From: Vicinamibacteria bacterium
GTDB taxonomy: Bacteria; Acidobacteriota; Vicinamibacteria; Fen-336
Assembly: GCA_036556965.1 (NCBI GenBank)
Contig: DATBIO010000241.1
Location: 160-64,159, forward strand
Direction of reading: 5' to 3'
DNA length: 64,000 bases
Under the pieces are notes generated by a model. It made no database searches. It had not been told where the DNA came from and saw only the letters and a program-made list of their open reading frames with translations. Positions 1 through 64,000 of this stretch are shown here, piece by piece (within the stretch, counting starts at the first letter, position 1; each line of letters starts with the position of its first letter). The position numbers and the translations under genes are program-made.

Positions 1-688
1 GGACTCCGCGGTAGGTCATTTGCAGGGCGACCGCGTGGGGGAGGGGACCCGGCTCCTGCGCCGCGTGGTCGAGGTGCAGCGGCTCCTCATCCACCAGGTG
101 CGCATCCTGGAGACCATGCGCCCCCAGGACTTCCTGGGCTTCCGCTACCACCTCAACCCCGCCTCCGGCTTCCAGTCCGTGCAGTTCCGGGAGCTGGAGT
201 TCACCCTCGGGCTGAAGGACCCGGAGATGGCGGCCCGCCTGAGCTGCTCGGCCGCGGAGAGCGAGCGCCTCCGGCGCCGCCTGGAGGCGCCCAGCGTCGG
301 CGACGCGCTGGACGCGCTGATGGCCCGGCGCGGGCTGCTGGTGGCCCCCGCGGACGGCGAGCGGCGCCTGGGCGCCCTCGTCCGGATCTACGAGGACGAG
401 CAACGGCACCCGGACCTCAACGCGCTGTGCGAGGTGCTGATCGAGATGGACGAGTGCCTGGCCCTCTGGCGCGCGCACCACGTGCAGATGGTGGAGCGCA
501 TGATCGGCTCGCGGCGGGGCACGGGGGGGAGCGAGGGCGTGACCTACCTGAAGTCCACGCTGCCCAAGCGCGCCTTCCCCGACCTGTGGGCGGTGCGCGC
601 GCGCATCGGGGCGGACAGCCCCGACCCCGAGGCGCTGGCGGCGGCTAGCGCTGCCGGCGCAGCCGGACCAGGCCGCTCAGGGTGCTGA
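1..688 (+). CDS. kynA: tryptophan 2,3-dioxygenase, C-terminal part (5' end lies outside the window)
   Basis: Translation contains FRYHLNPASGFQSVQFRELE and the C-terminal KSTLPKRAFPDLW typical of TDO/KynA. The ORF has no upstream stop within the window, so the gene starts before position 1. Confidence 0.75.
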   Translation, partial: DSAVGHLQGDRVGEGTRLLRRVVEVQRLLIHQVRILETMRPQDFLGFRYHLNPASGFQSVQFRELEFTLGLKDPEMAARLSCSAAESERLRRRLEAPSVGDALDALMARRGLLVAPADGERRLGALVRIYEDEQRHPDLNALCEVLIEMDECLALWRAHHVQMVERMIGSRRGTGGSEGVTYLKSTLPKRAFPDLWAVRARIGADSPDPEALAAASAAGAAGPGRSGC

Positions 689-1529
689 CGGAGATCGACC
701 CCTTGCCCTCGCCGGCGGTGAAGCTCAGCTCGCTGCGCTGAACGTGGCGCCCGCGCCGGCGGGCGTCCGGTCCGAAGTCGTTCTCGATCTCGCCGCTGAA
801 GCTGGACACGCTGACGTGGCCGTTCAGCCCGCCGGGGAAGATCAGGTCCGCGCCCCCGCTGACCGTCTCCACGTCCAGGCTTCCGTTCACGGCCAGGCTG
901 CCCTCGAAGACGAGCGAGCCCGAGACGGATTCCAGGTGGGCGCGCTGGACGCCGCTGGCCGCCACCTCGAGGGGGCCGTTGACGGTGCTGGCCTCCACTT
1001 CCTCGCGCGCCCCGCGCACGGTCACCGGCCCGTTCACGGAGCTGGCGCGCACGATGAGGGCCGGCCCGTCCACGGTGACCCCGCCGTTGACCGACTCCAG
1101 GTCCACCTCGCGGGGCGCACCGTGGACGGCGATGCTGCCGTTCACCGTCTCCGCCTGCACGCCGCCCACCACGTCGTTGACGGTGATGCGCGTGGCGAAG
1201 CCCTCGATCTCCACCGTGCTGCCGCGCGGCACCTTCACCTCCAGGCGGGAGTGGACGCCGTGCGGGTTGCCGGCCGTGTCCACGCTCACGCTGGTGGATC
1301 CCTTCTCCCCCTGGATCTCGATGCCTTCCGCGCCCTCGCCCAGCGTGCCCGTGACCTCGACCTCGTTGCGCTCCCAGCCCACCACGTTCACGGTGCCCGC
1401 GTGGTTCTCGACGTACACGCGCCCCTTGGCGTCGGCGGCCCGCCGTTCCTGGACGTCCTGGGCCCACGCGGCCGTGGAAAAGACGAGCGCGGCCACTACC
1501 GCCGTCGCTCCCTTGCTCATCTCGATCAT
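645..1529 (-). CDS. DUF4097-type putative adhesin / beta-strand repeat protein with signal peptide
   Basis: An internal start gives MIEMSKGATAVVAALVFSTAAWA (signal peptide). The rest is repeated V-x-G-x-V-x-V short beta-strand repeats typical of DUF4097. The upstream part of the 456-aa ORF is Arg/Gly-rich junk. Confidence 0.65.
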   Translation of the reverse strand: MIEMSKGATAVVAALVFSTAAWAQDVQERRAADAKGRVYVENHAGTVNVVGWERNEVEVTGTLGEGAEGIEIQGEKGSTSVSVDTAGNPHGVHSRLEVKVPRGSTVEIEGFATRITVNDVVGGVQAETVNGSIAVHGAPREVDLESVNGGVTVDGPALIVRASSVNGPVTVRGAREEVEASTVNGPLEVAASGVQRAHLESVSGSLVFEGSLAVNGSLDVETVSGGADLIFPGGLNGHVSVSSFSGEIENDFGPDARRRGRHVQRSELSFTAGEGKGSISVSTLSGLVRLRRQR

Positions 1530-1543
1530 TTCGTTGGTTCCTT

Positions 1544-2191
1544 CTAGGCCTTGGTGGAGAGCCGCACCACCTGCTCGAGGAGGTCGAGCTTCTTCCGGTG
1601 CGTGGAGACCAGCATGTGCGCCAGGCGCGTGCTGGACGGATCCTGGGCCAGCGCGGCACGGATGTCGCCCAGCGCCCGGTCGATGGCCTGGAGGTTCTGC
1701 TCCACCGCCGCCACCGTCTCCGGGGGCAGCCCTGCCCGCTGGCCCTCCAGCGCGGTCATCAGGGTGGCGGCGGCGCGCAGGTACTCCTCCTCCGAGCGCC
1801 GCAGGTCGTCGGTGGCTCCCGCCGCCACCGGCCGCGCGACGGGCGCGGGCGCGCCCGCGGGGGCGGGACGGGAACGCAGGGCGATGGCGGTGAGGGCCGA
1901 GGAGGCGGCGGCCAGCGCGGCCGCGGCGGCCAGGCCCGACGTCCAGGACAGGGCGAAGCCGCTGCGCCGGGCGGGCGATCCGCTCCCGCGCGCGCGGCGG
2001 GCGATCTCCGGCCACAGGTCGCGGGAGGGCTCCATCTCCTCGGGCAGCGCCGCCACCCGGGCCAGGAGCGCCCGCTGCAGGGCGAGCGCCTCGCGGCAGC
2101 CGGCGCAGCCCTCCAGGTGCCGCCCCACGTCGTCCGGAGGCGCGGCCTCGCCCGCCTCGTCCAGCCAGTCCTCGACTTCGTCGCAGGTCAT
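1544..2191 (-). CDS. zinc-finger anti-sigma factor (ChrR/RsrA-like) with C-terminal membrane/periplasmic region
   Basis: MTCDEVEDWLDE...HLEGCAGCREAL is an N-terminal zinc-binding anti-sigma motif. The ATG overlaps the stop of the upstream ECF sigma gene (ATGA). Confidence 0.7.
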   Translation of the reverse strand: MTCDEVEDWLDEAGEAAPPDDVGRHLEGCAGCREALALQRALLARVAALPEEMEPSRDLWPEIARRARGSGSPARRSGFALSWTSGLAAAAALAAASSALTAIALRSRPAPAGAPAPVARPVAAGATDDLRRSEEEYLRAAATLMTALEGQRAGLPPETVAAVEQNLQAIDRALGDIRAALAQDPSSTRLAHMLVSTHRKKLDLLEQVVRLSTKA

Positions 2192-2776
2192 GATTCGGCG
2201 TCCTTCCGTCCCAGGGCCACGCGCAAGAGGCGGCGCGCCCGGTGGAGCTGTGCCTTGCTGGTGCCGGTGGCCACTCCCGTCATCTCCGCGATCTCGTCGT
2301 GGCGGTAGCCCTCGACGTCGTGCAGGACGAAGACCTGGCGCGCCCCCGGGGGGAGGGTGGCCATCGCCCGGTCGAGGTCGAGCCCGTGCTCCGGCCGGCG
2401 GACGGGCGCCGGGCCGTCGTAGGCCTCGAGGTCGTCGGTCGGCGTGATCCGCGAGGTGCGGCGGCGCCGGGCACGCCGTTCGGAGAGGGCGGTGTTGACG
2501 GTGAGCGTGTGCAGCCAGGAGCCGAAGGCGCTCTCCCCCCGGAAGGAGGAGAGCTTCTGCCAGGCCCGCACGAACACGTCCTGCGTCAGCTCTTCGGCCA
2601 AGGTCGCCTCTCCCGCCATCCGGTAGCACAGCGCATACGTCCGGCGCACGTGGGACCGGTACAGCTCCTCGAAGGCGGAGAGGTCTCCCGACTGGGCGCG
2701 CCGCACCAGCCCCCGCTCGGCCTCCCGCCTCTCCGCGTCGGCAACGACCCTGATGGCCTCCTCCTGGCGCGTCACC
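2188..2776 (-). CDS. ECF (sigma-70 family, group IV) RNA polymerase sigma factor
   Basis: Region 2: RRAQSGDLSAFEELYRSHVRRTYALCYRM. Region 4: HDVEGYRHDEIAEMTGVATGTSKAQLHRARRLLR. Probable GTG start near 2776 (or TTG near 2787). The rest of the 845-aa ORF is spurious. Confidence 0.85.
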
Positions 2777-2889
2777 GGGCTGCACAAGGCCAACGTCGTC
2801 ACGCACTTCTGAGATGCCGCCCGCCCCGGCCCGGTTTGAAGCGGGGCGGCCGCAGTATGACAATCCGGCTCCTTCCAAGCGAGGTGTGC

Positions 2890-4650
2890 ATGTCCCTGCG
2901 GCTCTGTGCCTTCCTGGCCCTGCTGGCCACCCCTGCCCTGGGCGCCACGCACCGGCTGACCCCCACTTCGGGCTTCCCGACCTTCGCCGTGCGGCCCCCC
3001 ATCCTGACCGTGCAGCCCGGCGACGTCCTCGAGAGCGAGACGCTCTGGGGAGAGTGGTACGAGAAGCCGGGCGGGAAGTGGCCGGGGGAAGTCGGGCCCG
3101 TCGCGGTGGCCGGCGCCGAGCCCGGGGACACGCTGGTGGTGGACATCCTGAAGGTGCGGCCCAACCGCGACACGGCCGTCTCCACGCAGGGAGGCCGCTT
3201 CGGCGCCCTGGTGCCCGACCGCGGCACGGCCTTCCTCAACGACGTCTTCCCCCAGGGGCGCTACGTCTGGCGCCTGGACCGCCAGCGCATGACGGGCACG
3301 GTGGACCTGCCGGGGAGCACCCTGCGCCAGGTGACGATCCCCCTGCGTCCCATGCTGGGCCGCGTGGCCACCGCGCCCGAGGACGAGGAGGCCTTCGGCG
3401 GGCTCTGGCCGGGTCCGTTCGGCGGGAACATGGACGCCTCCGACGTGCGGGAGGGGACGCGCGTCTATCTGCCCGTCTTCCATCCGGGCGCCCTCTTCTA
3501 CTTCGGCGACGGCCATGCGGCCCAGGGCGACGCCGAGGTCTGCGGCTCGGGACTGGAGACGTCGATGGAGGTGGCCTTCCGGTTCTCGCTCCTGAAGAAG
3601 AAGGCCATCGAGTGGCCGCGCTTCGAGGACGCCGAGCACCTCATGGTGGCGGGGAGCGCGCGGCCCCTCAGCGACGCCCTGCGCATCGCCTTCGTCGAGC
3701 TGGTGAACTGGCTGGTGGCGGAGCACGGCTTCGCGAAGGCCGACGCCTACCAGCTCGTCTCGCAGACGGCGGTGGTGCGCGTGGCCAACATGGTGGACCC
3801 GATCTACACCGTGGTCGCGAAGTTCCCCAAGCGGTACCTGCCCGCGGCCACCGGGGCCGCCGCCCGCCCCGGCGTGCGCCTGGGGGACCTGCCGTGGACG
3901 GAGGCGGAGGCGGCGCTTCGGCCCGACCGCCTGGTCGTGCTCCCCCTGGGTGCCGCGGCCAAGGAGCACGGGCCGCACCTGCCCCTGCGCAACGACCAGA
4001 TCCTGGCCGACTACCTGGCCGCGCGGGTGGTGGCGTCGCGGCCGGTGGCCCTGCTTCCCACCCTGACCTACGGCTTCTACCCGGCCTTCCTGGAGTACCC
4101 GGGCTCGGTCTCCCTCTCCGCGGACACCCAGCGCGACGCGGTGGTGCAGATCGCGCGCTCCATCGCCCGCTACGGTCCGCGCCGCCTCTACGTGCTCAAC
4201 ACCGGCGTCTCCACCGCGCGGCCGCTGAAGGCGGCGGCCGAGCTGCTGGCCGCGGAGGGTGTCCTCCTTCGTTACACGGACGTGCTGGAGGCGGGGCGGG
4301 AGGCCGAGGAGCGCGTGCGCCAGCAGGCCAAGGGCACCCACGCCGACGAGATGGAGACCTCCATGGTGCTCTACATGGAGCCGGGCGCGGTGCGCATGGA
4401 GAGGGCGGTGGCGGACGGGCTCGGCGACGACGCCGGCCCCCTCACCCGCGACTCCGGCAACCGGGCCGGGCACTTCTCGCCGAGCGGCGTCTTCGGCGAC
4501 GCCACCCTGGCCACCTGGCACAAGGGCGAGCTCGTGACCGAGGCCAAGCTGGCCCACATCCTCGTCGACCTGGACGCGCTGGCGGCGGCCCCCCTGCCCC
4601 CGGGCGCGCCGCGCTCGCCGCTCGACCCGGTGCCCGCCACCGCCCGCTGA
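2890..4650 (+). CDS. secreted fusion protein: acetamidase/formamidase (FmdA_AmdA) domain + creatininase-family amidohydrolase domain
   Basis: Signal peptide MSLRLCAFLALLATPALGA. The N-terminal half has FmdA/AmdA motifs (VQPGDVL, GDGHAAQGDAEVCGSGLETSMEV). The C-terminal half has creatininase-family motifs (LPWTEAEAAL, VVLPLGAAAKEHGPHLPLRNDQILAD). One continuous frame, with an Ala/Pro linker between the two halves. Confidence 0.7.
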   Translation: MSLRLCAFLALLATPALGATHRLTPTSGFPTFAVRPPILTVQPGDVLESETLWGEWYEKPGGKWPGEVGPVAVAGAEPGDTLVVDILKVRPNRDTAVSTQGGRFGALVPDRGTAFLNDVFPQGRYVWRLDRQRMTGTVDLPGSTLRQVTIPLRPMLGRVATAPEDEEAFGGLWPGPFGGNMDASDVREGTRVYLPVFHPGALFYFGDGHAAQGDAEVCGSGLETSMEVAFRFSLLKKKAIEWPRFEDAEHLMVAGSARPLSDALRIAFVELVNWLVAEHGFAKADAYQLVSQTAVVRVANMVDPIYTVVAKFPKRYLPAATGAAARPGVRLGDLPWTEAEAALRPDRLVVLPLGAAAKEHGPHLPLRNDQILADYLAARVVASRPVALLPTLTYGFYPAFLEYPGSVSLSADTQRDAVVQIARSIARYGPRRLYVLNTGVSTARPLKAAAELLAAEGVLLRYTDVLEAGREAEERVRQQAKGTHADEMETSMVLYMEPGAVRMERAVADGLGDDAGPLTRDSGNRAGHFSPSGVFGDATLATWHKGELVTEAKLAHILVDLDALAAAPLPPGAPRSPLDPVPATAR

Positions 4651-4672
4651 ACATCGCCTATCATCAGCGGCC

Positions 4673-5863
4673 ATGCCCGTCGGGACCCCCTTCCATGCGC
4701 GCACCCAGGCCCTCTGCCAGAGCATGTCCTGGAAGGACTGGTCGGGGTACTTCGCGGTGGTCAGCTACGAGGTCCACCACGAGCACGAGTACGCGGCCAT
4801 CCGCAACGCGTGCGGGCTGATCGACATCACCCCTCTCTTCAAGTACCGCGTCGCCGGGCGCGACGCCTGCCGCCTCATCGACCGCGTGATCACGCGCGAC
4901 GCCCGCAAGGTCGAGGTCGGCCAGGTCGTCTACACGCACTGGTGCGACGCGGCGGGCAAGGTCATCGACGACGGCACCGTGCAGCGCCTCGACGACGGCG
5001 AGTACCGCTGGACGGCGGCGGAGCCCACCCTGCGCTGGATCCGCATGAACGCCCACGGACTCGAGGTGCGGGTGGACGACGTCTCGGAGTCCACGGCGGC
5101 GCTGGCCCTCCAGGGCCCCACCAGCCGCGACGTGCTGCGCGCCTGCGCGGAGACCGCGGTCGACCTGCGCGCGCTCAAGTACTTCCGCCTCACCCGCGGC
5201 ACCATCGCGGGCGTGCCCGTGGAGATCTCCCGCACCGGCTACACGGGCGACCTCGGCTACGAGATCTGGGTCGACGCCGCGCGCGCCCTGCCCGTCTGGG
5301 ACGCGGTGGTGGAGGCGGGCCGGCCCCACGACCTGCGGCCGGTGGGGCTGGCCGCGCTCGACGTGGTCCGCATCGAGGCCGGCCTCATCCTCCTCGACGT
5401 GGACTACGTGGGGGCCCGCACGGCGCTCATCGAGTCGCAGAAGTACACGCCCTACGAGATCGGCCTCGGCCGCCTGGTGAACCTGGGCAAGGCCCCCTTC
5501 GTGGGCCAGGCCGCCCTCCGCGGGGAGGCGGGGCAGGACGGCCGGCGCCTGGTGGGCCTGGTGGTGAGCTGGGACGACCTCGAGGCGCTCTACGACGAGG
5601 CGGGCCTGCCGCCGCAGATCCCGAGCACGGCTTCCCGCCTCTCCCTGCCCCTCTACGACGGGGAGCGGCAGGCGGGCAAGGCCACCAGCAGCACCTGGTC
5701 GCCCATCCTGAAGCGGATGCTGGCCCTGGGCACGGTGTCGTCCTCGCTCGCGGAGGAAGGGACGGCCCTGGACATGGAGTGGACGGTGGACCACCGGCGC
5801 CGGAGGGTCGGCGTGCGCGTGACCCGGCTCCCCTTCTTCGACCCCCCGCGCAAGCGCGCCTAG
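4673..5863 (+). CDS. aminomethyltransferase-family protein (GcvT/DmdA-like folate-dependent)
   Basis: GLIDITPLFKYRVAGRDA, ISRTGYTGDLGYEIW and RIEAGLILLDVDY are typical of the glycine cleavage T-protein family. Confidence 0.8.
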   Translation: MPVGTPFHARTQALCQSMSWKDWSGYFAVVSYEVHHEHEYAAIRNACGLIDITPLFKYRVAGRDACRLIDRVITRDARKVEVGQVVYTHWCDAAGKVIDDGTVQRLDDGEYRWTAAEPTLRWIRMNAHGLEVRVDDVSESTAALALQGPTSRDVLRACAETAVDLRALKYFRLTRGTIAGVPVEISRTGYTGDLGYEIWVDAARALPVWDAVVEAGRPHDLRPVGLAALDVVRIEAGLILLDVDYVGARTALIESQKYTPYEIGLGRLVNLGKAPFVGQAALRGEAGQDGRRLVGLVVSWDDLEALYDEAGLPPQIPSTASRLSLPLYDGERQAGKATSSTWSPILKRMLALGTVSSSLAEEGTALDMEWTVDHRRRRVGVRVTRLPFFDPPRKRA

Positions 5864-5875
5864 CCGCGCCGGCGC

Positions 5876-6256
5876 TCAGTCCTTCTTCTTCACCTTGTCC
5901 GCGATCCACTCGACCAGGGGCAGGATGTTGATCGAGCCGGGGTGGACCGGCGTCTGGATGTTGTAGCCGCGCCCGTAGACGGACGACTCGAGGGAGTAGT
6001 GGCGCCACCAGACCTGCATGGTCTCGTTGGGATCGGGCGGAACGTACGCGCGCACCTCCACGCGTGACTCGAAGCGGGGCAGGTCGAGCACGTCGTGGAC
6101 CGGCGGCGCCTGCTCCCCGCGGCCGTAGGGACCGAGCTTCAGGCCCCCGCGCGGCGCGGCGGTGGGGACGGGCGAGGGTGACGGCGCGGGAGCCTGCGGC
6201 GCGGCCGCCGCGGAACCGGCGCCGAGGAAGAGCAGCACGAAACGCGCGGCCCGCAT
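5876..6256 (-). CDS. small secreted hypothetical protein
   Basis: N-terminal signal peptide MRAARFVLLFLGAGSAAAAP. Reasonable codon bias. No recognisable family. Confidence 0.45.
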   Translation of the reverse strand: MRAARFVLLFLGAGSAAAAPQAPAPSPSPVPTAAPRGGLKLGPYGRGEQAPPVHDVLDLPRFESRVEVRAYVPPDPNETMQVWWRHYSLESSVYGRGYNIQTPVHPGSINILPLVEWIADKVKKKD

Positions 6257-6306
6257 GTTCCTACTATGGACCCTGAGCGGGCGGCGTGCCAGCGCCGCCT
6301 CCGCGG

Positions 6307-7155
6307 CTAGAAGCTGGCGGAGAGGGCCAGACCCGCGCCGGTGCCGCGCAGGTCGGTGGACGGCGCGAGCCTCAGCTCGAACCCGGCCCGGTCGTCCAGG
6401 GGGCTCGAGTTCACCCGCACCACGGTGCGGCCCACGAGGACGCCCAGGGCCGCCCCGAAGGCGACGTCGCTGAGGTGATGGCGGTCGCGCTCCACGCGGC
6501 TCAGGCCCACGAACCCCGCGAGGGCGAAGGCGGGCACGCCGACCTTCGCGCCGTAGTGGCGGTGGAGCACGGTGGCCGTGGCGAAGGCGTTCGAGGTGTG
6601 CCCGGACGGGAAGGAGAGGCGGTCGGAGCCGTCGGGGCGTGTGCGGCCGGCCAGCGACTTGAGCGCGAAGGTGTAGGCGCCGTTGATGAGCGCGGCCTGC
6701 GCGACGTCGTAGGTCGCGGCTTTCAGCCTGCCTCCGCTCGCCTGGCCGACCACGAAGAGACCCGCGGTGACGCCCGCCACCACCGACAGGCTCCCCATCC
6801 TGGCCCCGGCGTTGCCCGCGTCCGGGAACCGCGAGGCGAGCATGCTCTGGGCGCTGTCGTCGAGCAGCGAGGTGCCGGCGAAGAGCGCGGTACCCACGGC
6901 CAGCGGCACCAGGTTGTCCCGGCCCATTACGCCCTTGGCTCCGTGGACCAGGTTGGCGCCGAAGCGCGACAGGGTGCGACGGTCGTCGAGGCCAGTCTGG
7001 CCGAATCCGTCCAGGCCCTTGACGACGGGGGCCGGCGGCTCGAGGGTGACGGCGCCCGGGGGCCCGAAAATGCCCGTTTCGCCGGCGGCGGACCCGGCGG
7101 GGAGGATGAAGACCGCCGTCACGGCGGCGCCCAGGGCTCGTCGCAGTTCTGTCAC
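6307..7155 (-). CDS. PAP2-family phosphatase (phosphatidic acid phosphatase type 2 / haloperoxidase fold)
   Basis: Three PAP2 signature blocks: GRTRPDGSD (KxxxxxxRP), SFPSGHTS (PSGH) and SRVERDRHHLSDV (SRxxxxxHxxxD). Confidence 0.8.
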   Translation of the reverse strand: MTELRRALGAAVTAVFILPAGSAAGETGIFGPPGAVTLEPPAPVVKGLDGFGQTGLDDRRTLSRFGANLVHGAKGVMGRDNLVPLAVGTALFAGTSLLDDSAQSMLASRFPDAGNAGARMGSLSVVAGVTAGLFVVGQASGGRLKAATYDVAQAALINGAYTFALKSLAGRTRPDGSDRLSFPSGHTSNAFATATVLHRHYGAKVGVPAFALAGFVGLSRVERDRHHLSDVAFGAALGVLVGRTVVRVNSSPLDDRAGFELRLAPSTDLRGTGAGLALSASF

Positions 7156-7211
7156 CTGCGTACTTTACACTAGAACGGCCCGTTTGACCCCGCTCCGCGC
7201 CCCGGGTACGT

Positions 7212-11651
<4,440 letters not shown>

Positions 11652-11677
11652 CCGCGCCCGCGCCGGCAACCACCACG

Positions 11678-12169
11678 GTGACGCGCACGTACCTGGAGCG
11701 CACCGAGGCACCGGCCGGGCCCGCGCCCGCGCCGCCTGCCGGATATCGGCTGGAGCGGGCCTCGGGCTGCCCCGCCTCGTTCTATCGTTACCTTTACGCC
11801 GAAGTCGGCAGGGCCCACCACTGGACGGATCGCCTCGCGTGGAGCGACGAACAGATCAGCGCACACCTCGCGTGTCCCGGCGTGTCCCTGCACGTGCTCG
11901 GCGCGCAGGGGGTGCCCGCGGGGTACTTCGAGCTGGTGCGTCACGACGACGGGTCCGTCGAGATCGCGTACTTCGGGCTGCTCCCCGGGTTCCTGGGCCG
12001 CGGCCTGGGGCGCTACCTGTTGGAAGCGGCGGTGGCCCGCGCTTTCGGCGAGGGGACCGCGCGCGTCTGGCTGCACACCTGCACGCTCGATCATCCAGCG
12101 GCGCTGGGGAACTACCTGGCCCGGGGCTTCCGGGCCTTCCGGCAGGAAACCTACCTCCTCGGGGCCTGA
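11678..12169 (+). CDS. GNAT-family N-acetyltransferase
   Basis: GYFELVRHDDGSVEIAYFGLLPGFLGRGLGRYLLEAAV is the GNAT acetyl-CoA-binding motif. The ORF-track start (11537) overlaps the kinase gene. An in-frame GTG about 11678 lies just after the kinase stop. Confidence 0.65.
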   Translation: MTRTYLERTEAPAGPAPAPPAGYRLERASGCPASFYRYLYAEVGRAHHWTDRLAWSDEQISAHLACPGVSLHVLGAQGVPAGYFELVRHDDGSVEIAYFGLLPGFLGRGLGRYLLEAAVARAFGEGTARVWLHTCTLDHPAALGNYLARGFRAFRQETYLLGA

Positions 12170-12190
12170 AAACCTCCCAAGTCGTTGCGC

Positions 12191-12235
12191 TCCAACATAT
12201 GGGCTGCTAAGATGAATGGCCACAACATGTTGCGG
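12191..12235. promoter_or_regulatory. candidate NrdR operator upstream of nrdJ: two palindromic boxes about 30 bp apart
   Basis: Perfect palindrome CAACATGTTG inside ccACAACATGTTGcgg (12220-12235) matches 11/16 positions of the NrdR-box consensus acaCwAtATaTwGtgt as I recall it. A weaker CATATG-centred element lies about 3 helical turns upstream. The region is AT-richer than the flanking DNA. Confidence 0.3.
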
Positions 12236-12242
12236 TTTCTCC

Positions 12243-12271
12243 TTGACAGGCCCGTGACGCAGGTTTACAGT
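12243..12271 (+). promoter_or_regulatory. sigma-70-like promoter for nrdJ (TTGACA-N17-TACAGT)
   Basis: TTGACA followed 17 nt later by TACAGT, about 55 nt upstream of the nrdJ ATG. Confidence 0.35.
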
Positions 12272-12324
12272 CCGGCCCAATTCACCGGCCGACAGTCGTG
12301 ACCATCGAGAACCCGGAGGCACCC

Positions 12325-15054
12325 ATGTCCACCCACCCCCTCGACAGCTCCAAGACGGATGCACGGAATACCGTGCCTTCAAGCGGTCGAAAGGGGCTCG
12401 GGTTCAAGCGTTACTTTACAAAGGAGGGGCGCCATCCCTACGACGAGCTGACCTGGGAGCTGCGGTCGGCGGTCATCAACGACGAGCGGGGCCAGCCGGT
12501 CTTCGAGCAGCATGGAATCGAGGTCCCGACGACCTGGAGCCAGACCGCCACCAACATCGTGGCCTCGAAGTACTTCCGTGGCCAGCTCGGGTCCCCCGAT
12601 CGCGAGACCAGCGTGCGCCGGCTGATCTCGCGCGTCGTGGACACCATCACCCGTTGGGGGCAGGAGCAGGGCTACTTCGCCGAGGAGCAGGACCTGCGCG
12701 CCTTCTCGGACGAGCTGACCCACCTGCTCGTCCAGCAGAAGGCGGCCTTCAACAGCCCGGTCTGGTTCAACGTGGGCATCGAGAAGCACCCCCAGGCCTC
12801 GGCCTGCTTCATCAACTCCGTGAACGACACCATGGAGTCGATCCTCGGCCTGGCCAAGACCGAGGGCATGCTGTTCAAGTACGGCTCCGGCACCGGCTCG
12901 AACCTCTCCGCCATCCGCTCCTCGCGCGAGCCGCTGGCCGGCGGCGGGACGGCCTCCGGCCCGGTGTCCTTCATGCGGGGCTACGACGCGTTCGCGGGCG
13001 TGATCAAGAGCGGAGGCAAGACCCGCCGCGCCGCCAAGATGGTGATCCTCAACGCGGACCACCCCGACATCGAGGAGTTCATCACCTGCAAGGCGGACGA
13101 GGAGAAGAAGGCCTGGGCCCTCATCGAGGCCGGCTACGAGGGCGCCTTCAACGTCAAGGGCGGCGCCTACGACTCCGTCTTCTTCCAGAACGCCAACCAC
13201 TCCGTGCGCGTCTCCGACGACTTCATGCGCGCGGTGGTCGAGGACCGCGAGTGGACGACGCGCTACGTGCTGGGGGGCGAGCCCTGCCAGACCTACCGCG
13301 CGCGCGACCTCATGCGGCTGATGGCGGAGGCGGCCTGGCAGTGCGGCGACCCCGGCATGCAGTTCGACACCACCATCAACGACTGGCACACCTGCGCCAA
13401 CACGGCGCGCATCAACGCCAGCAACCCGTGCTCCGAGTACATGTTCCTCGACGACACGGCCTGCAACCTGGCCTCCCTGAACCTCATGAAGTTCCGGCGC
13501 GACGACGGCGAGTTCGACGTGGAGGCCTTCGGCGCCGCCTGCCGCACCATGATCACGGCCCAGGAGATCCTGGTCGACAACGCCAGCTACCCCACGGCTT
13601 CCATCGACCAGAACAGCCACGACTACCGCCCGCTGGGGCTGGGCTACGCGAACCTGGGCGTGCTGCTCATGGACCGCGCCCTGCCCTACGACAGCGACGC
13701 CGGCCGCGCCTACGCCGCCGCCATCACCGCTCTCATGCACGGGGAGGCCTACGCCCAGAGCGCGCGCCTGGCCGCGGCCATGGGGCCCTTCGCGGGCTAC
13801 GCCCGGAACGCGGAGCCCATGCTGCGCGTGGTGGACAAGCACCGGCAGCACGCGCACATGATCGACTCCACCCTGGTGCCGCGCGCAATGCTGCAGCGGG
13901 CCCTCGTGGTGTGGGACGAGGCCTACGCCCTGGGGGCCCAGTCCGGCTACCGCAACAGCCAGGTCACGGTGCTGGCGCCCACGGGCACCATCGGCTTCAT
14001 GATGGACTGCGACACCACCGGCATCGAGCCCGACATCGCCCTCGTCAAGTACAAGAAGCTGGTGGGCGGCGGGATGATGAAGATCGTCAACCAGTCCGTC
14101 CCCGGCGTGCTGGCCAAGCTCGGCTACGGCCCCGCCCAGGTGCAGGAGATCCTGGGCCACGTCGACGAGCACGAGACCATCGAGGGCGCGCCCCACCTCC
14201 GCGACGAGCACCTGCCCATCTTCGACTGCGCGTTCCCCGCCCGGAACGGCAGCCGGTCCATCGCCTACATGGGCCACGTCAAGATGATGTCGGCGGTGCA
14301 GCCCTTCCTCTCCGGGGCCATCTCCAAGACCGTCAACATGCCCGCCGACTCCACTCCCGACGACATCGCCCAGGCCTACGTCGAGTCCTGGCGCCTCGGC
14401 CTGAAGGCGGTGGCCGTCTACCGCGACGGCTCCAAGCGGTCCCAGCCCCTGGCCACCTCCAGGGAGGAGGCGGGGGCGCGCGAGGCGGCGGCGCAGCCGC
14501 GGCGGCGGAAGCTGCCGGACGAGCGCCGCTCGATCACGCACAAGTACTCGATCGCGGGCCACGAGGGCTACATCACGGCGGGCATGTACGAGGACGGGAA
14601 ACCGGGCGAGATCTTCCTGGTCATGGCCAAGGAGGGCTCCACCATCTCCGGGCTCATGGACGCCTTCGCCACCGCCATCTCCATCGCCCTCCAGTACGGG
14701 GTGCCGCTGGAGGCGCTGGTGGAGAAGTTCGCGCACGTGCGCTACGAGCCCAGCGGGTTCACCAAGAACCCGCAGATCCACTACGCCAAGAGCATCACGG
14801 ACTACATCTTCCGGTGGCTGGCCACGAAGTTCCTGCCCGAGGACGGGCAGGAGGAGGCGGCATCGGAGGCGGAGGCCGGCGACGCGCCCGAGCCCGCGGC
14901 GGCCAAGGCCCGGCCTGCGGCCGGGACCTCGCCCTCGACCAGCTACCGCAGCCAGGCCGACGCGCCGTCCTGCCACTACTGCGGCAGCATCATGACGCGC
15001 AACGGCAGCTGCTACCGCTGCGCGAACTGCGGCTCCACCTCGGGCTGCAGCTAG
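12325..15054 (+). CDS. nrdJ: class II (adenosylcobalamin-dependent) ribonucleoside-diphosphate/triphosphate reductase
   Basis: Strong similarity throughout, for example NSPVWFNVGI, the active-site block NPCSEYMFLDDTACNLASLNL, and the C-terminal zinc-ribbon CHYCGSIMTRNGSCYRCANCGSTSGCS. The ATG at about 12325 has GGAGG 7 nt upstream. The ORF-track start is a GTG at 12298. Confidence 0.9.
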   Translation: MSTHPLDSSKTDARNTVPSSGRKGLGFKRYFTKEGRHPYDELTWELRSAVINDERGQPVFEQHGIEVPTTWSQTATNIVASKYFRGQLGSPDRETSVRRLISRVVDTITRWGQEQGYFAEEQDLRAFSDELTHLLVQQKAAFNSPVWFNVGIEKHPQASACFINSVNDTMESILGLAKTEGMLFKYGSGTGSNLSAIRSSREPLAGGGTASGPVSFMRGYDAFAGVIKSGGKTRRAAKMVILNADHPDIEEFITCKADEEKKAWALIEAGYEGAFNVKGGAYDSVFFQNANHSVRVSDDFMRAVVEDREWTTRYVLGGEPCQTYRARDLMRLMAEAAWQCGDPGMQFDTTINDWHTCANTARINASNPCSEYMFLDDTACNLASLNLMKFRRDDGEFDVEAFGAACRTMITAQEILVDNASYPTASIDQNSHDYRPLGLGYANLGVLLMDRALPYDSDAGRAYAAAITALMHGEAYAQSARLAAAMGPFAGYARNAEPMLRVVDKHRQHAHMIDSTLVPRAMLQRALVVWDEAYALGAQSGYRNSQVTVLAPTGTIGFMMDCDTTGIEPDIALVKYKKLVGGGMMKIVNQSVPGVLAKLGYGPAQVQEILGHVDEHETIEGAPHLRDEHLPIFDCAFPARNGSRSIAYMGHVKMMSAVQPFLSGAISKTVNMPADSTPDDIAQAYVESWRLGLKAVAVYRDGSKRSQPLATSREEAGAREAAAQPRRRKLPDERRSITHKYSIAGHEGYITAGMYEDGKPGEIFLVMAKEGSTISGLMDAFATAISIALQYGVPLEALVEKFAHVRYEPSGFTKNPQIHYAKSITDYIFRWLATKFLPEDGQEEAASEAEAGDAPEPAAAKARPAAGTSPSTSYRSQADAPSCHYCGSIMTRNGSCYRCANCGSTSGCS

Positions 15055-15063
15055 GAGGCGCCC

Positions 15064-15450
15064 ATGCTCGGAGCCGCCGCACGCGAGCTCGTCCCCGGAC
15101 GGTCGGCCGCCCCGCCCCCGGGGATGCCGCGCGACCAGTATTGGGACGACTGCCGGAACAGCCTCGGCATCGCGCGGCTCCTGGTGCAGGACGGCCGCCC
15201 CGAGGCCCTCATCACCACCGCCTGCCGCATGGCCGTGGAGAGCGCGTGCCGGGCCGCCCTCGAGCAGGCGGGGCTGCCCTTCACCGGCGACATGAACGAG
15301 GGCCTGCGCCGGCTCGGCTGTTTCGACGCCGTGGGCGCGGTAGAGGTGGACGGGCCCGCCCGCGCGCGCCTGGCCGCCGCGGAGAAGGCGGTGAGCTGGG
15401 TCGCGGTGTACCTGCGGGGAGTGGCCCCCGAGCGTCCCTGGGGGTACTGA
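15064..15450 (+). CDS. hypothetical protein (weak HEPN-like helical signature)
   Basis: Starts 9 nt after the nrdJ stop. Helical composition. No confident family assignment. Confidence 0.4.
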   Translation: MLGAAARELVPGRSAAPPPGMPRDQYWDDCRNSLGIARLLVQDGRPEALITTACRMAVESACRAALEQAGLPFTGDMNEGLRRLGCFDAVGAVEVDGPARARLAAAEKAVSWVAVYLRGVAPERPWGY

Positions 15451-15530
15451 GTCTGCGCCGCCCGCGCCGGCGGCTGAGCCCGTCGGCGCGGCACTCGCTC
15501 CTCCTCGCCCTCGCCCGCCACCCGCCGCTG

Positions 15531-15959
15531 GTGCGCTTCTCGCGCGCGCTGGTGCACCGCCTTCCCGAGGACCGCCTGGCGCGCGTGGCCGCCGTCTTCA
15601 CCTTCGTCCGGCGCCTGATGGAGATGCCGGAGGAGGCGGACCGGCATGCCCACGGCGCCCTGGCCCGCATCGCGGGGGCGCACGAGGGGCCCGCCCTGAT
15701 CCTCTCCTCGATGCTGCTGGCCCTGGGGGAGCGCGTCCGCATCGAGGACGCGCGCGAGCTCACGTTCGTGCGCGTGGCCCTCGACGCGGCCGACCTGCGC
15801 CGCCTCCCCCCCCACGCGCTGGTCATCTACCGGCGGGGCGTGGCGCGCTGCGACCTCGCCCTCGACCCGCGCGGCGCGGGCGGGCCGTTCGGCTTCCTGC
15901 CGCGCCCGCTGCGGCGGGGACTCGGCCGGCGGCGGGCCATCCAGGCCGAGTCCTTCTAG
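15531..15959 (+). CDS. hypothetical protein
   Basis: Strong GC3 codon bias in this frame. It is the tail of the otherwise spurious 1101-aa ORF. Probable GTG start about 15531. No recognisable domain. Confidence 0.4.
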   Translation: MRFSRALVHRLPEDRLARVAAVFTFVRRLMEMPEEADRHAHGALARIAGAHEGPALILSSMLLALGERVRIEDARELTFVRVALDAADLRRLPPHALVIYRRGVARCDLALDPRGAGGPFGFLPRPLRRGLGRRRAIQAESF

Positions 15960-15969
15960 CCTCCCGCGG

Positions 15970-17397
15970 TCAGAACGACAGGCGCAGCTGGAGGCCGAGG
16001 ATGTCCACCTTGGCCTCGTAGGAGCCCAGCAGGTCGCCGCGCGGAGGCGCCTGGGCCGAGTCCTGGTTGGGGAGCGCGCTCTCCGCCTCGTCGAGGAAGA
16101 GATGCGCGTACCCCAGGTCGATGGTCGCCGTCTTGCTCAGCCGCCACTGGAACCCGGCCGCGGCCCAGATGCGGTCCGTGTCCGGCAGCCGGGGCGTGCG
16201 GAACTCGTCCTGGACGGGCGTCTTGTCGTAGGCCGTGCCCAGGCGGACGAGCCACGTCTCGTTCAGGCCGTAGTTCAGGCCGAGGCCGGCGCGCCAGGTG
16301 TCCTCGAACCGCAGGGGCACGCTGCTCAGCGCCGCGCCGTCCGCGCGCGTGATCGACAGCGTCTGCACCGAGCTCCAGCCGGTCCAGGTCCAGTCCGCCA
16401 GCACCTCCGCCTTGCCCATCTGGTAGGCGGCGGCGACGGACAGCGTGTCGGGAAGCGTCACCTCGGTGCCCGCGGGGCCCGACGCGAAGCGGGCGTTGAT
16501 GCCGGTGCCCAGGGCGCCCAGCGGTCCGGTGACGGAGAAGACGGGTGCGCCCTCGAAGGTCGCGTCGCCCTGCAGCTCGTGCGTGACCTTCGAGCGGTAG
16601 CTGGCGGCCAGGGAGCCTTCGCCCAGCGCCAGGCGCGCCCCGACGTTCCAGCCCCAGCTGGTGTCATCGCCCTCCACGCGGGCGAGTCCCTCGCGGGCGA
16701 GGCCGGGAGCGCCCCCCAGCTGGGCCAGGATGCCCGCGGCCGCCGCGGGGCCGGCCGCCACCGCCGCCGCCGCCACGGCGATGCCGCCGTAGGGAACGCT
16801 CTGGCTGAGCGTGGCCTCCAGCCGCTGCAGGCTGGCTCCCGCGCCGAGGGAGAACCCATCCGTGACCTTGAAGGCGACGGTGGGGTTGACGTTCAGCGTG
16901 CGCACCTCCGACTCCACGGCGTGGAAACGGCCCACCCAGGACGGGTCCCACTCCGTGGCGAGGCCGAAGGGAGCGTTGACGCCGAGCCCGATCCACCAGC
17001 GCTCCGCCGCCTGCCAGGAGGCGTACGCGTTGGGCACGGGGACCCAGCCCCCGGCGTCCCCCCCCGCCCCGCCCAGGGGGACGGGCAGGAAGGCGGCGGT
17101 CCCGAACGGCAGCGCGGGGCCGCGTGAGCCGGAGTCCACGAACTCGGTGGCCACGCCGATGGGCTCGGTGGAGACGACGATCTGGAGCCCCTTGATGCGG
17201 GTGAGCGCGGCGGGGTTGAAGTAGACGGCGCTGGCGTCCTCGACCCCCGCCGCCTGGCCGGCGAAGGCGTTGCCCAGCCCGCTGGCGTTCTGCTCCACGA
17301 GCTGGAATCCCGAGGCGGACAGGGCGGCGGGCAGGGCGGCGAACATGGCCGCGACGAGCAGGGTCCGGCACTCCCTCGAACCGATGGCGCATCTCAT
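15970..17397 (-). CDS. fadL: FadL/OmpP1/TodX-family outer-membrane long-chain fatty acid / hydrophobic compound transporter
   Basis: Signal peptide MRCAIGSRECRTLLVAAMFAALPAALSA. N-terminal FadL block GFQLVEQNASGLGNAFAG. C-terminal beta-barrel signature ending LRLSF. Confidence 0.85.
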   Translation of the reverse strand: MRCAIGSRECRTLLVAAMFAALPAALSASGFQLVEQNASGLGNAFAGQAAGVEDASAVYFNPAALTRIKGLQIVVSTEPIGVATEFVDSGSRGPALPFGTAAFLPVPLGGAGGDAGGWVPVPNAYASWQAAERWWIGLGVNAPFGLATEWDPSWVGRFHAVESEVRTLNVNPTVAFKVTDGFSLGAGASLQRLEATLSQSVPYGGIAVAAAAVAAGPAAAAGILAQLGGAPGLAREGLARVEGDDTSWGWNVGARLALGEGSLAASYRSKVTHELQGDATFEGAPVFSVTGPLGALGTGINARFASGPAGTEVTLPDTLSVAAAYQMGKAEVLADWTWTGWSSVQTLSITRADGAALSSVPLRFEDTWRAGLGLNYGLNETWLVRLGTAYDKTPVQDEFRTPRLPDTDRIWAAAGFQWRLSKTATIDLGYAHLFLDEAESALPNQDSAQAPPRGDLLGSYEAKVDILGLQLRLSF

Positions 17398-17527
17398 TGG
17401 GTCTATCTCCCGAGGCCGTCGCCGCCGGCGCTGCGCGCGCCGGCCGTGCAGGGACCGGACGGCCCTCCCTCGATGATGGTCCAGGGAGCCGCGGCCGCCA
17501 TGGAGCAAACGCCTCAGCGCCGGCGCG

Positions 17528-19339
17528 TCAGGCCGAGCACTCTCCTGCCAACGTCTCCACCCGGTACTCGCCCTCCTCGCCCAGGTCCACGAAATCGGCG
17601 GGCAGCGCGTCCTCGGGCGTGAGGCGCTCCAGGTCGGCGAGGGCGGCCTTGAGGCGCGCGTCGTCCGCGGAGCGCAGCCACTCCAGCGCCGTCTGGCCCG
17701 GAGCGCGCTCCTGCCGGTAGAGAGCGACCAGCCGCTCCACGGCGTCGGGCACGCGGCGGGCCGGGATCTTCGCCACCAGCCGGCCGAACTGCGCGTGGCC
17801 GTTCACGCCGCCCCCCACCATCACGAAGTACTGGGGGACGACCCGGTCCCCGAGCCGGCGCACGCTGCCCTGGAAGCCGAGCCCCGCCACGTGGTGCTGG
17901 CCGCACCCGTTGGGGCAGCCGCTGATCTTGAGGTCGAGGGAGCCCGCGGCGTCCACGAGGTCCGGACGCGCGCGCAGGCGCTGCTCGAGGGCGCGCCCGA
18001 GCCCGCGCGACTGGGTCACGGCCAGGCGGCAGGCTTCCGCCCCCGGGCAGCTCGTCACGTCGGCCAGCGTGCGCGCGCCGTCCGTGGCCAGGGCGGCCAC
18101 GGCGAGGCGGCGGTAAAGCTCGGGCACGTCTCCCGCGCGCACCCAGCGCAGCAGGAGGTCCTGGTCGTGCGTCGTGCGCACGGTCCCGTCGCCGTAGGCC
18201 TGGGCGAAGTCGGCGAGCAGCCGCAGCTGGGCCGCGGTGACGTCCCCCAGCGGCAGCGTCACCGTCACCGTGGCGTAGGGCGCCTGGCGCTGCGGCCGGA
18301 CGTTGGTGCCGCGCCACCGCAGGAAGGCGCCGTCGAGGACGGGCAGGAACCGCCGCGGCTCGGGCACCAGCCCGGGCCCCTTCACGCGGCCGGCGGCGGC
18401 GCGCGCCGCCACCTCGCCCAGCGTCGGCGGACGCGGCCGCGCGCCGGGCGGCGCGTCTTCGCGGGGTGAATCCCCGGCGGGGAAGGGAAGCGGTGCCTGC
18501 ACCGCGGCCAGCTCGTGCGCGTAGTGCCCGCGGAAGGCCTCGAAGCCGCCGAGGTCGCGCACCAGGAACTTCAGCCGGTTGCGCTGCTTGTGCTCGTAGT
18601 CGCCGAGGCGGTGATAGACGCGCACCACGGCCTCCGCCACGCGCAGGATCTCGCCCGCGGGCAGGGCCTCGTGCAGGACCTCGCCGGAGCGCGGGAGGAT
18701 CGAGGTGCCCCCGCCGGCGGTGACGCGGAAGACGCGCCGCCCCTCCAGCACCGCCGCCCGGAAGCCGAGGTCGTTGATGGCGGTGAGGGAGTGGTCGGCC
18801 GCGCAGCCCTCGAAGGCGATCTTGAACTTGCGCGGCAGCGTCGAGCTGAGAGGGTGGCGCAGCAGGTGGCGCGTGAGCGCCTCCGCGTAGGGCGTCACGT
18901 CGAAGGCCTCGTCCGCCGCCACTCCCGCCCAGGGGCAGGCCGTGACGTTGCGCACCGCGTTGCCGCAGGCCTCGCGCGTGGTGAGGCCGGCCTCGGCCAG
19001 CCGCGCCAGGACCGGACCCACGTCGTGCAGCTTCAGGAAGTGGAACTGCACGTTCTGCCGGGTGGTGACGTGGCCGAAGCCCCGCGACCAGCGCTCGGCC
19101 ACGTCGGCCAGGGCGTGGAGCTGGGGACCGTCCAGCACGCCCTGCGGGACCTTGACCCGGATCATCTGGGCGTCGCCCGCCTGGCGCTGGCCGTAGGTCC
19201 CGCGCACGAGGCGGTAGGCGCGCCACTCGTCGGGCGTCAGCTCGCCGCGCTCGTAACGCTCGACGGTGGCCACGAACTCGTCCGCCTCCGAGGCCTCGGC
19301 GAAAGAGGCCCGCGTGCGGCCCTCAGCGAGAAGCGGCAT
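17528..19339 (-). CDS. sir: assimilatory sulfite reductase (ferredoxin-type nitrite/sulfite reductase hemoprotein)
   Basis: Siroheme/4Fe-4S ligating cysteines: TREACGNAVRNVTACP and SGCPNGCGQHHVAGLG. An AGGAGGAGG SD precedes the ATG at about 19339. Confidence 0.85.
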   Translation of the reverse strand: MPLLAEGRTRASFAEASEADEFVATVERYERGELTPDEWRAYRLVRGTYGQRQAGDAQMIRVKVPQGVLDGPQLHALADVAERWSRGFGHVTTRQNVQFHFLKLHDVGPVLARLAEAGLTTREACGNAVRNVTACPWAGVAADEAFDVTPYAEALTRHLLRHPLSSTLPRKFKIAFEGCAADHSLTAINDLGFRAAVLEGRRVFRVTAGGGTSILPRSGEVLHEALPAGEILRVAEAVVRVYHRLGDYEHKQRNRLKFLVRDLGGFEAFRGHYAHELAAVQAPLPFPAGDSPREDAPPGARPRPPTLGEVAARAAAGRVKGPGLVPEPRRFLPVLDGAFLRWRGTNVRPQRQAPYATVTVTLPLGDVTAAQLRLLADFAQAYGDGTVRTTHDQDLLLRWVRAGDVPELYRRLAVAALATDGARTLADVTSCPGAEACRLAVTQSRGLGRALEQRLRARPDLVDAAGSLDLKISGCPNGCGQHHVAGLGFQGSVRRLGDRVVPQYFVMVGGGVNGHAQFGRLVAKIPARRVPDAVERLVALYRQERAPGQTALEWLRSADDARLKAALADLERLTPEDALPADFVDLGEEGEYRVETLAGECSA

Positions 19340-20078
19340 GGCGTTCCTCCTCCTGCGTCCCGGCGATGGCGCCGGCCAGGGCGGCCACCGCGCCGACCAC
19401 CAGCGTCCCCGGGAGGTCACCCGGTTCTTCGTCCGCCGCGGCCAGGCCGCGCAGCGTGCCGTGCCATGCGGACTGCGCTTCGGTCCCCGCGCCGCGCACG
19501 ACCGCGGCCGGCGTCTCCGCGCGCCACCCGCGCGCCAGGAGGGCGGCGCCGATGGCCGGCCGCGCGCGCAGCCCCATGAGCACCACCACCGTGGCCGCTC
19601 CCGGCTCCAGGGTGTCGAGCACCGGGCGCCAGGCCGTCTCCGCGTGGCCGGACACCACGACGAAGGCGGAGGCGAGGCCGCGGTGGGTCACCGGGATGCC
19701 GGCCAGGGCGGGAGCGGCGACGGCGCAGGTGACCCCGGGCACCACCGCGAAGGGCACCGAGGCCGCGCGCAGGGCCAGCGCCTCCTCGCCGCCCCGCCCG
19801 AGCACGAAGGGGTCGCCGCCCTTGAGCCGCACCACGCGCCGGCCGCGACGGGCCGCGCGCACGAGCAGGCGGTGGATGGTCTCCTGGCTCACGGAGGCGC
19901 GGCCGTGTCGTTTCCCGACGCTGAAGCACTGGGCGCGCCGAGCCAGGGCCAGGGTGGCCGGGGAGACGAGCGCGTCGTAGAGGACGAGGTCGGCCTCGGC
20001 CAGCACGCGCGCGGCGCGGAGCGTGAGCAGCTCGGGGTCGCCCGGGCCCGCGCCCACCAGCCAGACGAAGCCGCTCAC
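19323..20078 (-). CDS. cobA: uroporphyrinogen-III C-methyltransferase (SUMT)
   Basis: GFVWLVGAGPGDPELLTLRAARVLAEADLVLYDALV and VRLKGGDPFVLGRGGEE. GTG start overlaps the stop of the upstream gene (GTGA). Confidence 0.85.
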   Translation of the reverse strand: MSGFVWLVGAGPGDPELLTLRAARVLAEADLVLYDALVSPATLALARRAQCFSVGKRHGRASVSQETIHRLLVRAARRGRRVVRLKGGDPFVLGRGGEEALALRAASVPFAVVPGVTCAVAAPALAGIPVTHRGLASAFVVVSGHAETAWRPVLDTLEPGAATVVVLMGLRARPAIGAALLARGWRAETPAAVVRGAGTEAQSAWHGTLRGLAAADEEPGDLPGTLVVGAVAALAGAIAGTQEEERHAASR

Positions 20079-20653
20079 GGCCCGCTCCGCGCCGGCGCCT
20101 CGTAGAGGCGGTTGAGCGCGCGCAGGAGCAGCGGCCGCCGCTCGCCGAAGGCGACGCCCTCCGCGCGTTGCCGTAGGCGCAGGTCCTGGGCCGCCGCCAC
20201 CCATTCCGCGGCGTCCTCGGGCAGCACCGCGTCCAGCGCCTCTCGCAGCAGGCCGGCCAGGGCGGGGGCACGGCCCCCGGTGGAGACGGCCACGGTGACG
20301 CCGCCACGCCGCAGCACGCCCGCGGCGTAGGCGCTGGCCTGCTCGGGATCGTCCACCGTGTTCACGAAGATGCGGCGCGCCTCGGCGGCCACCGCCACCT
20401 CCCGGTTCACGGGAGGCACTGCGGCGGCCACGGCCAGCCAGGCCCCGTCGAGGTCGGAGGCCGCGAAGGGGCGGCGCGCGACCTCCGCGCCCGAGGCTGC
20501 GATCTCGGGGTGGACGTCGGGCGCCACCACCAGCACCCGCGCGCCCGTTCCCAGGAGGAGGCGCAGCCGCGAGGCGGCGACGCGCCCGCCTCCCACGAGC
20601 ACCACGCGCCGCCCGGCCAGCTTCAGGAACAGCGGGAACAGCTCGGCGCTCAC
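20075..20653 (-). CDS. sirC: precorrin-2 dehydrogenase / sirohydrochlorin ferrochelatase (siroheme synthase N-terminal domain, SirC/Met8-like)
   Basis: [41 protein letters not shown] is a Rossmann NAD-binding motif of the CysG N-terminal domain. GTG start overlaps the stop of the cysH-sat-cysC gene (GTGA). Confidence 0.75.
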
Positions 20654-23217
20654 GAGGCCAGCGCCCTGGGTGCGCCGCGCGACACCAGGCCCCGCTCCTC
20701 CAGGGTGGCCACGATGAGCTCCAGGCTCTCCTCCACCGTCTGCGTGGCCGTCTCCACCACGACGTCGGGGCGCGGGGGGGCCTCGTAGGGGTCGGAGATG
20801 CCGGTGAAGTGGGGCAGGCTGCCGTCCAGGGCCTTCCGGTAGAGACCCTTGACGTCCCGCGCCACCAGGGCTTCGAGCGGCGCGCGCGCGTAGACCTCCA
20901 GGAAGGGGATGCCCTCCGCCGCTGCCTCGCCCCGGAGCTCCTCGCGCACGGCGGCGTAGGGCGAGATGGCGGCGGCGACCACGCCCGCGCCGTGCCGGGC
21001 GAGAAGACGCGCCACGAAGCCGATGCGGCGGATGTTCGTGTCGCGGTCCTCGCGCGAGAACCCGAGGCCCTTGGACAGGTGCGTGCGCACCTCGTCCCCG
21101 TCCAGGACCTCGAGGGCCCGCACGCCCTGAAGCCGGCGGACGAGGGCGGAGGCCAGCGTGCTCTTGCCGGCGCCGCTGAGGCCCGTGAACCAGACGATGA
21201 AGCCCTCCCCGCCGCGGGAGGCAGGGGCGGCGCCTGCGCGCTCGACCCCGCCCGCGCTCCCGGGCACGGCGTGGGGAGCGTGCGCGCGTCCGCCGGAGGC
21301 GGCGTAGTGCGCGCGGAGCACCTCCGCCACCTCCGGACGCGTGAACTGCCGCGGCAGCTCGCCGCCGCCCCGCAGGATCTCGCGCACCTTCGTGCCCGAG
21401 AGCTCGAGGCGGGCGGACTCCCCGTGCGGGCACGTCCGCTCGGAGGCGAGGGCGTCGCACTCGCGGCAGAAGAAGGTGGGGCGCAGCCGCAGGGGCTGGA
21501 CGCCCAGCTCCTCCGCCGGGAAGCGGTCGAAGATGGCCTGGGCGTCGTAGGGGCCGTAGTAGCGGCCGACGCCGGCGTGGTCGCGGCCCACGATGAGGTG
21601 CGTGATGCCGTAGTTCTTCCGCACCAGGGCGTGGAACAGGGCCTCCCGCGGCCCCGCGTAGCGCATGGCGGCGGGGAAGGCGGCCAGCAGCGTGCGCCCC
21701 GCCGGGTAGTAGCCCGTGACCAGGGCCTCGTAGGCGCGGAACCGCACCTCCGCGGGCACGTCGTCGTCCTTGGTCTGCCCGATGAGGGGGTGGAGGACCA
21801 GCCCGTCCGCGATCTCGAGGGCCAGCTTGGTGAGGTGCTCGTGGGCGCGGTGGATCGGGTTGCGCGTCTGGAAGCCGGCCACCGTGCGCCAGCCGCGCCG
21901 CGCGATCTCCGCGCGGAGGGCGCGCGGGGTGAGCCGGTAGCGGGCGAAGGGCAGGTCGGCGGGGGGCGGCAGGACCGTGACCTCGCCCCCGGCCAGCCAG
22001 GACGGACGCTGGAGCAGGTAGGCGACGCCCGGGTGGGCGGGGTCGTCGGTCCCGTAGACGGCGCGGGCCTCGCGCCCGGCGTCGCGCGGGAAGACCTCCG
22101 CCACCCTGAGCAGGCCCCGGAGCCGCCCGCTCTCGTCGTGCCGGGCGGCCTCCGCGCGCGGGCGCAGAAGGGCGCGCGCCTCGTCGGAGACGGAGAGCGT
22201 CACGGGGAGCGGCCACACCGTGCCGTGCGCGAGGCGGAGCCTCTCCAGCACGCTCTCGTAGTCCTCGCGGCCGAGGAACCCGGTGAGGGGGCTGAAGGCG
22301 CCCACCCCCAGCAGCTCGAGGTCGGCCGCCTCGCGCCCGTCGAGGCACAACGACGGCAGGTCGGCGGCACGGCGCCGCACGGCGTCCACGTCGTGGGCGG
22401 CCGCGAGCCGGTCCACGAGGGCGCCGCCGTGCGGCGCGACCAGGGGCTCGCCACCGGGGTTGATGCTCATGGGCAAGGGTTCCTTTCCTTCGAAGGTGAC
22501 GGCGGGGACGGCGACGGCGCGGGGACGGGTGTGCAGGCCGCACTCGCGGCGGTGCGAGCCGCGCCAGCGTCCGGCGCGCTCGTCCTCGTCCTCCGCCACC
22601 GCGGTGGTGCACGGCCAGCAGCCCAGGCTGGGATAGCCGCGCGCGTGCAGCGGGTTGGTGGGAACGTCGTGGGCGCGCAGGTAGCTCCACACCTCCGACC
22701 GGCCCCAGTGGGCGAGGGGGTTGACCTTCACCACCCCGAAGCGAGGGTCGCGCTCGACGAGGGCGGAGGCGGCGCGGTCCGCCGATTGCTGCCGGCGGAT
22801 GGCGGTGACCCACGCGTCGAGGGAGGCGAGCACGCGCTCGAGGGGCGCCACCTTGCGCAGCGCGCAGCACCGGCCGGGGTCGCGCGCCCACAGGGCGTCG
22901 CCGTGGGCCGCCGCCTGCGCGGCCACCGTCTGCCCGGGCACGACGCCGCGGATGGTGATGCCGTAGCGCTGCTCGAGGCGGCGCCAGAGGTCGTAGCTCT
23001 CGGCGAAGAACAGGCCGGTGTCGAGGGTGAAGACGTCGATGGGCAGCCGGTGGCGCGCGACGAGGTCCACGAGAAGGCAGCCTTCCGGGCCGAAGGCGGT
23101 GGCCAGGGCCAGGCGGGGTGCGAAGCGCGCGGCCGCCCAGGCGAGGACCTCCTGGGGCGGACGCCCCTCCAGGCGTCGGCTGGCTTCGGCGAGTTCGGCG
23201 GCGGACGGCGTACCCAT
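20650..23217 (-). CDS. trifunctional fusion: Fe-S-type adenylyl-sulfate/PAPS reductase (CysH) + sulfate adenylyltransferase (Sat) + adenylyl-sulfate kinase (CysC)
   Basis: One uninterrupted ORF. CysH block with [15 protein letters not shown] and ECGLH. Sat block with [13 protein letters not shown] and GRDHAGVG. CysC block with [23 protein letters not shown] precedes the ATG at about 23217. Confidence 0.8.
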
Positions 23218-23244
23218 CGGGCTCCCTCGTGCGTGGTGCTCCGG

Positions 23245-23286
23245 AAAAGCCAAAGGCCCGGGGCTTTCGCCTCCGGGCCTGTGGGG
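23245..23286 (-). terminator. GC-rich hairpin with GAAA loop followed by a U-rich tract, immediately 5' of the cysH RBS (terminator or attenuator)
   Basis: In minus-strand sense: GGCCCGGAGGC-GAAA-GCCCCGGGCC then UUUGGCUUUUCC, then the GAGGGAG SD and ATG. A second hairpin GGGCCG-cuuc-CGGCCC lies about 40 nt upstream. Confidence 0.4.
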
Positions 23287-23444
23287 GTCCGCCGCCGGCG
23301 GGCCCTAGCGCATGAGGGCCGTGAGCGTGGAGCGACCGCAGGGGCCGGAAGCGGCCCGGGCCTGGCTACAACAGCACGCCATTCGCTCGCTCACGAGAAA
23401 GAGAAGGTACGCCCCGCTCGCCATGCCGTCAAGGGAACGCAGTG

Positions 23445-23831
23445 TCATGGCTGGCGCGCCAGCCACGCCTCGAGGGGCGCGCGGTCATCCGGGTCCTTGA
23501 TGCGGCCGAGGATGGCCGCGCGCCTGGACGCCACCACCGCCGGCTGGTCGAACGGCAGCTGGTCGTACATCTGCCCGCCCGGGTTGTGGCAGGGCCCGCA
23601 CCGCCGCGCCAGCATCGGCTTCACCGCTCCCGCGAACAGGTCGGGCTCGGTCGGCCCCTCGGCGGCGGGCGCCGCCTCCATGGCGGGGATGGACGCGGGC
23701 AACGGCTCCTGCGCCGCGGCGGGAGGGGGAGGCACGGGAGCGGCCACCGCGCGGGGCGCCTCCGCCCTTCCCGCGCCGCACGCCGCGGCCAGCCCGGCCA
23801 CGACCACGGCCACGAAACGGGAGGAGGGCAT
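23445..23831 (-). CDS. small secreted/lipoprotein with a single CxxCH motif (putative c-type cytochrome-like)
   Basis: Signal peptide MPSSRFVAVVVAGLAAACG. Pro/Ala-rich linker. Motif RRCGPCHNPGG. Confidence 0.5.
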   Translation of the reverse strand: MPSSRFVAVVVAGLAAACGAGRAEAPRAVAAPVPPPPAAAQEPLPASIPAMEAAPAAEGPTEPDLFAGAVKPMLARRCGPCHNPGGQMYDQLPFDQPAVVASRRAAILGRIKDPDDRAPLEAWLARQP

Positions 23832-23893
23832 CAGGGTCTCGAGGGAGAGACGGATTCGCCCGCCGGCATGTTTCGGTGAAAATTCTTGAAGCC

Positions 23894-24532
23894 ATGCCCG
23901 CGCGGCTCACCCCCGGCCCCGCCGATGCCCTCCTGGCGGTGGACCCGCAGAACGACTTCTGCCCCGGCGGCTCGCTGGCCGTGCCCGAGGGCGACGCGGT
24001 GGTGCCGGCGATCAACCGGCTGTTCGGCCGCTTCCGGCATGCCGTGATCACCCAGGACTGGCACCCTCCCGGCCACGTCTCCTTCGCGTCGTCGCACCCG
24101 GGGCGCCGCCCGTTCGAGACCATCGAGGTCGCCTACGGCCCCCAGGTCCTCTGGCCGGACCACTGCGTGCCGGGCACCCGCGGCGCGGAGTTCCACCGGG
24201 AGCTCGAGACCGGCCGCGCGTCGCTCGTCCTGCGCAAGGGGAACGACCCGATGGTGGACTCCTACTCCGCGCTCTACGAGAACGACCACCGCACCCCCAC
24301 CGGCCTCGCCGGCTACCTGCGCGAGCGCGGCCTCCGCCGCCTGTACCTGGCCGGCCTGGCCACGGACTTCTGCGTCCTGTACTCCGCGCTCGACGCGCGC
24401 CGCGAGGGCTTCGCGGTGGCGGTGGTGGAGGACGCGGTGCGCGGCATCGACCTCGACGGCTCGCTGGGCCGCGCCTGGGAGCGGATGCGCGAGGCGGGCG
24501 TGGAGCGCGTGCGCCTGGCCGACCTGTCCTGA
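23894..24532 (+). CDS. pncA: nicotinamidase/pyrazinamidase (isochorismatase family)
   Basis: LLAVDPQNDFCPGGSLAV, conserved DWHPPGHVSFA and LAGLATDFCV blocks. Alternative GTG start at 23876. Confidence 0.8.
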   Translation: MPARLTPGPADALLAVDPQNDFCPGGSLAVPEGDAVVPAINRLFGRFRHAVITQDWHPPGHVSFASSHPGRRPFETIEVAYGPQVLWPDHCVPGTRGAEFHRELETGRASLVLRKGNDPMVDSYSALYENDHRTPTGLAGYLRERGLRRLYLAGLATDFCVLYSALDARREGFAVAVVEDAVRGIDLDGSLGRAWERMREAGVERVRLADLS

Positions 24533-24545
24533 CGCGGCCGGGCGC

Positions 24546-25382
24546 TCACACGCCGATGCGCCGGTACCTCGCCTCGAACAGCGCGAAGAGGCCGTAGGAC
24601 ACCAAGCCCAGGGCCACCACGCCGAGGAAGAGGGCGCCGTGCTCCTGCCCCTGGAGGAAGCGGAGAGCGCCCCCCACGTTGCGCGCCTCGCCCGGATCGG
24701 CGTGGCGGGCGGCGCGGACCAGGAACACGCCGATGATGCCGAAGGTCAGGCCCCGCGCGAGCACGCCGAAGCGCCCCAGCCGGCGCATCCACATGCGCGC
24801 CCGCGCGCCCATCCGGTCCACGGCCAGGTCCTTCTCGAACTCGACCACGGCCGCCTTCCAGAGCTGCTGGACGGCGGCGGCGGCGAAGCCCAGCCCGGCC
24901 AGCCCCACCAGCCACGCGCCGGCGGGGGCGCGCAGCGCCCGCGCCGTCCAGGCGCCCGGCGCCGCCGAGGGCCCCGCGCCCAGGCCCAGGGCGATGGCGA
25001 ACGCGCTGAGGGCGAGGGCGAGGTGGACGAGGGCGTTCACGAGCGACTCGCCGCGGCTGGCCAGGCCGGCGGCCCCGCGTCCGCGGTGCTCCGTGTCGGC
25101 CAGCGCGCGCGCCGCCTGCCAGGCCGCGTAGGCGAGCAGCCCGAGGCCGATGGCGGCCGCGGCCAGGGCGCCGCCCGGCTGCTGCCGCACGGCGGCGATG
25201 GCCCCGGGAGTGTCGGTGGGACGGCCGCCCCAGCCGACGGCCGCCTTCGCCGCGAGCAGCCCCACGGCCACGTAGACGGCGGCCTTGGCCAGGAAGCCGG
25301 CGCGGGCCAGGGGGCGCACCCAACGGCGAACGGGGGCGGGCAGGACGACGCGCGCGGAGGACGCCACGCCCCATCTTGGCAT
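24546..25382 (-). CDS. DUF1206-like integral membrane protein
   Basis: Repeated hydrophobic helices with an internal duplication (LAKAAVYVAVGLLAA / LARGLTFGIIGVFLV). The first 23 codons of the ORF are probably not translated. Confidence 0.55.
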   Translation of the reverse strand: MPRWGVASSARVVLPAPVRRWVRPLARAGFLAKAAVYVAVGLLAAKAAVGWGGRPTDTPGAIAAVRQQPGGALAAAAIGLGLLAYAAWQAARALADTEHRGRGAAGLASRGESLVNALVHLALALSAFAIALGLGAGPSAAPGAWTARALRAPAGAWLVGLAGLGFAAAAVQQLWKAAVVEFEKDLAVDRMGARARMWMRRLGRFGVLARGLTFGIIGVFLVRAARHADPGEARNVGGALRFLQGQEHGALFLGVVALGLVSYGLFALFEARYRRIGV

Positions 25383-25425
25383 CCGCTCACGGCGGGCGCG
25401 TGATGTCGGCCAGAATTGCGGAACC

Positions 25426-26382
25426 ATGGAGGAGGTCCCTGCGTTGAGCATCCCGGTGGAGCCGATCGTCTCCTTCGAGGGCCTCGTCGTGTCCTACGGC
25501 CTGGTGCGCGCCCTCGACGGGGTGACGGGCGCCTTCCGCCCCGGCGCCACCGGCCTGCTCGGCCCCAACGGCGCGGGCAAGTCCACCTTCCTCAAGACCC
25601 TCCTCGGCTTCCTCGATCCCGACGCCGGCCGCATCGCCGCCTTCGGCCTCGACCCGACGCGCGACCCCCTGGAGGTCCGGCGCCGCGTCGGGTACATGCC
25701 GGAGAGCGACTGCCACCTGCCGGGCATGACGGCGGCCTCCTTCGTGGCCTTCGCCGCCGAGCTGAGCGGCCTCCCGCGGGCGGAGGCCATCAGCCGCGCG
25801 CACGAGGTGCTCTACTACGTGGGCCTGGAGGAGGCGCGCTACCGCACCGTCGACACGTACTCCACGGGCATGAAGCAGCGCGTGAAGCTGGCGCAGGCGC
25901 TCGTGCACGACCCCGCCCTGCTCCTGCTCGACGAGCCCACCAACGGGCTCGACCCCGCGGGCCGCGAGGAGATGCTGGCCCTGATCCGCGACGTGGCCAC
26001 CCGCCGCGACATCAGCCTGATCCTCTGCTCGCACCTGCTGCACGACGTGGAGGAGGTGTGCGGCGAGGTGGTCGTCTTCAACCAGGGCCGCGTGGCGCGC
26101 AGCGGCCCCCTCGCGGAGCTGACCGGCCCCCGCCGCTCCGTGTTCGAGGTGCGGGTGAAGGGCGACCCCACCGCCTTCCTCACCGACCTGCGCGACGCGG
26201 GCGGGGAGTGGCACGACGGGGAGGACGGGCATCGCGTGTCGCTCCCGGAGGGGCAGGGGCCGGAGCTGATCTTCCGCACCGCGCTCCTCTGCGGGGTGCA
26301 GGTCCGCAGCCTGCGGCCGAGCGCCCAGAGCCTGGAGGACGTCTTCCTCGACGCCCTGGGGCACCCGCCCCCCGCGGCCTGA
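25426..26382 (+). CDS. ABC transporter ATP-binding protein (first of two)
   Basis: Walker A GPNGAGKST. ABC signature YSTGMKQR. Walker B LLLLDEPTNGLD. Confidence 0.85.
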   Translation: MEEVPALSIPVEPIVSFEGLVVSYGLVRALDGVTGAFRPGATGLLGPNGAGKSTFLKTLLGFLDPDAGRIAAFGLDPTRDPLEVRRRVGYMPESDCHLPGMTAASFVAFAAELSGLPRAEAISRAHEVLYYVGLEEARYRTVDTYSTGMKQRVKLAQALVHDPALLLLDEPTNGLDPAGREEMLALIRDVATRRDISLILCSHLLHDVEEVCGEVVVFNQGRVARSGPLAELTGPRRSVFEVRVKGDPTAFLTDLRDAGGEWHDGEDGHRVSLPEGQGPELIFRTALLCGVQVRSLRPSAQSLEDVFLDALGHPPPAA

Positions 26383-26386
26383 GCGC

Positions 26387-27232
26387 GTGCCCGTCTACGA
26401 GCAGACGTACCGGCACTACGAGGCGCGGGAGGCGCTGCGCCAGACGCGCTTCTGGCCCATCACGCGGGAGGCGCTGCGCCTGGTCCTCTCGCGCCGCGCC
26501 TTCGTGGTCCTGCTCATGGGGGCCTGGCTTCCCTTCGCCGGGTTCTCCATCTACCTCTACGTGCTCACGCAGACGCAGCTGGGCCCCATGGCGCAGGTGC
26601 TCCCGGTGGGGGGACCCCTGTACCTCCGCTTCTACGCCTGGCAGATGCCCATCGCCTTCGTGCTCACCACGTTCGCCGCCTCCGGCCTGGTGGCCAACGA
26701 CCGGCGCACGGGGGCGCTCGTCGTCTACCTGTCCCGTCCCCTCACGCGCCGGGACTACGTGGTGGGCAAGCTCGCCGTGCCGCTCCTGCTCACGCTCTTC
26801 GTGACGGCGGTCCCCGCGCTCCTCCTGTACCTCGTGGGCCTGGCCCTGGTGCCCTCCCTCCTCCTGACCCGCGCGCACGCCTGGCTGGCGCCGTCCGTCG
26901 CCGTGCAGGGCCTGCTGGTCTCGGTGACCATCAGCCTCGTCGCCCTCGCCGTCTCCGCCCTCTCCAAGAGCGCGCGCGCCGCGGGCCTGGCCTTCTTCGG
27001 CCTGCTCATGATGCTGGACGTCGTGCAGGGCGTCCTGCAGGAGATCTACGACAAGCCGTACTTCGCGCTGCTCTCCCCCCAGGCCAACCTGCGCCTGCTG
27101 GGGGAGGCGATGCTGGGCGGGCCCGCCCCCGCCCTCCCGTGGTACCTGCCCGCGCTGGTGCTCGCCGCCACGGGCGCCGCCTGCCTGCTCGTCCTGCGGC
27201 GGCAGGTGCGCGCGGTGGAGATCGTCACGTGA
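26387..27232 (+). CDS. ABC-2 family transporter permease
   Basis: Six predicted TM helices. GTG start 4 nt after the ATPase stop. Confidence 0.7.
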   Translation: MPVYEQTYRHYEAREALRQTRFWPITREALRLVLSRRAFVVLLMGAWLPFAGFSIYLYVLTQTQLGPMAQVLPVGGPLYLRFYAWQMPIAFVLTTFAASGLVANDRRTGALVVYLSRPLTRRDYVVGKLAVPLLLTLFVTAVPALLLYLVGLALVPSLLLTRAHAWLAPSVAVQGLLVSVTISLVALAVSALSKSARAAGLAFFGLLMMLDVVQGVLQEIYDKPYFALLSPQANLRLLGEAMLGGPAPALPWYLPALVLAATGAACLLVLRRQVRAVEIVT

Positions 27233-28200
27233 GCGCGGAAGCGGCGGCCGCGGGGGCGTCCCCGGCGGGGGCGCCGGCCCCGGCGGGCGGCATCGAGTTC
27301 GTCCGGGCGTCGCGCTGGTACGGGCAGGTCATCGCCCTCAACGACGTGACCGTCCGCCTCGGGCCGGGCGTGACGGGGCTGCTGGGGCCCAACGGCGCGG
27401 GCAAGTCCACCTTCCTCAAGCTGGCCGCGGGCCAGCTCCGCCCGAGCCAGGGCGAGGTGCGGCTGCTGGGGGAGCCCGCGTGGGGGACGCCCGCCCTCTT
27501 CCACCGCGTGGGCCTCTGCCCGGAGCCGGACGCGTTCTGGGAGGGTCTGACCGGGCTCGACTTCCTGCTCACGCTGCTCCGGCTGACCGGCTTCGACGAG
27601 GCGGAGTGCCGGACGCGCGCGGAGGACGCGCTGCGCCTGGTCGCGCTGGTGGAGGCGCGCGACCGCAAGGTCGGCGGGTACAGCAAGGGCATGCGCCAGC
27701 GCCTCAAGATGGCGCAGGCCCTGGCCCACGACCCGGAGGTGCTCCTGCTGGACGAGCCGCTCACGGGCATGGACCCCGTCAACCGCCGCCGCATGGTGGA
27801 CCTCGTGAAGCAGCTCGGCCGCCAGGGCCGGACGGTCCTCGTCTCCAGCCACATCCTGCACGAGGTGGAGGCCATGACCCGCACCGTGCTCCTCATCCAC
27901 CAGGGGCGCATCCTGGCCGAGGGCGACGTGCGCGAGATCCGCGACCTGCTCGACGAGCACCCGCACACCGTGGCCCTGCGCGCGCGCGAGCCGCGCCGTC
28001 TCGCCGCGGCGCTGGTGGGGGCGGGGCACGTGCTGTCCCTCTCCTTCGGCGCGGAGGGGGAATGGCTCACGGTGCAGACGGCGAAGCCCGACGAGCTCTA
28101 CCAGGCGCTGATGCAGGCCGCCCTGGACACGGGGGTGAGCGAGATGTACTCGCCCGACGAGGACCTCGAGTCCGTCTTCCGGTACCTGGTGCACCGATGA
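27229..28200 (+). CDS. ABC transporter ATP-binding protein (second of two)
   Basis: Walker A GPNGAGKST. Signature YSKGMRQR. Walker B LLLDEPLTGMD. In-frame GTG overlaps the permease stop (GTGA). The upstream part of the ORF-track ORF is spurious. Confidence 0.85.
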   Translation: MSAEAAAAGASPAGAPAPAGGIEFVRASRWYGQVIALNDVTVRLGPGVTGLLGPNGAGKSTFLKLAAGQLRPSQGEVRLLGEPAWGTPALFHRVGLCPEPDAFWEGLTGLDFLLTLLRLTGFDEAECRTRAEDALRLVALVEARDRKVGGYSKGMRQRLKMAQALAHDPEVLLLDEPLTGMDPVNRRRMVDLVKQLGRQGRTVLVSSHILHEVEAMTRTVLLIHQGRILAEGDVREIRDLLDEHPHTVALRAREPRRLAAALVGAGHVLSLSFGAEGEWLTVQTAKPDELYQALMQAALDTGVSEMYSPDEDLESVFRYLVHR

Positions 28201-28291
28201 GCGCGGCGCCGTCCGCGGAGAAGCAGCTCCCTACCCCCCGCGTGGGGGAGAGCTGGGAGGGGCCTCCGGTCGCCGCGCCGCGGGCGAGGCC

Positions 28292-29095
28292 ATGAGGGAC
28301 ACCACCCACCCCGTGCCCACCCTGTCCGCGGCGCGCCGCGTCTTCGACCTCTCCCTCGAGGGCATGCTCTGGGGACGCCGGGCCGTGGTCATGACCGTGC
28401 TCCTCGGCCTGCCCGTCGTCTTCGCCCTCCTCTACCGGGGCGTGCTGCTGGCCAGGCTGCCCGCGCGCATCGCGGGCTACGACCTCTACCGTGGGCTGAT
28501 GGCCTACTTCTACGTCGGCAACGTGCTGCCCCTGGCCGCGCTCTTCTACGCCACCTCCCTGGTGGCGGACGAGGTGGACGGCAAGACGCTGACCTACCTC
28601 ACCAGCCGTCCCATCACGCGGCCCGCGATCTTCGGCGGCAAGTTCGCGGCCTTCGTGGTGGCGGCGGCGTGCATCTGCCTCCCTTCGGCGGTGGTGACGT
28701 TCCTGCTCCTGGCCACGGCGCGCGGGGTGACGGGGACGGCCCTGGCCGTGCCCCACCTGTTCCGCGACCTCGGCGTGATGGTGCTGACGCTCCTCGCCTA
28801 CGGCGGCGTCTTCGCGCTGATGGGCGTGCTGATGCGGCGCCCGCTCATCCCCGGGCTGCTCTTCCTCTACGTGTGGGAGTCGCTGGCCAACCTGCCCGGC
28901 TACCTCCCGCGCTTCACCCTGACCGCGTGGCTCCGGTCGCTGCTGGGCCACGCCCCGGCCATGCGCGGCGCGGCCGCGGTGGGGGAGAAGCTGCCGCCCG
29001 AGTGGTGCGTGGCCGTGCTGGTGGGGGTGGCCGCCGCCGGCCTCGCCCTGAGCTTCGCCGTCTTCTCGCGCCGCGAGTACGTGCTCGAGCAGTAG
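28292..29095 (+). CDS. ABC-2 family transporter permease
   Basis: Multi-pass hydrophobic protein of the same type as 26387-27232. Confidence 0.7.
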   Translation: MRDTTHPVPTLSAARRVFDLSLEGMLWGRRAVVMTVLLGLPVVFALLYRGVLLARLPARIAGYDLYRGLMAYFYVGNVLPLAALFYATSLVADEVDGKTLTYLTSRPITRPAIFGGKFAAFVVAAACICLPSAVVTFLLLATARGVTGTALAVPHLFRDLGVMVLTLLAYGGVFALMGVLMRRPLIPGLLFLYVWESLANLPGYLPRFTLTAWLRSLLGHAPAMRGAAAVGEKLPPEWCVAVLVGVAAAGLALSFAVFSRREYVLEQ

Positions 29096-29118
29096 GCGCC
29101 GTCCCGCGGAGGGGACGC

Positions 29119-29919
29119 TCAGCGCGAGGAGAGGCCCGGGTTGTCGAGGCCCGCCAGCACGGCCTTCTCGAAGAGGACCTGCAGGCGCGCCCGCCGCGCG
29201 GCGGACAGCCGCAGCACGGCCGTCTTCATCAGGGCGCTCATGGCCGCGTCCTCGGCGGGGGTGGTGGGCTGGCGGGACCGGACGCGGTCGATGTAGGCGC
29301 CGAGCTGCTGGCGCTCGCGCGCGCCCAGGGCGGCGTAGGCCGCGGTGTTGAGGGCGCCGAACTCGTTGGCCTCGGCGCGGCTGAGCGCGTTCACCCCGCG
29401 TCCGGCCAGCAGGTAGGCGCGCCGGAACGCGTCCGGCGGCTCCAGCACGCCCGCCGCGCTCTCCGTCATCAGCCGCGCGGCCACCGCGCGGGTGAGGTGG
29501 GGAGCCTCGCGGGCCACCGCCTCCGCGGCCAGCTCCGACGCGGTGGGCACGGGCTTGCCGGCGGGGAGGGCGGTGGCGTCCACGTCCGACGGGCCGAACA
29601 CGAGGGGCAGCCAGCGGTCCGCGGTGGCCCAGGCCGCGCCCGCGATCGCCACCAGGCACGCGCCCAGCACGATCCCGGCCCAGGGCACGGGGCGCCGCGC
29701 GCGGCGGCGGGCGGCGGGAGGACGCGCGGGGGGGCCGGACGGCGGCGGCGTCGGCTTGAGGCCCAGCACCTCCGAGAGCCGCACCCACTGCGACGAGCCC
29801 GGAGACTGCACCTGGCTGTCCGCGGTGATGAGACCGCGCTCGAACCACGACCGGAGCTGCGCGCGGTCGAGGTTGATGACGCTGCCGTCGGCGAGGCGTA
29901 CGCGATGCCCTTGAGGCAC
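29119..29919 (-). CDS. DUF4339-like N-terminal domain protein with one TM segment
   Basis: A GTG start preceded by AGGGAG. The N-terminal block HRVRLADGSVINLDRAQLRSWFERGLITADSQV resembles DUF4339. A central TM helix WAGIVLGACLVAIAGAAWA. Confidence 0.5.
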   Translation of the reverse strand: MPQGHRVRLADGSVINLDRAQLRSWFERGLITADSQVQSPGSSQWVRLSEVLGLKPTPPPSGPPARPPAARRRARRPVPWAGIVLGACLVAIAGAAWATADRWLPLVFGPSDVDATALPAGKPVPTASELAAEAVAREAPHLTRAVAARLMTESAAGVLEPPDAFRRAYLLAGRGVNALSRAEANEFGALNTAAYAALGARERQQLGAYIDRVRSRQPTTPAEDAAMSALMKTAVLRLSAARRARLQVLFEKAVLAGLDNPGLSSR

Positions 29920-30089
29920 GCCCGGACTCCCTGGTGTTGAAGCCTCCAGCACGGCCCGGCGCCTGCCCGTCGCGGCGGGCGCGGCCCAGGAGGGCGCAGT
30001 ATAGAACGGGTGGATCTTTTCTCCCCCTGGCTGCGTTAATCGGACAGTGACGCCGTACACTGGAGGCTCGGCTGGGCCTGGAGGGTGGA

Positions 30090-31079
30090 ATGAGACGTAG
30101 CCGCATCGTGGTCGCTATCTCGCTGTTGGTCCTGGCCTTGGGCTCGGCGGGGGCCGCCGTGGCCTGGTACCTGGATCCCGGCCGGTCCGCGGTGGGGCCG
30201 CTTCCCGGCGAGGGGCTCAGCCTCCCCGCGGAGACCCGCTTCCTGGCGGGGCTGGACGTGCCGCGCTTCGTGGCCAGCCCCTTCTACGAGCGCGCGCGCA
30301 AGGGCGCCGGGACCGACGCCCTGGCCGAGATCGAGAAGCACACGGGCCTCGACCCCGAGCGCGACGTGGACACCCTGGTGATCGCGGGGCAGGGCGGCGC
30401 CTCGGCGGCGGGCGGGCTGGTCCTGGTGAAGGGCCGCTTCGACCGCTACAAGGTCACGCGCGCCATCGAGCAGGAGAAGAAGGCCGTCACCTGGAAGCAG
30501 CAGGACGGCGTCACCATCTACGTCCTGCGCGAGGGCAAGAAGGACGCGGGAGCGCTCGCCTTCCTCTCCGACGACGTGTTCGTCATCGGCGACCAGCGCG
30601 CGGTGGAACGGATGGTCAGCGGCCGCGCCGCGGGCAAGGCCGACCTGCGGGGCAACGAGCAGCTGATGGGCCTGCTGGGCCAGGTGCGCGCGGGGGCGAC
30701 GTTCTGGGCGGTGGGCGACCAGACCGCGCTCAGCCACGCGCCGCGCTCGCTGCCCGGCGCGCGGGGCGCGAGCCTGCCCCTGCCGGGGTTGAAGTCGGTG
30801 GTCCTCACCGGCGACCTCGACCCCCTCATCGCGGTGGAGCTCACGGGCGAGGCGGAGGACGAGAAGGCGGCGCGCGGGCTGGGCGACGTGGTCAAGGGCT
30901 TCGTGGCCCTGGCCACCCTGCAGGCCTCCAGCAAGCCCGAGCTCGGGGAGCTGGCGCAGTCGGTCAGCGTCACCACCGACGGCACGCGCGTGCAGGTCAG
31001 CGCGCGTGTGCCCTACACGCTCCTCGACGCGCTGGAGGCCAAGCCGGCGGCCGCCTCCGCACCCATCGCCTCGCGCTGA
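30090..31079 (+). CDS. hypothetical periplasmic / membrane-anchored protein
   Basis: A GGAGGG SD 5 nt from the ATG. N-terminal anchor MRRSRIVVAISLLVLALGSAGAAVA. No family recognised. Confidence 0.6.
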   Translation: MRRSRIVVAISLLVLALGSAGAAVAWYLDPGRSAVGPLPGEGLSLPAETRFLAGLDVPRFVASPFYERARKGAGTDALAEIEKHTGLDPERDVDTLVIAGQGGASAAGGLVLVKGRFDRYKVTRAIEQEKKAVTWKQQDGVTIYVLREGKKDAGALAFLSDDVFVIGDQRAVERMVSGRAAGKADLRGNEQLMGLLGQVRAGATFWAVGDQTALSHAPRSLPGARGASLPLPGLKSVVLTGDLDPLIAVELTGEAEDEKAARGLGDVVKGFVALATLQASSKPELGELAQSVSVTTDGTRVQVSARVPYTLLDALEAKPAAASAPIASR

Positions 31080-31146
31080 CCTTCGGCGCGCCGAGCCGGC
31101 AGCCGGGCGGTGAAGCCCCGGCTGTCGGCTCCGGTGCCCGCCGCCC

Positions 31147-32241
31147 CTAGTCGATGAACAGCCGCACGTCGAGCCGGATGCGGCGCACCCAGTGGTCCTG
31201 CTCCTCGATGCGCGGGCTGTCCTTGAACCGCTGCATCTGCCCGGTGACGTGGACGGCCAGCGCCTGCGCGACGCGGACGCCGAGGTCCACGCGGTGCCCC
31301 TCCCAGCCGGTGCCCCAGAAGAAGTCGTCGGTGGCGTAGGCGGCCACGGTGGCATCGCGCTCCACCCTGGCGTAGGTGTATTCCAGGCGGGCGCGCGCCG
31401 TGCGCGTGGACCCGAACACGCCGGCCAGCCACAGGCCGTTGTTGAGCTCGTCGGCGGCCACGTTCCAGCAGTAGTTGGCCACCAGCTCGGAGTGGAGGCC
31501 GCCCTCCCGCCTCACCCGCACCACCGCGTCGATCACCTTGTAGTCGTCGGTGAGGAGCCCGTCCACCCTGGAGTTCTGGCGGCGGATCATGGGCTCGAGC
31601 TCCGCCAGGTCGTTGAAGTAGACGAAGGACCCGGTCACCTCCACGCTGGAGTCGGGGCCCGAGGCCCAGCCCAGCTTGACCGAGCCCACCAGCATCTCCG
31701 TCTCGTCGTCCTCGAAGACGTGGCTGCCGCGCGTGGCCAGCAGCGTGAGGCCCGCCCGGTCGGCCCCCGAGGCGTCCTTGGACATGAGGCCCACCGTCAC
31801 GCCCTGCGGGCGCAGGTCGCGGTCCCAGATCATCTCCGTGAAGCCCACGGGCATGAAGAAGCGCCCGGCCTGCAGGCGGAAGCCGCCCGCCTCCAGGCCG
31901 GCGTAGGCCAGGTCGAGGCGCACGTCCTCCGCGTCGTAGTTGTCGCGGATGAGCAGGGGCCGGATCTCGCCCACGTTCTCGGCGTCGCTGGTGTTGAGCT
32001 CGCCCCCCACCCCGGCCAGGAAGCCCCCCGCGTTGAGGGTGACGCGCGGGCGCAGCTGGAAGCGCCACCGCTCCGTGTTCGTGAACTCGGCCTGTCCCGG
32101 CGGGGGGAAGATCTCGCGCGTCCACTCGTCGCGGAAGAAGCTGTCGACCTCGAAGTCGAAGTCGGGGCCCTGGCCGCCCTGGGCGAAGGCGGCGGCGGCG
32201 GCGAGCACGAGCAGGGGGGTGGCGATCAGGGGACGCAGCAT
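31147..32241 (-). CDS. hypothetical secreted protein, possibly outer-membrane beta-barrel
   Basis: An internal ATG gives the signal peptide MLRPLIATPLLVLAAAAAFAQ. Alternating amphipathic strands. The upstream 250 codons of the ORF are junk. Confidence 0.55.
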   Translation of the reverse strand: MLRPLIATPLLVLAAAAAFAQGGQGPDFDFEVDSFFRDEWTREIFPPPGQAEFTNTERWRFQLRPRVTLNAGGFLAGVGGELNTSDAENVGEIRPLLIRDNYDAEDVRLDLAYAGLEAGGFRLQAGRFFMPVGFTEMIWDRDLRPQGVTVGLMSKDASGADRAGLTLLATRGSHVFEDDETEMLVGSVKLGWASGPDSSVEVTGSFVYFNDLAELEPMIRRQNSRVDGLLTDDYKVIDAVVRVRREGGLHSELVANYCWNVAADELNNGLWLAGVFGSTRTARARLEYTYARVERDATVAAYATDDFFWGTGWEGHRVDLGVRVAQALAVHVTGQMQRFKDSPRIEEQDHWVRRIRLDVRLFID

Positions 32242-32301
32242 GGGCCGGCATTGTAGCCGCCGGAGTGGACCTGTCCGGTCCGGCGCGAATAGCATCGCAC
32301 C

Positions 32302-33012
32302 GTGGCCGCCGTCCCCTCCCGCGACGTCCCGCGCGTGGCCGTGGTCATCCCCGCCCTGGACGAGGAGGAGGCCATCGGCGCCGTGCTCGCCGAGCTGCCC
32401 CCCGGGGCGCACCGCGTGATCGTGGTGGACAACGGCTCGCGCGACCGCACCGCGGCCGTGGCCCGCGCCGCGGGCGCCACCGTCGTGCACGAGCCGCGCC
32501 GCGGGTACGGCTCCGCCTGCCTGGCCGGGATCGCCGCCGCGCCCGAGGCGGAGGTGGTGGCCTTCCTCGACGGCGACCACAGCGACCATCCCGCGCAGCT
32601 GCGCGACGTGCTCGCCCCCATCCTCCGCGGAGAGGCCGACCTCGTGATCGGCTCGCGCGCGCGGGGCCGGCGCGCGCCCGGCGCGCATCCCTGGCACGCC
32701 ATCCTCGGCACGCGCCTGTGCGTCGCCCTCATGAACGCCCTCATCGGAACGCGCGCCACCGACCTGGGCCCCTTCCGCGCCATCACCGCCGGCGCCCTGC
32801 GGCGCCTGGACATGCGGGACGGGGGGTTCGGCTGGACGGTGGAGATGCAGATCAAGGCGCGGCGTCGCGGCCTGCGCGTGGTGGAGGTGGCGGTGGACTA
32901 CCGCCCGCGCGTGGGGCGGAGCAAGGTGAGCGGCACCCTCCGGGGGAGCGTGGGCGCGGGCGCGAAGATCCTGGGCCTGATCGCCCGGCATGCCCTGTCC
33001 GGACGCGCCTGA
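32302..33012 (+). CDS. family 2 glycosyltransferase (polyprenol-phosphate sugar synthase-like, TIGR04283-type)
   Basis: VAVVIPALDEEEAIGAVL, VIVVDNGSRDRT and DGDHSD (DxD) motifs. GTG start. Confidence 0.85.
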   Translation: MAAVPSRDVPRVAVVIPALDEEEAIGAVLAELPPGAHRVIVVDNGSRDRTAAVARAAGATVVHEPRRGYGSACLAGIAAAPEAEVVAFLDGDHSDHPAQLRDVLAPILRGEADLVIGSRARGRRAPGAHPWHAILGTRLCVALMNALIGTRATDLGPFRAITAGALRRLDMRDGGFGWTVEMQIKARRRGLRVVEVAVDYRPRVGRSKVSGTLRGSVGAGAKILGLIARHALSGRA

Positions 33013-34282
33013 CCGGGGCCGCGCCGCCCTCCGCCTGGTGGGGGCCGGCGCCGCCCTTTCCCTCTGCGTGGCCGTCTGGGCCCTCCAGGGCGACCAGACG
33101 CCGCGCGTCCCCTCCTTCCTCGTGCTGTACGCCGCCGCCTTCGCCGCCTATCTCGCGGCGGTGGCCACCAGCCGCGACGTCACGCCCGGGGCGCTGCGCC
33201 TCTGCCTTCTCGCGGCGGTGGCCTGGCGCGTGGCCCTGGTGGCCGCCCCCCCGCTGCTCTCCAACGACGTCCACCGCTCGGTCTACGAGGGGCGGGTGCA
33301 GAACGCCGGGGGCAACCCCTACGCCTGGCGGTTCCGCGCCGAGGTGGCGCCCGCGTCCCTGCGCGACGAGTCGTGGGAGCGCATGAACCACAAGCGGTAC
33401 ACCGCGATCTACCCGCCGCTGTGGCAGCTCGCGGCCCGCGCCGTCACCGCGCTCTGGCCCAGCGCCACCGCCATCAAGGCGCTGGTGGCCGCCTGCGAGA
33501 TGCTGTCGTGGTGGCCGCTGGCCCTCCTGCTGCGCCGCCGGGGGCTGCCGCGGGGCCGGCTCCTCGTCGCGGCCTGGAGCCCCCTCGCCCTCGTGGAGGG
33601 CGCGGGCAGCGGCCACAACGACGCCCTGGCCATCGCGCTGCTGGTGGGGGCCCTCTGCGCCCTCGAGGCGGGGCGGCCGGCCCTCGCCGCCCTCCTCGGC
33701 GGCCTGGGCGCGGCGGCCAAGCTGCTGCCGGCGCTGGTGGCGGCGGCCTGGGCGCGGCGCTTCCGCCCCTGGCACCTGCTGGTCCCCCTTGCCGTCATGG
33801 CCGCCCTCCTCCTGCCGTTCCGCGGGGCCGGCCCGGGCCTGTGGCGCAGCCTCCAGGACTACGGCCGCTACTGGCGCTTCAACGAGACGGGCTTCGCGCT
33901 GCTGGCCGGCATCGCGGGGTCGCACGAGAGCGCGGCCGCGGGCGCCGCGGGCCTCCTGCTCGCCCTCGCCGCCGCCCTGGCCTGGCGGGGCGTGGACGCC
34001 GTCGGCGCGGCCATGGCGCTGGCCACGGCGTGGATCGTGCTGTCCCCCAACGTCCTGCCCTGGTACGCGCTGTGGCTGGTCCCGCTGCTCGCGCTGCGGG
34101 ACGCGCCGCCGCTCATGGCCCTCACCGCGCTGCTGCCGCTGGCCTACCTCGTCTACCCGGCGTGGCTGGCCGGAGGCGAATGGCGCGTGGGCTGGGGCGT
34201 GCGCGCCGCCGAGTACCTTCCCCCGCTGCTGCTGGCGGGGCTCGCGTGGCGGCGCCGCGGCGCCGCTCGCCCTCTCGCATGA
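32990..34282 (+). CDS. integral-membrane glycosyltransferase (DUF2029 / GT87-like, polyprenol-phosphate-sugar dependent)
   Basis: About 10 TM helices. Conserved HxxY/W-rich loops. Overlaps the stop of the GT2 gene by 23 nt. Confidence 0.6.
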   Translation: MPCPDAPDRGRAALRLVGAGAALSLCVAVWALQGDQTPRVPSFLVLYAAAFAAYLAAVATSRDVTPGALRLCLLAAVAWRVALVAAPPLLSNDVHRSVYEGRVQNAGGNPYAWRFRAEVAPASLRDESWERMNHKRYTAIYPPLWQLAARAVTALWPSATAIKALVAACEMLSWWPLALLLRRRGLPRGRLLVAAWSPLALVEGAGSGHNDALAIALLVGALCALEAGRPALAALLGGLGAAAKLLPALVAAAWARRFRPWHLLVPLAVMAALLLPFRGAGPGLWRSLQDYGRYWRFNETGFALLAGIAGSHESAAAGAAGLLLALAAALAWRGVDAVGAAMALATAWIVLSPNVLPWYALWLVPLLALRDAPPLMALTALLPLAYLVYPAWLAGGEWRVGWGVRAAEYLPPLLLAGLAWRRRGAARPLA

Positions 34283-34959
34283 CCGAGGACGTCCTGATCG
34301 TGTTCCTCAAGGCGCCGCGGCCGGGGGCGGTCAAGACCCGCCTCCTGCCCGCGCTGAGCGAAGAGGAGGCCGCCCTCGTCTACCGCGCCCTGGCCGAGGC
34401 CGCGGTCCGGGCCACGGCGCCCGCTCCCGGCGGATACCGGCGGGTGTTCTTCTTCACGCCGGCCGAGGCCCGGGCGGAGATGGCCGCGTGGCTGCCCGGC
34501 GCGGCGCTCTTCGCGCAGGAGGGCGGCGACCTGGGCGCGCGCATGCTCCACGCGCTGTCCGCGGCCCTGGCCGGCGGCGCCGCGCGTGCGGCCGTGATCG
34601 GCAGCGACGTGCCGTGGCTGACTCGCGAAGCGGTCGAGGCGGCGTTCGCCGGGCTGGAGGGCCACGACCTCGTCCTCGGTCCCTCGCCCGACGGCGGCTA
34701 CTACCTGATTGCCCTGCGGCAGGCCCACCCCGGGCTGTTCGCGGACGTCCCCTGGAGCACGCCGGAGGTGCTGCGGGCGACGCGCGAGCGGGCGGCGCGC
34801 CTCGGCCTGCGCGTGCGCCTCCTGCCGCCGCTGCCGGACGTCGACACGGTCGAGGACCTCCGGCGGGAGTGGGGAAGGCTACGGCCCCTGCTGGCGGACC
34901 GCCCGGAGGCGGCGCGCCGGATGGAGGCTCGCCTCGGCCTCGCCGCGCCCGGCGGCTGA
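34279..34959 (+). CDS. DUF2064 / TIGR04282-family protein (partner of TIGR04283 GT2)
   Basis: LIVFLKAPRPGAVKTRL and GPSPDGGYYLIAL blocks. ATG overlaps the previous stop (ATGA). Confidence 0.7.
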   Translation: MTEDVLIVFLKAPRPGAVKTRLLPALSEEEAALVYRALAEAAVRATAPAPGGYRRVFFFTPAEARAEMAAWLPGAALFAQEGGDLGARMLHALSAALAGGAARAAVIGSDVPWLTREAVEAAFAGLEGHDLVLGPSPDGGYYLIALRQAHPGLFADVPWSTPEVLRATRERAARLGLRVRLLPPLPDVDTVEDLRREWGRLRPLLADRPEAARRMEARLGLAAPGG

Positions 34960-35041
34960 GAAGTGCATCGGCCGGACGGAGGAGCCCTCCGCCCGGCCGT
35001 CGGGCCTCGAACGTGCCCCGTGCCGCAGCCCGCTCCCGCGG

Positions 35042-35191
35042 CTACGGCTTGGGCGGGATCGGCGTGCCGCCGTCGAACGTGCCGGCCCGGTCGTCCTCGA
35101 CCGCCGCGGTCCTCTCGAGGAACCTCCCGCGCGGGCCGTCCCAGCCCCAGTCCCAGAACAACAGCGTGAAGACGACGAAGAGCTCCGCCAT
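35042..35191 (-). CDS. 49-aa predicted single-TM small protein
   Basis: AGGGAGG 5 nt upstream of the ATG. Sequence MAELFVVFTLLFWDWGWDGPRG. Shorter than the ORF-track minimum, so not listed on its own. Confidence 0.35.
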   Translation of the reverse strand: MAELFVVFTLLFWDWGWDGPRGRFLERTAAVEDDRAGTFDGGTPIPPKP

Positions 35192-35302
35192 CGTGACCTC
35201 CCTGCAGGCGTTATGGTCCTGCCGGGGGCGGAGCATGACATACAGCGTCAATGAATCTGACGAAAACGAGCGTCGGAAACCCGGGAAATCTGTACCCGAC
35301 GC

Positions 35303-35333
35303 TTGCGGTCCGGTACGCGCCATCGCCTATAAT
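35303..35333 (+). promoter_or_regulatory. perfect TATAAT -10 box about 27 nt upstream of the regulator gene, in a low-GC intergenic patch
   Basis: gcctATAATtcgg at about 35328-35333. A weak TTGCGG sits 19 nt upstream. Confidence 0.3.
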
Positions 35334-35359
35334 TCGGCGGATTCTGTAAGGCGGTTGCC

Positions 35360-36031
35360 ATGCTCGAACGACAGCTGTCGGAACTGACCCAACTGCTCCT
35401 GGCGGACGACCCGAAGCGCGGAGCGCAGCGCGCGCTGCAGGTCCTGGCCATGCGCAACAACGCGCGCGTGGCCGCGCTCTTCACCGTCGCCAGCGGGGAC
35501 CAGCAGCGGCTGCGCCTGTTCGCCTCGGAGGCGCTCGACCAGGCCGCGCTCGACGTCGCGACGCAGCTCTTCGCCGCCCATCGCCGGGCCCTGGCCGCGG
35601 GCGAGCCGGCGCGCAGCGGAGGCGCGGTACCCCACGAGCTGCAGGCGGTCATGCTGCCCGTGCGCGACGAGGACGACGACATGGTGGGCCTGGTCTACCT
35701 CGACAGCGCGGACCCGCGCTTCCCGGAGGCCATCGACCTCGACGGCGTGCGGCGCTTCTCGGGCGTGCTGGCCGCCGCCCTCGCCGGCAACACGGAGCGT
35801 CCCGCCCCCGTGGCCCCCACCAACCCCGAGAGCTATCTGGAGCTCACCGCGCCCCACGAGGTGCGGCGGCACCAGCTCCTGCTCCTGCTCGAGCGGCACG
35901 AGTGGAACGTGGCCCGGGTGGCGCGCGCCATGGGCTGCGCGCGCATGACCATCTACTCCTGGCTCGCGCGCTACGGCATCGAGCGCCGGCGCATCCGGAA
36001 GACCAAGCCGAGGATCGCGCCCGCGGACTGA
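35360..36031 (+). CDS. transcriptional regulator: N-terminal GAF-like sensor domain + C-terminal Fis-type HTH
   Basis: The C-terminus WNVARVARAMGCARMTIYSWLARYGI is a Fis/NtrC-type HTH_8. No sigma-54 AAA+ domain. Confidence 0.6.
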   Translation: MLERQLSELTQLLLADDPKRGAQRALQVLAMRNNARVAALFTVASGDQQRLRLFASEALDQAALDVATQLFAAHRRALAAGEPARSGGAVPHELQAVMLPVRDEDDDMVGLVYLDSADPRFPEAIDLDGVRRFSGVLAAALAGNTERPAPVAPTNPESYLELTAPHEVRRHQLLLLLERHEWNVARVARAMGCARMTIYSWLARYGIERRRIRKTKPRIAPAD

Positions 36032-36714
36032 TGCTCACCCCGGCGCAGGGCGCGCTGGCCCTCGCGAGCGAAGCCGGGTTGCTGGCCGCGTGCGCCGGCC
36101 TCTTCCGGCGGCGGCGCCTGGACTCCTGCTGGACGTTCACGGCCTACCTGTGCGTGGTGTTCGCGGGGGAGGCCCTCGTCCTCTGCTGGCCCGCGCGGTT
36201 CTACAACCTCCAGTTCTGGGTCCTCAAGGAGGCCGCCTACGACACCCTCAAGCTGGGGATCGCCCTCGAGCTTTCCGCCCGCACCTTCCAGGCCTTCCCC
36301 GGTGCCGCGGCCTTCGCCCGCGCCGCCGCGGTGGCGGTGGCGGTGGTCACCGCGACCGTGCTCGTCGTCCTTCCCGCGTCGCCCGGCATCGTGGGCCAGG
36401 CCGCGCAGCTCCACCCCCGGGTGCTGAGCGGTACCATCTGGCTCATGGCCTCGGTGCTGGCCCTCGCCGTTTGGTTCCGCGTGCCCATGGAGCCGTTGCA
36501 CAAGGCCATCCTCCTCGGCTTCGTCCCCTACCTCTTCATCTTCTCCACCGGGCTGAGCCTGCTCGACCTCACGGACTGGGGCTTCCGGCCCTGGTTCAAC
36601 CGGCTCAACCCCGTCGCCTACTTCGCCGTGACGGTGCTGTGGGCCCACGCGGCCTGGCGGCGCCGGGAGGCCGAGGGGCCGGTCGGGCAGGCGCTGGCGG
36701 TCGCCGGCGCGTGA
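36031..36714 (+). CDS. hypothetical polytopic membrane protein
   Basis: Start overlaps the regulator stop (TGATG). About 6 TM helices. Confidence 0.5.
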   Translation: MLTPAQGALALASEAGLLAACAGLFRRRRLDSCWTFTAYLCVVFAGEALVLCWPARFYNLQFWVLKEAAYDTLKLGIALELSARTFQAFPGAAAFARAAAVAVAVVTATVLVVLPASPGIVGQAAQLHPRVLSGTIWLMASVLALAVWFRVPMEPLHKAILLGFVPYLFIFSTGLSLLDLTDWGFRPWFNRLNPVAYFAVTVLWAHAAWRRREAEGPVGQALAVAGA

Positions 36715-37394
36715 GCGTGCTCTGGATCGTGGCCGCCGCCCTGGGCCTCGTCCTGTTCCTGCGCGTCTTCCACCTCCACAACAACCAGGCCATCCGACGG
36801 GACTGGGAGATGCTGCTGACCCCCGCGGGCCTCCAGGCGTACCGCCAGCTCAAGGCCTCCATCAGCCTCGACCTCGAGACCGCGGGCTACTCGTACGGCG
36901 AGGCCCTGCGCTTCCGCGACGCGGGCTCGGTGGACGACGCCATCCGCCTCCTCCGCTCCGGCTGCGCCGTCATCGCCCAGGCCGCGCCCGACCGCCTGCG
37001 GCTCCTGGCCGGCATGTCCGTCTACTCGCGGATGGTGGCGGCGATGCTGCCCGTGCGGCCCCTGCCGGTGCGCGGCTTCCGGCTCCCGGGGACCTGGGGC
37101 GTGGCCGGGCTGGCCACCGTGCTCCATCACGTCGTGGTGACCTCGGTGGAGCAGTTCCGCATCAGGCTCTGGGCGCTGCGCGAGGGCTTCCGCATCGTCC
37201 CCCGCGTCGTCGCGCGCTCCACGGACCGCGTGGCCGCCCACCGCACCCTCGCGGGCACGGACTGGGAGCGTGTGATGGCGGGCCAGGCCGACTTCCAGCT
37301 GCTCAGCGACGAGTCGCTGGAGAGCTTCCGCATCCTGGTGACCGCCCTCTGCGCCGAGAAGCGCGAGCTGGTCCTGTCCTCCCCGGTCGTCTGA
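36711..37394 (+). CDS. hypothetical membrane-anchored protein
   Basis: GTG overlaps the previous stop (GTGA). N-terminal TM segment SVLWIVAAALGLVLFL. Good GC3 bias. Confidence 0.5.
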   Translation: MSVLWIVAAALGLVLFLRVFHLHNNQAIRRDWEMLLTPAGLQAYRQLKASISLDLETAGYSYGEALRFRDAGSVDDAIRLLRSGCAVIAQAAPDRLRLLAGMSVYSRMVAAMLPVRPLPVRGFRLPGTWGVAGLATVLHHVVVTSVEQFRIRLWALREGFRIVPRVVARSTDRVAAHRTLAGTDWERVMAGQADFQLLSDESLESFRILVTALCAEKRELVLSSPVV

Positions 37395-37470
37395 CCGGAG
37401 TTCCGCCGGCCTCCGCCGTCCCCCGGACGCCCGGCGTTATCCTCTCTGTTACGACGGAGAGGAGGGACGC

Positions 37471-37995
37471 ATGGCGGTCAAGGTGAAGCGGCTGACGCTG
37501 TGGCGGCGCGAGGACGGCAACCGTCCGGGCCTGCTGGCGGAGGCGCTGGGGCCCCTGGCCCAGGCCGGCGCCGACCTGAAGGTGGTGATGGGGTACCGCA
37601 TCCCGGGCCGGGAGGACAGGGCCGTCATCGAGCTGGCGCCCGTGTCCAACCGGAAGCAGGAGGAGGCGGCGCGGGCGGGCCGGCTGGCCCCCGCCACCGC
37701 CATCCCCACGCTGCTGGTCGAGGGCGAGGACCGTCCCGCCCTCGGACACGGCCTGAGCCGTGCCCTGGCCGAGGCCGGCATCGACATCGCGTTCCTGGTG
37801 GCGCAGGTGGTGGGGGATCGCTACTGTGCGGTCTTCGGCTTCCCGGGCGAGGAGGACGCGCGGCGGGCGGAGGCCATCATCAAGAAGACGTCGGCCGCGC
37901 ACGCGCGCGCCGCGCGTCCCGCACGCCGGCCCGCCCGCCGCGGCACGAGGAAGGCGGCGCGAGGCCGCCGCGCGAAGGCCCGCCGGCGTCGCTGA
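37471..37995 (+). CDS. tandem ACT-like domain protein with an Arg/Lys-rich C-terminal tail
   Basis: GGAGAGGAGGG SD. Two ACT-like beta-alpha-beta-beta-alpha-beta halves. The last 30 residues are ARPARRPARRGTRKAARGRRAKARRRR. Confidence 0.5.
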   Translation: MAVKVKRLTLWRREDGNRPGLLAEALGPLAQAGADLKVVMGYRIPGREDRAVIELAPVSNRKQEEAARAGRLAPATAIPTLLVEGEDRPALGHGLSRALAEAGIDIAFLVAQVVGDRYCAVFGFPGEEDARRAEAIIKKTSAAHARAARPARRPARRGTRKAARGRRAKARRRR

Positions 37996-38008
37996 CCGGG
38001 CGGGGCCC

Positions 38009-38590
38009 CTAGCCCAGGCCGTTGTGCTTCTTGCGGATCAGCGACAGGAACTCCTCGCGCGTCTGCTGCTGGTCGCGGAACGCTCCCTTCATGCACGACG
38101 TGATGGCGACGGAGTTCTGCTTCTCCACCCCGCGCATGATCATGCACAGGTGCATGGCCTCGATGACCACGCCCACGCCACGCGGCCCGAGCGTGTCCTG
38201 GATGGCCTCGGCGACCTGAACGGTCAGGCGCTCCTGCACCTGGAGGCGGCGCGCGAAGGCGTCCACCAGGCGCGGGATCTTGGACAGCCCCAGCACCTTG
38301 CCGTTGGGGATGTAGGCCACGTGGGCCTTGCCGAAGAAGGGCAGGAGGTGGTGCTCGCACAGCGAGAAGACGTCGATGTCCTTCACCACCACCATCTCGT
38401 CGTAGTCGACGGTGAAGAGCGCCTTGTTGAGCAGCTCGTCGACGTCCTGCGCGTAGCCCTGGGTCAGGAAGCGGAAGGCCTTGTCCACGCGCTCCGGCGT
38501 CTTGACCAGCCCCTCGCGGTCGGGGTCCTCGCCCACCCCCGCGAGGAGGGCCCGGATGTGCGGCCGCAGGTCGAAGGAGTCGCTCCCCAC
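38009..38590 (-). CDS. folE: GTP cyclohydrolase I
   Basis: [49 protein letters not shown] is the FolE active-site signature. GTG start 2 nt after the radical-SAM stop. Confidence 0.85.
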
Positions 38591-38592
38591 GC

Positions 38593-39717
38593 TCAGCCCC
38601 GCGCCGGAAGGGCCACCGCCTTCGGCCGCAGCTCCAGCCGCGTGGGCACCTTGGTCACCGCGCAGGAGCGGCAGATCGGCTCGCCGCCGGCCTCGTCGTC
38701 CCAGGTGCGGCGGCGGTGCGCCTCCCGCAGGCGCTCGAAGTTGGGGCTGGCCCAGGCCTCCTTGATGCTCTTCATCAGCGGGTAGCCGGGCAGGCGCACC
38801 ACCGGCCCCCCGTCGATCTCCAGCGTGAAGCCCTGGCAGCAGGGCATGGTGTGGCGCCCGTCCCAGGTCACCACCATGCGGCGGAAGGGATCCGGGCACT
38901 GGAACTCGGAGGCGTCCATCTGCCGCCAGTGCGCGGCCTTCCAGTGGTGCTCGGTGCCGGCGGGGAAGTAGCACTCGCTGATCGACATCCAGTCCACGCC
39001 GATCTTCCCGCGCCAGAACTCCTCCATGCGCCCGCTGTCCACCGCCTCCGCGTTCACGTGCGTGCGCACCACGGAGGCGCGGATGCGGCAGTCGGGCGCG
39101 CCCTTGCCCTCCGCGCGCGCGCGCACCGCCGAGCGCACGGAGTTCAGGAGGATCTCCCAGCTGCCGCCCACGCGCTGCTTGTGGTAGCTGTCGGGGTCGC
39201 AGGCGTCCACGGAGAACATCAGGTCCGTGATGCCCGCCTCCACCATGTGGGCGAACAGGTCGGGGTTCTTGCGCGCGCCCCCGTTGCCGTTGGTGTTCAT
39301 CATGATGTCGGGGAAGCCCAGGCCCGAGGCCTCGCGCACGAAGGACACGATGCGCGGGTGCAGGGAGGGCTCGCCGCGGTAGTTGAGCTTGAGCGAGCTG
39401 ACGCCGGCGTCCGCGCACTGCTGGAGGAGGCGCCCGTAGAGGACGGGGTCCATGTAGCCCCGCTGGTAGGTGTAGGCGTCGAAGCCCTGGGTGCGGATGT
39501 GCTCGTGCGTCCAGATCTGGCAGAAGCCCTGGGGGTCCTCCTCCGAGCTGCCGCAGCGCAGGTCGCACACCGCGACCGACTCGAGGTCCACGTGCACCGG
39601 GTGGTCGGCGGGGTCGAGAAGGGCCTCGCGCCGGTCCCACTCGCGGCGGTACTCGTCGTAGCGCTGGGAGCGGCTGGGGAGGCTCCCGAGGACGCGGAAG
39701 GTCGGGTCTTTGCTCAT
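38593..39717 (-). CDS. radical SAM protein with C-terminal SPASM-like cysteine cluster
   Basis: An AGGAG SD precedes the ATG at about 39717. Radical-SAM core blocks [11 protein letters not shown] (GGE-like) and MMNTNGNG. Cys-rich N-terminus [20 protein letters not shown]-terminal CPDP...MPCCQGF...ICRSCAV. The first 106 codons of the ORF are junk. Confidence 0.75.
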
Positions 39718-39823
39718 CGCTCCTGCTTCACCAAACCGCGAGTGTAGCAAGGCGGTGCGGCCGGCCGGTAGCCGGTGGGCCCCTCCTCGGCGGGTGCTAT
39801 GATGCCGGGGCCCGCAGGGCTGC

Positions 39824-41950
39824 ATGGACCAACCCGACCGGCTCGGTAAGTACCAGATCATCTCCAAGATCGGCCAGGGGGCCATGGGCGAGGTGTTCAA
39901 GGCCCTCGACCCCTTCTTCAACCGCCACGTCGCCATCAAGACCATGCCCTCCGGCCTGGAGGACGACGAGCTGCGCAAGCGGTTCGTGCGCGAGGCCCAG
40001 TCCGCGGCCGTGCTCAGCCACCCCAACATCGTCACCGTCTACGACTTCGGCGAGGAGCAGGGCCGCATCTTCATGGCCATGGAGCTGCTCGACGGCCAGG
40101 ACCTCAAGGACGCCATCGCGCGCGGGGTGGCCCTGAGCCTCGAGCAGAAGATCACCATCATGGAGGAGATCGCGGAAGGGCTGGCCTTCGCCCACTCCCG
40201 CGCCATCGTCCACCGCGACCTCAAGCCCGCCAACATCCACCTCCTGCCCAACGGCACGGTGAAGATCATGGACTTCGGGCTGGCCCGCCTGGCCTCCTCG
40301 GACATGACGCGGGTGGGCACCGTGATGGGCACGCCCAACTACATGTCGCCGGAGCAGGTCCAGGGGGAGAAGGCGGACGTGCGGTCGGACGTCTTCTCCC
40401 TGGGCGCCGTGTTCTACGAGCTGCTCTCGGGCAAGAAGCCGTTCGAGGCCCCCTCCCTGCACGCCATCCTCTTCCAGGTCATGCAGAAGGAGCCGGAGCC
40501 GCTGGAGACGATCAAGCCCGAGCTGCCCGCGGCCGTCTGCGACATCGTGGTGAAGGCCCTGTCCAAGGACCCGAACCGCCGCTACCAGGACGCGGGCGAG
40601 CTGCGCGACGCCATCCACGAGGTGCGCACGTTCCTGTTCCCCAAGGACCGGGGGCGGCTGGGATCGGGGCCGTTGCGCCGTCCCACCGACACCGGGGCCC
40701 ATTCGCGGGCGGCCGCCATCGCCGCCGCCTCCACGCCGCCTCCGCCCGTGTCGGTGTCGCCGGCGGGCCGCGTGGAGGGAGCGGTGGCGCTGGCCCCGGA
40801 CCCGGCGGCGCCCGGCTCCACGCTCAAGCCGCAGAACCCCCCCACGCTCTCCGGCTTCTCGCAGACGCAGGTGGGCATCGGCGCGGAGCAGGCGGGGCGC
40901 AGGCGCCTCGCGCTGTACGCCGGGGGGGCGCTCGTGGCCGCCGCCGTGGCGGGCGCCACCTGGCTGTCCATGCGCGAGCAGGCCGCGCCGCCGGCGCCGG
41001 AGGTGACCGCGCCCGCCGCCGCCGTCCCCGCCCCTCCCGCCGTGGACCAGCGCGCCGCCTGGCTCGCCGCGGCGCAGCAGGCCCTGCGGGAGCGGAGGTA
41101 CGCGGAGGGGGTGTCGGAGGCGGAGAAGGTGCTGGCGGTGGACCCCGCCAACGTGGCCGCCACCGACGTGGCCCGCCTGGCGCGCCAGGGCCTCGCCGAC
41201 GTGGAGCGGGCGGTGGCGGACGTGCGCCGCGCCCTCGCCTCCGGCGACACGCGCGCGGCCTCGCGCGGCCTGTCGCGCCTTCTCGCCCTGGACCCCGAAA
41301 ACGCGGCGGTGGCCGAGTTCACGGCCCGCCTGAACAGCAGCTTCCGCACCGAGGCCCAGCAGGCGCGCGCGGCGTCGCAGCGGGCGGAGAAGGCGGCGCG
41401 GGACGCCGCCGCCGGCGCCCTGCCCGAGTTCGGCGCCGCCGCCACCGCGGCCGCCGACGCAGACGCCCTCTTCAAGCGCGAGGAGTACGCGGCGGCGGCG
41501 CGCCGCTACGGAGCGGCGGCGGAGGGATTCGCCCGCGCGCGCGCATCCGCGGAGAGCGCGGCGGCGGCCGCCGCGGCCGCCGCGGCCGCGGCCGCGGCCG
41601 CGACGCTGCCGCCGGCCCCCGCGCCCACCCCCGCGGCCGACCCGCGCTCCGCCGACGACGCCGCCATCCGTGCGGTGGTGGCCACCTACGCGCAGGCGCT
41701 GAAGACGCGCGACCTCGCGCTCTTCAAGAGCGTGAAGCCCGGCGTCACCGGCGCCGAGGAGCGCGCGCTGCGCCGCTCCGAGGCGGAGGACGTGGGCGTG
41801 AGCGTCGCGTCCATCGGCTTCAGCGGCGACCGCGCCCGGGTGCGCGTGACCCGCCGTGAGGTCAAGGACGGCAAGACCTCCCAGTCCCAGCAGACCCTGC
41901 TCCTCGTGAAGCAGGGCGCGAGCTGGGTGATCCAGCAGATCACCCGCTAG
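39824..41950 (+). CDS. Hanks-type Ser/Thr protein kinase with a C-terminal helical/poly-Ala region and a SnoaL/NTF2-like (DUF4440) domain
   Basis: Kinase subdomains GQGAMGEVFKA, VAIK, HRDLKPANI, DFGLA and GTPNYMSPE. A 17-residue Ala run. The C-terminus AIRAVVATYAQALKTRDLALFKSV...WVIQQI is NTF2-like. Confidence 0.9.
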   Translation: MDQPDRLGKYQIISKIGQGAMGEVFKALDPFFNRHVAIKTMPSGLEDDELRKRFVREAQSAAVLSHPNIVTVYDFGEEQGRIFMAMELLDGQDLKDAIARGVALSLEQKITIMEEIAEGLAFAHSRAIVHRDLKPANIHLLPNGTVKIMDFGLARLASSDMTRVGTVMGTPNYMSPEQVQGEKADVRSDVFSLGAVFYELLSGKKPFEAPSLHAILFQVMQKEPEPLETIKPELPAAVCDIVVKALSKDPNRRYQDAGELRDAIHEVRTFLFPKDRGRLGSGPLRRPTDTGAHSRAAAIAAASTPPPPVSVSPAGRVEGAVALAPDPAAPGSTLKPQNPPTLSGFSQTQVGIGAEQAGRRRLALYAGGALVAAAVAGATWLSMREQAAPPAPEVTAPAAAVPAPPAVDQRAAWLAAAQQALRERRYAEGVSEAEKVLAVDPANVAATDVARLARQGLADVERAVADVRRALASGDTRAASRGLSRLLALDPENAAVAEFTARLNSSFRTEAQQARAASQRAEKAARDAAAGALPEFGAAATAAADADALFKREEYAAAARRYGAAAEGFARARASAESAAAAAAAAAAAAAAATLPPAPAPTPAADPRSADDAAIRAVVATYAQALKTRDLALFKSVKPGVTGAEERALRRSEAEDVGVSVASIGFSGDRARVRVTRREVKDGKTSQSQQTLLLVKQGASWVIQQITR
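41557..41602 (+). repeat. GC-only (GCS)n trinucleotide repeat encoding poly-Ala inside the kinase gene
   Basis: About 15 consecutive GCG/GCC codons. Confidence 0.5.
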
Positions 41951-42073
41951 ACCGGGCCCACCGCCGAGCGCGGCAGCGGGGGAGTCTCCGCCTCCCGGCC
42001 TGTCGTGCGGCGGCTTCCGCTCCTCCGGACCTCGTGCGGCCCCTCCTTCGCGGATCCTCCACTCGTTCACCCC

Positions 42074-44503
42074 GTGAGTGGTCCCACGTTGAGCCAGCCC
42101 CTGGTCCTGCGCCGCGACGAGGCGCTCTCTCCCGAGCGCGGCCTCCTGGCCGTCCTCAAGGCCTTCGAGATCGAGAAGACGCTCGGCGAGGAGCCGGTGC
42201 TCGCCGCCCTCCGCCGCTTCCCGCCCGAGCCCGCGCAGCACGCGGACTTCCCGGAGGAGCTCCACCCGCGCCTGCGCGCGGCCCTCCGTGCGCGCGGCGT
42301 GGAGCGGCTCTACACGCACCAGCGCGAGGCCTACGACGCCGCGCGGCGCGGCGAGAACGTGGTGGTGGTGACGCCCACGGCCTCCGGCAAGACGCTCTGC
42401 TACACGCTGCCCGTCCTCGATCGCATCCTGGGCGAACCGGACGCGCGCGCCCTCTTCCTCTTTCCGACCAAGGCCCTCTCCCAGGACCAGCTGGCGGGCC
42501 TGCACGCCACGGTGGAGGAGCTGGGGGCGGACATCGGCACCTTCACCTACGACGGCGACACCCCCCAGGACGCGCGCAAGGCCATCCGCGCGCGCGCCCA
42601 CGTGGTCATCACCAACCCGGACATGCTCCACAAGGGCGTGCTGCCCCACCACACGAAGTGGGCGAGGCTCTTCGAGAACCTGCGCTACGTGGTGGTGGAC
42701 GAGCTGCACGGCTACCGCGGCGTCTACGGCTCGCACGTGGCCAACGTCTTCCGCCGCCTCCACCGCCTGTGCCGCTTCTACGGCTCCGCCCCCCAGTTCC
42801 TCTGCTCGTCCGCCACCATCGGCAACCCGCGCGAGCTGGCCGAGGCCCTGACCGGCCGCCCCATGCGCCTCGTCGACCGCAGCGGCGCCCCCCGCGGCGA
42901 GCGGTTCTTCGCCCTCTACAACCCGCCGGTGGTGAACCGCCAGCTCGGCATCCGGCGCTCCGCCCTCAACTGCGCGCGCGACGTGGCCCTCTCCTTCCTG
43001 GGCAAGGGTCTGCAGACCATCGTCTTCGCCCCCTCGCGCCTGTCCACCGAGGTGCTGGTCAGCTACCTGAAGGAGGCCCTCGAGCGCCGGCCCGGCGCGG
43101 AGGGCGTCATCCGCGGCTACCGCGGCGGCTACCTGCCGCTGAAACGGCGCGAGATCGAGCGCGGGCTGCGCGACGGCAGCGTGCTGGGGGTGGTCTCCAC
43201 CAACGCCCTCGAGCTGGGCGTGGACATCGGCAGCCTGGACGCCGCGGTGCTGCTCGGCTACCCGGGCAGCGTGGCCTCCACCTGGCAGCAGGCGGGGCGT
43301 GCCGGCCGCCGCCAGGGGGCCTCCGCCGCCGTGCTGGTGGCGAACTCGACCCCCCTGAACCAGTTCCTCGCGCGCAACCCCGAGTACTTCTTCGACGCGC
43401 CCGTCGAGCAGGGCCGGCTCAACGCCGACAACCTGCAGATCCTCCTGAGCCACGTCAAGTGCGCGGCTTTCGAGCTGCCCTTCGCCGACGACGAGCACGC
43501 GCTCTACGGCACGCGCGAGGACCTGGGCGAGGTGCTGCGTTTCCTGGAGGAGGAGCGGCTCCTGCACCGCTCGGGCGGGCGCTGGCACTGGACCTCCGAG
43601 AGCTATCCCGCGGACGCGGTCAGCCTGCGCAGCGTCTCCTCCGACAACTTCGTGGTGCAGGACGTGACCTCCGACCCGTGCGTGGTGGCGGAGGTGGACT
43701 TCGACAGCGCGCCCTCCACCCTGCACGAGAAGGCCGTCTACATCCTGGAGGGCCGCACCTACTTCGTGGAGCGCTACGACCACGAGCAGCGGCGCGCCCA
43801 CGTGCGCGAGGCGGAGGTGGACTACTACACCGACGCCATCACCCACTCCAAGGTGCGCATCCTGGAGACCTTCGACGAGCGGCCCGCGCGCGCCGCGCGG
43901 CGCAGCCACGGCGAGGTGCACGTCTCCTCGCAGGTGGTGGGCTTCAAGAAGATCAAGTTCCACACGGGCGAGAACGTGGGCGCGGGCGAGCTGCAGATGC
44001 CGGAGAGCCAGATGCACACCACCGCCTACTGGCTGACGGTGCCGCGCGCGGTCATGGCCGCCCTGCCCTACGGGAGCGAGGATCGGCGCGACGGCGTGGT
44101 CGCCCTCGCGCACGCGCTGGGCCAGCTGGCCGCCCTCTTCCTGATGTGCGACCGGCGCGACCTGGGCCTGGCCCTGGGCGAGGGCGGCACCGCCCAGCAC
44201 GCGGCGCGCCCCTCGCGCGGGCCCGGCGGCCCCGGCGACCGCTCCCTCTCCCTCGAATACGAGCCGCAGGTCTTCCTCTACGACGGCTACCCGGGCGGCA
44301 TCGGCCTCTCCGAGCCGCTCTTCCGGCTGCACGAGCGGCTGCTGGGCGAGAGCCGCGCGCTGATCGCCGCCTGTCCCTGCGCGGAGGGCTGCCCGTCGTG
44401 CGTGGGCCCCCCGGGCGAGGTCGGCCGCCGGGGCAAGGAGGTGGCCCTGGCCCTGCTCGACCGGCTGCACGGGCCGGCCCTCGAGGAGGCGGCGCCGGAG
44501 TGA
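42074..44503 (+). CDS. DEAD/DEAH-box helicase with C-terminal DUF1998 four-Cys domain (MrfA/YprA-like)
   Basis: Motif I TPTASGKT. DEAH-like VVVDELHGYRG. Helicase C block. The C-terminal DUF1998 CPCAEGCPSCVGPP. Exact start uncertain (GTG about 42074 or ORF start 42005). Confidence 0.85.
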   Translation: MSGPTLSQPLVLRRDEALSPERGLLAVLKAFEIEKTLGEEPVLAALRRFPPEPAQHADFPEELHPRLRAALRARGVERLYTHQREAYDAARRGENVVVVTPTASGKTLCYTLPVLDRILGEPDARALFLFPTKALSQDQLAGLHATVEELGADIGTFTYDGDTPQDARKAIRARAHVVITNPDMLHKGVLPHHTKWARLFENLRYVVVDELHGYRGVYGSHVANVFRRLHRLCRFYGSAPQFLCSSATIGNPRELAEALTGRPMRLVDRSGAPRGERFFALYNPPVVNRQLGIRRSALNCARDVALSFLGKGLQTIVFAPSRLSTEVLVSYLKEALERRPGAEGVIRGYRGGYLPLKRREIERGLRDGSVLGVVSTNALELGVDIGSLDAAVLLGYPGSVASTWQQAGRAGRRQGASAAVLVANSTPLNQFLARNPEYFFDAPVEQGRLNADNLQILLSHVKCAAFELPFADDEHALYGTREDLGEVLRFLEEERLLHRSGGRWHWTSESYPADAVSLRSVSSDNFVVQDVTSDPCVVAEVDFDSAPSTLHEKAVYILEGRTYFVERYDHEQRRAHVREAEVDYYTDAITHSKVRILETFDERPARAARRSHGEVHVSSQVVGFKKIKFHTGENVGAGELQMPESQMHTTAYWLTVPRAVMAALPYGSEDRRDGVVALAHALGQLAALFLMCDRRDLGLALGEGGTAQHAARPSRGPGGPGDRSLSLEYEPQVFLYDGYPGGIGLSEPLFRLHERLLGESRALIAACPCAEGCPSCVGPPGEVGRRGKEVALALLDRLHGPALEEAAPE

Positions 44504-45396
44504 AGGCGCGCCTCCTGCCCGCCCTGGCCGCCCTCGCCCTGGGCGCCGCCGCCTCCGGCGCCCCCGCGCGGCCGCCGGTGCGGGCGGTGGTGCTCGGCAT
44601 CGCGCAGGACGGCGGCGTGCCCCACATCGGCTGCGGCCAGGAGCTGTGCCGGCGCGCGCGGCGCTATCCCGCGCACGGCGAGCGCGTGGCCGCCCTCGGC
44701 CTCGTCGACGAGGCGGCGGGGAAGCGGTTCCTGGTGGAGGCCACCCCCGACCTGCCCGCGCAGGCCGACGCGCTGGGCGGACTCGACGGCATCCTGGTCA
44801 CCCACGCCCACATCGGCCACTACACCGGGCTCATGTACCTCGGCCGCGAGGCGCGGGGCGCCCGTGACGTGCCGGTGTGGGCCACCCCGCGCATGGCCGC
44901 CTTCCTGCGCGCCAACGCGCCCTGGAGCCAGCTGGTGGCCCTGGGCAACCTCTCCCTGCGCGAGGTCGAGCCCGGCCGCGAGGTCGTGCTCTCGCCCGGC
45001 CTGCGCGTGACCGCGCTGCGCGTGCCCCACCGCGACGAGCTGAGCGACACGGTGGCCTTCCGCGTCCGCGGGCCGTCCCGCGCCCTGCTCTTCCTGCCCG
45101 ACGTGGACAAGTGGGAGACGTGGGACCGCCGACTGGAGGACGAGGTGGCGGCGGTGGACCACGCGCTCCTGGACGGCACCTTCTTCGCCGCGGACGAGAT
45201 CCCCGGCCGCTCCCAGGCCGACATCCCGCACCCGCTGGTGCCGGAGACGATGGCCCTCCTGGGGGGGGGCCGCGGGCGCGTGCTCTTCATCCACCTCAAC
45301 CACACCAACCGCCTGCTCTGGGACGCGACCGCCCGCCGCTCTCTCGTGCGGCGCGGCTTCGGGGTCGCGCGCGAGGGCCAGGAGATCGCGCTCTGA
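44500..45396 (+). CDS. MBL-fold metallo-hydrolase with predicted Sec signal peptide (PqqB-like)
   Basis: GTG overlaps the helicase stop (GTGA). Signal-like VKARLLPALAALALGAAASGAPA. Metal-binding HAHIGHYTG (HxHxDH-type) and later His/Asp ligands. Confidence 0.7.
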   Translation: MKARLLPALAALALGAAASGAPARPPVRAVVLGIAQDGGVPHIGCGQELCRRARRYPAHGERVAALGLVDEAAGKRFLVEATPDLPAQADALGGLDGILVTHAHIGHYTGLMYLGREARGARDVPVWATPRMAAFLRANAPWSQLVALGNLSLREVEPGREVVLSPGLRVTALRVPHRDELSDTVAFRVRGPSRALLFLPDVDKWETWDRRLEDEVAAVDHALLDGTFFAADEIPGRSQADIPHPLVPETMALLGGGRGRVLFIHLNHTNRLLWDATARRSLVRRGFGVAREGQEIAL

Positions 45397-46724
45397 GCAG
45401 CGCCACCTGGGACCGGCTGCAGCGGCTGCGCCGGCCGGGCCCGCCGCCCGAGCTGCCGCGGCTGGAGGAGTCGCTCCTGGGCAGCCGTCACGACGAGCTT
45501 CCCCTGAAGGAGCGCCTGCAGCGGTTGATGGCGGCGGCGGGGGCGAGCCGCGCGCGGCCCCCGGCCGCCGTGCGCCAGCCGCGGCTGGAGGAGCTGCTGC
45601 AGGGTCGCCGCGCGGAGAACCCGCGCGGCGAGTTCTTCGTGGTGGAGCAGGACCTGCCCGCGGACACGCTGCACGGTGACGTCAGCCTGAGCCGCTTCGG
45701 CGTGCTGTCGCCCTCGACGGTGGCCGTGCTCTCGGGCGAGGCCGCCCTGGGCGCCTTCGACCTGAGGCGCGCGGTCTTCCTCGACACCGAGACCACGGGG
45801 CTGGCGGGGGGCACGGGCACCGCCGCCTTCCTGGTGGGCCTGGGCTGGCTCGAGGGCGGCCGCTTCCGCGTGCGCCAGTACCTCATGCGCGACTACCACG
45901 AGGAGGCGGCGCTGCTGCACGCGCTGGCCGCCGACCTGCATCGGTTCTGTCACCTCGTCACCTTCAACGGCCGCACCTTCGACCTCCCCCTGCTGGAGGC
46001 GCGCTTCCGCCTCAACCGCGAGCCGTGGCCGCTCGCCTCCTGCCTGCACCTCGACCTGCTCCCGCCGGCGCGGCGCTTGTGGCGCGCCCGCCTCATGTCT
46101 TGCCGCCTGCAGTCGCTGGAGACCGACCTCCTGCGCCTGCGCCGGCACGGCGACGTGGGGGGGGAGGAGATCCCGCGCATCTACTTCGACTTCGTGCGCC
46201 GCCGGGACGGGCGCGCGCTGGTCAAGGTGCTCGACCACAACCGCCTGGACGTGGTCTCGCTGGCTGCCCTCTCCATCCTGGCCTGCCAGTGGGTGGACGG
46301 GGGCTGGGCGGAGGACCCGCTGGACGTGTACTGCCTGGCCCGCGTCTACGAGCGCGCGCGCCTGTTCGAGCGCTCGGACGCCGAGTACCGCCGCGCGGCC
46401 GACGGGCCCAGCCCCGTGCGCGTGCCCGCGCTGCTGCGCCTGGCCGCGCGCGCGCGGCGCCGCGGCGACCACGCCGAGGCGGCGCGCCTGTGGGAGCACG
46501 CCGCGGACGAGGGCGACTGGCGCGCCCTGCGCGCCCTGGCCATCCACCACGAGCGGCGCGGGCGCAACCCGCTCTCCGCGCTGCGCGCGGTGGAGCGCGC
46601 CCTGGAGCGGCTGTGGGAAGAGGGCCGCCCGCCGGCGGGGAAGGCGGCGGTGGAGCTGCTGCAGCGCCGCGCGCGCCTGCGCGCCCGCATGGTGGAGCCG
46701 GGGCCGGGCGGCCGCGCCTCCTGA
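45393..46724 (+). CDS. DnaQ/DEDD-type 3'-5' exonuclease domain + TPR-like helical C-terminus (MrfB/YprB-like)
   Basis: Exo I motif AVFLDTETTGL. Later HNRLDVVSL (Exo III-like H/D). Helical repeats at the C-terminus. No ATG or GTG in frame near the 5' end, so a CTG overlapping the MBL stop (CTGA) or an internal start may be used. Confidence 0.65.
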   Translation: MSSATWDRLQRLRRPGPPPELPRLEESLLGSRHDELPLKERLQRLMAAAGASRARPPAAVRQPRLEELLQGRRAENPRGEFFVVEQDLPADTLHGDVSLSRFGVLSPSTVAVLSGEAALGAFDLRRAVFLDTETTGLAGGTGTAAFLVGLGWLEGGRFRVRQYLMRDYHEEAALLHALAADLHRFCHLVTFNGRTFDLPLLEARFRLNREPWPLASCLHLDLLPPARRLWRARLMSCRLQSLETDLLRLRRHGDVGGEEIPRIYFDFVRRRDGRALVKVLDHNRLDVVSLAALSILACQWVDGGWAEDPLDVYCLARVYERARLFERSDAEYRRAADGPSPVRVPALLRLAARARRRGDHAEAARLWEHAADEGDWRALRALAIHHERRGRNPLSALRAVERALERLWEEGRPPAGKAAVELLQRRARLRARMVEPGPGGRAS

Positions 46725-46761
46725 CAAGCCCCCCTCGGAACGGGGTAGACTCGCGCGCTTG

Positions 46762-49383
46762 ATGTCCGCCCCGGACGAATCCCCTACGGACGCGCCCGGC
46801 GCGAGCCGCGTGCGGCGGCGCGCCGCCGACGCCCTCGGCCTCCTCCTCGTCTACGCCCTGCTGCTGGGCACGGTGCCGCCCTCGCTCCTCCTGCTGCCCA
46901 CCATCACCGCGGGCGGCGACACGCCGTGCCATTACCCCACCGCGGCCTGGTTCGTGGAGCGGCTGCTCCCGCGCCTGCGGCTGCAGGGCTGGTATCCGGG
47001 GGCCTACCTCGGCCAGCCGCTGCTCCTCTACTACTTCCCGCTCCCGTTCCTGGCCATGGCCGCGCTCGCCCCCGTCTTCGGCCTGCCCGCGGCCTTCAAG
47101 CTCGGCGCCTTCGGCGGTCCCTTCCTCCTGCCCCTCCTCGCCTACGCCGCGTTCCGCCTGATGCGGTTCCGCTTCCCGGCGCCCCTGCTCGCCGCCGCCG
47201 CCGGCGCCGTCTTCCTGTTCGTCGAGGAGAACCCCATCTGGGGCGGCACCCTGGCCAGCGCCTTCACCGGCGAGTTCGCGTACGGGTGGGGCATCGGCCT
47301 GGCCGTGCTCTTCCTCGGCGTCGTGTACCGCGCCTACGCCACCGGCGCGAGCCCGGTCCTGCCCGCCGCGCTGCTGGCCCTGGTGGCCCTGGCCCACGGC
47401 TACGCCGTGCTCTGGGCGGGCCTGTCCGCCGCCTACTTCCTCTACGGCGCGCGCCGGCCGCTGCGCACCCTGGGCTGGCTCCTCGCCATCGCCGGGCTCG
47501 CGCTGTGCCTGGCCGGGTTCTGGCTGCTGCCTTTGCTCGGCGACTGGGGCTGGACCACGCCCTACGACGACCCCTGGATCACGGTGACCTGGCGCGGCCT
47601 GGTCCCTCCGCTGCTCTGGCCGCTGTTCGCGGCCGCCCTGCTGGCCCTGGCCGGCTCCGCCCTGCTCGCGCGCAGGGCGCGCGGGCACGACCAGCGCGTC
47701 CTCTTCATCGCCCACGCCGCCCTGGTGGCGGCCGCCCTCGCCGCGGCCGCGCCCGCCGCCGGCGTCATCGACGTCCGCTTCGTGCCCTTCGCCCATCTCG
47801 CGCTGGCCCTCGCGGGCGCCGCCTTCCTCGGCCTGCTCTTCGCCCGCCTGCGCCTTTCGGACGTGGCCGCGGTGGGGGCGGTGATGCTGGCCCTCGCCTG
47901 GTCCGACGCGCACTCCAAGGTCCTGCGCTTCTGGGCGGACTACAACCTGGGCGGCCTGGAGGCCAAGGAGCTGTGGCCGGCCTGGTCGGAGCTGAGCCAG
48001 TGGCTGCACGGGACGGCGGCCGACCCGCGGGTGGCGGTGGAGTACTCCACGGAGCACGAGAAGGCCGGCTCCATCCGCGTCTACGAGACCCTGCCCTTCT
48101 TCTCGGGCCGCTCCACCCTGGAGGGCGTCTACAACCAGGCCAGCGTGGTCACCCACCCCGTCTACTACCTGGCCTCCGAGCTGGGCGCCTCCTCGCCCAA
48201 CCCGTTCCGCCGCCGCGAGTACTCGCGCTTCGACACCGACGCCGCGCTCGGCCACCTCGAGCTCTTCAACGCCGACACCGTGGTCGCGCTCAGCCCCGCG
48301 CTGGTGGCCGCCCTCGACGGACACCCCGCCGCCCGCCGCGAGCGCGAGATCCCGCCCTACGTGGTCTTCCGCCTGCACCAGCGCACGGGCTACGCGGAGC
48401 CCCTGGCCTTCGCCCCCGTGCGCAGCCCGCGCGCGGGCTGGCGCGACAAGTCGTACCGCTGGTTCACGCGCAAGGAGCGCGGGCAGCCCCACCTCGTCTT
48501 CACCGACGACCCCCGCTTCGAGACGGTGGAGGCGGACGAGTGGCTGCCCCCGCCGCGCGTTTCCCTGGCCGCGGGGACCGAGGTGGAGTCCGTGGTGGAG
48601 GACGAGCGCATCACGCTCCGCACCAGCAGGGTGGGCCACCCGGTGCTGGTCAAGGTGGCGTACCACCCGCGCTGGCGCGCGGAGGGGGCCGACGGCCCCT
48701 ACCTCGTGGCGCCGGGCCTGATGATGGTGGTGCCCACCGCCTTCGAGGTGCGCCTCACCTACGGCCGCCGCGCCAGCGACGTCCTCGGCCTCGCCCTCAC
48801 CCTGTCGAGCCTGGCCGGCCTGGCGGCCCTGGCCGTCTGGAGGCGCCGACGCCGCGCGGAGCAGCCGCCCGCGGCCGCCCCCGTCATCCCCGCGGACGCC
48901 TGCGAGGTGCCCACGCCGCCGCGGCGCTGGGGAGCGGCCGTGCCCACCACCCTGCTCGTGGCCCTGGCGGCGGCGCGCTTCGTGCCGCAGGGGGAGGCGT
49001 CGGCCGACGCGGGCGACCTCTACGACCGCGCCTCGCGCGCCTACGCCGAGGCGCGCTGGGCCGACGCCGCCGAGTACGCGCGCCACGCGCTGTTCCCGGC
49101 CCGGGACATGGCCCTCCACGCCTCGCTGCTCAGCCTGCGCGGGGAGAGCCTGCTGCGCGCCGCGCGCCCGCGCGAGGCCCTGCTCTCGTTCCAGGACGTG
49201 CTGGGCGAGCCGTCCTCGCCCTACCGCGCGCAGGCCCTCTTCGGCGCGGCGGAGGCCCAGTCCGCGCTGGGCGACGAGGCGGGGGCCCGCGAGTCGCGCG
49301 CGCGCCTGCTCAAGGAGTTCCCGGAGTCGCCGTGGGCCACGCGCGTGCAGGCCACGCCCGCCGCCGCCACCGCCGTCCGCTAG
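46762..49383 (+). CDS. large polytopic membrane protein with a soluble middle domain and a C-terminal TPR-like region (possible GT-C-fold glycosyltransferase)
   Basis: More than 10 N-terminal TM helices, another TM helix near residue 690, and a TPR-like C-terminus. No confident family assignment. Confidence 0.6.
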   Translation: MSAPDESPTDAPGASRVRRRAADALGLLLVYALLLGTVPPSLLLLPTITAGGDTPCHYPTAAWFVERLLPRLRLQGWYPGAYLGQPLLLYYFPLPFLAMAALAPVFGLPAAFKLGAFGGPFLLPLLAYAAFRLMRFRFPAPLLAAAAGAVFLFVEENPIWGGTLASAFTGEFAYGWGIGLAVLFLGVVYRAYATGASPVLPAALLALVALAHGYAVLWAGLSAAYFLYGARRPLRTLGWLLAIAGLALCLAGFWLLPLLGDWGWTTPYDDPWITVTWRGLVPPLLWPLFAAALLALAGSALLARRARGHDQRVLFIAHAALVAAALAAAAPAAGVIDVRFVPFAHLALALAGAAFLGLLFARLRLSDVAAVGAVMLALAWSDAHSKVLRFWADYNLGGLEAKELWPAWSELSQWLHGTAADPRVAVEYSTEHEKAGSIRVYETLPFFSGRSTLEGVYNQASVVTHPVYYLASELGASSPNPFRRREYSRFDTDAALGHLELFNADTVVALSPALVAALDGHPAARREREIPPYVVFRLHQRTGYAEPLAFAPVRSPRAGWRDKSYRWFTRKERGQPHLVFTDDPRFETVEADEWLPPPRVSLAAGTEVESVVEDERITLRTSRVGHPVLVKVAYHPRWRAEGADGPYLVAPGLMMVVPTAFEVRLTYGRRASDVLGLALTLSSLAGLAALAVWRRRRRAEQPPAAAPVIPADACEVPTPPRRWGAAVPTTLLVALAAARFVPQGEASADAGDLYDRASRAYAEARWADAAEYARHALFPARDMALHASLLSLRGESLLRAARPREALLSFQDVLGEPSSPYRAQALFGAAEAQSALGDEAGARESRARLLKEFPESPWATRVQATPAAATAVR

Positions 49384-49393
49384 CCCGAAGGCC

Positions 49394-49660
49394 CTAGGTC
49401 CGGGGCCGCGGGGCCAGGCCCATCCCGATCAGCCGCTCGCGCAGCACCTCGGGGGATATGCGATGGCGCGCCACCTCGCGCTCGTCCACGGTGAGGACGG
49501 GGATGTCGAGGCCGTAGCGGGCGAGCAGGGCGGGGTCGCCGGTGACGTCCACCGTGCGGAGCGAGAGCCCGAACTCCGGCAGCACGGCCTCCGCCACCGC
49601 CTGCATGACGTGGCACAGGTGGCAGTCGGCCTTGCCCAGCAGGCGCGCGGCCGCGCTCAG
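49394..49660 (-). CDS. glutaredoxin-like small thioredoxin-fold protein (DUF836 type)
   Basis: LLGKADCHLCHVMQAV...VDVTGDPALLARYGLDIPVLTV. The only in-frame start is a CTG overlapping the FTR1 stop (CTGA). Confidence 0.5.
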   Translation of the reverse strand: MSAAARLLGKADCHLCHVMQAVAEAVLPEFGLSLRTVDVTGDPALLARYGLDIPVLTVDEREVARHRISPEVLRERLIGMGLAPRPRT

Positions 49661-51573
49661 CTCCGGTCCTTGCCCGCGGGCTCGGGCGCGGTCCGCCGCA
49701 GCGAGAGCAGCGCGCCGGAGACCACCACGGCCACGATGGCGAGCTGGACGAGGAGGCCGCTGAGGTCCGGGTGGATGCCCAGCCAGGGCACCTCGGGGAA
49801 CGTCACCGGCCGCGGCGACAGGTAGCCCGCCGCCACCAGGGCGTAGATCCCGGAGCCGGCGAAGACGATGGCCAGCCCGCAGAGCAGGGCGCCGGAGACG
49901 GCGAAGAGCGGCCGCAGGGGCAGGCGCCCCAGCGTGCCCTTGAGGAGGACGGCCGCCGCCACCACGGCCAGGAGGCCCGCGGCCGCGCCCAGGTACACCT
50001 GGCCGCGGTGCCCCTCGCTCTCCAGGAGCAGGGCCTGCGTGAAGAGCACGGTCTCCGCCGCCTCGCGGTACACCGCGAGGAAGGAGAGCCCGGCCAGCAT
50101 GAGCAGGTTGCGCCCGCTCAGCGCGTCGACCTGCCGGCGCAGGTACTGCATCCAGCGGCGGGCCTCCACCCGCGAGATGAGCCAGAAGCTCACGGAGAAG
50201 AGCACGGTGGCGGCGGCCAGCGAGACCAGGCCCTCCAGCAGCTCGCGCCGCTGCGCGCCCAGGGCCACCACCCGGTCGGCCGCCCACCAGGTGAGGGCGC
50301 CCGCGGGGAGGGCCAGCACCCACCCCGCGTGCAGCCAGCGCGCGGCATGCGCGCGCCCCGTGCGGCGCACGCCGGCCAGCAGCGCGCCCACCAGCAGCGC
50401 GGCCTCGATGCCCTCGCGGAAGTAGATGACGAAGGCGGCCAGCATGGGCACCACCGCGCGCCGCTCGCCCCCGATGCCGCGCAGGCGGTCCTGGAGCGCG
50501 GCCGCCGTCAGCTCCACGCCGTCGCGGTCGTCGCGGGCCAGGGCCGCGCGCACCTCGCGGAAGAGCGACTCGACCTCCGCCGTGCCCGCGGGGTCGCGCC
50601 CGCGGAGGCGCGGCTCGAGGGGCTCGAAGCCGGAGAGGTAGGCGTCGAGCACGAGGCGGTCGGCATCCCCCGTCCGTCCCTCGCGGTAGCTCCGCACGCC
50701 CTGGGCCACGAGCCGCCGCGTCTGGTCGAGGCCCGCTCCCGCCGGCACCTCGCGGAAGGCGCTCTCGCGGCGGGCGTAGACGAGGGCGGCCTGGGCGTCG
50801 GGATGGGCCTCCGCGCGCAGGGCCTCGAGCACCTGCGCGTCGGAGCGGGTGGCCAGGTCGCCCAGGGTCATGGCCACCGGGCCCTTCCCGGGCGTGCCCT
50901 CGTGGCCGAGGCGGAACACGTAGAAGGCCAGGCTCCAGCGGTCCTCCGCGCTCAGCGGGGAGAAGGACGCCATGGCCGTGCCGGGCACGCCGAAGGTCAG
51001 CGCGTTGTAGACGCGGTAGGGCGAGAGGTCGCGCAGGCGCTCGGCGTCGCGGAAGCTGGCGGGCGGGGGATCGAGGGTGGCCGCGCGCTCGGTCCGCGCG
51101 TCGCCGCGCGCGCCGTGGCAGGCGGCGCACGCCTCCGCGTAGAGGGCCTCCGCGCGCGCGAGGGAGGGCCGCACCACCGGCGTGGTGGGGAGCGAGAAGC
51201 GCGCCACCAGCATGTCGCGCCCGGCGCGGCAGGCCTCCGCCACCGCCTCCGGGGGGGCCTTGGCCAGGACGCGCGTCTCCACCTCGGCCAGGGCCGCGCG
51301 CACGGCGTCGTCGGCGGGGGAGGGGGCGAGCAGCGCGCCGGCCAGCCGGCGCGCGTCGGCGGCGAAGACGCGCTGCTCCTGGTACTCGGGTTCGCTGATC
51401 ACGGCCCCGTCGCGCACGGCCAGCACGTAGTCGCCCCCGATGTAGTCGAGGAGGGCCACCGCGCGCTGGGCGTCGCCCCCGTCGGGGGCCGCGGGCGCGC
51501 TCGCGCGCGGCCCCGCGCAGCCCGCCACGGCCAGGGCCAGCGCCGCCACCGCGAAATTGAAAATGAATTTCAT
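49657..51573 (-). CDS. cytochrome c - FTR1 family high-affinity iron permease fusion, lipoprotein signal
   Basis: Signal MKFIFNFAVAALALAVAGC. Heme motif CAACHG. FTR1 REGIEAALL (RExxE) motifs in the TM region. The upstream 111 codons of the ORF are junk. Confidence 0.85.
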   Translation of the reverse strand: MKFIFNFAVAALALAVAGCAGPRASAPAAPDGGDAQRAVALLDYIGGDYVLAVRDGAVISEPEYQEQRVFAADARRLAGALLAPSPADDAVRAALAEVETRVLAKAPPEAVAEACRAGRDMLVARFSLPTTPVVRPSLARAEALYAEACAACHGARGDARTERAATLDPPPASFRDAERLRDLSPYRVYNALTFGVPGTAMASFSPLSAEDRWSLAFYVFRLGHEGTPGKGPVAMTLGDLATRSDAQVLEALRAEAHPDAQAALVYARRESAFREVPAGAGLDQTRRLVAQGVRSYREGRTGDADRLVLDAYLSGFEPLEPRLRGRDPAGTAEVESLFREVRAALARDDRDGVELTAAALQDRLRGIGGERRAVVPMLAAFVIYFREGIEAALLVGALLAGVRRTGRAHAARWLHAGWVLALPAGALTWWAADRVVALGAQRRELLEGLVSLAAATVLFSVSFWLISRVEARRWMQYLRRQVDALSGRNLLMLAGLSFLAVYREAAETVLFTQALLLESEGHRGQVYLGAAAGLLAVVAAAVLLKGTLGRLPLRPLFAVSGALLCGLAIVFAGSGIYALVAAGYLSPRPVTFPEVPWLGIHPDLSGLLVQLAIVAVVVSGALLSLRRTAPEPAGKDRS

Positions 51574-51577
51574 TTTC
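51559..51577 (-). promoter_or_regulatory. Fur-box-like 19-bp AT-rich palindrome overlapping the iron-permease start codon
   Basis: GAAAATGAATTTCATTTTC is 18/19 self-complementary and matches 14/19 of the GATAATGATAATCATTATC Fur-box consensus. A TTGACC-N18-TACGCT promoter-like element lies immediately upstream. Confidence 0.4.
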
Positions 51578-51611
51578 GGGCGGCGAGCGTAGCAGACCTC
51601 CAGGGCGGGGG

Positions 51612-52322
51612 TCAACGGAGGGCGGCCTCCATGGCGGCCACGATGGCCACGGCGGCGGAGGCGGGGTCGGGGGCGGACAGCACGGGCCGGCCCACCACCA
51701 GGTAGTCGGCGCCCGCGGCCAGGGCGACGCCGGGGACGGCGTGGCGCGCCTGGTCGCCCTTGGGGGCGCCCGCGGGCCGGATGCCGGGGGTCACGATCAG
51801 GAAGCCGGGGCCGCAGGCCTCGCGGACCACGGCCGCCTCCCGGGGCGAGGCCACCGCGCCGTCGGCCCCCGCCTCCCGCGCGAGCAGGGCGAGGCGGCGC
51901 ACGCACTCCTCGACCGTGCCCGCGACGCCCAGGCGCGCGAGGCCGGCCTGGTCGTGGCTGGTGAGCACGGTGATGGCGAGGACGCGGGGGCGGCGCTCGC
52001 CCGCGCGGCGCGCGGCCTCCACCGCGGCCTGGAGCATCTCCGGGCCGCCCAGGGCGTGCACGGTGAGGAGGCTGACGCCGAGGGCGCTCGCCGCCTCCAC
52101 CGCGGAGGCCACGGTGTTGGGGATGTCGTGGAACTTGAGGTCGAGGAAGACGGGCCAGCCGTCGCCGGCCAGCTCGCGCACGAGCGACGGCCCCTCGGCG
52201 GTGAAGAGCTGGCTCCCGACCTTCATCTGGCCCGCGTGCCCGCGCAGGCGCGCGGCCATGCGCCGGGCCTCCTCCGCGCCGGGGAGGTCGAGGGCGACGA
52301 TCAGGCGGTCGCGGGCGGTCAC
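51612..52322 (-). CDS. pyrF: orotidine-5'-phosphate decarboxylase
   Basis: LIVALDLP, FLDLKFHDIPNTV and LLTVHALGG. GTG overlaps the pyrD stop (GTGA). Confidence 0.85.
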   Translation of the reverse strand: MTARDRLIVALDLPGAEEARRMAARLRGHAGQMKVGSQLFTAEGPSLVRELAGDGWPVFLDLKFHDIPNTVASAVEAASALGVSLLTVHALGGPEMLQAAVEAARRAGERRPRVLAITVLTSHDQAGLARLGVAGTVEECVRRLALLAREAGADGAVASPREAAVVREACGPGFLIVTPGIRPAGAPKGDQARHAVPGVALAAGADYLVVGRPVLSAPDPASAAVAIVAAMEAALR

Positions 52323-53293
52323 CCCTCGCTGCCGGCTTCCGGCCGCTGGTGGCCGGGGTACTGGAGCGTGCCCACCACCTCGTTCACGTCGCGCAGGCCG
52401 TGGCGGCCGAGATAGGCCTCGAGCCCGCCCAGGATGCGGCCGTACACGCCGGGGTCCACGAAGTTGGCGGTGCCGATCTGCACGGCGCGGCAGCCCGCGA
52501 TGAGGAACTCCAGCGTGTCCTCGGCGGAGGAGATGCCGCCGATGCCGATGACGGGGATGCGCACGGCGCGCGCGGCCTGCCAGGCCATGCGCAGGGCCAC
52601 GGGCCGGATGGCGGGGCCGGAGAGCCCCCCCGTGCCGAAGGCCAGGCGCGGGCGGCGGCGCTCCACGTCCACGCTCATGCCCAGCAGGGTGTTGATGCAG
52701 GAGAGGGCGTCGGCGCCGGCCTCCGCGCAGGTGCGCGCGAAGAGCGCGATGTCGCCCACGTTGGGGGAGAGCTTGGGGACGACGGGCAGGCGCGTGGCCG
52801 CGCGCACCGCCGACACCACCAGGCGCGTCATGGCGGGGTCGCCGCCGAAGGCCATGCCGCCCTTCTCCACGTTGGGGCAGGAGATGTTGATCTCGAGGGC
52901 GTCCACGCCGGGGGCGCCGTCCAGGATGCGCGCCACCTCCGCGTACTCCTCGGCGGTGTCGCCGCAGACGTTCACGATGACGGCGGTGTCGTAGCGGCCG
53001 AGCTGGGGGAGCACGTCGCGCACGAAGGCGCGCACGCCGATGCCCTGGAGGCCGATGGCGTTGAGGAGGCCGGAGGGCGTCTCCACGATGCGCGGGACGT
53101 CGCAGCCCTCGCGCGGCTCGAGGTACAGCCCCTTGGTGGCGATGCCCCCCAGCGTGTTCAGGTCCACGATCCCCGCGCACTCCAGGCCGTAGCCGAAGGT
53201 GCCGGAGGCGGCGATGAGCGGGTTCTTGAGGCGCAGGCCGGCGATCTCCACGGCCAGGCTCACCCCGGCGGTGGGGGACACGGTGGAGGTCAT
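52319..53293 (-). CDS. pyrD: dihydroorotate dehydrogenase catalytic subunit (class 1B)
   Basis: NPLIAASGTFGYG, EINISCPNV and IPVIGIGGISSAEDTLEFLIAG. Confidence 0.9.
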   Translation of the reverse strand: MTSTVSPTAGVSLAVEIAGLRLKNPLIAASGTFGYGLECAGIVDLNTLGGIATKGLYLEPREGCDVPRIVETPSGLLNAIGLQGIGVRAFVRDVLPQLGRYDTAVIVNVCGDTAEEYAEVARILDGAPGVDALEINISCPNVEKGGMAFGGDPAMTRLVVSAVRAATRLPVVPKLSPNVGDIALFARTCAEAGADALSCINTLLGMSVDVERRRPRLAFGTGGLSGPAIRPVALRMAWQAARAVRIPVIGIGGISSAEDTLEFLIAGCRAVQIGTANFVDPGVYGRILGGLEAYLGRHGLRDVNEVVGTLQYPGHQRPEAGSEG

Positions 53294-54138
53294 GCTCCCA
53301 CCTCGCGGCGCGCCGCGCGCCGGGCGGAGGAGCCGTCCTCGCCCCGCCAGACCACGTCCGCGGCCTCGAAGACGGGCCCCTCGGTGCAGGCGCAGCGGTA
53401 CTTCGGGCGCTCCTCCTCCGCGCGCTGGATCTTCACCACGCAGCCCAGGCACGTGCCCACGCCGCAGCCCATCCAGGGGTCGAGGCTCACGTAGGCGGGC
53501 AGCGCGCGGCGCTCGGCCACGCGCGCCACCGCGTGCAGCATGGCGTCGGGCCCGCAGGCGTAGAGCACGACCGGCCCCGGGCGCGTGTCCAGGTGCTGCT
53601 CCACGATCTCCGTCACGCGCCCGCGGTGGCCCAGCGTCCCGTCGTCCGTCGAGCACAGCAGGGGCACGCCCATGGCCGCGAAGCGGTCGCGCAGCTGGAG
53701 GTCCCCGGCCCCGCGGCCGCCGTAGAAGACGCGGGGCGTACGCGCGCCGCCCGCCTTCTCCGCGCAGAGGAAGAGGAAGGGCGCGATGCCGTAGCCGCCC
53801 GCCACGAGCAGCGGTTCCGCGCCCGCGGGCGGATCGGGGAACGGCCGCCCCAGGGGGCCGAGGCACTGCGCCACCTCGCCGGGGCGCAGGTCGCTCAGGG
53901 CGCGGCTGCCCGCCCCCACCGCCTTCAGGAAGACGGTGAAGGTCTCCGCCGCCCGGTCCACGGCCATGAGCGAGAACGGGCGGCGCAGCGGCGGCTCCGA
54001 CGACGTGCCCGCCTTCATCATCACGAACTGCGCGGGCCGCGCCTCCCGCGCGACGCCGGGGTGCCGGAAGGTCAGGAGGACGTAGGCGCCGTCGAGCTGC
54101 TGCTTGGCCACGAGGGGCGCGTCGAAGGTGGAGGGCAT
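53290..54138 (-). CDS. pyrK: dihydroorotate dehydrogenase electron-transfer subunit
   Basis: FAD/NAD-binding RPFSL and GGYGIAPF. C-terminal 2Fe-2S cysteines CGVGTCLGCV...CAC. Overlaps the pyrD start (ATGA). Confidence 0.85.
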   Translation of the reverse strand: MPSTFDAPLVAKQQLDGAYVLLTFRHPGVAREARPAQFVMMKAGTSSEPPLRRPFSLMAVDRAAETFTVFLKAVGAGSRALSDLRPGEVAQCLGPLGRPFPDPPAGAEPLLVAGGYGIAPFLFLCAEKAGGARTPRVFYGGRGAGDLQLRDRFAAMGVPLLCSTDDGTLGHRGRVTEIVEQHLDTRPGPVVLYACGPDAMLHAVARVAERRALPAYVSLDPWMGCGVGTCLGCVVKIQRAEEERPKYRCACTEGPVFEAADVVWRGEDGSSARRAARREVGA

Positions 54139-54185
54139 CCTGGACGGCGATGATAGCGCACGGCTTTGCGCGGCCGGTCCCGGGC

Positions 54186-54686
54186 CTAGGCCTCGTCCCG
54201 CGTCCTGCCGCGCAGGACTCCTTCGAGGAAGGCCCGATCGAGAACGTCTTGCGGACGAGGGGTATCTTTGAGCCGAATGAGCATGCGCGGGCTGGCCACG
54301 GGAATGGCGACTCCGTCCCGCTCCAGCGTCTCTGCGTCGACGGCGGCATCGGCATAGCTGAGGCCGCAGGCTCGGCCCATCAGGTCGACGACGATCTCGT
54401 CGGCCACGCGGACCACCACGTGCGTACGCACGTCCTCGTCCGCCACCTGGGCGGCGGCGTTGTCGCTGAGGATGGCCAGCGCCTGCTTGACCCGCGCGAC
54501 GTTCTGGGGGGTGTCGTCTACGAGCAAGTCAACGTCCTTGGTGAAGCGGCCGCCGCCGTGGGCGATGACGGCGAAGCCGCCGATGAGCAGATAGCGGGCC
54601 CCCGCCGCGTTCAGCGCGCGGCAGATGCGGACGACGTCCGCGGGCGCCGGCGCTCGTGCATAGCGATCATCATCCGCGTCATCCAC
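54186..54686 (-). CDS. small Pol-beta-superfamily nucleotidyltransferase-fold protein (MNT/AbiEii-like), atypical codon usage
   Basis: LIGGFAVIAHGGGRFTKDVDLLVD matches hG[GS]-x9-13-DxD. Many A/T-ending codons (GAT, TAT, GTT, AAA, CAA, ATT), unlike the neighbouring genes. Confidence 0.5.
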   Translation of the reverse strand: MDDADDDRYARAPAPADVVRICRALNAAGARYLLIGGFAVIAHGGGRFTKDVDLLVDDTPQNVARVKQALAILSDNAAAQVADEDVRTHVVVRVADEIVVDLMGRACGLSYADAAVDAETLERDGVAIPVASPRMLIRLKDTPRPQDVLDRAFLEGVLRGRTRDEA

Positions 54687-54912
54687 TCGTCCGCCTCATG
54701 GAAGGAAGAGAACAGGAACACGCCGCGCGGGACGAGCGCCGGGTCGCCGCGCAGGAAGGCCGCTGTTCGCGCCAGCCGCTCCTGGTCCTCCCACGCGCGA
54801 CCCCGATCCGACCGCCGTCCCACGGTGATCACGCCGCGATTATGGCACCGGGGCGGCGGCCCGGCCCGTGGCCCACGAGCGACGGCCCTCCGCCCGTTAG
54901 TATTCCCTGTCC

Positions 54913-56709
54913 ATGCGGGGCCCCCTCCTCCAGAGCGCGGCGCTGGCCGCGGCGGTGCTCGCGGGCAACCTCGTGGTGCTCACCCTGTTCCTGAACCCCG
55001 AGGCCACGCTGCGCCGTGACGGCCTCGGGCTCGCCCTCTGCCTCTTCCTGCCCTACCTGCTCGCGGGCACGGGCGCGCTGACCGCGGCGGCCCTGGCCGG
55101 CGACTGGGCCCTGGACGTGCGCGACGGCCGGCGCGGGCGCGTGCTGCCTGCGCACCCGTGGTTCGCGGCCCTGTGCTGCCTGGCCACGACGCTGGCCGCC
55201 CTGGTCTTCTGGTCGAACCTCTGGGCGTACGGCCACGCGCTGCCGCTGCCCGTGCTGCGGGGCCTGCTGGCCTCGACCTTCGTGCTGGCCGGCGCCGCGC
55301 TGGTCCTGCTCGTCCTCGGCCTGGACGCCGTGCTCTTCCCCCGCCACGGCCGCGGCGTGCCCACGGTGCTGGCCATCCTGGCCGCCGCCGCGGGCGTGAT
55401 CGTGCCCCTGGCTCTGCGGCCGGACCCGGTGGCGGAACCGCGGCCGGTGCCCCTCAACATCACGACGCGGCCGCCCGCGCGGCGCGTGGTGCTGGTGGGG
55501 GTGGACGGCCTGGGCCCGGAGACGCTGCGGGAGGTGCTCGCCACCGGCTCGCCCACGGCCCTGGCCGCGCTGCTGAGCCGCGGCGCCAGCGGGCCCCTCT
55601 CCACGCTGCGCCCCACGGAAGGCCCGCCCCTGTGGGCCACCGTCTTCACGGGCAAGCTGCCGCGCCACCACGGCGTGAAGGGCTTCGTCAGCTACCGCCT
55701 GCGGCTGTCGCGGTCGAACTTCGACCTCCTCCCGAAGTGGGCGGGCATCGGCGCGCTGGAGCACGCGCGTCTGGTGACGCGGCGGGCGGCCATGCCCTCC
55801 ACCGCCCGGCGCGGGCCCGCGCTCTGGAGCGCGCTGAACGCCTTCGGCATCTCCGCGGGGGCGGTGCGCTTCTGGGGCACGCACCCCGCGGAGCGCGTGC
55901 AGGGGTTCATGCTCACCCCGCACTTCCACACGACCTCGGGGGCGGCGCAGACCGCCGCCCTCCATCCCGCCAACCTGGCCTGGGAGGTGCGGGCGCGGCG
56001 GGTCACCCCCGCGGACGTGGACGCCGCGCTGGTGGGGGAGTTCCTCGACCCGGAGGGCGCCGGCGACCCCTGGCGCCAGGCCCTCGTCACCCCCGCCCTC
56101 GCCCCCGACCTCTCCTACCAGCGGGCCGCCGCCATGCTGCGCGAGGCGCACGACCCCGCCTTCTTCGGCTTCGCCTTCCACGGCCTGGACGCCGTGGGCC
56201 ACGACTTCCTGCGCTTCGACCGGCCCGAGATGTTCGGCAACGTGACGGCGGAGGAGCAGCGGCGCTACGGCCGCGTGCGCGACCGCTACCTGGCCTTCGT
56301 GGCGCGCTGGCTGGACGAGCAGGCGGACGCGCTGCGCGAGGGCGACGTGCTGCTCGTGGTCTCCACCTACGGCATGGAGCCCGTCCCCCTGTGGCGCCGC
56401 CTGCTCCTGCCCGGCGCGCGCCGCAGCGGCACGCACGAGGGCGCGCCCCCGGGGATGCTGGTGGCGGTGGGCGGCGGGATCCGCCCCGGGGCGCGCATCG
56501 AGGACGCCTCGCTCCTCGACCTCTGCCCCACCATCCTGTACCTCATGGGCCTGCCCGTGGCCCGCGACATGGAGGGCCGCGTCCTCTCGGGCATGATCGA
56601 GGAGTCGCTGCTGCGCTCGCAGCCGGTGAGCTTCATCCCCAGCTACGCGAGCCTGGCCGTGACCCCGCCCGTGGCCGAGGACCTGCCCCCGCCGCCGGAA
56701 GAGCCGTGA
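54913..56709 (+). CDS. membrane-anchored alkaline-phosphatase-superfamily protein (type I phosphodiesterase/nucleotide pyrophosphatase-like)
   Basis: Four N-terminal TM helices, then RVVLVGVDGLGPETL (metal-binding D) and later HG/H motifs typical of the AP superfamily. Confidence 0.7.
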   Translation: MRGPLLQSAALAAAVLAGNLVVLTLFLNPEATLRRDGLGLALCLFLPYLLAGTGALTAAALAGDWALDVRDGRRGRVLPAHPWFAALCCLATTLAALVFWSNLWAYGHALPLPVLRGLLASTFVLAGAALVLLVLGLDAVLFPRHGRGVPTVLAILAAAAGVIVPLALRPDPVAEPRPVPLNITTRPPARRVVLVGVDGLGPETLREVLATGSPTALAALLSRGASGPLSTLRPTEGPPLWATVFTGKLPRHHGVKGFVSYRLRLSRSNFDLLPKWAGIGALEHARLVTRRAAMPSTARRGPALWSALNAFGISAGAVRFWGTHPAERVQGFMLTPHFHTTSGAAQTAALHPANLAWEVRARRVTPADVDAALVGEFLDPEGAGDPWRQALVTPALAPDLSYQRAAAMLREAHDPAFFGFAFHGLDAVGHDFLRFDRPEMFGNVTAEEQRRYGRVRDRYLAFVARWLDEQADALREGDVLLVVSTYGMEPVPLWRRLLLPGARRSGTHEGAPPGMLVAVGGGIRPGARIEDASLLDLCPTILYLMGLPVARDMEGRVLSGMIEESLLRSQPVSFIPSYASLAVTPPVAEDLPPPPEEP

Positions 56710-56749
56710 GCTTGTTCCCGCCGCGCGCGGCGGAGTAGCATCCCCGGAC

Positions 56750-57079
56750 TTGGCCACCCTGGACGATTTCCTCGCCCTGGACGTGCGCGTGGGCACGGTG
56801 GTGTCGGCGGAGATCGTGCCCGGGGCACGCACTCCCACCTTCGCCCTGAAGGTGGACCTGGGCGCGCTGGGGGTACGAACCGCGGGCGCCCCCATCAGCG
56901 ACCTCTATCGCGTGGACGAGCTGGTGGGCCTGCAGGTGGTGGCGGTGGTGAACCTGCCGTCCGAGCGCATCGCGGGCATGGACTCGGAGGTGCTCGTGCT
57001 GGCCGCCGACAACGGGCGGGGCGAGCGCATCCTGCTCATGCCGGAGCGGCCGCTGCCCGACGGGGGCAAGGTGGCCTGA
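56750..57079 (+). CDS. tRNA-binding domain protein (CsaA/Myf-like OB fold)
   Basis: [32 protein letters not shown], as in CsaA. TTG start. Confidence 0.7.
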
Positions 57080-57696
57080 TGGGCCAGCCGCCGGGCTACC
57101 GCGTGCGCCAGGAGCTGATGGACGCCGACCGCGTCTCGCGCACCCTGGCCCGCATGGCGCACGAGGTGATGGAGAGGCACCCCCAGGCCGGGGCCACCGT
57201 GCTGGTGGGGGTGCAGACGCGCGGGGTGCCCCTGGCCCGCCGCCTGGCCGCCATCATCAAGCACGCACGCGGCACCGCGCCCGCGGTGGGCAGCCTCGAC
57301 ATCACGCTCTACCGCGACGACCTCACCACCATCGCCGCCCACCCCGTGCTGAAGGGCACGCAGATCCCGGTCTCCATCGACGGTCGGGCGGTGGTGCTGG
57401 TGGACGACGTCCTCTTCACGGGCCGCACCGCGCGCGCCGCCCTGGACGAGCTCATCGACTTCGGCCGGCCCGCGCGCATCGCCCTGGCCGTGCTGGTGGA
57501 CCGCGGGCACCGCGAGCTGCCCATCCGGGCGGACTACGTGGGCAAGGCCGTCACCACCGCGCGCGCGGAGATCGTGCAGGTCATGCTCCGCGAGGAGGAC
57601 GGCGAGGACCGCGTGCTGCTGCTGGAGCCGGCCGAGGCCGCGCCCGCGCGTCCCCCCGCGCGCGCGAGGAAGGCGAAGGGCGGGCGCCGGAAGTGA
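57079..57696 (+). CDS. pyrR: bifunctional pyr operon regulator / uracil phosphoribosyltransferase
   Basis: PRPP-binding [18 protein letters not shown] and the N-terminal PyrR block. Confidence 0.9.
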
Positions 57697-58625
57697 GCGC
57701 CTTCGCCCACCGCCACCTGCTCGGCATCGAGCCGCTGAGCGAGGCCGACATCGTGGCCATCCTGGACTCCGCCCAGGGCCTGCGCGAGGTGCTGGACCGC
57801 CCCATCAAGAAGGTGCCCGCCCTGCGCGGGAAGACGGTGGTCAACCTGTTCTACGAGGCCTCCACGCGCACGCGCGCCTCCTTCGAGGTGGCGGAGAAGA
57901 TCCTCTCCGCGGACACCCTCTCCATCGCCACCGCCGCCTCCAGCGTGCAGAAGGGGGAGACGCTGCTCGACACCGTCCGCAACCTGGAGGCCATGAACCC
58001 CGACCTCATCGTCATCCGCCACGCCTCCTCCGGCGCCCCCCACTTCCTGGCCCGGCACTGCCGCTCTTCGATCGTCAACGCCGGCGACGGCGCGCACGAG
58101 CACCCCACCCAGGCCCTGCTCGACGCGCTGACCCTGCGCCAGCGCAAGGGCCGCCTCAAGGGCCTGCGCGTGGCCATCGTGGGCGACCTCATGCACAGCC
58201 GCGTGGCCCGCTCCAACGTCTGGCTCCTGACCAAGATGGGGGCGGAGGTCGTGCTCTGCGCCCCGCCCACGCTGGTGCCCCCGGGCCTCGAGGCCCTGGC
58301 CCCCGTCACGCACCGCATCGAGGAGGCGGTGGAGGGCGCGGACGCGGTGATGATGCTGCGCCTGCAGATGGAGCGCATGACGGGCGGGTACTTCCCCTCC
58401 ACCCGCGAGTACCACCAGCGCTTCGGCCTCACCGAGGAGCGCGTGCGCCGCGCGCGCAAGGACGTGCTGATCATGCACCCGGGCCCCATGAACCGCGGGG
58501 TGGAGATCGCCAGCGAGGTGGCGGACGGGCCGTACTCCGTGATCCTGGACCAGGTGACCAACGGCGTCGCCGTGCGCATGGCCGTGCTCTATCTCTTGCT
58601 GGGCCCGGCGGAGGTGGCGGCATGA
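57693..58625 (+). CDS. pyrB: aspartate carbamoyltransferase catalytic subunit
   Basis: [13 protein letters not shown] (STRTR) and [11 protein letters not shown] overlaps the pyrR stop (GTGA). Confidence 0.9.
58598..58625 (+). repeat. 28-bp direct repeat, copy 1 (last 8 codons of pyrB plus TGA)
   Basis: gctgggcccggcggaggtggcggcatga, identical to 58759-58786. Confidence 0.6.
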
Positions 58626-58758
58626 CGGCCTTCGCGGCGGCATGGGTCGTTCGCGGGCACCGGACCTGCGTCACCAAGAAGGGGGGACGCTGCGCCGCGC
58701 CCCCCCTTCGACCCCCCCGCGCTCGCGTCGGGAGTGGATCCCGCCGCGCGCGCCGCCG

Positions 58759-58786
58759 GCTGGGCCCGGCGGAGGTGGCGGCATGA
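58759..58786 (+). repeat. 28-bp direct repeat, copy 2 (in the pyrB-pyrC spacer)
   Basis: Perfect copy 161 bp downstream of copy 1. Closes a 54-codon mini-ORF that starts at the ATG embedded in copy 1. Confidence 0.6.
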
Positions 58787-58817
58787 GGGCCGGCGTGCCG
58801 TACGCTGAGGAAGCGGC

Positions 58818-60113
<1,296 letters not shown>

Positions 60114-60118
60114 GCGCC

Positions 60119-61435
60119 GTGGACGCCGTCCGCGAGTACCACGACCTCCTCTTCGCGGCGGACGCGCGGGCGGAGGCGGAGGCGCTGGCGGAGGGCTTCC
60201 GGCAGGCGGGCATCCTCTTCGACGGGGCCCCCATGCCCAGCTTCCTGCGCCCGCACTTCGTGACCCGTGCGGAGTGGAACGCGCTGCGCGGGGACGGCGT
60301 GCGCCTGCTGGAGCTGGCGGCGCGCGTGGCCCGCCGCGCCTTCGGCGGCGACGCGCGCAAGCTGTGCGCGTGGCTGGGCACGCCGCCGGAGCAGGCGGAG
60401 TGGGTCGCGGTGGACCCCGGCGAGCCCGACGTCGTGCTCTCCCGCCTGGACGCCTTCCTCACCCCGCAGGGCCCGCGCTACATCGAGATCAACAGCGACG
60501 CCCCCGCCGGCTTCGGCTACGGCGACGCCATGGCCGAGGTCTTCCGCACCCTGCCCACGTTCCAGAGGTTCGCCAGGACCCACACCCTCCACTACGCGCC
60601 CTGCGCCGACGCGCTCATCGACGCGGTGCGCGCGGCCACGGACAGCCGCTCGCCGACGGTGGCCATCGTGGACTGGCACGAGGTCAAGACGCGCCCGGAC
60701 CAGGAGATCCTCCGCGAGCGCTTCGAGGGCAAGGGCCTGCGCTGCCGGCTGGCCGACCCGCGGGAGGCGGCCATCGTGGGCGGGCGCCTGCTCTTCGAAG
60801 GCGCGCACGTGGACGTCGTCTACCGCCGCGTGCTGCTCACGGAGCTCGTGGAGCGCGCGCCCGAGGTGGCGACCTTCCTGGCCGCGTACCGCTGGGGCCT
60901 GGCCGCCTTCGTCAACTCCTTCCGCTGCCACCTCTCCGAGGACAAGGCCTTCCTGGCCTTCCTCACCGACGAGGCCTTCGCCTCGCTGCTCACCGCCGAC
61001 GAGCGCGCCTTCGTGGCGCGCGTGGTGCCGTGGACGCGCAAGGTCGAGGAGCGCGCCACCGACCACGCGGGGGAGAAGGTGGACCTGCTGCCCTGGGTCG
61101 TGCGCCACCGCGAGGAGCTGGTGCTCAAGCCGGCGCACGACTACGGAGGCCGGTCGGTGTTCATCGGCGAGGAGACCGAGCCGGCGGCATGGGAGGCGGC
61201 GGTGAACGCCGCCGTGAGCGGGAGCTGGGTGGTGCAGGAGCGCGTGCCCATCTCGCGCGAGCCGTTCCCCGTCGTCCGCGACGACGGGCGGCTCACGCTG
61301 GAGGAGCTGTACCTGAACGCCAACCCGTTCTACGTGCGGGGCGGGGAGACGGGCGGCGTGACCCGCGTCTCGCGGCGGGCCGTCATCAACGTCAGCGCGG
61401 GCGGGGGCGGGGTGCCGACCTTCGTGGTGGAGTGA
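60119..61435 (+). CDS. circularly permuted ATP-grasp type 2-like protein (putative amidoligase)
   Basis: RYIEINSDAPAGFGYGD, NANPFYVRGG and RRAVINVSAGGGGV resemble PF14403-type CP ATP-grasp proteins. Start GTG about 60119 or CTG 60110. Confidence 0.5.
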   Translation: MDAVREYHDLLFAADARAEAEALAEGFRQAGILFDGAPMPSFLRPHFVTRAEWNALRGDGVRLLELAARVARRAFGGDARKLCAWLGTPPEQAEWVAVDPGEPDVVLSRLDAFLTPQGPRYIEINSDAPAGFGYGDAMAEVFRTLPTFQRFARTHTLHYAPCADALIDAVRAATDSRSPTVAIVDWHEVKTRPDQEILRERFEGKGLRCRLADPREAAIVGGRLLFEGAHVDVVYRRVLLTELVERAPEVATFLAAYRWGLAAFVNSFRCHLSEDKAFLAFLTDEAFASLLTADERAFVARVVPWTRKVEERATDHAGEKVDLLPWVVRHREELVLKPAHDYGGRSVFIGEETEPAAWEAAVNAAVSGSWVVQERVPISREPFPVVRDDGRLTLEELYLNANPFYVRGGETGGVTRVSRRAVINVSAGGGGVPTFVVE

Positions 61436-61573
61436 CAGGCCCGCCCGGCTGTCCGGTGCTGTGAGGACAGGTCTAGGACGAAGCCAGCAGTGGCTATAGC
61501 CGTAGCCAGGTTATCTGGATCACCAGGGCACGAACTGGGGACGCCCCATGTCATAAGGCGCCTTGAAAACCTC

Positions 61574-61603
61574 TTGACAGTACTGGAGTCGCTCACCTAG
61601 GAT
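61574..61603 (+). promoter_or_regulatory. sigma-70-like promoter (TTGACA-N18-TAGGAT) in a low-GC intergenic region
   Basis: About 100 nt upstream of the TTG start of the large secreted protein. A 10-bp palindrome GGCTATAGCC lies about 80 nt further upstream. Confidence 0.3.
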
Positions 61604-61706
61604 CCGCGTCCTCGCCCCGCTCTCCCCGGGGTGTTCAGGCGTCGCACGTAACCAGTTAACACGACGTCCTGGGTGTCCACGGCCTTTCCACGAGGGCGGG
61701 GGACTC

Positions 61707-64000
61707 TTGCGACTGAGAGCGCGGCGTTGGGGAGCAGGGATCCGAGCCACGAGCCGGCTCCTGCTCGTGGTGTTTGGCCTCGACGGCGCGGCCCTCGCGC
61801 ACGTGCGGCCGCTCCTGCTGCACCCCGGGCCGAACGCGGAGCCGTCGTCCTCCTCGGGCGATGCCTGCCTCGAGGCCCTCGCCGCGGGCCGGGTGCCGGA
61901 TGCGTCGGTGGACCGCGACGTGCTCTGGCCTCCGAACCACGCGTTGGTGGACGTGGGCCTCGAGGTGCGGCTCGGCGCCTGCTCCTCGCTGGCGTCGGTC
62001 GGCCTGGCCGTCTGGAGCGACGAGCCGCAGGACGGAAACGGAGACGGCAGCACCGCCGTGGATGCCCACCTCGATCCGCCGCGGCTCTTCCTGCGGCGCG
62101 AGCGGCAGGGCCCCGCCGACGGCCGTGTCTACCTGTTGATCGCCACGGCCGCGCGCGGGGGCACGGCCTCCACGGACTGCGAGACGGTGGTCGTGCCGCA
62201 CAGCCAGAGCCGCGCGGCGAAGCGCTCGGTGCAGGCGCAGGCGGAAGCGGCGGAGCAGTACTGCGAGAGCGGCAACGCGGCGCCGCCGGGCTTCCACCGG
62301 CTCGCCGAGGGTTTCCTCGTCCGCGCCAACGAGCCGCCCCTCGTGGACGCCGGCCCCGACCTCGCCATCGAGCCGGGCACGAGCGCGGCCCTCGACGGCA
62401 CCGTCACCGACGACGGCCTGCCCGCCGGCTCCGAGCTCGACGTCTCTTGGTCGAAGGTCAGCGGCCCGGGGACGGTCACCTTCTCGTCGCCGCACTCTCC
62501 GGACACGTCGGCAGCCTTCTCGGAGACCGGCACTTACGTGCTGCGGCTCCTGGCCCGCGAGGTCCTGGAGTGCGAAGACGGCCAGGGGCACGGCCACCAC
62601 GGCCATCACCGCCATCGCGACCACGGCTGCGACGACGACTGCGACGAGCCGCGCTTCGGACTCTCCGGCCACGACGAAGTCTCGGTGGTCGTCTCCGCCG
62701 CCAACGCGGCACCGAGCGTCAGCGCGGGGCCGGACCTCACGCTGACCCTCCCGACCCAGGCCGTGGCGCTCCAAGGCAGCGCGACCGACGACGGGCGCCC
62801 CTCGGGCACCTTGACCGTGGGCTGGACTGTGATCGCCGGGCCGGGTGCCGTTGCCTTCGATCCTCCGGGCGTGGCCGCGCCCGTGGCCACCTTCGACGCG
62901 GTGGGCGCGTACCGGCTCAGGCTGGCGGCGAGCGATGGCCAGCTGTCGGCCTTCGACGACGTGACGGTGACCTTGAACCCGGAGGCGCTGCCCGTGCTGG
63001 CCGTGGCGGATGCGGACACCACGGAGGGCCACGAGGCCGTCACCGGGGCCGTGGTGGAGATGACGCTGTCCAAGCCGTGGCCGCGCCCGGTTTCCGTCGA
63101 CTACACGACGGCGGACGGGTCGGCCACGGCGGGCTGCGACTACCGCTCCCGCTTCGGCAGGCTGACCCTTCCCGCCGGGGAGACGCGCGCCACGGTGCTC
63201 GTGCCGGTGGTGGGCGAGGTGGTGCCCGAGGCCGACGAGACCGTCCTGCTGCGCGTCGGCAACGCGTCCGAGGCGACGCTGGCGCGCGACGAGGCGGTCC
63301 TCACGCTGGTCAACGACGATGCCGCCAACGCGGAGCCGCCCGCGCTGACGGCGCGTGCTCCCGCGGACGGCACCACCGGGGCCGCGGTGCCCACGCTCCT
63401 CTCCTGGTCGGCGAGCGACCCCGATCCCGGCGCCACCCTCCGCCACGACGTCTACCTGGGCACGACCTTCGGCACCACCGGTCAGGGCTGGCAGGCCGTC
63501 TGTCCGGCGACTCCGGGTCCGCCGTCCCGGTCCGGGGCCGTTTCCGCCTACGACGAGGCCGGCGACCGGCTGATGGTGTTCGGCGGACGCGGCGAAGAGT
63601 CCGCGGGGGTGGTCTGGGTGCTCGCGCATGCCACCGCTGCCGGCGGAGTGCCGCGCTGGCTCACCGTCGAGACGGCGGATGGCCCCGGCGCCCTGGACGG
63701 CGCCACCGGCGCCTACGACCCCGGCACCAACCGGCTCATCGTTCACGGCGGATGTGTCGGTGCCTGCAGTCGTCCCGAGGAGGCCACCTGGATCCTGACC
63801 AACGCCAGCGGCCTCGGCGGGCCCTCGGAGTGGATCCGCCTGGCCGTTGCCGGCCCGGGCCCGCGCGCGGGCCACGCGTCCGCCTATGACGCGCGGACCA
63901 ACAGGCTGATCGTCTTCGGGGGCACGGACGGCGTCGCCGAGAGGGCCGATGCGTGGGTCCTGTACGACGCCAACGGCATCGGCCAGCCGGCGTGGCACCT
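61707..64000 (+). CDS. large secreted multidomain protein: PKD-like Ig repeats, His-rich segment, Calx-beta domain, FN3-like and Kelch/beta-propeller repeats (3' end outside the window)
   Basis: Absent from the ORF track because it has no stop inside the window. Hand-translating the third + frame gives the signal peptide LRLRARRWGAGIRATSRLLLVVFGLDGAALA. Two GTVTDDG-containing PKD-like repeats. GHGHHGHHRHRDHGCDDDCDE. Calx-beta: VAVADADTTEGHEAV...VSVDYTTADGSATAGCDYR...VLLRVGNASEATL. Repeated AYDxxxNRLIVFGG Kelch-like blades. Confidence 0.7.
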   Translation, partial: MRLRARRWGAGIRATSRLLLVVFGLDGAALAHVRPLLLHPGPNAEPSSSSGDACLEALAAGRVPDASVDRDVLWPPNHALVDVGLEVRLGACSSLASVGLAVWSDEPQDGNGDGSTAVDAHLDPPRLFLRRERQGPADGRVYLLIATAARGGTASTDCETVVVPHSQSRAAKRSVQAQAEAAEQYCESGNAAPPGFHRLAEGFLVRANEPPLVDAGPDLAIEPGTSAALDGTVTDDGLPAGSELDVSWSKVSGPGTVTFSSPHSPDTSAAFSETGTYVLRLLAREVLECEDGQGHGHHGHHRHRDHGCDDDCDEPRFGLSGHDEVSVVVSAANAAPSVSAGPDLTLTLPTQAVALQGSATDDGRPSGTLTVGWTVIAGPGAVAFDPPGVAAPVATFDAVGAYRLRLAASDGQLSAFDDVTVTLNPEALPVLAVADADTTEGHEAVTGAVVEMTLSKPWPRPVSVDYTTADGSATAGCDYRSRFGRLTLPAGETRATVLVPVVGEVVPEADETVLLRVGNASEATLARDEAVLTLVNDDAANAEPPALTARAPADGTTGAAVPTLLSWSASDPDPGATLRHDVYLGTTFGTTGQGWQAVCPATPGPPSRSGAVSAYDEAGDRLMVFGGRGEESAGVVWVLAHATAAGGVPRWLTVETADGPGALDGATGAYDPGTNRLIVHGGCVGACSRPEEATWILTNASGLGGPSEWIRLAVAGPGPRAGHASAYDARTNRLIVFGGTDGVAERADAWVLYDANGIGQPAWH

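Follow-up and report, generated by a model that had tools for sequence, protein, structure and literature searches.

Predicted modules for sulfate activation and for reduction of the activated sulfate lie on one polypeptide in the window, a 64,000-nucleotide stretch of contig DATBIO010000241.1, where cysH, sat and cysC are joined in a single gene at 20650..23217 of the minus strand (all features described here are on that strand). We consider it probable, at roughly 80%, that this gene is a genuine fusion of two translationally coupled genes, cysH and sat-cysC, that arose through a frameshift, and that its product is a three-module chain for assimilatory sulfate reduction.

We examined the reading frame and its domain content. 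The uninterrupted ORF encodes 855 aa and starts with the ATG at 23217, which lies 4 nt downstream of a Shine-Dalgarno-like GAGGGAG (23222..23228) read from the sequence; a TTG at 23253 is an alternative start. The product is identical to NCBI entry HEY7412364.1 from a Vicinamibacteria MAG. Pfam searches place PAPS_reduct (PF01507; aa 36-205, E 7e-43) N-terminal to PUA_2 (PF14306; aa 261-416, E 8e-46) and ATP-sulfurylase (PF01747; aa 426-636, E 2e-91), with APS_kinase (PF01583; aa 672-822, E 4e-53) C-terminal on the same chain. The NCBIfam models for CysH (NF002537, 252-254 bits, cut-off 154), Sat (TIGR00339, 388, cut-off 323), the Sat part (NF003166, 486, cut-off 387) and APS kinase (the equivalog-domain model TIGR00455, 196, cut-off 139) are all exceeded. 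The bifunctional Sat/CysC equivalog NF004040 scores 545-547 bits, below its cut-off of 669, but the unfused relative P0025 also falls short at 563 bits, indicating that the shortfall reflects divergence of the clade and not the fusion. All catalytic and Fe-S motifs of the ORF are intact, and in an alignment of 17 fused sequences every catalytic motif is invariant, while the linkers differ in length and sequence. The AF2 model shows three folded modules joined by low-confidence linkers, with a pTM of 0.48 at which the inter-domain geometry is not confident. The original prediction of one uninterrupted ORF with CysH, Sat and CysC domains therefore agrees with the Pfam and NCBIfam searches, with independent assemblies and with about 17 divergent homologues. 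The motifs it quoted (CC...CxxC, ECGLH and those of Sat and CysC) are all present, and it located the CysH/Sat junction correctly, with ECGLH at 22531-22545, the linker at 22471-22530 and PHGG from 22434.

Using HMMs, alignment and published motif definitions (PMC1175818, PMC8173546), we assign the N-terminal module (aa 1-229; 22531..23217) to the Fe-S-type sulfonucleotide (APS) reductases. Its closest match is the M. tuberculosis Fe-S APS reductase 7LHR (164 bits), and with this enzyme and P. aeruginosa 2GOY it shares the fold, the CC-X~80-CXXC ligands, the RxGRW lid and the ECGLH nucleophile. The ligands C117/C118 (codons at 22864-22869) and C200-x-x-C203 (22609-22620) are invariant in the 17 homologues and align to the CC/CxxC of 7LHR and 2GOY, whereas the PAPS reductases 7RGE and 2OQ2 have non-Cys residues at these places. 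In the CysH class, the catalytic Cys sits on a mobile C-terminal lid that opens and closes and must meet thioredoxin, and the lid is marked by R(S/E/A)GR(W/F) and the catalytic ECG(L/I)H (PMC8173546); the RAGRW (aa 214-218) and ECGLH (aa 225-229) of the fused protein are invariant in the 17 fused homologues. In known enzymes of the 7LHR/2GOY type, however, the C-terminus is free and mobile and ECGLH is a few residues away from it, whereas in the fused protein a 20-aa linker and a 606-aa partner come after the motif. Tethering the catalytic lid to a partner of 600 aa could impair the reductase, which counts against our preferred reading. A precedent is found in plant APR, where a domain is appended right after the ECGLH tail without loss of Fe-S APS reductase activity (PMC1175818), although that thioredoxin-like domain is the reductant and the part appended here is the substrate-making enzyme.

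Residues 250-855 form a complete PUA_2/ATP-sulfurylase/APS-kinase protein resembling bifunctional Sat-CysC enzymes (2GKS, NF004040), to which the fused protein adds the N-terminal reductase of 230 aa. The best PDB match of this part is A. aeolicus 2GKS (436 bits), and it is 65-71% identical to hundreds of ordinary Sat-CysC proteins of 580-620 aa from Vicinamibacteria and Myxococcota. The PUA_2 domain, the N-terminal domain of ATP sulfurylase, lies at 21970..22437. The catalytic domain (21310..21942; Pfam, NCBIfam and alignment) contains an ATP-sulfurylase motif at aa 450-462 and GRDHAGVG at aa 544-551, and the module as a whole has the QxRNP, HxxH and GRDHAG motifs of homo-oligomeric ATP sulfurylase. 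It is followed by the variable, Ala/Gly/Pro-rich Linker 2 (aa 643-669; 21211..21291; AF2 pLDDT <50) and by the APS kinase domain (20752..21204).

Comparison with unfused relatives shows how the two genes were joined. In these relatives, cysH (244 aa) and sat-cysC (584 aa) overlap by 4 nt, ATGA. The fused gene retains an internal ATGA at 22467..22470, in which, by comparison with the unfused locus L004, the ATG (Met250) corresponds to the ancestral sat start and the TGA to the former cysH stop codon, which is no longer in frame. From this arrangement, the fusion appears to have been caused by a frameshift in cysH, in a 3' tail that the enzyme can spare; the shift would have occurred just past ECGLH and brought cysH into the sat frame. 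Linker 1 (aa 230-249; 22471..22530), which lacks conservation, is of different lengths in the homologues and is modelled by AF2 at pLDDT <50, would then be the frameshifted 3' tail of the ancestral cysH. ECGLH and the junction are separated by 20 aa in the window and by 18 aa in L004.

The fused gene heads an operon with sirC, cobA and a sulfite reductase gene, as originally predicted. It is followed by a sirC-like gene encoding a CysG N-terminal-type precorrin-2 dehydrogenase/ferrochelatase (20075..20653), by cobA for uroporphyrinogen-III C-methyltransferase (19323..20078) and by a gene for a NirA/Sir-type sirohaem-[4Fe-4S] sulfite reductase of 603 aa (17528..19339), all co-directional and overlapping. 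The GTGA overlaps described for the operon exist between the fused gene and sirC and between sirC and cobA, but cobA and sir overlap by 17 nt (sir ATG at 19339, cobA TGA at 19323-19325). The locus holds the components of an assimilatory sulfate-reduction operon: reductase, sulfate activation, sirohaem synthesis and sulfite reductase. Unfused relatives are arranged as tauE-cysH-sat/cysC-sirC-cobA-sir, and this gene order recurs in the unfused P0025 loci and wherever a fused locus includes flanking genes; downstream of every fused gene examined we found sirC-cobA-sir, or a fused sirC-cobA in locus L003. The original prediction had considered it odd to fuse an Fe-S APS reductase to an APS kinase. 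This objection falls away, because cysH already adjoins sat-cysC in the operon of the unfused relatives; the pairing of reductase and kinase is ancestral, belongs to the unfused operon and was not made by the fusion. M. tuberculosis offers a parallel: according to PMC4373884, its APS reductase and APS kinase form a known branch point at APS, with the kinase likewise fused to sulfurylase machinery (CysD-CysN/CysC and CysH). That system uses a heterodimeric, GTPase-driven CysDN sulfurylase and a separate reductase, whereas the fused protein has the homo-oligomeric Sat type. Searches of the leader and operon for sigma-70 promoters, terminators and Rfam families, and of the whole window for tRNAs and Rfam families, gave nothing above chance.

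Within the ORF, the former sat ribosome-binding site and start codon are still present, so that a separate Sat-CysC product is possible. Ribosomes might also start at Met250 and release a free Sat-CysC of 606 aa beside the full-length chain, a tentative reading that we hold to be somewhat unlikely. The candidate site is GAAGGAAAGGAA (22480..22491), 9 nt upstream of the internal ATG and either a relic or a functional Shine-Dalgarno of the ancestral sat. An ATG at the ancestral sat start and a purine-rich patch resembling a Shine-Dalgarno are kept in all seven fused genes whose DNA was examined (GGAAAGGAA-N9 in the window and L003, AAGGAG in L086 and L088, GGAGGA in L089). The duplex energies of these patches, ranked against each gene's own background, lie at percentiles of 0.009-0.26, and a hand-calculated Fisher combination of the seven, which treats related genes as independent, gives p ~4e-4. 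The GAAGGAAAGGAA patch of the window is made of codons that are rare (GAA accounts for 10% of Glu codons and GGA for 5% of Gly codons): three of the nine GAA/GGA codons in the fused gene cluster at codons 243-246, and the gene has no AAA. Moreover, the residues MS before (L)VxPHGG are kept in most of the 17 fused proteins, including the clades P0007/14/15, P0009/16 and P0004/5, in which the fusion is common by descent. On the other hand, retention may be inertia after a recent fusion, as the window keeps even the out-of-frame TGA; the window's own score, at the 22nd percentile, is unremarkable against a G-rich background; and a K/E/G-rich stretch also resembles a flexible linker. When unfused loci were used for calibration, their sat starts gave a noisy reference, since the automatic choice of start went wrong in several loci; the comparison serves qualitatively only. 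A second product is compatible with the fusion reading: it would add a tethered reductase and keep the ordinary bifunctional enzyme.

We then considered what the full-length chain might do. The product would be a 'beads-on-a-string' protein of three enzyme modules, in which Sat would convert sulfate and ATP to APS, the N-terminal CysH would reduce APS to sulfite through a Cys226 thiosulfonate intermediate resolved by thioredoxin, and the C-terminal CysC would turn APS into PAPS, either to supply sulfation through a side branch or to provide an additional sink. The downstream sirohaem sulfite reductase would then receive the sulfite, and its cofactor would be supplied by the co-transcribed sirC and cobA. 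Having both APS consumers beside the producer should help to draw the sulfurylase reaction forward against its unfavourable equilibrium and keep free APS low. The likely role, judged from sequence, is ordinary assimilatory sulfate reduction in which APS is made and used on one chain, with PAPS formed on a branch to the side. The reality of all three activities, the substrate preference of the reductase and any channelling are points that we infer.

Alternatively, the chain could be a linear three-step enzyme whose Fe-S reductase prefers or accepts PAPS, so that the kinase feeds the reductase and sulfate passes through APS and PAPS to sulfite. The Fe-S enzyme of the CysH class in B. subtilis does reduce PAPS as well as APS (PMC1175818), a relative, P0158, has an Fe-S CysH joined straight to CysC and lacks a Sat module, and reductase and kinase are always co-encoded in this operon family. 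The CC-X81-CxxC cluster motif, in contrast, defines the APS-reducing class (PMC1175818), and the closest solved relatives, 7LHR and 2GOY, are APS reductases. The APS reductase model TIGR02055 scores 212-216 bits against a cut-off of 235.3, so that no curated model assigns the subclass, yet its best score of 216 compares with 181 for the PAPS reductase model TIGR02057 (176-181 bits, itself below a cut-off of 254). The P-loop of the module, ATAFGPEG, is intermediate between the loops of APS reductases (GAED-type in P. aeruginosa) and PAPS reductases (TAFGLTG in 7RGE and 2OQ2), and we draw no preference from it. A linear route would also cost one extra ATP, and no CysQ-like PAP phosphatase is present among the window ORFs scanned. 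We regard this reading as unlikely. More speculative still is the idea that CysH-Sat-CysC is a functionally distinct solution kept by selection, as opposed to a neutral accident: an APS branch-point enzyme on one polypeptide, whose tethered lid would take APS directly where Sat makes it, or PAPS from the kinase in a linear relay. The internal ribosome-binding site with its ATG would then allow the cell to adjust, on a single mRNA, how much Sat-CysC is tethered (reductive) and how much is free (PAPS-forming).

It is also conceivable, though quite improbable, that the C-terminal domain is an APS-kinase-like fold without catalysis, with an allosteric or oligomerisation role, which would leave the protein bifunctional. 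Fungal ATP sulfurylase, whose APS kinase domain is regulatory and not catalytic according to Patron et al. (PMC2275785), and the T. denitrificans enzyme are precedents, and 3CR8 is among the structural relatives. However, the kinase P-loop (aa 679-689) and FTGISDPYE are intact in the window, the P-loop and FTG..DPYE are invariant in 17/17 fused proteins, as are GxxGxGKS, LDGD and ISPY, the equivalog-domain score noted above is well over its cut-off, and the best structural relative is the bifunctional SAT/APS kinase 2GKS.

For the window lineage, an artefact in which a spurious single-base indel joined two real genes is as good as refuted. In its favour, a single indel at a 4-nt overlap would suffice in a genome of 75% GC, with its few stop codons, there are singletons among the fused homologues, and the proteins P0294 and P0295 on long ENA contigs resemble frameshift-broken fragments. 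Against it, the identical 855-aa ORF occurs in JGI sample 3300036836 (L090) and an 854/855-identical variant in samples 3300036840 and 3300056388 (L002; three nucleotide differences over the gene, none at the junction), so that three further independent metagenome assemblies, carrying two strain variants, show no stop or frameshift there, the P0009 cluster draws its 25 members from JGI, NCBI and ENA (most of the 15 listed are 814-829 aa), and linkers are common to fused clades by descent. For singleton fused lineages, known from one sequence on one contig, an assembly indel is possible. A 588-aa 'Sat-CysC' entry, P0001, that is 99% identical was rejected as an unfused allele and is uninformative on the junction, because its contig begins within the gene.

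We also investigated how widespread the fusion is. The same architecture is present in at least 16 other lineages at 58-67% identity, and the fused form makes up about 18 clusters at 90% identity, compared with hundreds of unfused ones. A search of 50%-identity representatives returned no fused representative; there, the unfused cluster P0144 appears to stand in for the fused proteins, a result that shows rarity and gives no count. When genome contigs were scanned with a junction profile, one of the 12 junction-matching GTDB species representatives listed was fused, and ORF analysis of the other 11 loci showed separate adjacent genes. Run against proteins, the same profile matched mostly stand-alone CysH; it added the fragments P0294 and P0295 but not one new full-length fusion. 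No cultured carrier was found among the junction-scan matches listed; Deinococcus navajonensis, a cultured candidate, was rejected for an in-frame stop between cysH and sat. All carriers found are uncultured MAGs or metagenome contigs, and the host of the window is a soil Vicinamibacteria genome. In bootstrapped neighbour-joining trees with Fitch parsimony, 8-11 fusion or fission state changes were needed in 200/200 replicates, and the fused protein P0002 is 87% identical to unfused P0021 but at most 74% identical to any other fused protein. These 8-11 independent events indicate that fusion is easy, sporadic and rare. Its rarity argues against a strong selective advantage, and as it recurs yet stays rare, any benefit is probably small. 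The fusion would then be less special than first implied, having arisen many times by a trivial mechanism. It seems to be an ordinary merger of two neighbouring operon genes, of a kind that comes about again and again, rather than a new type of pathway.

Our literature search found no paper describing a bacterial CysH-Sat-CysC protein. The nearest counterpart is the ATPS-APR fusion of the dinoflagellate Heterocapsa triquetra (Patron et al. 2008, PMC2275785), which likewise puts sulfate activation and APS reduction on one chain and for which APS channelling has been offered as the reason. It differs in being eukaryotic, in having an APR from a clade without the Fe-S cysteine pairs and in that an APS kinase domain was not reported, and the two fusions are independent evolutionary events. 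Other Sat fusions carry a pyrophosphatase, a CysQ-like phosphatase or a pyruvate kinase, enzymes that could pull the Sat reaction. If active, the protein would be the most compact known bacterial unit for converting sulfate to sulfite, and a natural test case for APS channelling and for the freedom that the C-terminal lid of the reductase needs. More generally, translationally coupled genes with 4-nt overlaps in high-GC genomes, where stop codons are rare in every frame, appear to fuse repeatedly through single frameshifts. Since public annotation labels proteins of this architecture, HEY7412364.1 included, only as 'sulfate adenylyltransferase', pathway reconstructions that look for a separate cysH or cysC gene would wrongly score such MAGs as being without those steps.

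The fused cysH-sat-cysC gene lies in a window of about 75% G+C and is read on the minus strand as one 855-aa ORF without interruption, from an ATG at 23217 (with GAGGGAG 4 nt 5' of it) to its end at 20650. Pfam places PAPS_reduct at aa 36-205 of the protein (7e-43), PUA_2 at aa 261-416 (8e-46), ATP-sulfurylase at aa 426-636 (2e-91) and APS_kinase at aa 672-822 (4e-53). The protein also passes the cut-offs of three curated NCBIfam models, scoring 252 against 154 for CysH (NF002537), 388 against 323 for Sat (TIGR00339) and 196 against 139 for APS kinase (TIGR00455). The original prediction of three enzymes on a single chain, with the reductase N-terminal to ATP sulfurylase and the kinase last, is thus borne out, and all motifs it quoted are found in the protein. 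Codon 359 (22141-22143, minus strand), within the PUA_2 domain, is Arg (CGG) in the window; L002 and P0001, both nearly identical strains, have Leu (CTG) there, as does at least 90% of the family. The Arg may be a strain-specific PUA_2 substitution or a base error.

The junction between CysH and Sat is uninterrupted in independent sequence. The exact 855-aa protein is deposited as NCBI HEY7412364.1 ('sulfate adenylyltransferase', Vicinamibacteria MAG), JGI sample 3300036836 carries an identical ORF, and JGI samples 3300036840 and 3300056388 carry a variant with 854 of 855 residues identical, whose gene differs at 3 nt overall and at none in the junction. At least 16 further clusters (90% identity level) from NCBI, JGI and ENA share the four-domain architecture, 58-67% identical and 782-905 aa long, one of them with 25 members. 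When the fused proteins are aligned, no catalytic residue of any of the three enzymes varies, and the two linkers differ freely in length and sequence. Because the same ORF recurs in independent samples, and the same architecture in further clusters with invariant catalytic residues, a frameshift or missed-stop artefact is excluded for the window lineage. P0001, a 588-aa Sat-CysC protein with 99% identity, was rejected as an unfused form, since it is merely truncated by the contig end. Two short ENA gene calls of 273 and 296 aa (P0294 and P0295, contigs of 57 and 111 kb; locus L005) span the CysH C-terminus, the linker and the PUA_2 N-terminus in a single frame. Probably these calls come from fused genes that frameshifts in the assemblies have split, in which case they represent additional fused lineages, invisible to length-based surveys.

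Every module is a well-known enzyme type. Among solved structures, 7LHR, a [4Fe-4S] APS reductase from M. tuberculosis, is closest to the reductase module at 164 bits; next come 7RGE, a PAPS reductase, at 147 bits and 2GOY, an APS reductase from P. aeruginosa, at 135 bits. The module's CC...CxxC motif, the defining mark of the bacterial APS-reductase class (PMC1175818), aligns with the residues that ligate the cluster in 7LHR and 2GOY, positions that are non-cysteine in the PAPS reductases 7RGE and 2OQ2. RAGRW and ECGLH of the mobile C-terminal lid (PMC8173546) are intact. The remainder is an ordinary Sat-CysC, with the A. aeolicus bifunctional enzyme 2GKS as its best solved relative, and its kinase P-loop, LDGD, ISPY and KGLY motifs are complete, so a degenerate, purely regulatory kinase domain is not expected. 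In an AlphaFold2 model the three modules are folded, and the segments that join them (232-257 and 643-669) are of low confidence; at a pTM of 0.48, the model gives no confident inter-domain packing.

Downstream on the same strand follow a sirC-like gene (20075-20653), cobA (19323-20078) and a NirA/Sir-type sulfite reductase (17528-19339). The operon had been described as joined by GTGA overlaps, which is correct for the fused gene/sirC and sirC/cobA junctions but not for cobA/sulfite reductase, a 17-nt overlap. Directly 5' of the fused gene, a 128-aa ORF (23445-23831, minus strand) has a lipoprotein-like N-terminus (…VVVAGLAAACGAG) and a CGPCH motif (CxxCH, haem-c-like), and has no match in a Pfam search. 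An independent JGI contig has this ORF at the same place, which in relatives is taken by tauE, cysK or an ABC importer.

Unfused Vicinamibacteria relatives show the order tauE-cysH (244 aa)-sat/cysC (584 aa)-sirC-cobA-sir, with an ATGA common to the cysH stop and the sat start (sequence of locus L004). In the window, the internal Met250 is still within an ATGA (22470-22467) whose TGA is now in the +1 frame, and ECGLH lies 20 residues before Met250, compared with 18 before the cysH stop in L004. Most simply, cysH would have gained or lost 1 nt in its 3' tail; stop codons being scarce in every frame of such a genome, this indel would lead straight into sat. As a mechanism of origin it is trivial. 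Pairing an APS-type reductase with an APS kinase, noted as odd in the original prediction, is not a product of fusion, as the two are already operon partners in unfused relatives. Elsewhere, P0061 (804 aa) has another junction of the same operon fused (Sat-CysC-SirC), and in the Myxococcaceae MAG locus L003 a CysG-like SirC-CobA fusion of 448 aa (10595-11941) adjoins the fused gene.

A neighbour-joining tree built on the Sat-CysC portion of 17 fused and 100 unfused sequences requires 10 fused/unfused changes under Fitch parsimony, and 8-11 across all 200 bootstrap replicates, indicating that, as judged from these sequences, the fused state is not monophyletic. The fused P0002 is 87% identical to the unfused P0021 and at most 74% to any other fused protein. 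The fusion is rare: no separate fused cluster at 50% identity occurs among the 150 best of 1.84 billion representatives, and among the 12 junction-matching GTDB species representatives listed, only the Myxococcaceae MAG is fused, Deinococcus navajonensis having an in-frame stop at that site. Such a sporadic distribution argues that any selective benefit is small at most.

We propose that the Sat module forms APS, that the tethered reductase would turn it into sulfite for the co-transcribed sirohaem sulfite reductase, and that CysC would divert part of it to PAPS; in M. tuberculosis, APS is known as a branch point (PMC4373884). Both APS sinks, held close to Sat, should help to draw the unfavourable sulfurylase reaction forward. 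This argument has been made for algal ATPS-APR and ATPS-pyrophosphatase fusions (PMC2275785) and also fits the pyrophosphatase, CysQ-like phosphatase and pyruvate kinase fusions of Sat described below. Plant APR carries an extra domain behind ECGLH and tolerates it (PMC1175818). The reductase module may also use PAPS, as the B. subtilis Fe-S enzyme accepts both substrates (PMC1175818) and a related Fe-S CysH-CysC fusion without Sat exists. This 445-aa metagenome protein (P0158; CC..CxxC, ECGLH) shares about 55% identity with the window modules; it may have arisen by deletion or by a fusion of its own, and hints at functional coupling of reductase and kinase.

Initiation at Met250, yielding free Sat-CysC beside the full-length chain, is physically plausible, because the old sat-start ATG and a preceding SD-like purine patch are kept in all seven fused genes with DNA obtained, and because rare GAA/GGA codons cluster at the window's patch (GAAGGAAAGGAA-N9-ATG, built from rare codons), with 3 of the gene's 9 at codons 243-246. 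We nevertheless consider this second product rather unlikely, as inertia after a recent fusion may equally explain the retained ATG and patch, and the window's own SD score is unexceptional against its G-rich background.

The literature searched yielded no account of a bacterial CysH-Sat-CysC protein; the dinoflagellate ATPS-APR fusion is the nearest published analogue. Public databases already contain the architecture, labelled merely 'sulfate adenylyltransferase', and the main practical consequence is one of annotation, with cysH and cysC hidden within a gene named sat. For research, the protein would serve chiefly as a natural construct with which to test APS channelling.

Sat and Sat-CysC form a fusion hub among representatives from the 50%-identity search (P0172, P0186, P0256, P0196, P0236, P0197, P0250, P0161 and P0238), including pyruvate-kinase barrel-Sat-CysC, pyrophosphatase-Sat-CysC, Sat-CysC-pyrophosphatase, Sat-CysC-inositol-monophosphatase (CysQ-like) and Sat-phosphodiesterase; in P0238, a Hint/LAGLIDADG intein separates the Sat and CysC domains. 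In the window, an 818-codon stop-to-stop frame (2194-4650, plus strand) holds an FmdA_AmdA (acetamidase/formamidase) match together with a whole creatininase domain; it may represent a further same-frame fusion, or a pair of genes with no stop between them. Across the whole window, Rfam scans detected neither a riboswitch nor any other family. A local G+C dip (12001-14000; 0.68 versus about 0.75) covers a class II (B12-dependent) ribonucleotide reductase gene with a TSCPD domain (12247-15054, plus strand), and 7188-11651 (plus strand) encodes a very large hybrid sensor kinase (about 1400 aa) with periplasmic SBP_bac_3, multiple PAS, HisKA/HATPase, receiver and Hpt domains.

Follow-up and report, generated by a model that had tools for sequence, protein, structure and literature searches.

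A predicted radical-SAM enzyme family with a new cluster-motif spacing, encoded beside folE in part of the Vicinamibacteria

Sequence comparison indicates that the gene lying directly before folE in a 64,000-nt stretch of DNA from a Vicinamibacteria bacterium (hereafter the window) belongs to a new radical-SAM family of the SPASM/Twitch subgroup with a cluster-motif spacing of its own. Its product has a functional-looking core and is neither QueE nor MoaA, as the preliminary description of the locus had already proposed. That description had also spoken of an uncharacterised pathway, and our literature searches (radical SAM with GTP cyclohydrolase and twitch, with Kdo and cytidylyltransferase, and with nonulosonic acid and NeuB) found no characterised member of the family.

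The features of the locus are listed in Table 1. Direct reading of the sequence confirmed a two-gene minus-strand operon in which a 374-aa radical-SAM protein precedes folE with a 2-nt gap. The N-terminus of the radical-SAM protein matches those of all homologues, which supports the choice of its start codon, and the FolE start fits the N-termini of FolE homologues. The downstream gene seems to encode an ordinary, textbook GTP cyclohydrolase I: its product is canonical for Pfam GTP_cyclohydroI (254.7 bits), exceeds the equivalog cutoff of TIGR00063 (259.3 vs 181.6 bits) as well as that of NF006825 (278.6 vs 174), and its translation contains the Zn/catalytic motifs SLCEHH and HLCM. The lower GC content at 38–40 kb (0.698) hinted at a recent horizontal acquisition, which was rejected: the GC3 of the radical-SAM and folE genes (0.987 and 0.985) is host-like, against a mean of 0.97 for the rest of the window, so both are native genes, and the local dip stems from amino-acid composition. 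An Rfam search upstream of and between the two genes found no riboswitch or leader RNA, THF, preQ1 and Moco riboswitches included, the sole match being a chance miRNA (E 0.41). Neither a sigma-70-like promoter nor a terminator consensus was matched near the pair, a kind of search that says little at 74% GC.

Table 1. Features of the radical-SAM/folE locus, in window coordinates.
Feature	Position	Strand	Basis and remarks
Radical-SAM/Twitch enzyme gene (predicted)	38593..39717	-	ATG 39717, TGA 38595-38593; 374 aa plus stop
folE, GTP cyclohydrolase I (predicted)	38009..38590	-	GTG start 38590; 193 aa
2-nt spacer GC, radical-SAM stop to folE GTG	38591..38592	-	direct sequence reading
Intergenic region, presumed promoter region	39718..39823	.	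between radical-SAM gene and divergent Ser/Thr kinase gene
Ser/Thr kinase gene, divergent	39824-41950	+	Pfam kinase 196 bits
TIGR04282 (DUF2064, CofC/MobA-like) transferase gene	34294..34929	+	NCBIfam TIGR04282 194.4 bits vs cutoff 134
Polytopic membrane protein gene	32990..34282	+	just upstream of TIGR04282 gene; tblastn 62% identity to cluster c38
Radical-SAM cluster motif C51-x3-C55-x10-C66	39520..39567	-	three Cys invariant, aligned with relatives' CxxxCxxC
Insertion G56-G64 (GSSEEDPQG), before invariant F65-C66	39526..39552	-	family-specific; alignment
Twitch-like auxiliary-cluster domain (C274, C293/C294, C349, C352), predicted	38662..38898	-	invariant Cys, BtrN profile alignment

Radical-SAM enzymes are usually recognised by a CX3CX2C motif, in which an aromatic residue normally precedes the third cysteine. 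The corresponding region here had been read as CDLRC-x10-C, and correctly so: C51, C55 and C66 are invariant in a 56-sequence alignment of the family, as is F65, and conservation of G56, S57, P62 and G64 reaches 90% or more in the same sequences. Among the 101 family members of full length, 98 share the CX3CX10C spacing and one has CX3CX6C, whereas 133 of the 135 nearest relatives outside the family carry the canonical CX3CX2C (CNLRCxMC). When the family was aligned with these canonical relatives, C51, C55 and C66 fell on the canonical cysteines and an 8-column gap opened in all of the relatives opposite the family loop. The family thus has the canonical CxxxCxΦC motif, enlarged behind its second cysteine by an 8-residue loop that precedes the invariant Phe-Cys. 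A misread or chance motif was rejected, since the three cysteines are both invariant and aligned with their canonical counterparts. The core motifs noted in the preliminary description, RGEP (residues 114–117, GGE-like) and NTNG (141–144), are indeed present and invariant or nearly so. The protein thus shows the features of the radical-SAM superfamily (PF04055), with the cluster motif in variant form and with the core fold and SAM-binding motifs (GGE-like, ribose xTNG, beta-5 SxD) in place; many Arg and Lys residues are also invariant across the 56 sequences. The Pfam Radical_SAM profile scores 30.3 bits against a threshold of 29.5 and aligns only from profile position 13, and with the threshold passed so narrowly, motif-based searches could overlook such enzymes. 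No radical-SAM paper came up in a literature search for 'CX3CX10C'. The insertion, which the cluster loop must accommodate, may act as a cluster shield or as a docking site.

The preliminary description had classified the protein as a SPASM radical-SAM enzyme with a C-terminal cysteine cluster. Its subgroup and the cysteine set hold, but the domain is better described as Twitch-like. C274, C293, C294, C349 and C352 are invariant in the family and kept in the canonical relatives. When the family profile was compared with PDB sequences, BtrN was the only match (4m7s, E 2.5e-6), and in this alignment C274, C293, C349 and C352 fall on four cysteines of the C-terminal (Twitch) region, which we take to be the auxiliary-cluster ligands of BtrN; C294 is an additional invariant cysteine beside C293. 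The seven-cysteine SPASM motif CX9-15GX4C...CX2CX5CX3C...C was not found in the protein, whose conserved C-terminal elements are limited to C274-x12-G287-x5-C293-C294 and C349-x2-C352, and the CX2CX5CX3C element is absent from the alignments as well. The Pfam SPASM HMM nevertheless matches (25.6 bits) because it also covers Twitch domains. The alignment with the BtrN cysteines and the lack of CX2CX5CX3C together point to a Twitch domain of the BtrN type, with four cysteines for a single predicted [4Fe-4S] auxiliary cluster, rather than to a full SPASM domain. The AlphaFold2 model (mean pLDDT 87, pTM 0.88) is of low confidence only in the inserted loop (pLDDT 57–70) and in the tail. Structural comparison of the enzyme with known proteins gave 20.8 for SuiB, 20.5 for BlsE, 20.1 for SkfB, 19.5 for anSME, 19.0 for PqqE, 18.3 for MoaA, 17.9 for viperin, 17.5 for BtrN and 10.1 and 7.4 for the QueE of B. 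subtilis and E. coli, respectively. Foldseek returned only generic radical-SAM matches in the PDB (TM <0.5), and an unnamed phage SPASM protein as top match in BFVD.

No NCBIfam model came near its cutoff with the radical-SAM protein, the best being that of the tungsten-cofactor oxidoreductase maturase (44.9 bits vs 380). A MoaA identity was ruled out by scores far under the cutoffs (TIGR02666 28.2 vs 284, TIGR02668 30.4 vs 325, NF001199 23.8 vs 231) and by the absence of moaC and moaB among the annotated neighbours; the argument from size given in the preliminary description was mistaken, as 374 aa fits a MoaA. Nor did we find the hallmarks of QueE, namely its models and fold, the absence of an auxiliary cluster and the company of queD and queC. 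Viperins have no Twitch domain, and an assignment to the prokaryotic viperins (pVip) was rejected since the PADLOC match (17.8 bits, E 4e-4) covers the core only and a Twitch domain is present.

The family is both small and isolated, amounting to some 140 sequence clusters. Searching 5.8 billion proteins gave 131 relatives at E ≤ 0.001, and a second search seeded with the phage-like group described below gave 141, mostly the same proteins. In an exhaustive HMM search of 1.84 billion representatives, scores were about 600 bits inside the family and below 190 bits outside it, the next relatives being 25–31% identical over the full length. Scanning one genome per species yielded 71 loci, nearly all from the Acidobacteriota class Vicinamibacteria, Marinacidobacterales included. 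Identity within this bacterial class is 70–88%. The window is matched best by Vicinamibacteria MAGs, in which the enzyme is 86% identical, FolE up to 84% and the helicase encoded nearby 70%. The second branch, 53–60% identical to the window protein and with the same motif, lies on contigs of 41–45% GC that look phage-like, as they encode a PolA-UDG fusion, Dam, N6/N4 methyltransferases, Mom, HNH and PIF1 and also carry runs of small same-strand ORFs. IMG/VR contained one relative only (25% identical) and INPHARED two matches only (23%), and PHROGs gave no informative match for the enzyme. The family is thus very conserved, and its occurrence is limited to phages and to Acidobacteria that are abundant in soil and in the sea.

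Gene neighbourhoods were compared with a GC3-guided gene caller in two overlapping sets of loci, from genomes (71) and metagenomes (80). The pairing with folE recurs across genomes, folE directly following the radical-SAM gene in 37 of the 71 genome loci and 50 of the 80 metagenome loci, and is confined to two Vicinamibacteria subclades. In the first arrangement (group A, which includes the window), the radical-SAM–folE pair is flanked by a divergent Ser/Thr kinase gene and, usually, by a convergent TIGR04282 gene with a membrane-protein gene. The second (group B) has the order glutaminyl cyclase, TIGR04282, radical SAM, folE (sometimes missing) and UbiH-like FAD monooxygenase, with TIGR04282 17 nt upstream of the radical-SAM gene on the same strand and a convergent kdsD-kdsA-pyrG-kdsB operon after the UbiH-like gene, 2–6 kb downstream of the radical-SAM gene. 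The pair thus persists in groups A and B despite their different flanks, and folE is by far the most frequent partner across these two neighbourhoods, a point that speaks against a sugar as substrate. In the Marinacidobacterales-type loci (group C) the neighbours are an esterase-like protein, dnaX, a CaCA transporter or an amidohydrolase, folE being absent within 8–10 kb, and no phage-like member has folE nearby. The preliminary description had called the two genes translationally coupled. Their co-transcription is well supported; the gap, however, ranges from −1 to +147 nt among relatives, the 2-nt value being specific to the window genome, so that translational coupling is only plausible. 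An apparent gap of about 1.2–1.3 kb in one locus (L109) is explained by an intein inside folE, as is presumably the case in the other four loci with gaps of this size.

The radical-SAM gene has a TIGR04282 homologue at a distance of one or two genes at most in 16 of the 71 and 23 of the 80 loci, in two arrangements; the TIGR04282 gene is absent from the phage-like and group C loci. The window copy also matches the CofC guanylyltransferase model (53.6 bits). The membrane protein encoded beside it, which gave no Pfam or NCBIfam match, is possibly a candidate membrane glycosyltransferase; its homologues travel with the TIGR04282 gene in relatives, and in one locus (L007) the two are apparently fused, according to a naive ORF call. 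These neighbours point in two directions, as a TIGR04282 transferase recurring nearby, together with what may be a membrane glycosyltransferase, would suit a sugar substrate, whereas the resemblance of TIGR04282 to the GTP-using CofC and MobA would not. Homologues of QueD, QueC, QueE, PTPS and MoaC were not found among the annotated neighbours, and no conserved short ORF, protease or transporter adjoins the radical-SAM gene in more than 150 loci.

A different context emerged from the relatives outside the family and from the phage-like branch. All five canonical relatives examined lie in sugar clusters with a NeuB/KdsA-type synthase and CTP_transf_3. In one of them (L083) the radical-SAM gene is followed by a NeuB-CTP_transf_3 fusion, an epimerase, a UDP-sugar dehydrogenase, a GT2-CTP_transf_3 fusion, NeuB and DegT; in another (L084) it is followed by a KdsA/NeuB-type synthase, CTP_transf_3 and glycosyltransferases. 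A Woesearchaeota locus (L169) has the order DegT, radical SAM, CTP_transf_3 and NeuB, and the fourth (L170) encodes a CTP_transf_3-radical-SAM fusion with NeuB, SIS and a phosphatase nearby. In the fifth (L077), a phage contig with an apparent terminase and portal judging from translated ORFs, the radical-SAM gene is found with a cytidylyltransferase-GT2 fusion, an epimerase and a KdsA-like synthase. Relatives also include fusions of the radical-SAM protein with a KdsB-like domain (P0136/P0270) and with an FkbM methyltransferase (P0152). Within the family itself, a phage-like member (L078) shows the order radical-SAM-kdsB-kdsA-kdsD' with overlapping gene ends, where NCBIfam recognises KdsB (226 bits) and a KDO8P synthase model (347 bits). 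In seven further phage-like contigs (L076, L080, L082, L085, L086, L090 and L092), one to several proteins of about 200–260 aa are encoded beside the radical-SAM gene. A profile built from these proteins matches the GT42 sialyltransferases Cst-I, with the best E-value of 5.8e-8, and Cst-II, over almost its full length at about 1e-6, the E-values spanning 5.8e-8 to 5e-6 overall; it also matches PHROG 4603, 'alpha-2,3-sialyltransferase'. MptE-like Pfam matches (archaeal HPPK) in the phage contigs, a possible pterin link, were set aside, as they are below threshold and concern proteins present in several paralogous copies on each contig, with a profile that fits GT42 sialyltransferases instead.

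Taken together, we tentatively propose that the enzyme may modify a sugar of the 3-deoxy-2-ulosonic-acid type (Kdo or nonulosonic acid), its CMP-activated form or its precursor, while being co-transcribed with folE. We infer this from the gene context of the canonical relatives, the KdsB fusion, the phage-like kdsB-kdsA operon and the GT42-like neighbours; the link to folE would reflect operon packaging that some Vicinamibacteria have retained rather than a shared pathway. The SAM-cleaving [4Fe-4S] cluster would have C51, C55 and C66 as its ligands, while C274, C293 (or C294), C349 and C352 would bind the only auxiliary [4Fe-4S] cluster, as in BtrN. The 5'-deoxyadenosyl radical would abstract a hydrogen from the sugar, with the auxiliary cluster serving as electron conduit, by analogy with BtrN, SpeY, DesII and BlsE. 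Dehydrogenation, epimerisation, deoxygenation and decarboxylation are candidate reactions, and the product could feed an envelope glycan. For the Vicinamibacteria copies the sugar link is indirect, being drawn from phage members at 53–60% and from relatives at 25–31% identity; the Kdo operon of group B is convergent and its genomes are related, so that it counts as roughly one event. The window itself holds no Kdo or NulO gene over its 64 kb, an observation that weighs against a sugar. The family has also strongly diverged from its relatives, by the insertion and by its new contexts, and a new function may therefore have arisen.

The main alternative takes the adjacency of folE as functional. 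The preliminary description had suggested a GTP-derived pterin or deazapurine precursor, and the substrate would then be GTP or 7,8-dihydroneopterin triphosphate, which FolE produces; with TIGR04282 the enzyme would form a novel metabolite of the pterin, deazapurine or pterin-nucleotide type, the phage enzymes likewise using host GTP or pterin. The recurrence of folE directly downstream at short distance, the persistence of the pair despite different flanks, the two arrangements of TIGR04282 with its CofC match and the many invariant Arg and Lys residues, which fit an anionic substrate, argue for it. We nonetheless consider it unlikely. The folE adjacency does recur, but it is the sole basis of the earlier suggestion and stays within two subclades, and folE is missing around the Marinacidobacterales-type and all phage-like members. 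The annotated neighbours lack QueD, QueC, QueE, PTPS and MoaC, and no THF, preQ1 or Moco riboswitch accompanies the pair; FolE looks ordinary, and both genes have a host-like GC3. The MoaA models, moreover, reach only 23.8–30.4 bits against cutoffs of 231–325, and the nearest relatives and phage-like members point to sugar clusters. A more elaborate version, in which the enzyme rearranges GTP or dihydroneopterin triphosphate, TIGR04282 processes the product and phages captured the enzyme for their DNA replication and modification module, seems quite unlikely. A new GTP-derived pathway is hence the less supported reading, compared with modification of an ulosonic-acid-type sugar.

The remaining alternatives concern other classes of radical-SAM chemistry. 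A maturase of a protein or metallocofactor, similar to anSME or to the tungsten-cofactor oxidoreductase maturase and with its partner encoded elsewhere, is very improbable given scores that fall well short of the cutoffs (380 and 400), one auxiliary cluster as against two in anSME and no conserved partner protein or peptide gene nearby; no RRE/PqqD-like domain is present, and the N-terminal extension is a single helix also found in the sugar-cluster relatives. TIGR04282 is named for its association with the radical-SAM protein ArsS and has a member near the gene in 39 loci of the two overlapping sets, which would suit an adenosyl-transferring enzyme (ArsS-, HpnH- or MqnE-like) whose 5'-deoxyadenosyl adduct TIGR04282 processes, as proposed for arsenosugar biosynthesis. 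This possibility is remote, as the NCBIfam matches include no ArsS (TIGR04167), the neighbours include no arsM or TIGR04283 partner and TIGR04282 does not extend to the phage-like and group C loci. Hardly credible is a SPASM-type RiPP maturase, despite the Pfam SPASM match and the structural similarity to SuiB, SkfB and CteB: the second auxiliary cluster is missing, Pfam and NCBIfam detect no RRE or PqqD-like domain and no adjacent precursor gene was found, the 106-nt upstream spacer being too small for one and more than 150 loci having no conserved short ORF, protease or transporter alongside. The peptide substrate considered in the preliminary description therefore finds no support, the relatives lying in sugar clusters.

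If the enzyme does act on an ulosonic-acid-type sugar, an unknown modified Kdo- or sialic-acid-like sugar would be expected in Vicinamibacteria envelopes and in phage glycosylation systems. Were the link to folE functional instead, the family would open a new GTP-derived nucleobase or cofactor pathway, or lead to a new GTP-derived metabolite.

Among known systems, the closest Twitch radical-SAM enzymes acting on carbohydrates are BtrN (2-deoxy-scyllo-inosamine dehydrogenase), SpeY, DesII and BlsE, with which identity is only 15–20%. BtrN has the canonical CX3CX2C where the family has its 8-residue insertion, and the family, unlike the BtrN group, possesses an N-terminal YRxEW helix and an extra cysteine (the C293-C294 pair) and has no aminocyclitol or nucleoside-antibiotic genes near its gene. 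The canonical sugar-cluster proteins (P0130-P0155 and others), none of which was found to be characterised in the literature searches, are homologous to the family over the full length at 25–31% identity and share with it the N-terminal Y-R-x-x-W helix, the core motifs and the five C-terminal cysteines, as well as the sugar-cluster context of its phage-like members; they differ by their CNLRCxMC motif, by HMM scores that stay below 190 bits where family members reach about 600 and by having no folE neighbour among those examined. The auxiliary cluster of MoaA is held by three cysteines and leaves an open Fe for GTP, whereas the family conserves four or five C-terminal cysteines; MoaA HMMs cover only residues 85–200 of the radical-SAM protein, and neither moaC nor other Moco genes lie near its gene, unlike the context of MoaA. 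QueE, for its part, also works downstream of FolE. Variant motifs are known from the QueE of Burkholderia multivorans (CX14CX2C), HmdB (CX5CX2C), ThiC (CX2CX4C) and PhnJ (PMC4389238), all of which differ from CX3CX10C; these enzymes resemble the family in that the three cluster cysteines are kept and a loop is inserted into the motif.

The folE gene that stands beside the radical-SAM gene is interrupted at one of the loci carrying this radical-SAM family (L109), where the FolE Pfam domain is recovered as two separate pieces. The two are separated by an intein, roughly 350 aa long, whose insertion point falls directly ahead of the CEHH motif's catalytic Cys (…FSL|CVPSKQ…LTHN|CEHH…). The intein matches Intein_splicing with 30.7 bits, under the gathering score, and LAGLIDADG_3 with 21.4 bits. 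The apparent gap that this leaves at L109, about 1.2-1.3 kb from radical-SAM gene to folE, was also seen at four other loci (L091, L095, L103 and L151), and their folE genes are presumed to carry an intein as well. The coordinates of this gene and of features of the window are reported in the table.

Location of the intein-containing folE and of further genes in the window
Feature	Location	Strand	Basis
folE with intein, beside the radical-SAM gene	L109 11121-12758		split FolE Pfam domain and intein-domain matches
Class II (B12-dependent) ribonucleotide reductase with TSCPD domain	window 12298-15054	+	
PAPS reductase, ATP sulfurylase (with PUA_2 domain) and APS kinase fused in one 855-aa ORF	window 20650-23217	-	
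Polytopic membrane-protein gene, then TIGR04282 gene	window 32990-34929	+	
MrfA-type DEAD-box helicase, then metallo-beta-lactamase-fold protein	window 42005-45396	+	
Membrane protein, 873 aa	window 46762-49383	+	Pfam PTPS_related, 103.6 bits

Some members of the radical-SAM family appear damaged. At two loci the gene seems to be frameshifted, the tblastn matches being divided between two frames (L068 8001-9084 and L071 8122-9114), and in the protein P0116 the similarity to the family is lost from about residue 205 and returns only at the C-terminal Cys motif. These copies could be pseudogenes or could reflect long-read assembly errors. Several members (P0009, P0012, P0013 and P0027) carry the JGI label "CDGSH-type Zn-finger protein", which is at odds with the radical-SAM/Twitch architecture and looks like a misannotation.

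In relatives, the membrane-protein and TIGR04282 genes remain paired near radical-SAM and folE, and at one locus (L007) they look fused, judging by a naive ORF call. TIGR04282 corresponds to DUF2064, named "arsenosugar biosynthesis glycosyltransferase"; neither arsS nor arsM was found near the pair in the window, and its membrane protein has no family match. The helicase (832 aa) possesses the MrfA Zn-binding domain, and the protein encoded after it matches Lactamase_B_2 with 86 bits. In some relatives sharing the window's neighbourhood type, a helicase homologue lies 0.1-7 kb from the radical-SAM gene, on the side of the Ser/Thr kinase. The domain name PTPS_related refers to 6-pyruvoyl-tetrahydropterin synthase, but the protein was discounted as a pterin link, this being a membrane-protein family. 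The ribonucleotide reductase gene sits where the GC content of the window is at its lowest (0.676 over 12-14 kb).

On phage-like contigs with a GC content of 41-45% (L076, L080, L082, L085-L087, L090 and L092), the radical-SAM gene is adjoined by arrays of GT42 sialyltransferase-like paralogues, set in a DNA replication/modification module (PolA-UDG fusion, Dam, Mom), and sulfotransferase-like proteins are also encoded. The GT42 profile matched Cst-I (E 5.8e-8), and these phages may possess an ulosonic-acid glycosylation system.

Follow-up and report, generated by a model that had tools for sequence, protein, structure and literature searches.

The window, a DNA stretch of 64,000 nucleotides from a Vicinamibacteria bacterium, has three consecutive genes on the + strand, recognised from the GC3 frame plot and the translations, which encode a helicase, an MBL-fold protein and an exonuclease. 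As the preliminary description had stated, they are chained by overlaps. In the first, GTGA at 44500-44503, the helicase stop codon TGA (44501-44503) shares bases with the MBL start codon GTG 44500; in the second, CTGA at 45393-45396, the MBL stop codon TGA (45394-45396) shares bases with CTG 45393. The features of the locus are as follows.

42074..44503, + strand: mrfA/yprA-type SF2 DExH DNA helicase, 809 aa, start GTG (Pfam, match to 6ZNP, GC3 frame plot)
44481..44487, + strand: Shine-Dalgarno-like GAGGAGG in the 3' end of the helicase gene, 12 nt before GTG 44500, where the MBL gene starts (direct sequence reading)
44500..45396, + strand: predicted exported PqqB/PhnP-like MBL-fold metalloprotein, 298 aa, start GTG (Pfam, AlphaFold, alignment)
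44500..44577, + strand: predicted signal peptide region of the MBL protein, MKAR / LLPALAALALGAAA / SGA... (leaders of homologues; low pLDDT, outside the fold)
45380..45384, + strand: Shine-Dalgarno-like AGGAG, 8 nt upstream of CTG 45393 (direct sequence reading)
45393..45395, + strand: probable non-canonical CTG start of the exonuclease gene, within CTGA (starts of relatives at the same position)
45393..46724, + strand: mrfB/yprB-type DEDDh 3'-5' exonuclease (Pfam, profile match to 8UN9, AlphaFold)
46762..49383, + strand: PTPS_related (PF10131) polytopic membrane protein with a C-terminal TPR/YbgF-like region (Pfam, 1.3e-29)

In the helicase, Pfam detected the DEAD (7.3e-32) and Helicase_C (8.6e-12) domains, then the winged-helix domain WHD_HRQ1 (PF22982, 1.4e-11) and the C-terminal four-Cys zinc domain MZB, which is DUF1998 (PF09369, 2e-18). 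Residues 47-798 aligned with 25-750 of the B. subtilis YprA/MrfA chain (PDB 6ZNP) at E 4.9e-242 and 809 bits; the DELH motif falls on the B. subtilis DELH, and CPCAEGCPSC of the MZB domain on CPCHDGCPSC of 6ZNP. The alignments of relatives begin at residue 1-8 counted from the start GTG 42074. Judged from these alignments, the protein is a full-length orthologue of B. subtilis MrfA/YprA. It scored 662 bits against NCBIfam TIGR03817 (helicase/secretion-neighbourhood DEAH helicase), below the trusted cut-off of 874, which places it in a clade related to TIGR03817 and not in that hypothetical equivalog itself. In a published phylogeny of the YprA family, the helicases linked to MrfB fall in the branch of repair and housekeeping, separate from those of defence (10.1101/2025.09.15.676423).

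In the predicted architecture of the exonuclease, an RNase H-like core lies between three N-terminal helices and a helical repeat of TPR-like form at the C-terminus. The core was identified as RNase_H_2 (PF13482, the YprB family domain; 1.2e-37), and the family profile matched MrfB (PDB 8UN9) with E 2.4e-45. The DEDDh residues D131, E133, D197, H282 and D286 are invariant in the family and aligned with those of 8UN9. The AlphaFold model (pLDDT 87) has N-terminal helices at 3-12, 21-29 and 38-52, and eight stacked helices over residues 309-434. There was no Pfam TPR match to this protein at E<=0.01; the family profile matched a designed TPR (CTPR) protein with E 1.6e-5. The three gene identities and the assignment to MrfAB given in the preliminary description are confirmed by Pfam and by the matches to 6ZNP and 8UN9.

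The PTPS_related gene follows the exonuclease gene on the same strand in 47 of the 50 related loci with enough sequence, and also in L162; it is probably co-transcribed with the three genes. The genes surrounding the locus are housekeeping genes.

Start of the exonuclease gene

From the MBL stop codon onwards the exonuclease frame contains no ATG or GTG, as had been pointed out before, and no TTG either, until TTG 45525 and ATG 45528. These first canonical starts lie 44-45 codons downstream of the MBL stop. The product would have 443 aa if translated from CTG 45393 and 398 aa if translated from ATG 45528. An ATG, GTG or TTG occupies the position equivalent to this CTG in 68 of 69 relatives, 4-9 codons before a conserved DRLRRLRR motif, and the window has none there; the nearest homologue (P0122) starts MSSATWQRLQRL, the exonuclease of the window LSSATWDRLQRL. 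All four NTGA variants occur among the orthologues at the MBL-exonuclease junction. A contig from a separate assembly, though perhaps not from an independent sample (L001, Logan SRR35940786), shows exactly the same CTGA junction, which makes an assembly error peculiar to the window unlikely.

How is this gene translated? The change from ATG to CTG may have disabled the ancestral start, leaving a truncated or decaying gene which gives only the 398-aa product from ATG 45528, or none. Apart from the missing canonical codon at the family start position, several points agree with this. The JGI gene call for P0121 is the 398-aa form, AAGGAG lies 15 nt upstream of ATG 45528, and the B. subtilis MrfB core retains exonuclease activity without residues 1-32 (PMC11194089). 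CUG initiation reaches only 1-2% of that of AUG in E. coli reporters (10.1101/063800), and ATG 45528 could therefore be the main start. However, the start-less 5' stretch has the composition of coding sequence (GC3 0.96 against 0.98 in the remaining gene; GC2 0.51), and its 45 codons keep all the family-invariant residues (L9, L12, L21, L24, E25, L38, R41, L42, R44 and L45). The AAGGAG before ATG 45528 is forced by conserved Lys-Glu codons. Moreover, in one relative (L091), whose exonuclease is only 66% identical to that of the window, the overlap likewise reads CTGA, with CTG at the start position and AGGAG at an equal distance before it, which argues for retention under selection. We regard truncation or decay as the less probable course of events, though one to be taken seriously.

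Translation of the exonuclease most likely begins at CTG 45393, a use of this rare start codon suggested by these comparisons. Initiation there would be assisted by the Shine-Dalgarno sequence or would proceed by termination-reinitiation at the CTGA overlap. Such a start would yield a low level of full-length MrfB with its conserved N-terminal helices retained. The N-terminal region, conserved and encoded in the gene, is translated only if CTG 45393 is used; in B. subtilis a helix from this end of MrfB is predicted to dock on MrfA, at its winged-helix region (PMC11194089). As a naturally occurring system, the locus lends itself to the study of CTG initiation where a stop and a start codon overlap.

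The MBL protein and the probable insertion of its gene

The middle gene encodes a protein with a Lactamase_B_2 domain (Pfam, 3.5e-24), whose AlphaFold model (pLDDT 86) has its best PDB folds in PqqB (TM 0.73-0.75) and then in PhnP. The intact HxHxDH motif of PhnP-type binuclear phosphodiesterases is absent from it. In its place there is HAHIGH (H102-A-H104-I-G106-H107), with the Gly invariant in 20 of 20 sequences. The N-terminal cluster H42/C45/C50, invariant in the alignment, resembles the structural Zn site of PqqB/PhnP. The activity of the protein would most likely be that of a metal-dependent (phospho)esterase-type hydrolase, and less likely that of a PqqB-like oxygenase.

The Sec signal peptide proposed in the preliminary description is borne out by several observations. 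The N-terminus, MKARLLPALAALALGAAASGAPARP, is built of n-, h- and c-regions like a Sec signal, and the leader lies outside the folded domain (pLDDT 52-55 at residues 1-20; first strand from residue 27 in the AlphaFold model). A hydrophobic leader precedes the domain in 84 of 94 homologues from different phyla with GC of 30-72%; by a hydropathy/lipobox heuristic, 63 have an h-region and at least 21 a lipobox. We infer that the MBL protein is exported to the periplasm or envelope, and so would not act on DNA together with MrfA and MrfB.

In principle a cytoplasmic form could arise from the next in-frame GTG (44578), which lies exactly at the first strand of the MBL domain and would give a leaderless protein. 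Could such a protein work as a nuclease or phosphodiesterase beside the helicase and exonuclease, in a three-component cytoplasmic machine for repair or against phages? The position of this GTG would suit it, as would the relation of the MBL fold to RNase Z, PhnP and Apyc1 phosphodiesterases and nucleases, and the occurrence of DUF1998 helicases in DISARM, Druantia and Dpd, whose PADLOC models match the SF2 core. Yet leaders, including lipoboxes, are conserved throughout the family and kept in most embedded copies, the helicase is an MrfA orthologue of the repair branch, the canonical two-gene form predominates, and the surroundings are those of housekeeping genes and not of a defence island. 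PADLOC had no match for the MBL protein. On the helicase it found only the generic SF2 core (residues ~60-440, E 1e-48 to 1e-10; e.g., BrxHI 6-350 of 698). On the exonuclease it gave only a marginal DEDDh match (0.008). We consider such a machine very improbable.

Exported PqqB-like MBL proteins also emerge from this analysis as a large family, routinely mis-annotated, that extends over Acidobacteriota, Bacteroidota, Planctomycetota, Marinimicrobia and other phyla. JGI labels its members as "pyrroloquinoline quinone biosynthesis protein B", though they are secreted, often lipoproteins, and not linked to pqq genes.

Of 80 genome loci with the MBL gene, 78 have it apart from mrfAB, and no neighbouring gene is conserved across the 80. 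Among close relatives of the exonuclease, 68 metagenome loci have a visible upstream gene; directly upstream of the exonuclease gene is the helicase gene in 46 and an intervening MBL gene in 20. The preliminary description had named a signal on the MBL protein and the three-gene order in relatives as its tests, and the outcome is split: the signal peptide stands, but the order is confined to a single sub-clade, which makes up about 30% of close relatives. The nearest genome relative of the window has the same order. In an unbootstrapped NJ tree the embedded MBLs form one clade whose sister group is the free acidobacterial MBLs, a result consistent with a single insertion. They have been kept through about 35% protein divergence, and the gap between the MBL and exonuclease genes is <=6 nt in 21 of 22 embedded loci, with overlap in 15. 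An arrangement so old and well kept may owe its persistence to selection for co-expression and not be neutral.

Two loci, L108 and L110, fall inside an MBL-bearing clade of an NJ tree, likewise unbootstrapped. Of their MBL ORF no more than ~10 nt from the beginning and ~15 nt from the end survive, as a 13-codon mini-ORF. From these remnants we read that the MBL gene is cleanly deleted in at least one lineage. In L017 two further unrelated genes, one of them on the opposite strand, stand between the helicase and MBL genes. The MBL gene would have been inserted once, exactly at the mrfA-mrfB junction, in an ancestor of one soil-bacterial sub-clade. Vertical inheritance may have followed, with translation tightly coupled to that of the genes on either side, and some lineages would later have lost it.

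Repair, detoxification or defence

With fair confidence we take the locus for the canonical DNA-repair operon mrfAB (yprAB), joined by a co-transcribed passenger gene, in a high-GC, Vicinamibacteria-like acidobacterium. By homology with the B. subtilis proteins, from which the repair function is inferred, MrfA would be a 3'-5' SF2 DNA helicase with an MZB zinc domain and MrfB a Mg-dependent DEDDh 3'-5' exonuclease with a TPR tail. Jointly they may act in the cytoplasm on bulky adducts of mitomycin C type, unwinding and excising them, with the MBL protein as the presumed passenger. Mitomycin C resistance independent of UvrABC is known only for B. subtilis (PMC11194089; 10.1101/426304).

The operon may instead serve both to detoxify and to repair: the exported MBL protein would inactivate or modify a DNA-damaging natural product in the periplasm, and MrfAB would repair the residual adducts. 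A mitomycin-type quinone or aziridine antibiotic is an example of a possible substrate, and co-transcription would then be selected. The monophyly and long retention of the embedded MBL clade, its tight junctions and the same order in the nearest genome speak for this, as does the closest fold, PqqB, which acts on quinone precursors; in B. subtilis MrfAB is specific for a natural antibiotic (10.1101/426304). Against it stand the free MBL orthologues with no link to repair genes in 78 of 80 genomes, the clean loss in L108/L110, the unrelated genes at the same junction in L017, and the HAHIGH motif, which differs from that of PqqB. We therefore hold detoxification coupled to repair to be improbable. 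Slightly more improbable still is a combined module in one acidobacterial clade, in which the exported MBL protein would be co-expressed with the repair pair because both deal with the same class of DNA-damaging natural product, the MBL protein outside the cytoplasm, and the level of exonuclease is set by NTGA termination-reinitiation. Termination-reinitiation at the NTGA overlap would there be obligatory, even CTG serving as a start.

The earlier suggestion of a repair or defence module of undescribed composition was not upheld. The MBL gene is mostly unlinked to mrfAB and has no conserved partner, the helicase-exonuclease pair without it is the commonest form among close relatives, and one lineage has cleanly deleted the MBL gene. 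A new defence system was rejected as well: PADLOC is blank for the MBL protein and sees only the SF2 core of a helicase that matches MrfA over its full length with 809 bits. This candidate for a new defence or repair system is thus removed from the list. Neighbourhoods of a DUF1998 helicase, a nuclease and a hydrolase need synteny tests from both partners before the label "system" is applied.

Comparison with known systems

The defence helicases (DISARM DrmA/B, Druantia DruE, Dpd DpdJ/F, BREX BrxHI) share with the helicase of the window the SF2 core and partly the DUF1998 module. However, their matches span the helicase core only, MrfB-linked helicases belong to a separate repair branch (10.1101/2025.09.15.676423), and at this locus there are no partner genes of such systems (no DrmB/C, DruA-D or methyltransferase).

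The MBL protein resembles several groups. With PqqB (PDB 4Z7R, 4Z67, 6E13) it has the best match in sequence and fold, a profile E of 1.4e-22 with end-to-end alignment, TM 0.73-0.75 to 4Z7R and 4Z67, and the N-terminal Cys-rich structural metal motif in common. In contrast, identity is only 23-25%, the score of 100 bits is below the TIGR02108 cut-off of 245, PqqB is cytoplasmic whereas the MBL protein has a predicted signal peptide, and HAHIGH stands against N-G-D-V-D-H of PqqB. There were no pqqA/C/D/E genes among the proteins scanned on either side (about 28 to 60 kb of the window); a radical SAM/SPASM gene at 38596-40035, considered as PqqE, gave no PqqE match. The PhnP-family phosphodiesterases/diphosphatases (PDB 3G1P, 6B9V) belong to the same Lactamase_B_2 fold class and are the second-best structural matches, but the Asp of their HxHxDH is Gly in the window. 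Mblp01 and Mblp02 are secreted MBL phytases from soil metagenomes, of ~310-355 aa, with PF12706 and signal peptides, one of them acidobacterial (PMC6584368). Compared by description only, they share with the MBL protein the Lactamase_B_2 fold class and the signal peptide.

The closest system is MrfA-MrfB (YprA-YprB) of B. subtilis. The helicase is alike over its full length, including the DExH motif, winged helix and four-Cys MZB; the exonuclease is alike in its RNase_H_2/DEDDh core and, as predicted, in a helical-repeat tail and in the conserved N-terminal helical region that its gene encodes; and both pairs have the same strand, the same gene order and coupled translation. The operon of the window differs in the gene of a predicted exported MBL protein between the pair, in the probable CTG start codon of the exonuclease, and in the PTPS_related membrane-protein gene conserved downstream in its lineage.

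Gene order and flanking genes

At a G+C content of about 75%, stop-to-stop ORFs in the window are unreliable, and genes were therefore placed by a codon-position GC plot, supported by translation and Pfam.

Genes of the locus, placed by codon-position GC plot, translation and Pfam
39824-41950, plus strand, Ser/Thr kinase
42074-44503, plus strand, helicase
44500-45396, plus strand, MBL-fold protein
45393-46724, plus strand, exonuclease
about 46762-49383, plus strand, PTPS_related membrane protein

The helicase stop overlaps the MBL start in GTGA, and the MBL stop overlaps, in CTGA, the codon with which the exonuclease frame opens. The preliminary description of three chained genes was thus accurate in its coordinates and in both overlaps. 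A scan of 41500-49800 for promoters and terminators returned no promoter and one terminator-like site, which lies within the exonuclease ORF and corresponds to chance level.

The gene 3′ of the exonuclease (46762-49383, plus strand) encodes a polytopic PTPS_related (PF10131) membrane protein whose C-terminal region is TPR/YbgF-like. It follows the exonuclease on the same strand in 47 of the 50 related metagenome loci with enough downstream sequence (from L082-L161) and also in L162, the nearest genome relative, so that mrfA-(MBL)-mrfB-PTPS_related represents a conserved synteny in this lineage. Further downstream, 49660-52383 on the minus strand encodes a 908-aa protein with a cytochrome c domain (residues ~408-489) and an FTR1/EfeU iron-permease domain (645-888); L162 has a shorter version (643 aa) at the same position.

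Upstream of the helicase, the plus-strand kinase (39824-41950) has a long, Ala/Pro-rich C-terminal half which includes 14 consecutive Ala. A kinase homologous to it adjoins mrfA in several relatives, on the same strand in L083 and L097 and on the opposite one in L002, L108 and L109. The sole feature of a 232-aa ORF at 35333-36028 (plus strand) is a weak (23-30 bits) C-terminal HTH_23/IS481-transposase-like helix-turn-helix; it may be a regulator or part of a transposase. Local G+C dips to 0.68 at 12001-14000 and to 0.70 at 38001-40000, against about 0.75 elsewhere, the second dip spanning a radical SAM/SPASM gene (38596-40035, minus strand).

The MBL-fold protein

The MBL protein matches Lactamase_B_2 in Pfam and aligns across the whole PqqB model, at 100 bits, where the cut-off is 245. 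The nearest structures to its AlphaFold model (pLDDT 86) are those of PqqB (TM 0.73-0.75, 23-25% identity), followed by PhnP-family enzymes, Apyc1 and RNase Z. The family carries HAHIGH at the position of HxHxDH in the superfamily and of NGDVDH in PqqB, and H42, C45 and C50 are invariant close to its N-terminus. A scan of the proteins encoded around the MBL gene, from about 28 to 60 kb of the window, turned up no pqq gene, and the radical SAM/SPASM gene located 4.5 kb upstream was considered as PqqE and rejected.

The first 26 residues of the protein are MKAR, then LLPALAALALGAAA, then SGA. They are Sec-signal-like and lie outside the fold predicted by AlphaFold. Since G+C-rich DNA can imitate Ala/Leu-rich extensions, we checked 94 homologues whose genomes range from 30 to 72% G+C; 84 have a hydrophobic leader ahead of the domain. 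This leader ends in a lipoprotein lipobox (e.g., LLFSC, LFIGC) in at least 21 homologues, mostly from Bacteroidota, Planctomycetota and Marinimicrobia. Export is therefore a predicted property of the whole family, and the Sec signal peptide suspected at first reading was borne out. A real PqqB can be rejected on the score below cut-off, the lack of nearby pqq genes and the signal peptide; the protein is, to judge from its sequence, an exported PqqB/PhnP-like enzyme. Relatedness to Mblp01/02, which are secreted MBL phytases, is only a lead. In JGI annotation, thousands of metagenome members of this exported family (P0001-P0120 among them) bear the label "pyrroloquinoline quinone biosynthesis protein B", which, given their signal peptides or lipoboxes and the absent pqq context, is likely a systematic mis-annotation.

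Synteny and history of the MBL gene

Do the three genes form a unit? A search with the MBL (profile scan, one genome per species) gave 80 loci, and helicase and exonuclease flank the MBL in only two, both from Vicinamibacteria (L002 and L017). ORF clustering over these 80 loci revealed no conserved MBL neighbour beyond small lineage-specific groups. A search with the exonuclease gave 80 metagenome loci (exonucleases 54-69% identical), the upstream side being visible in 68. Directly upstream lies the helicase in 46, the MBL in 20 and something else in two; the full helicase-MBL-exonuclease order is visible in 11 of the 20. The nearest genome relative, GCA_973786855.1, has helicase-MBL-exonuclease-PTPS_related, as in the window. 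Conservation of the three-gene order thus holds in some close relatives but fails in most, and in 78 of the 80 MBL loci. With the MBL so rarely flanked by the pair, and with no PADLOC model matching the MBL protein, the suggested new three-part repair or defence module is unsupported.

We consider the locus, from its gene content, to be a variant of the mrfAB operon carrying a putatively co-transcribed gene for an exported enzyme. A selected link, in which the MBL is co-regulated with mrfAB and couples periplasmic detoxification to repair, seems to us improbable. We retain this co-regulation hypothesis because of the tight junctions: the MBL-exonuclease gap is at most 6 nt in 21 of the 22 loci with an embedded MBL, that is, one between helicase and exonuclease.

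The embedded MBLs fall into a single clade in a neighbour-joining tree, with free acidobacterial MBLs as sister group, and most of the embedded ones retain the leader. Two metagenome loci, L108 and L110, share about 90% DNA identity on both flanks with the MBL-bearing L109 and retain of the MBL gene only a 13-codon mini-ORF that joins its first few and its last few codons:

L108 about 3215-3260 (against L109 6985-7930), between helicase and exonuclease, mini-ORF MSRGPVIPLENSP followed by a stop

This is read most simply as a clean deletion of the MBL gene, and the mini-ORF appears to be the footprint of a precise event which kept the stop-start coupling. Among the helicase-exonuclease gaps of the other MBL-less loci no significant MBL remnant was detected. 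In the Vicinamibacteria MAG locus L017, two unrelated genes lie between helicase and MBL:

L017 8147-8683, minus (opposite) strand, RibD_C/dihydrofolate-reductase-like gene
L017 8830-9864, plus strand, membrane fatty-acid-desaturase-like gene with His boxes

Insertions seem to accumulate at the mrfA-mrfB junction. Taken together, the single embedded clade, the L108/L110 deletion and these other insertions indicate one insertion of a free-standing exported-enzyme gene at this junction, which would then have been passed on vertically. Loss at least once is shown directly for L108 and L110; loci with and without the MBL interleave in the exonuclease tree, so loss probably occurred more than once.

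The exonuclease start and the helicase-exonuclease pair

Pfam finds RNase_H_2 in the exonuclease, and a profile built from it and 19 homologues hits 8UN9, a crystal structure of MrfB, at E 2.4e-45 and, weakly, a designed TPR protein. The DEDDh residues D131, E133, D197, H282 and D286 are invariant. In its AlphaFold model (pLDDT 87), the exonuclease core is preceded by three N-terminal helices and followed by eight stacked C-terminal ones.

Members of this family are 440-460 aa long with the N-terminus M/V/L-S-S-x-L-x-D-R-L-R-R-L-R-R. ATG, GTG or TTG stands 4-9 codons before the conserved DRLRRLRR in 68 of 69 related loci and is missing at this position in the window, as had been noticed for ATG and GTG. 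When the window is aligned with P0122, the closest homologue (MSSATWQRLQRL in P0122, LSSATWDRLQRL in the window), CTG 45393 stands opposite the homologue's ATG; AGGAG lies 8 nt upstream of this CTG. Normal coding composition extends through the 45 codons ahead of the first ATG, in which ten family-invariant residues are preserved. A metagenome locus with a 66% identical exonuclease, L091, shows the same CTGA overlap and AGGAG spacing. A sequencing or assembly error is unlikely, since a second assembly (contig L001, Logan SRR35940786) shows no difference at the junction and CTG recurs in L091.

The 4-nt overlaps among relatives are ATGA, GTGA, TTGA and CTGA. All four occur among orthologous exonuclease genes (L082-L098, L154, L155, L160, L161, L002, L091 and window 45393-45396), which suggests that the identity of the start codon's first base may be relaxed where the upstream stop is coupled to the exonuclease start. 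CTG 45393 is the probable start, a notable minor feature of the locus. A 398-aa product from ATG 45528, the form in the JGI gene call P0121, is conceivable. The N-terminus of B. subtilis MrfB is predicted to wrap around MrfA's winged-helix domain and to dock a helix there (PMC11194089), which makes the longer product the functional form to expect. In E. coli reporters, CUG initiation reached 1-2% of that from AUG (10.1101/063800), so that exonuclease expression is probably low or coupling-dependent.

The helicase contains DEAD, Helicase_C, WHD_HRQ1 and MZB (=DUF1998) domains (Pfam). Membership in TIGR03817 was rejected, its score being below cut-off. With the Pfam, 6ZNP and 8UN9 matches, all three gene identifications made at the outset proved correct, and the pair can be assigned by homology to MrfA and MrfB. 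An end-to-end alignment of the helicase with B. subtilis YprA/MrfA (PDB 6ZNP; E 4.9e-242, 809 bits) covers the DELH motif and the zinc cluster CPC...CPSC, whereas the PADLOC models of the defence helicases BrxHI, DruE, DpdF/J and DrmA match the helicase at the SF2 core only. In a phylogeny of the YprA family, MrfB-linked helicases form a repair/housekeeping branch apart from the defence branches (10.1101/2025.09.15.676423).
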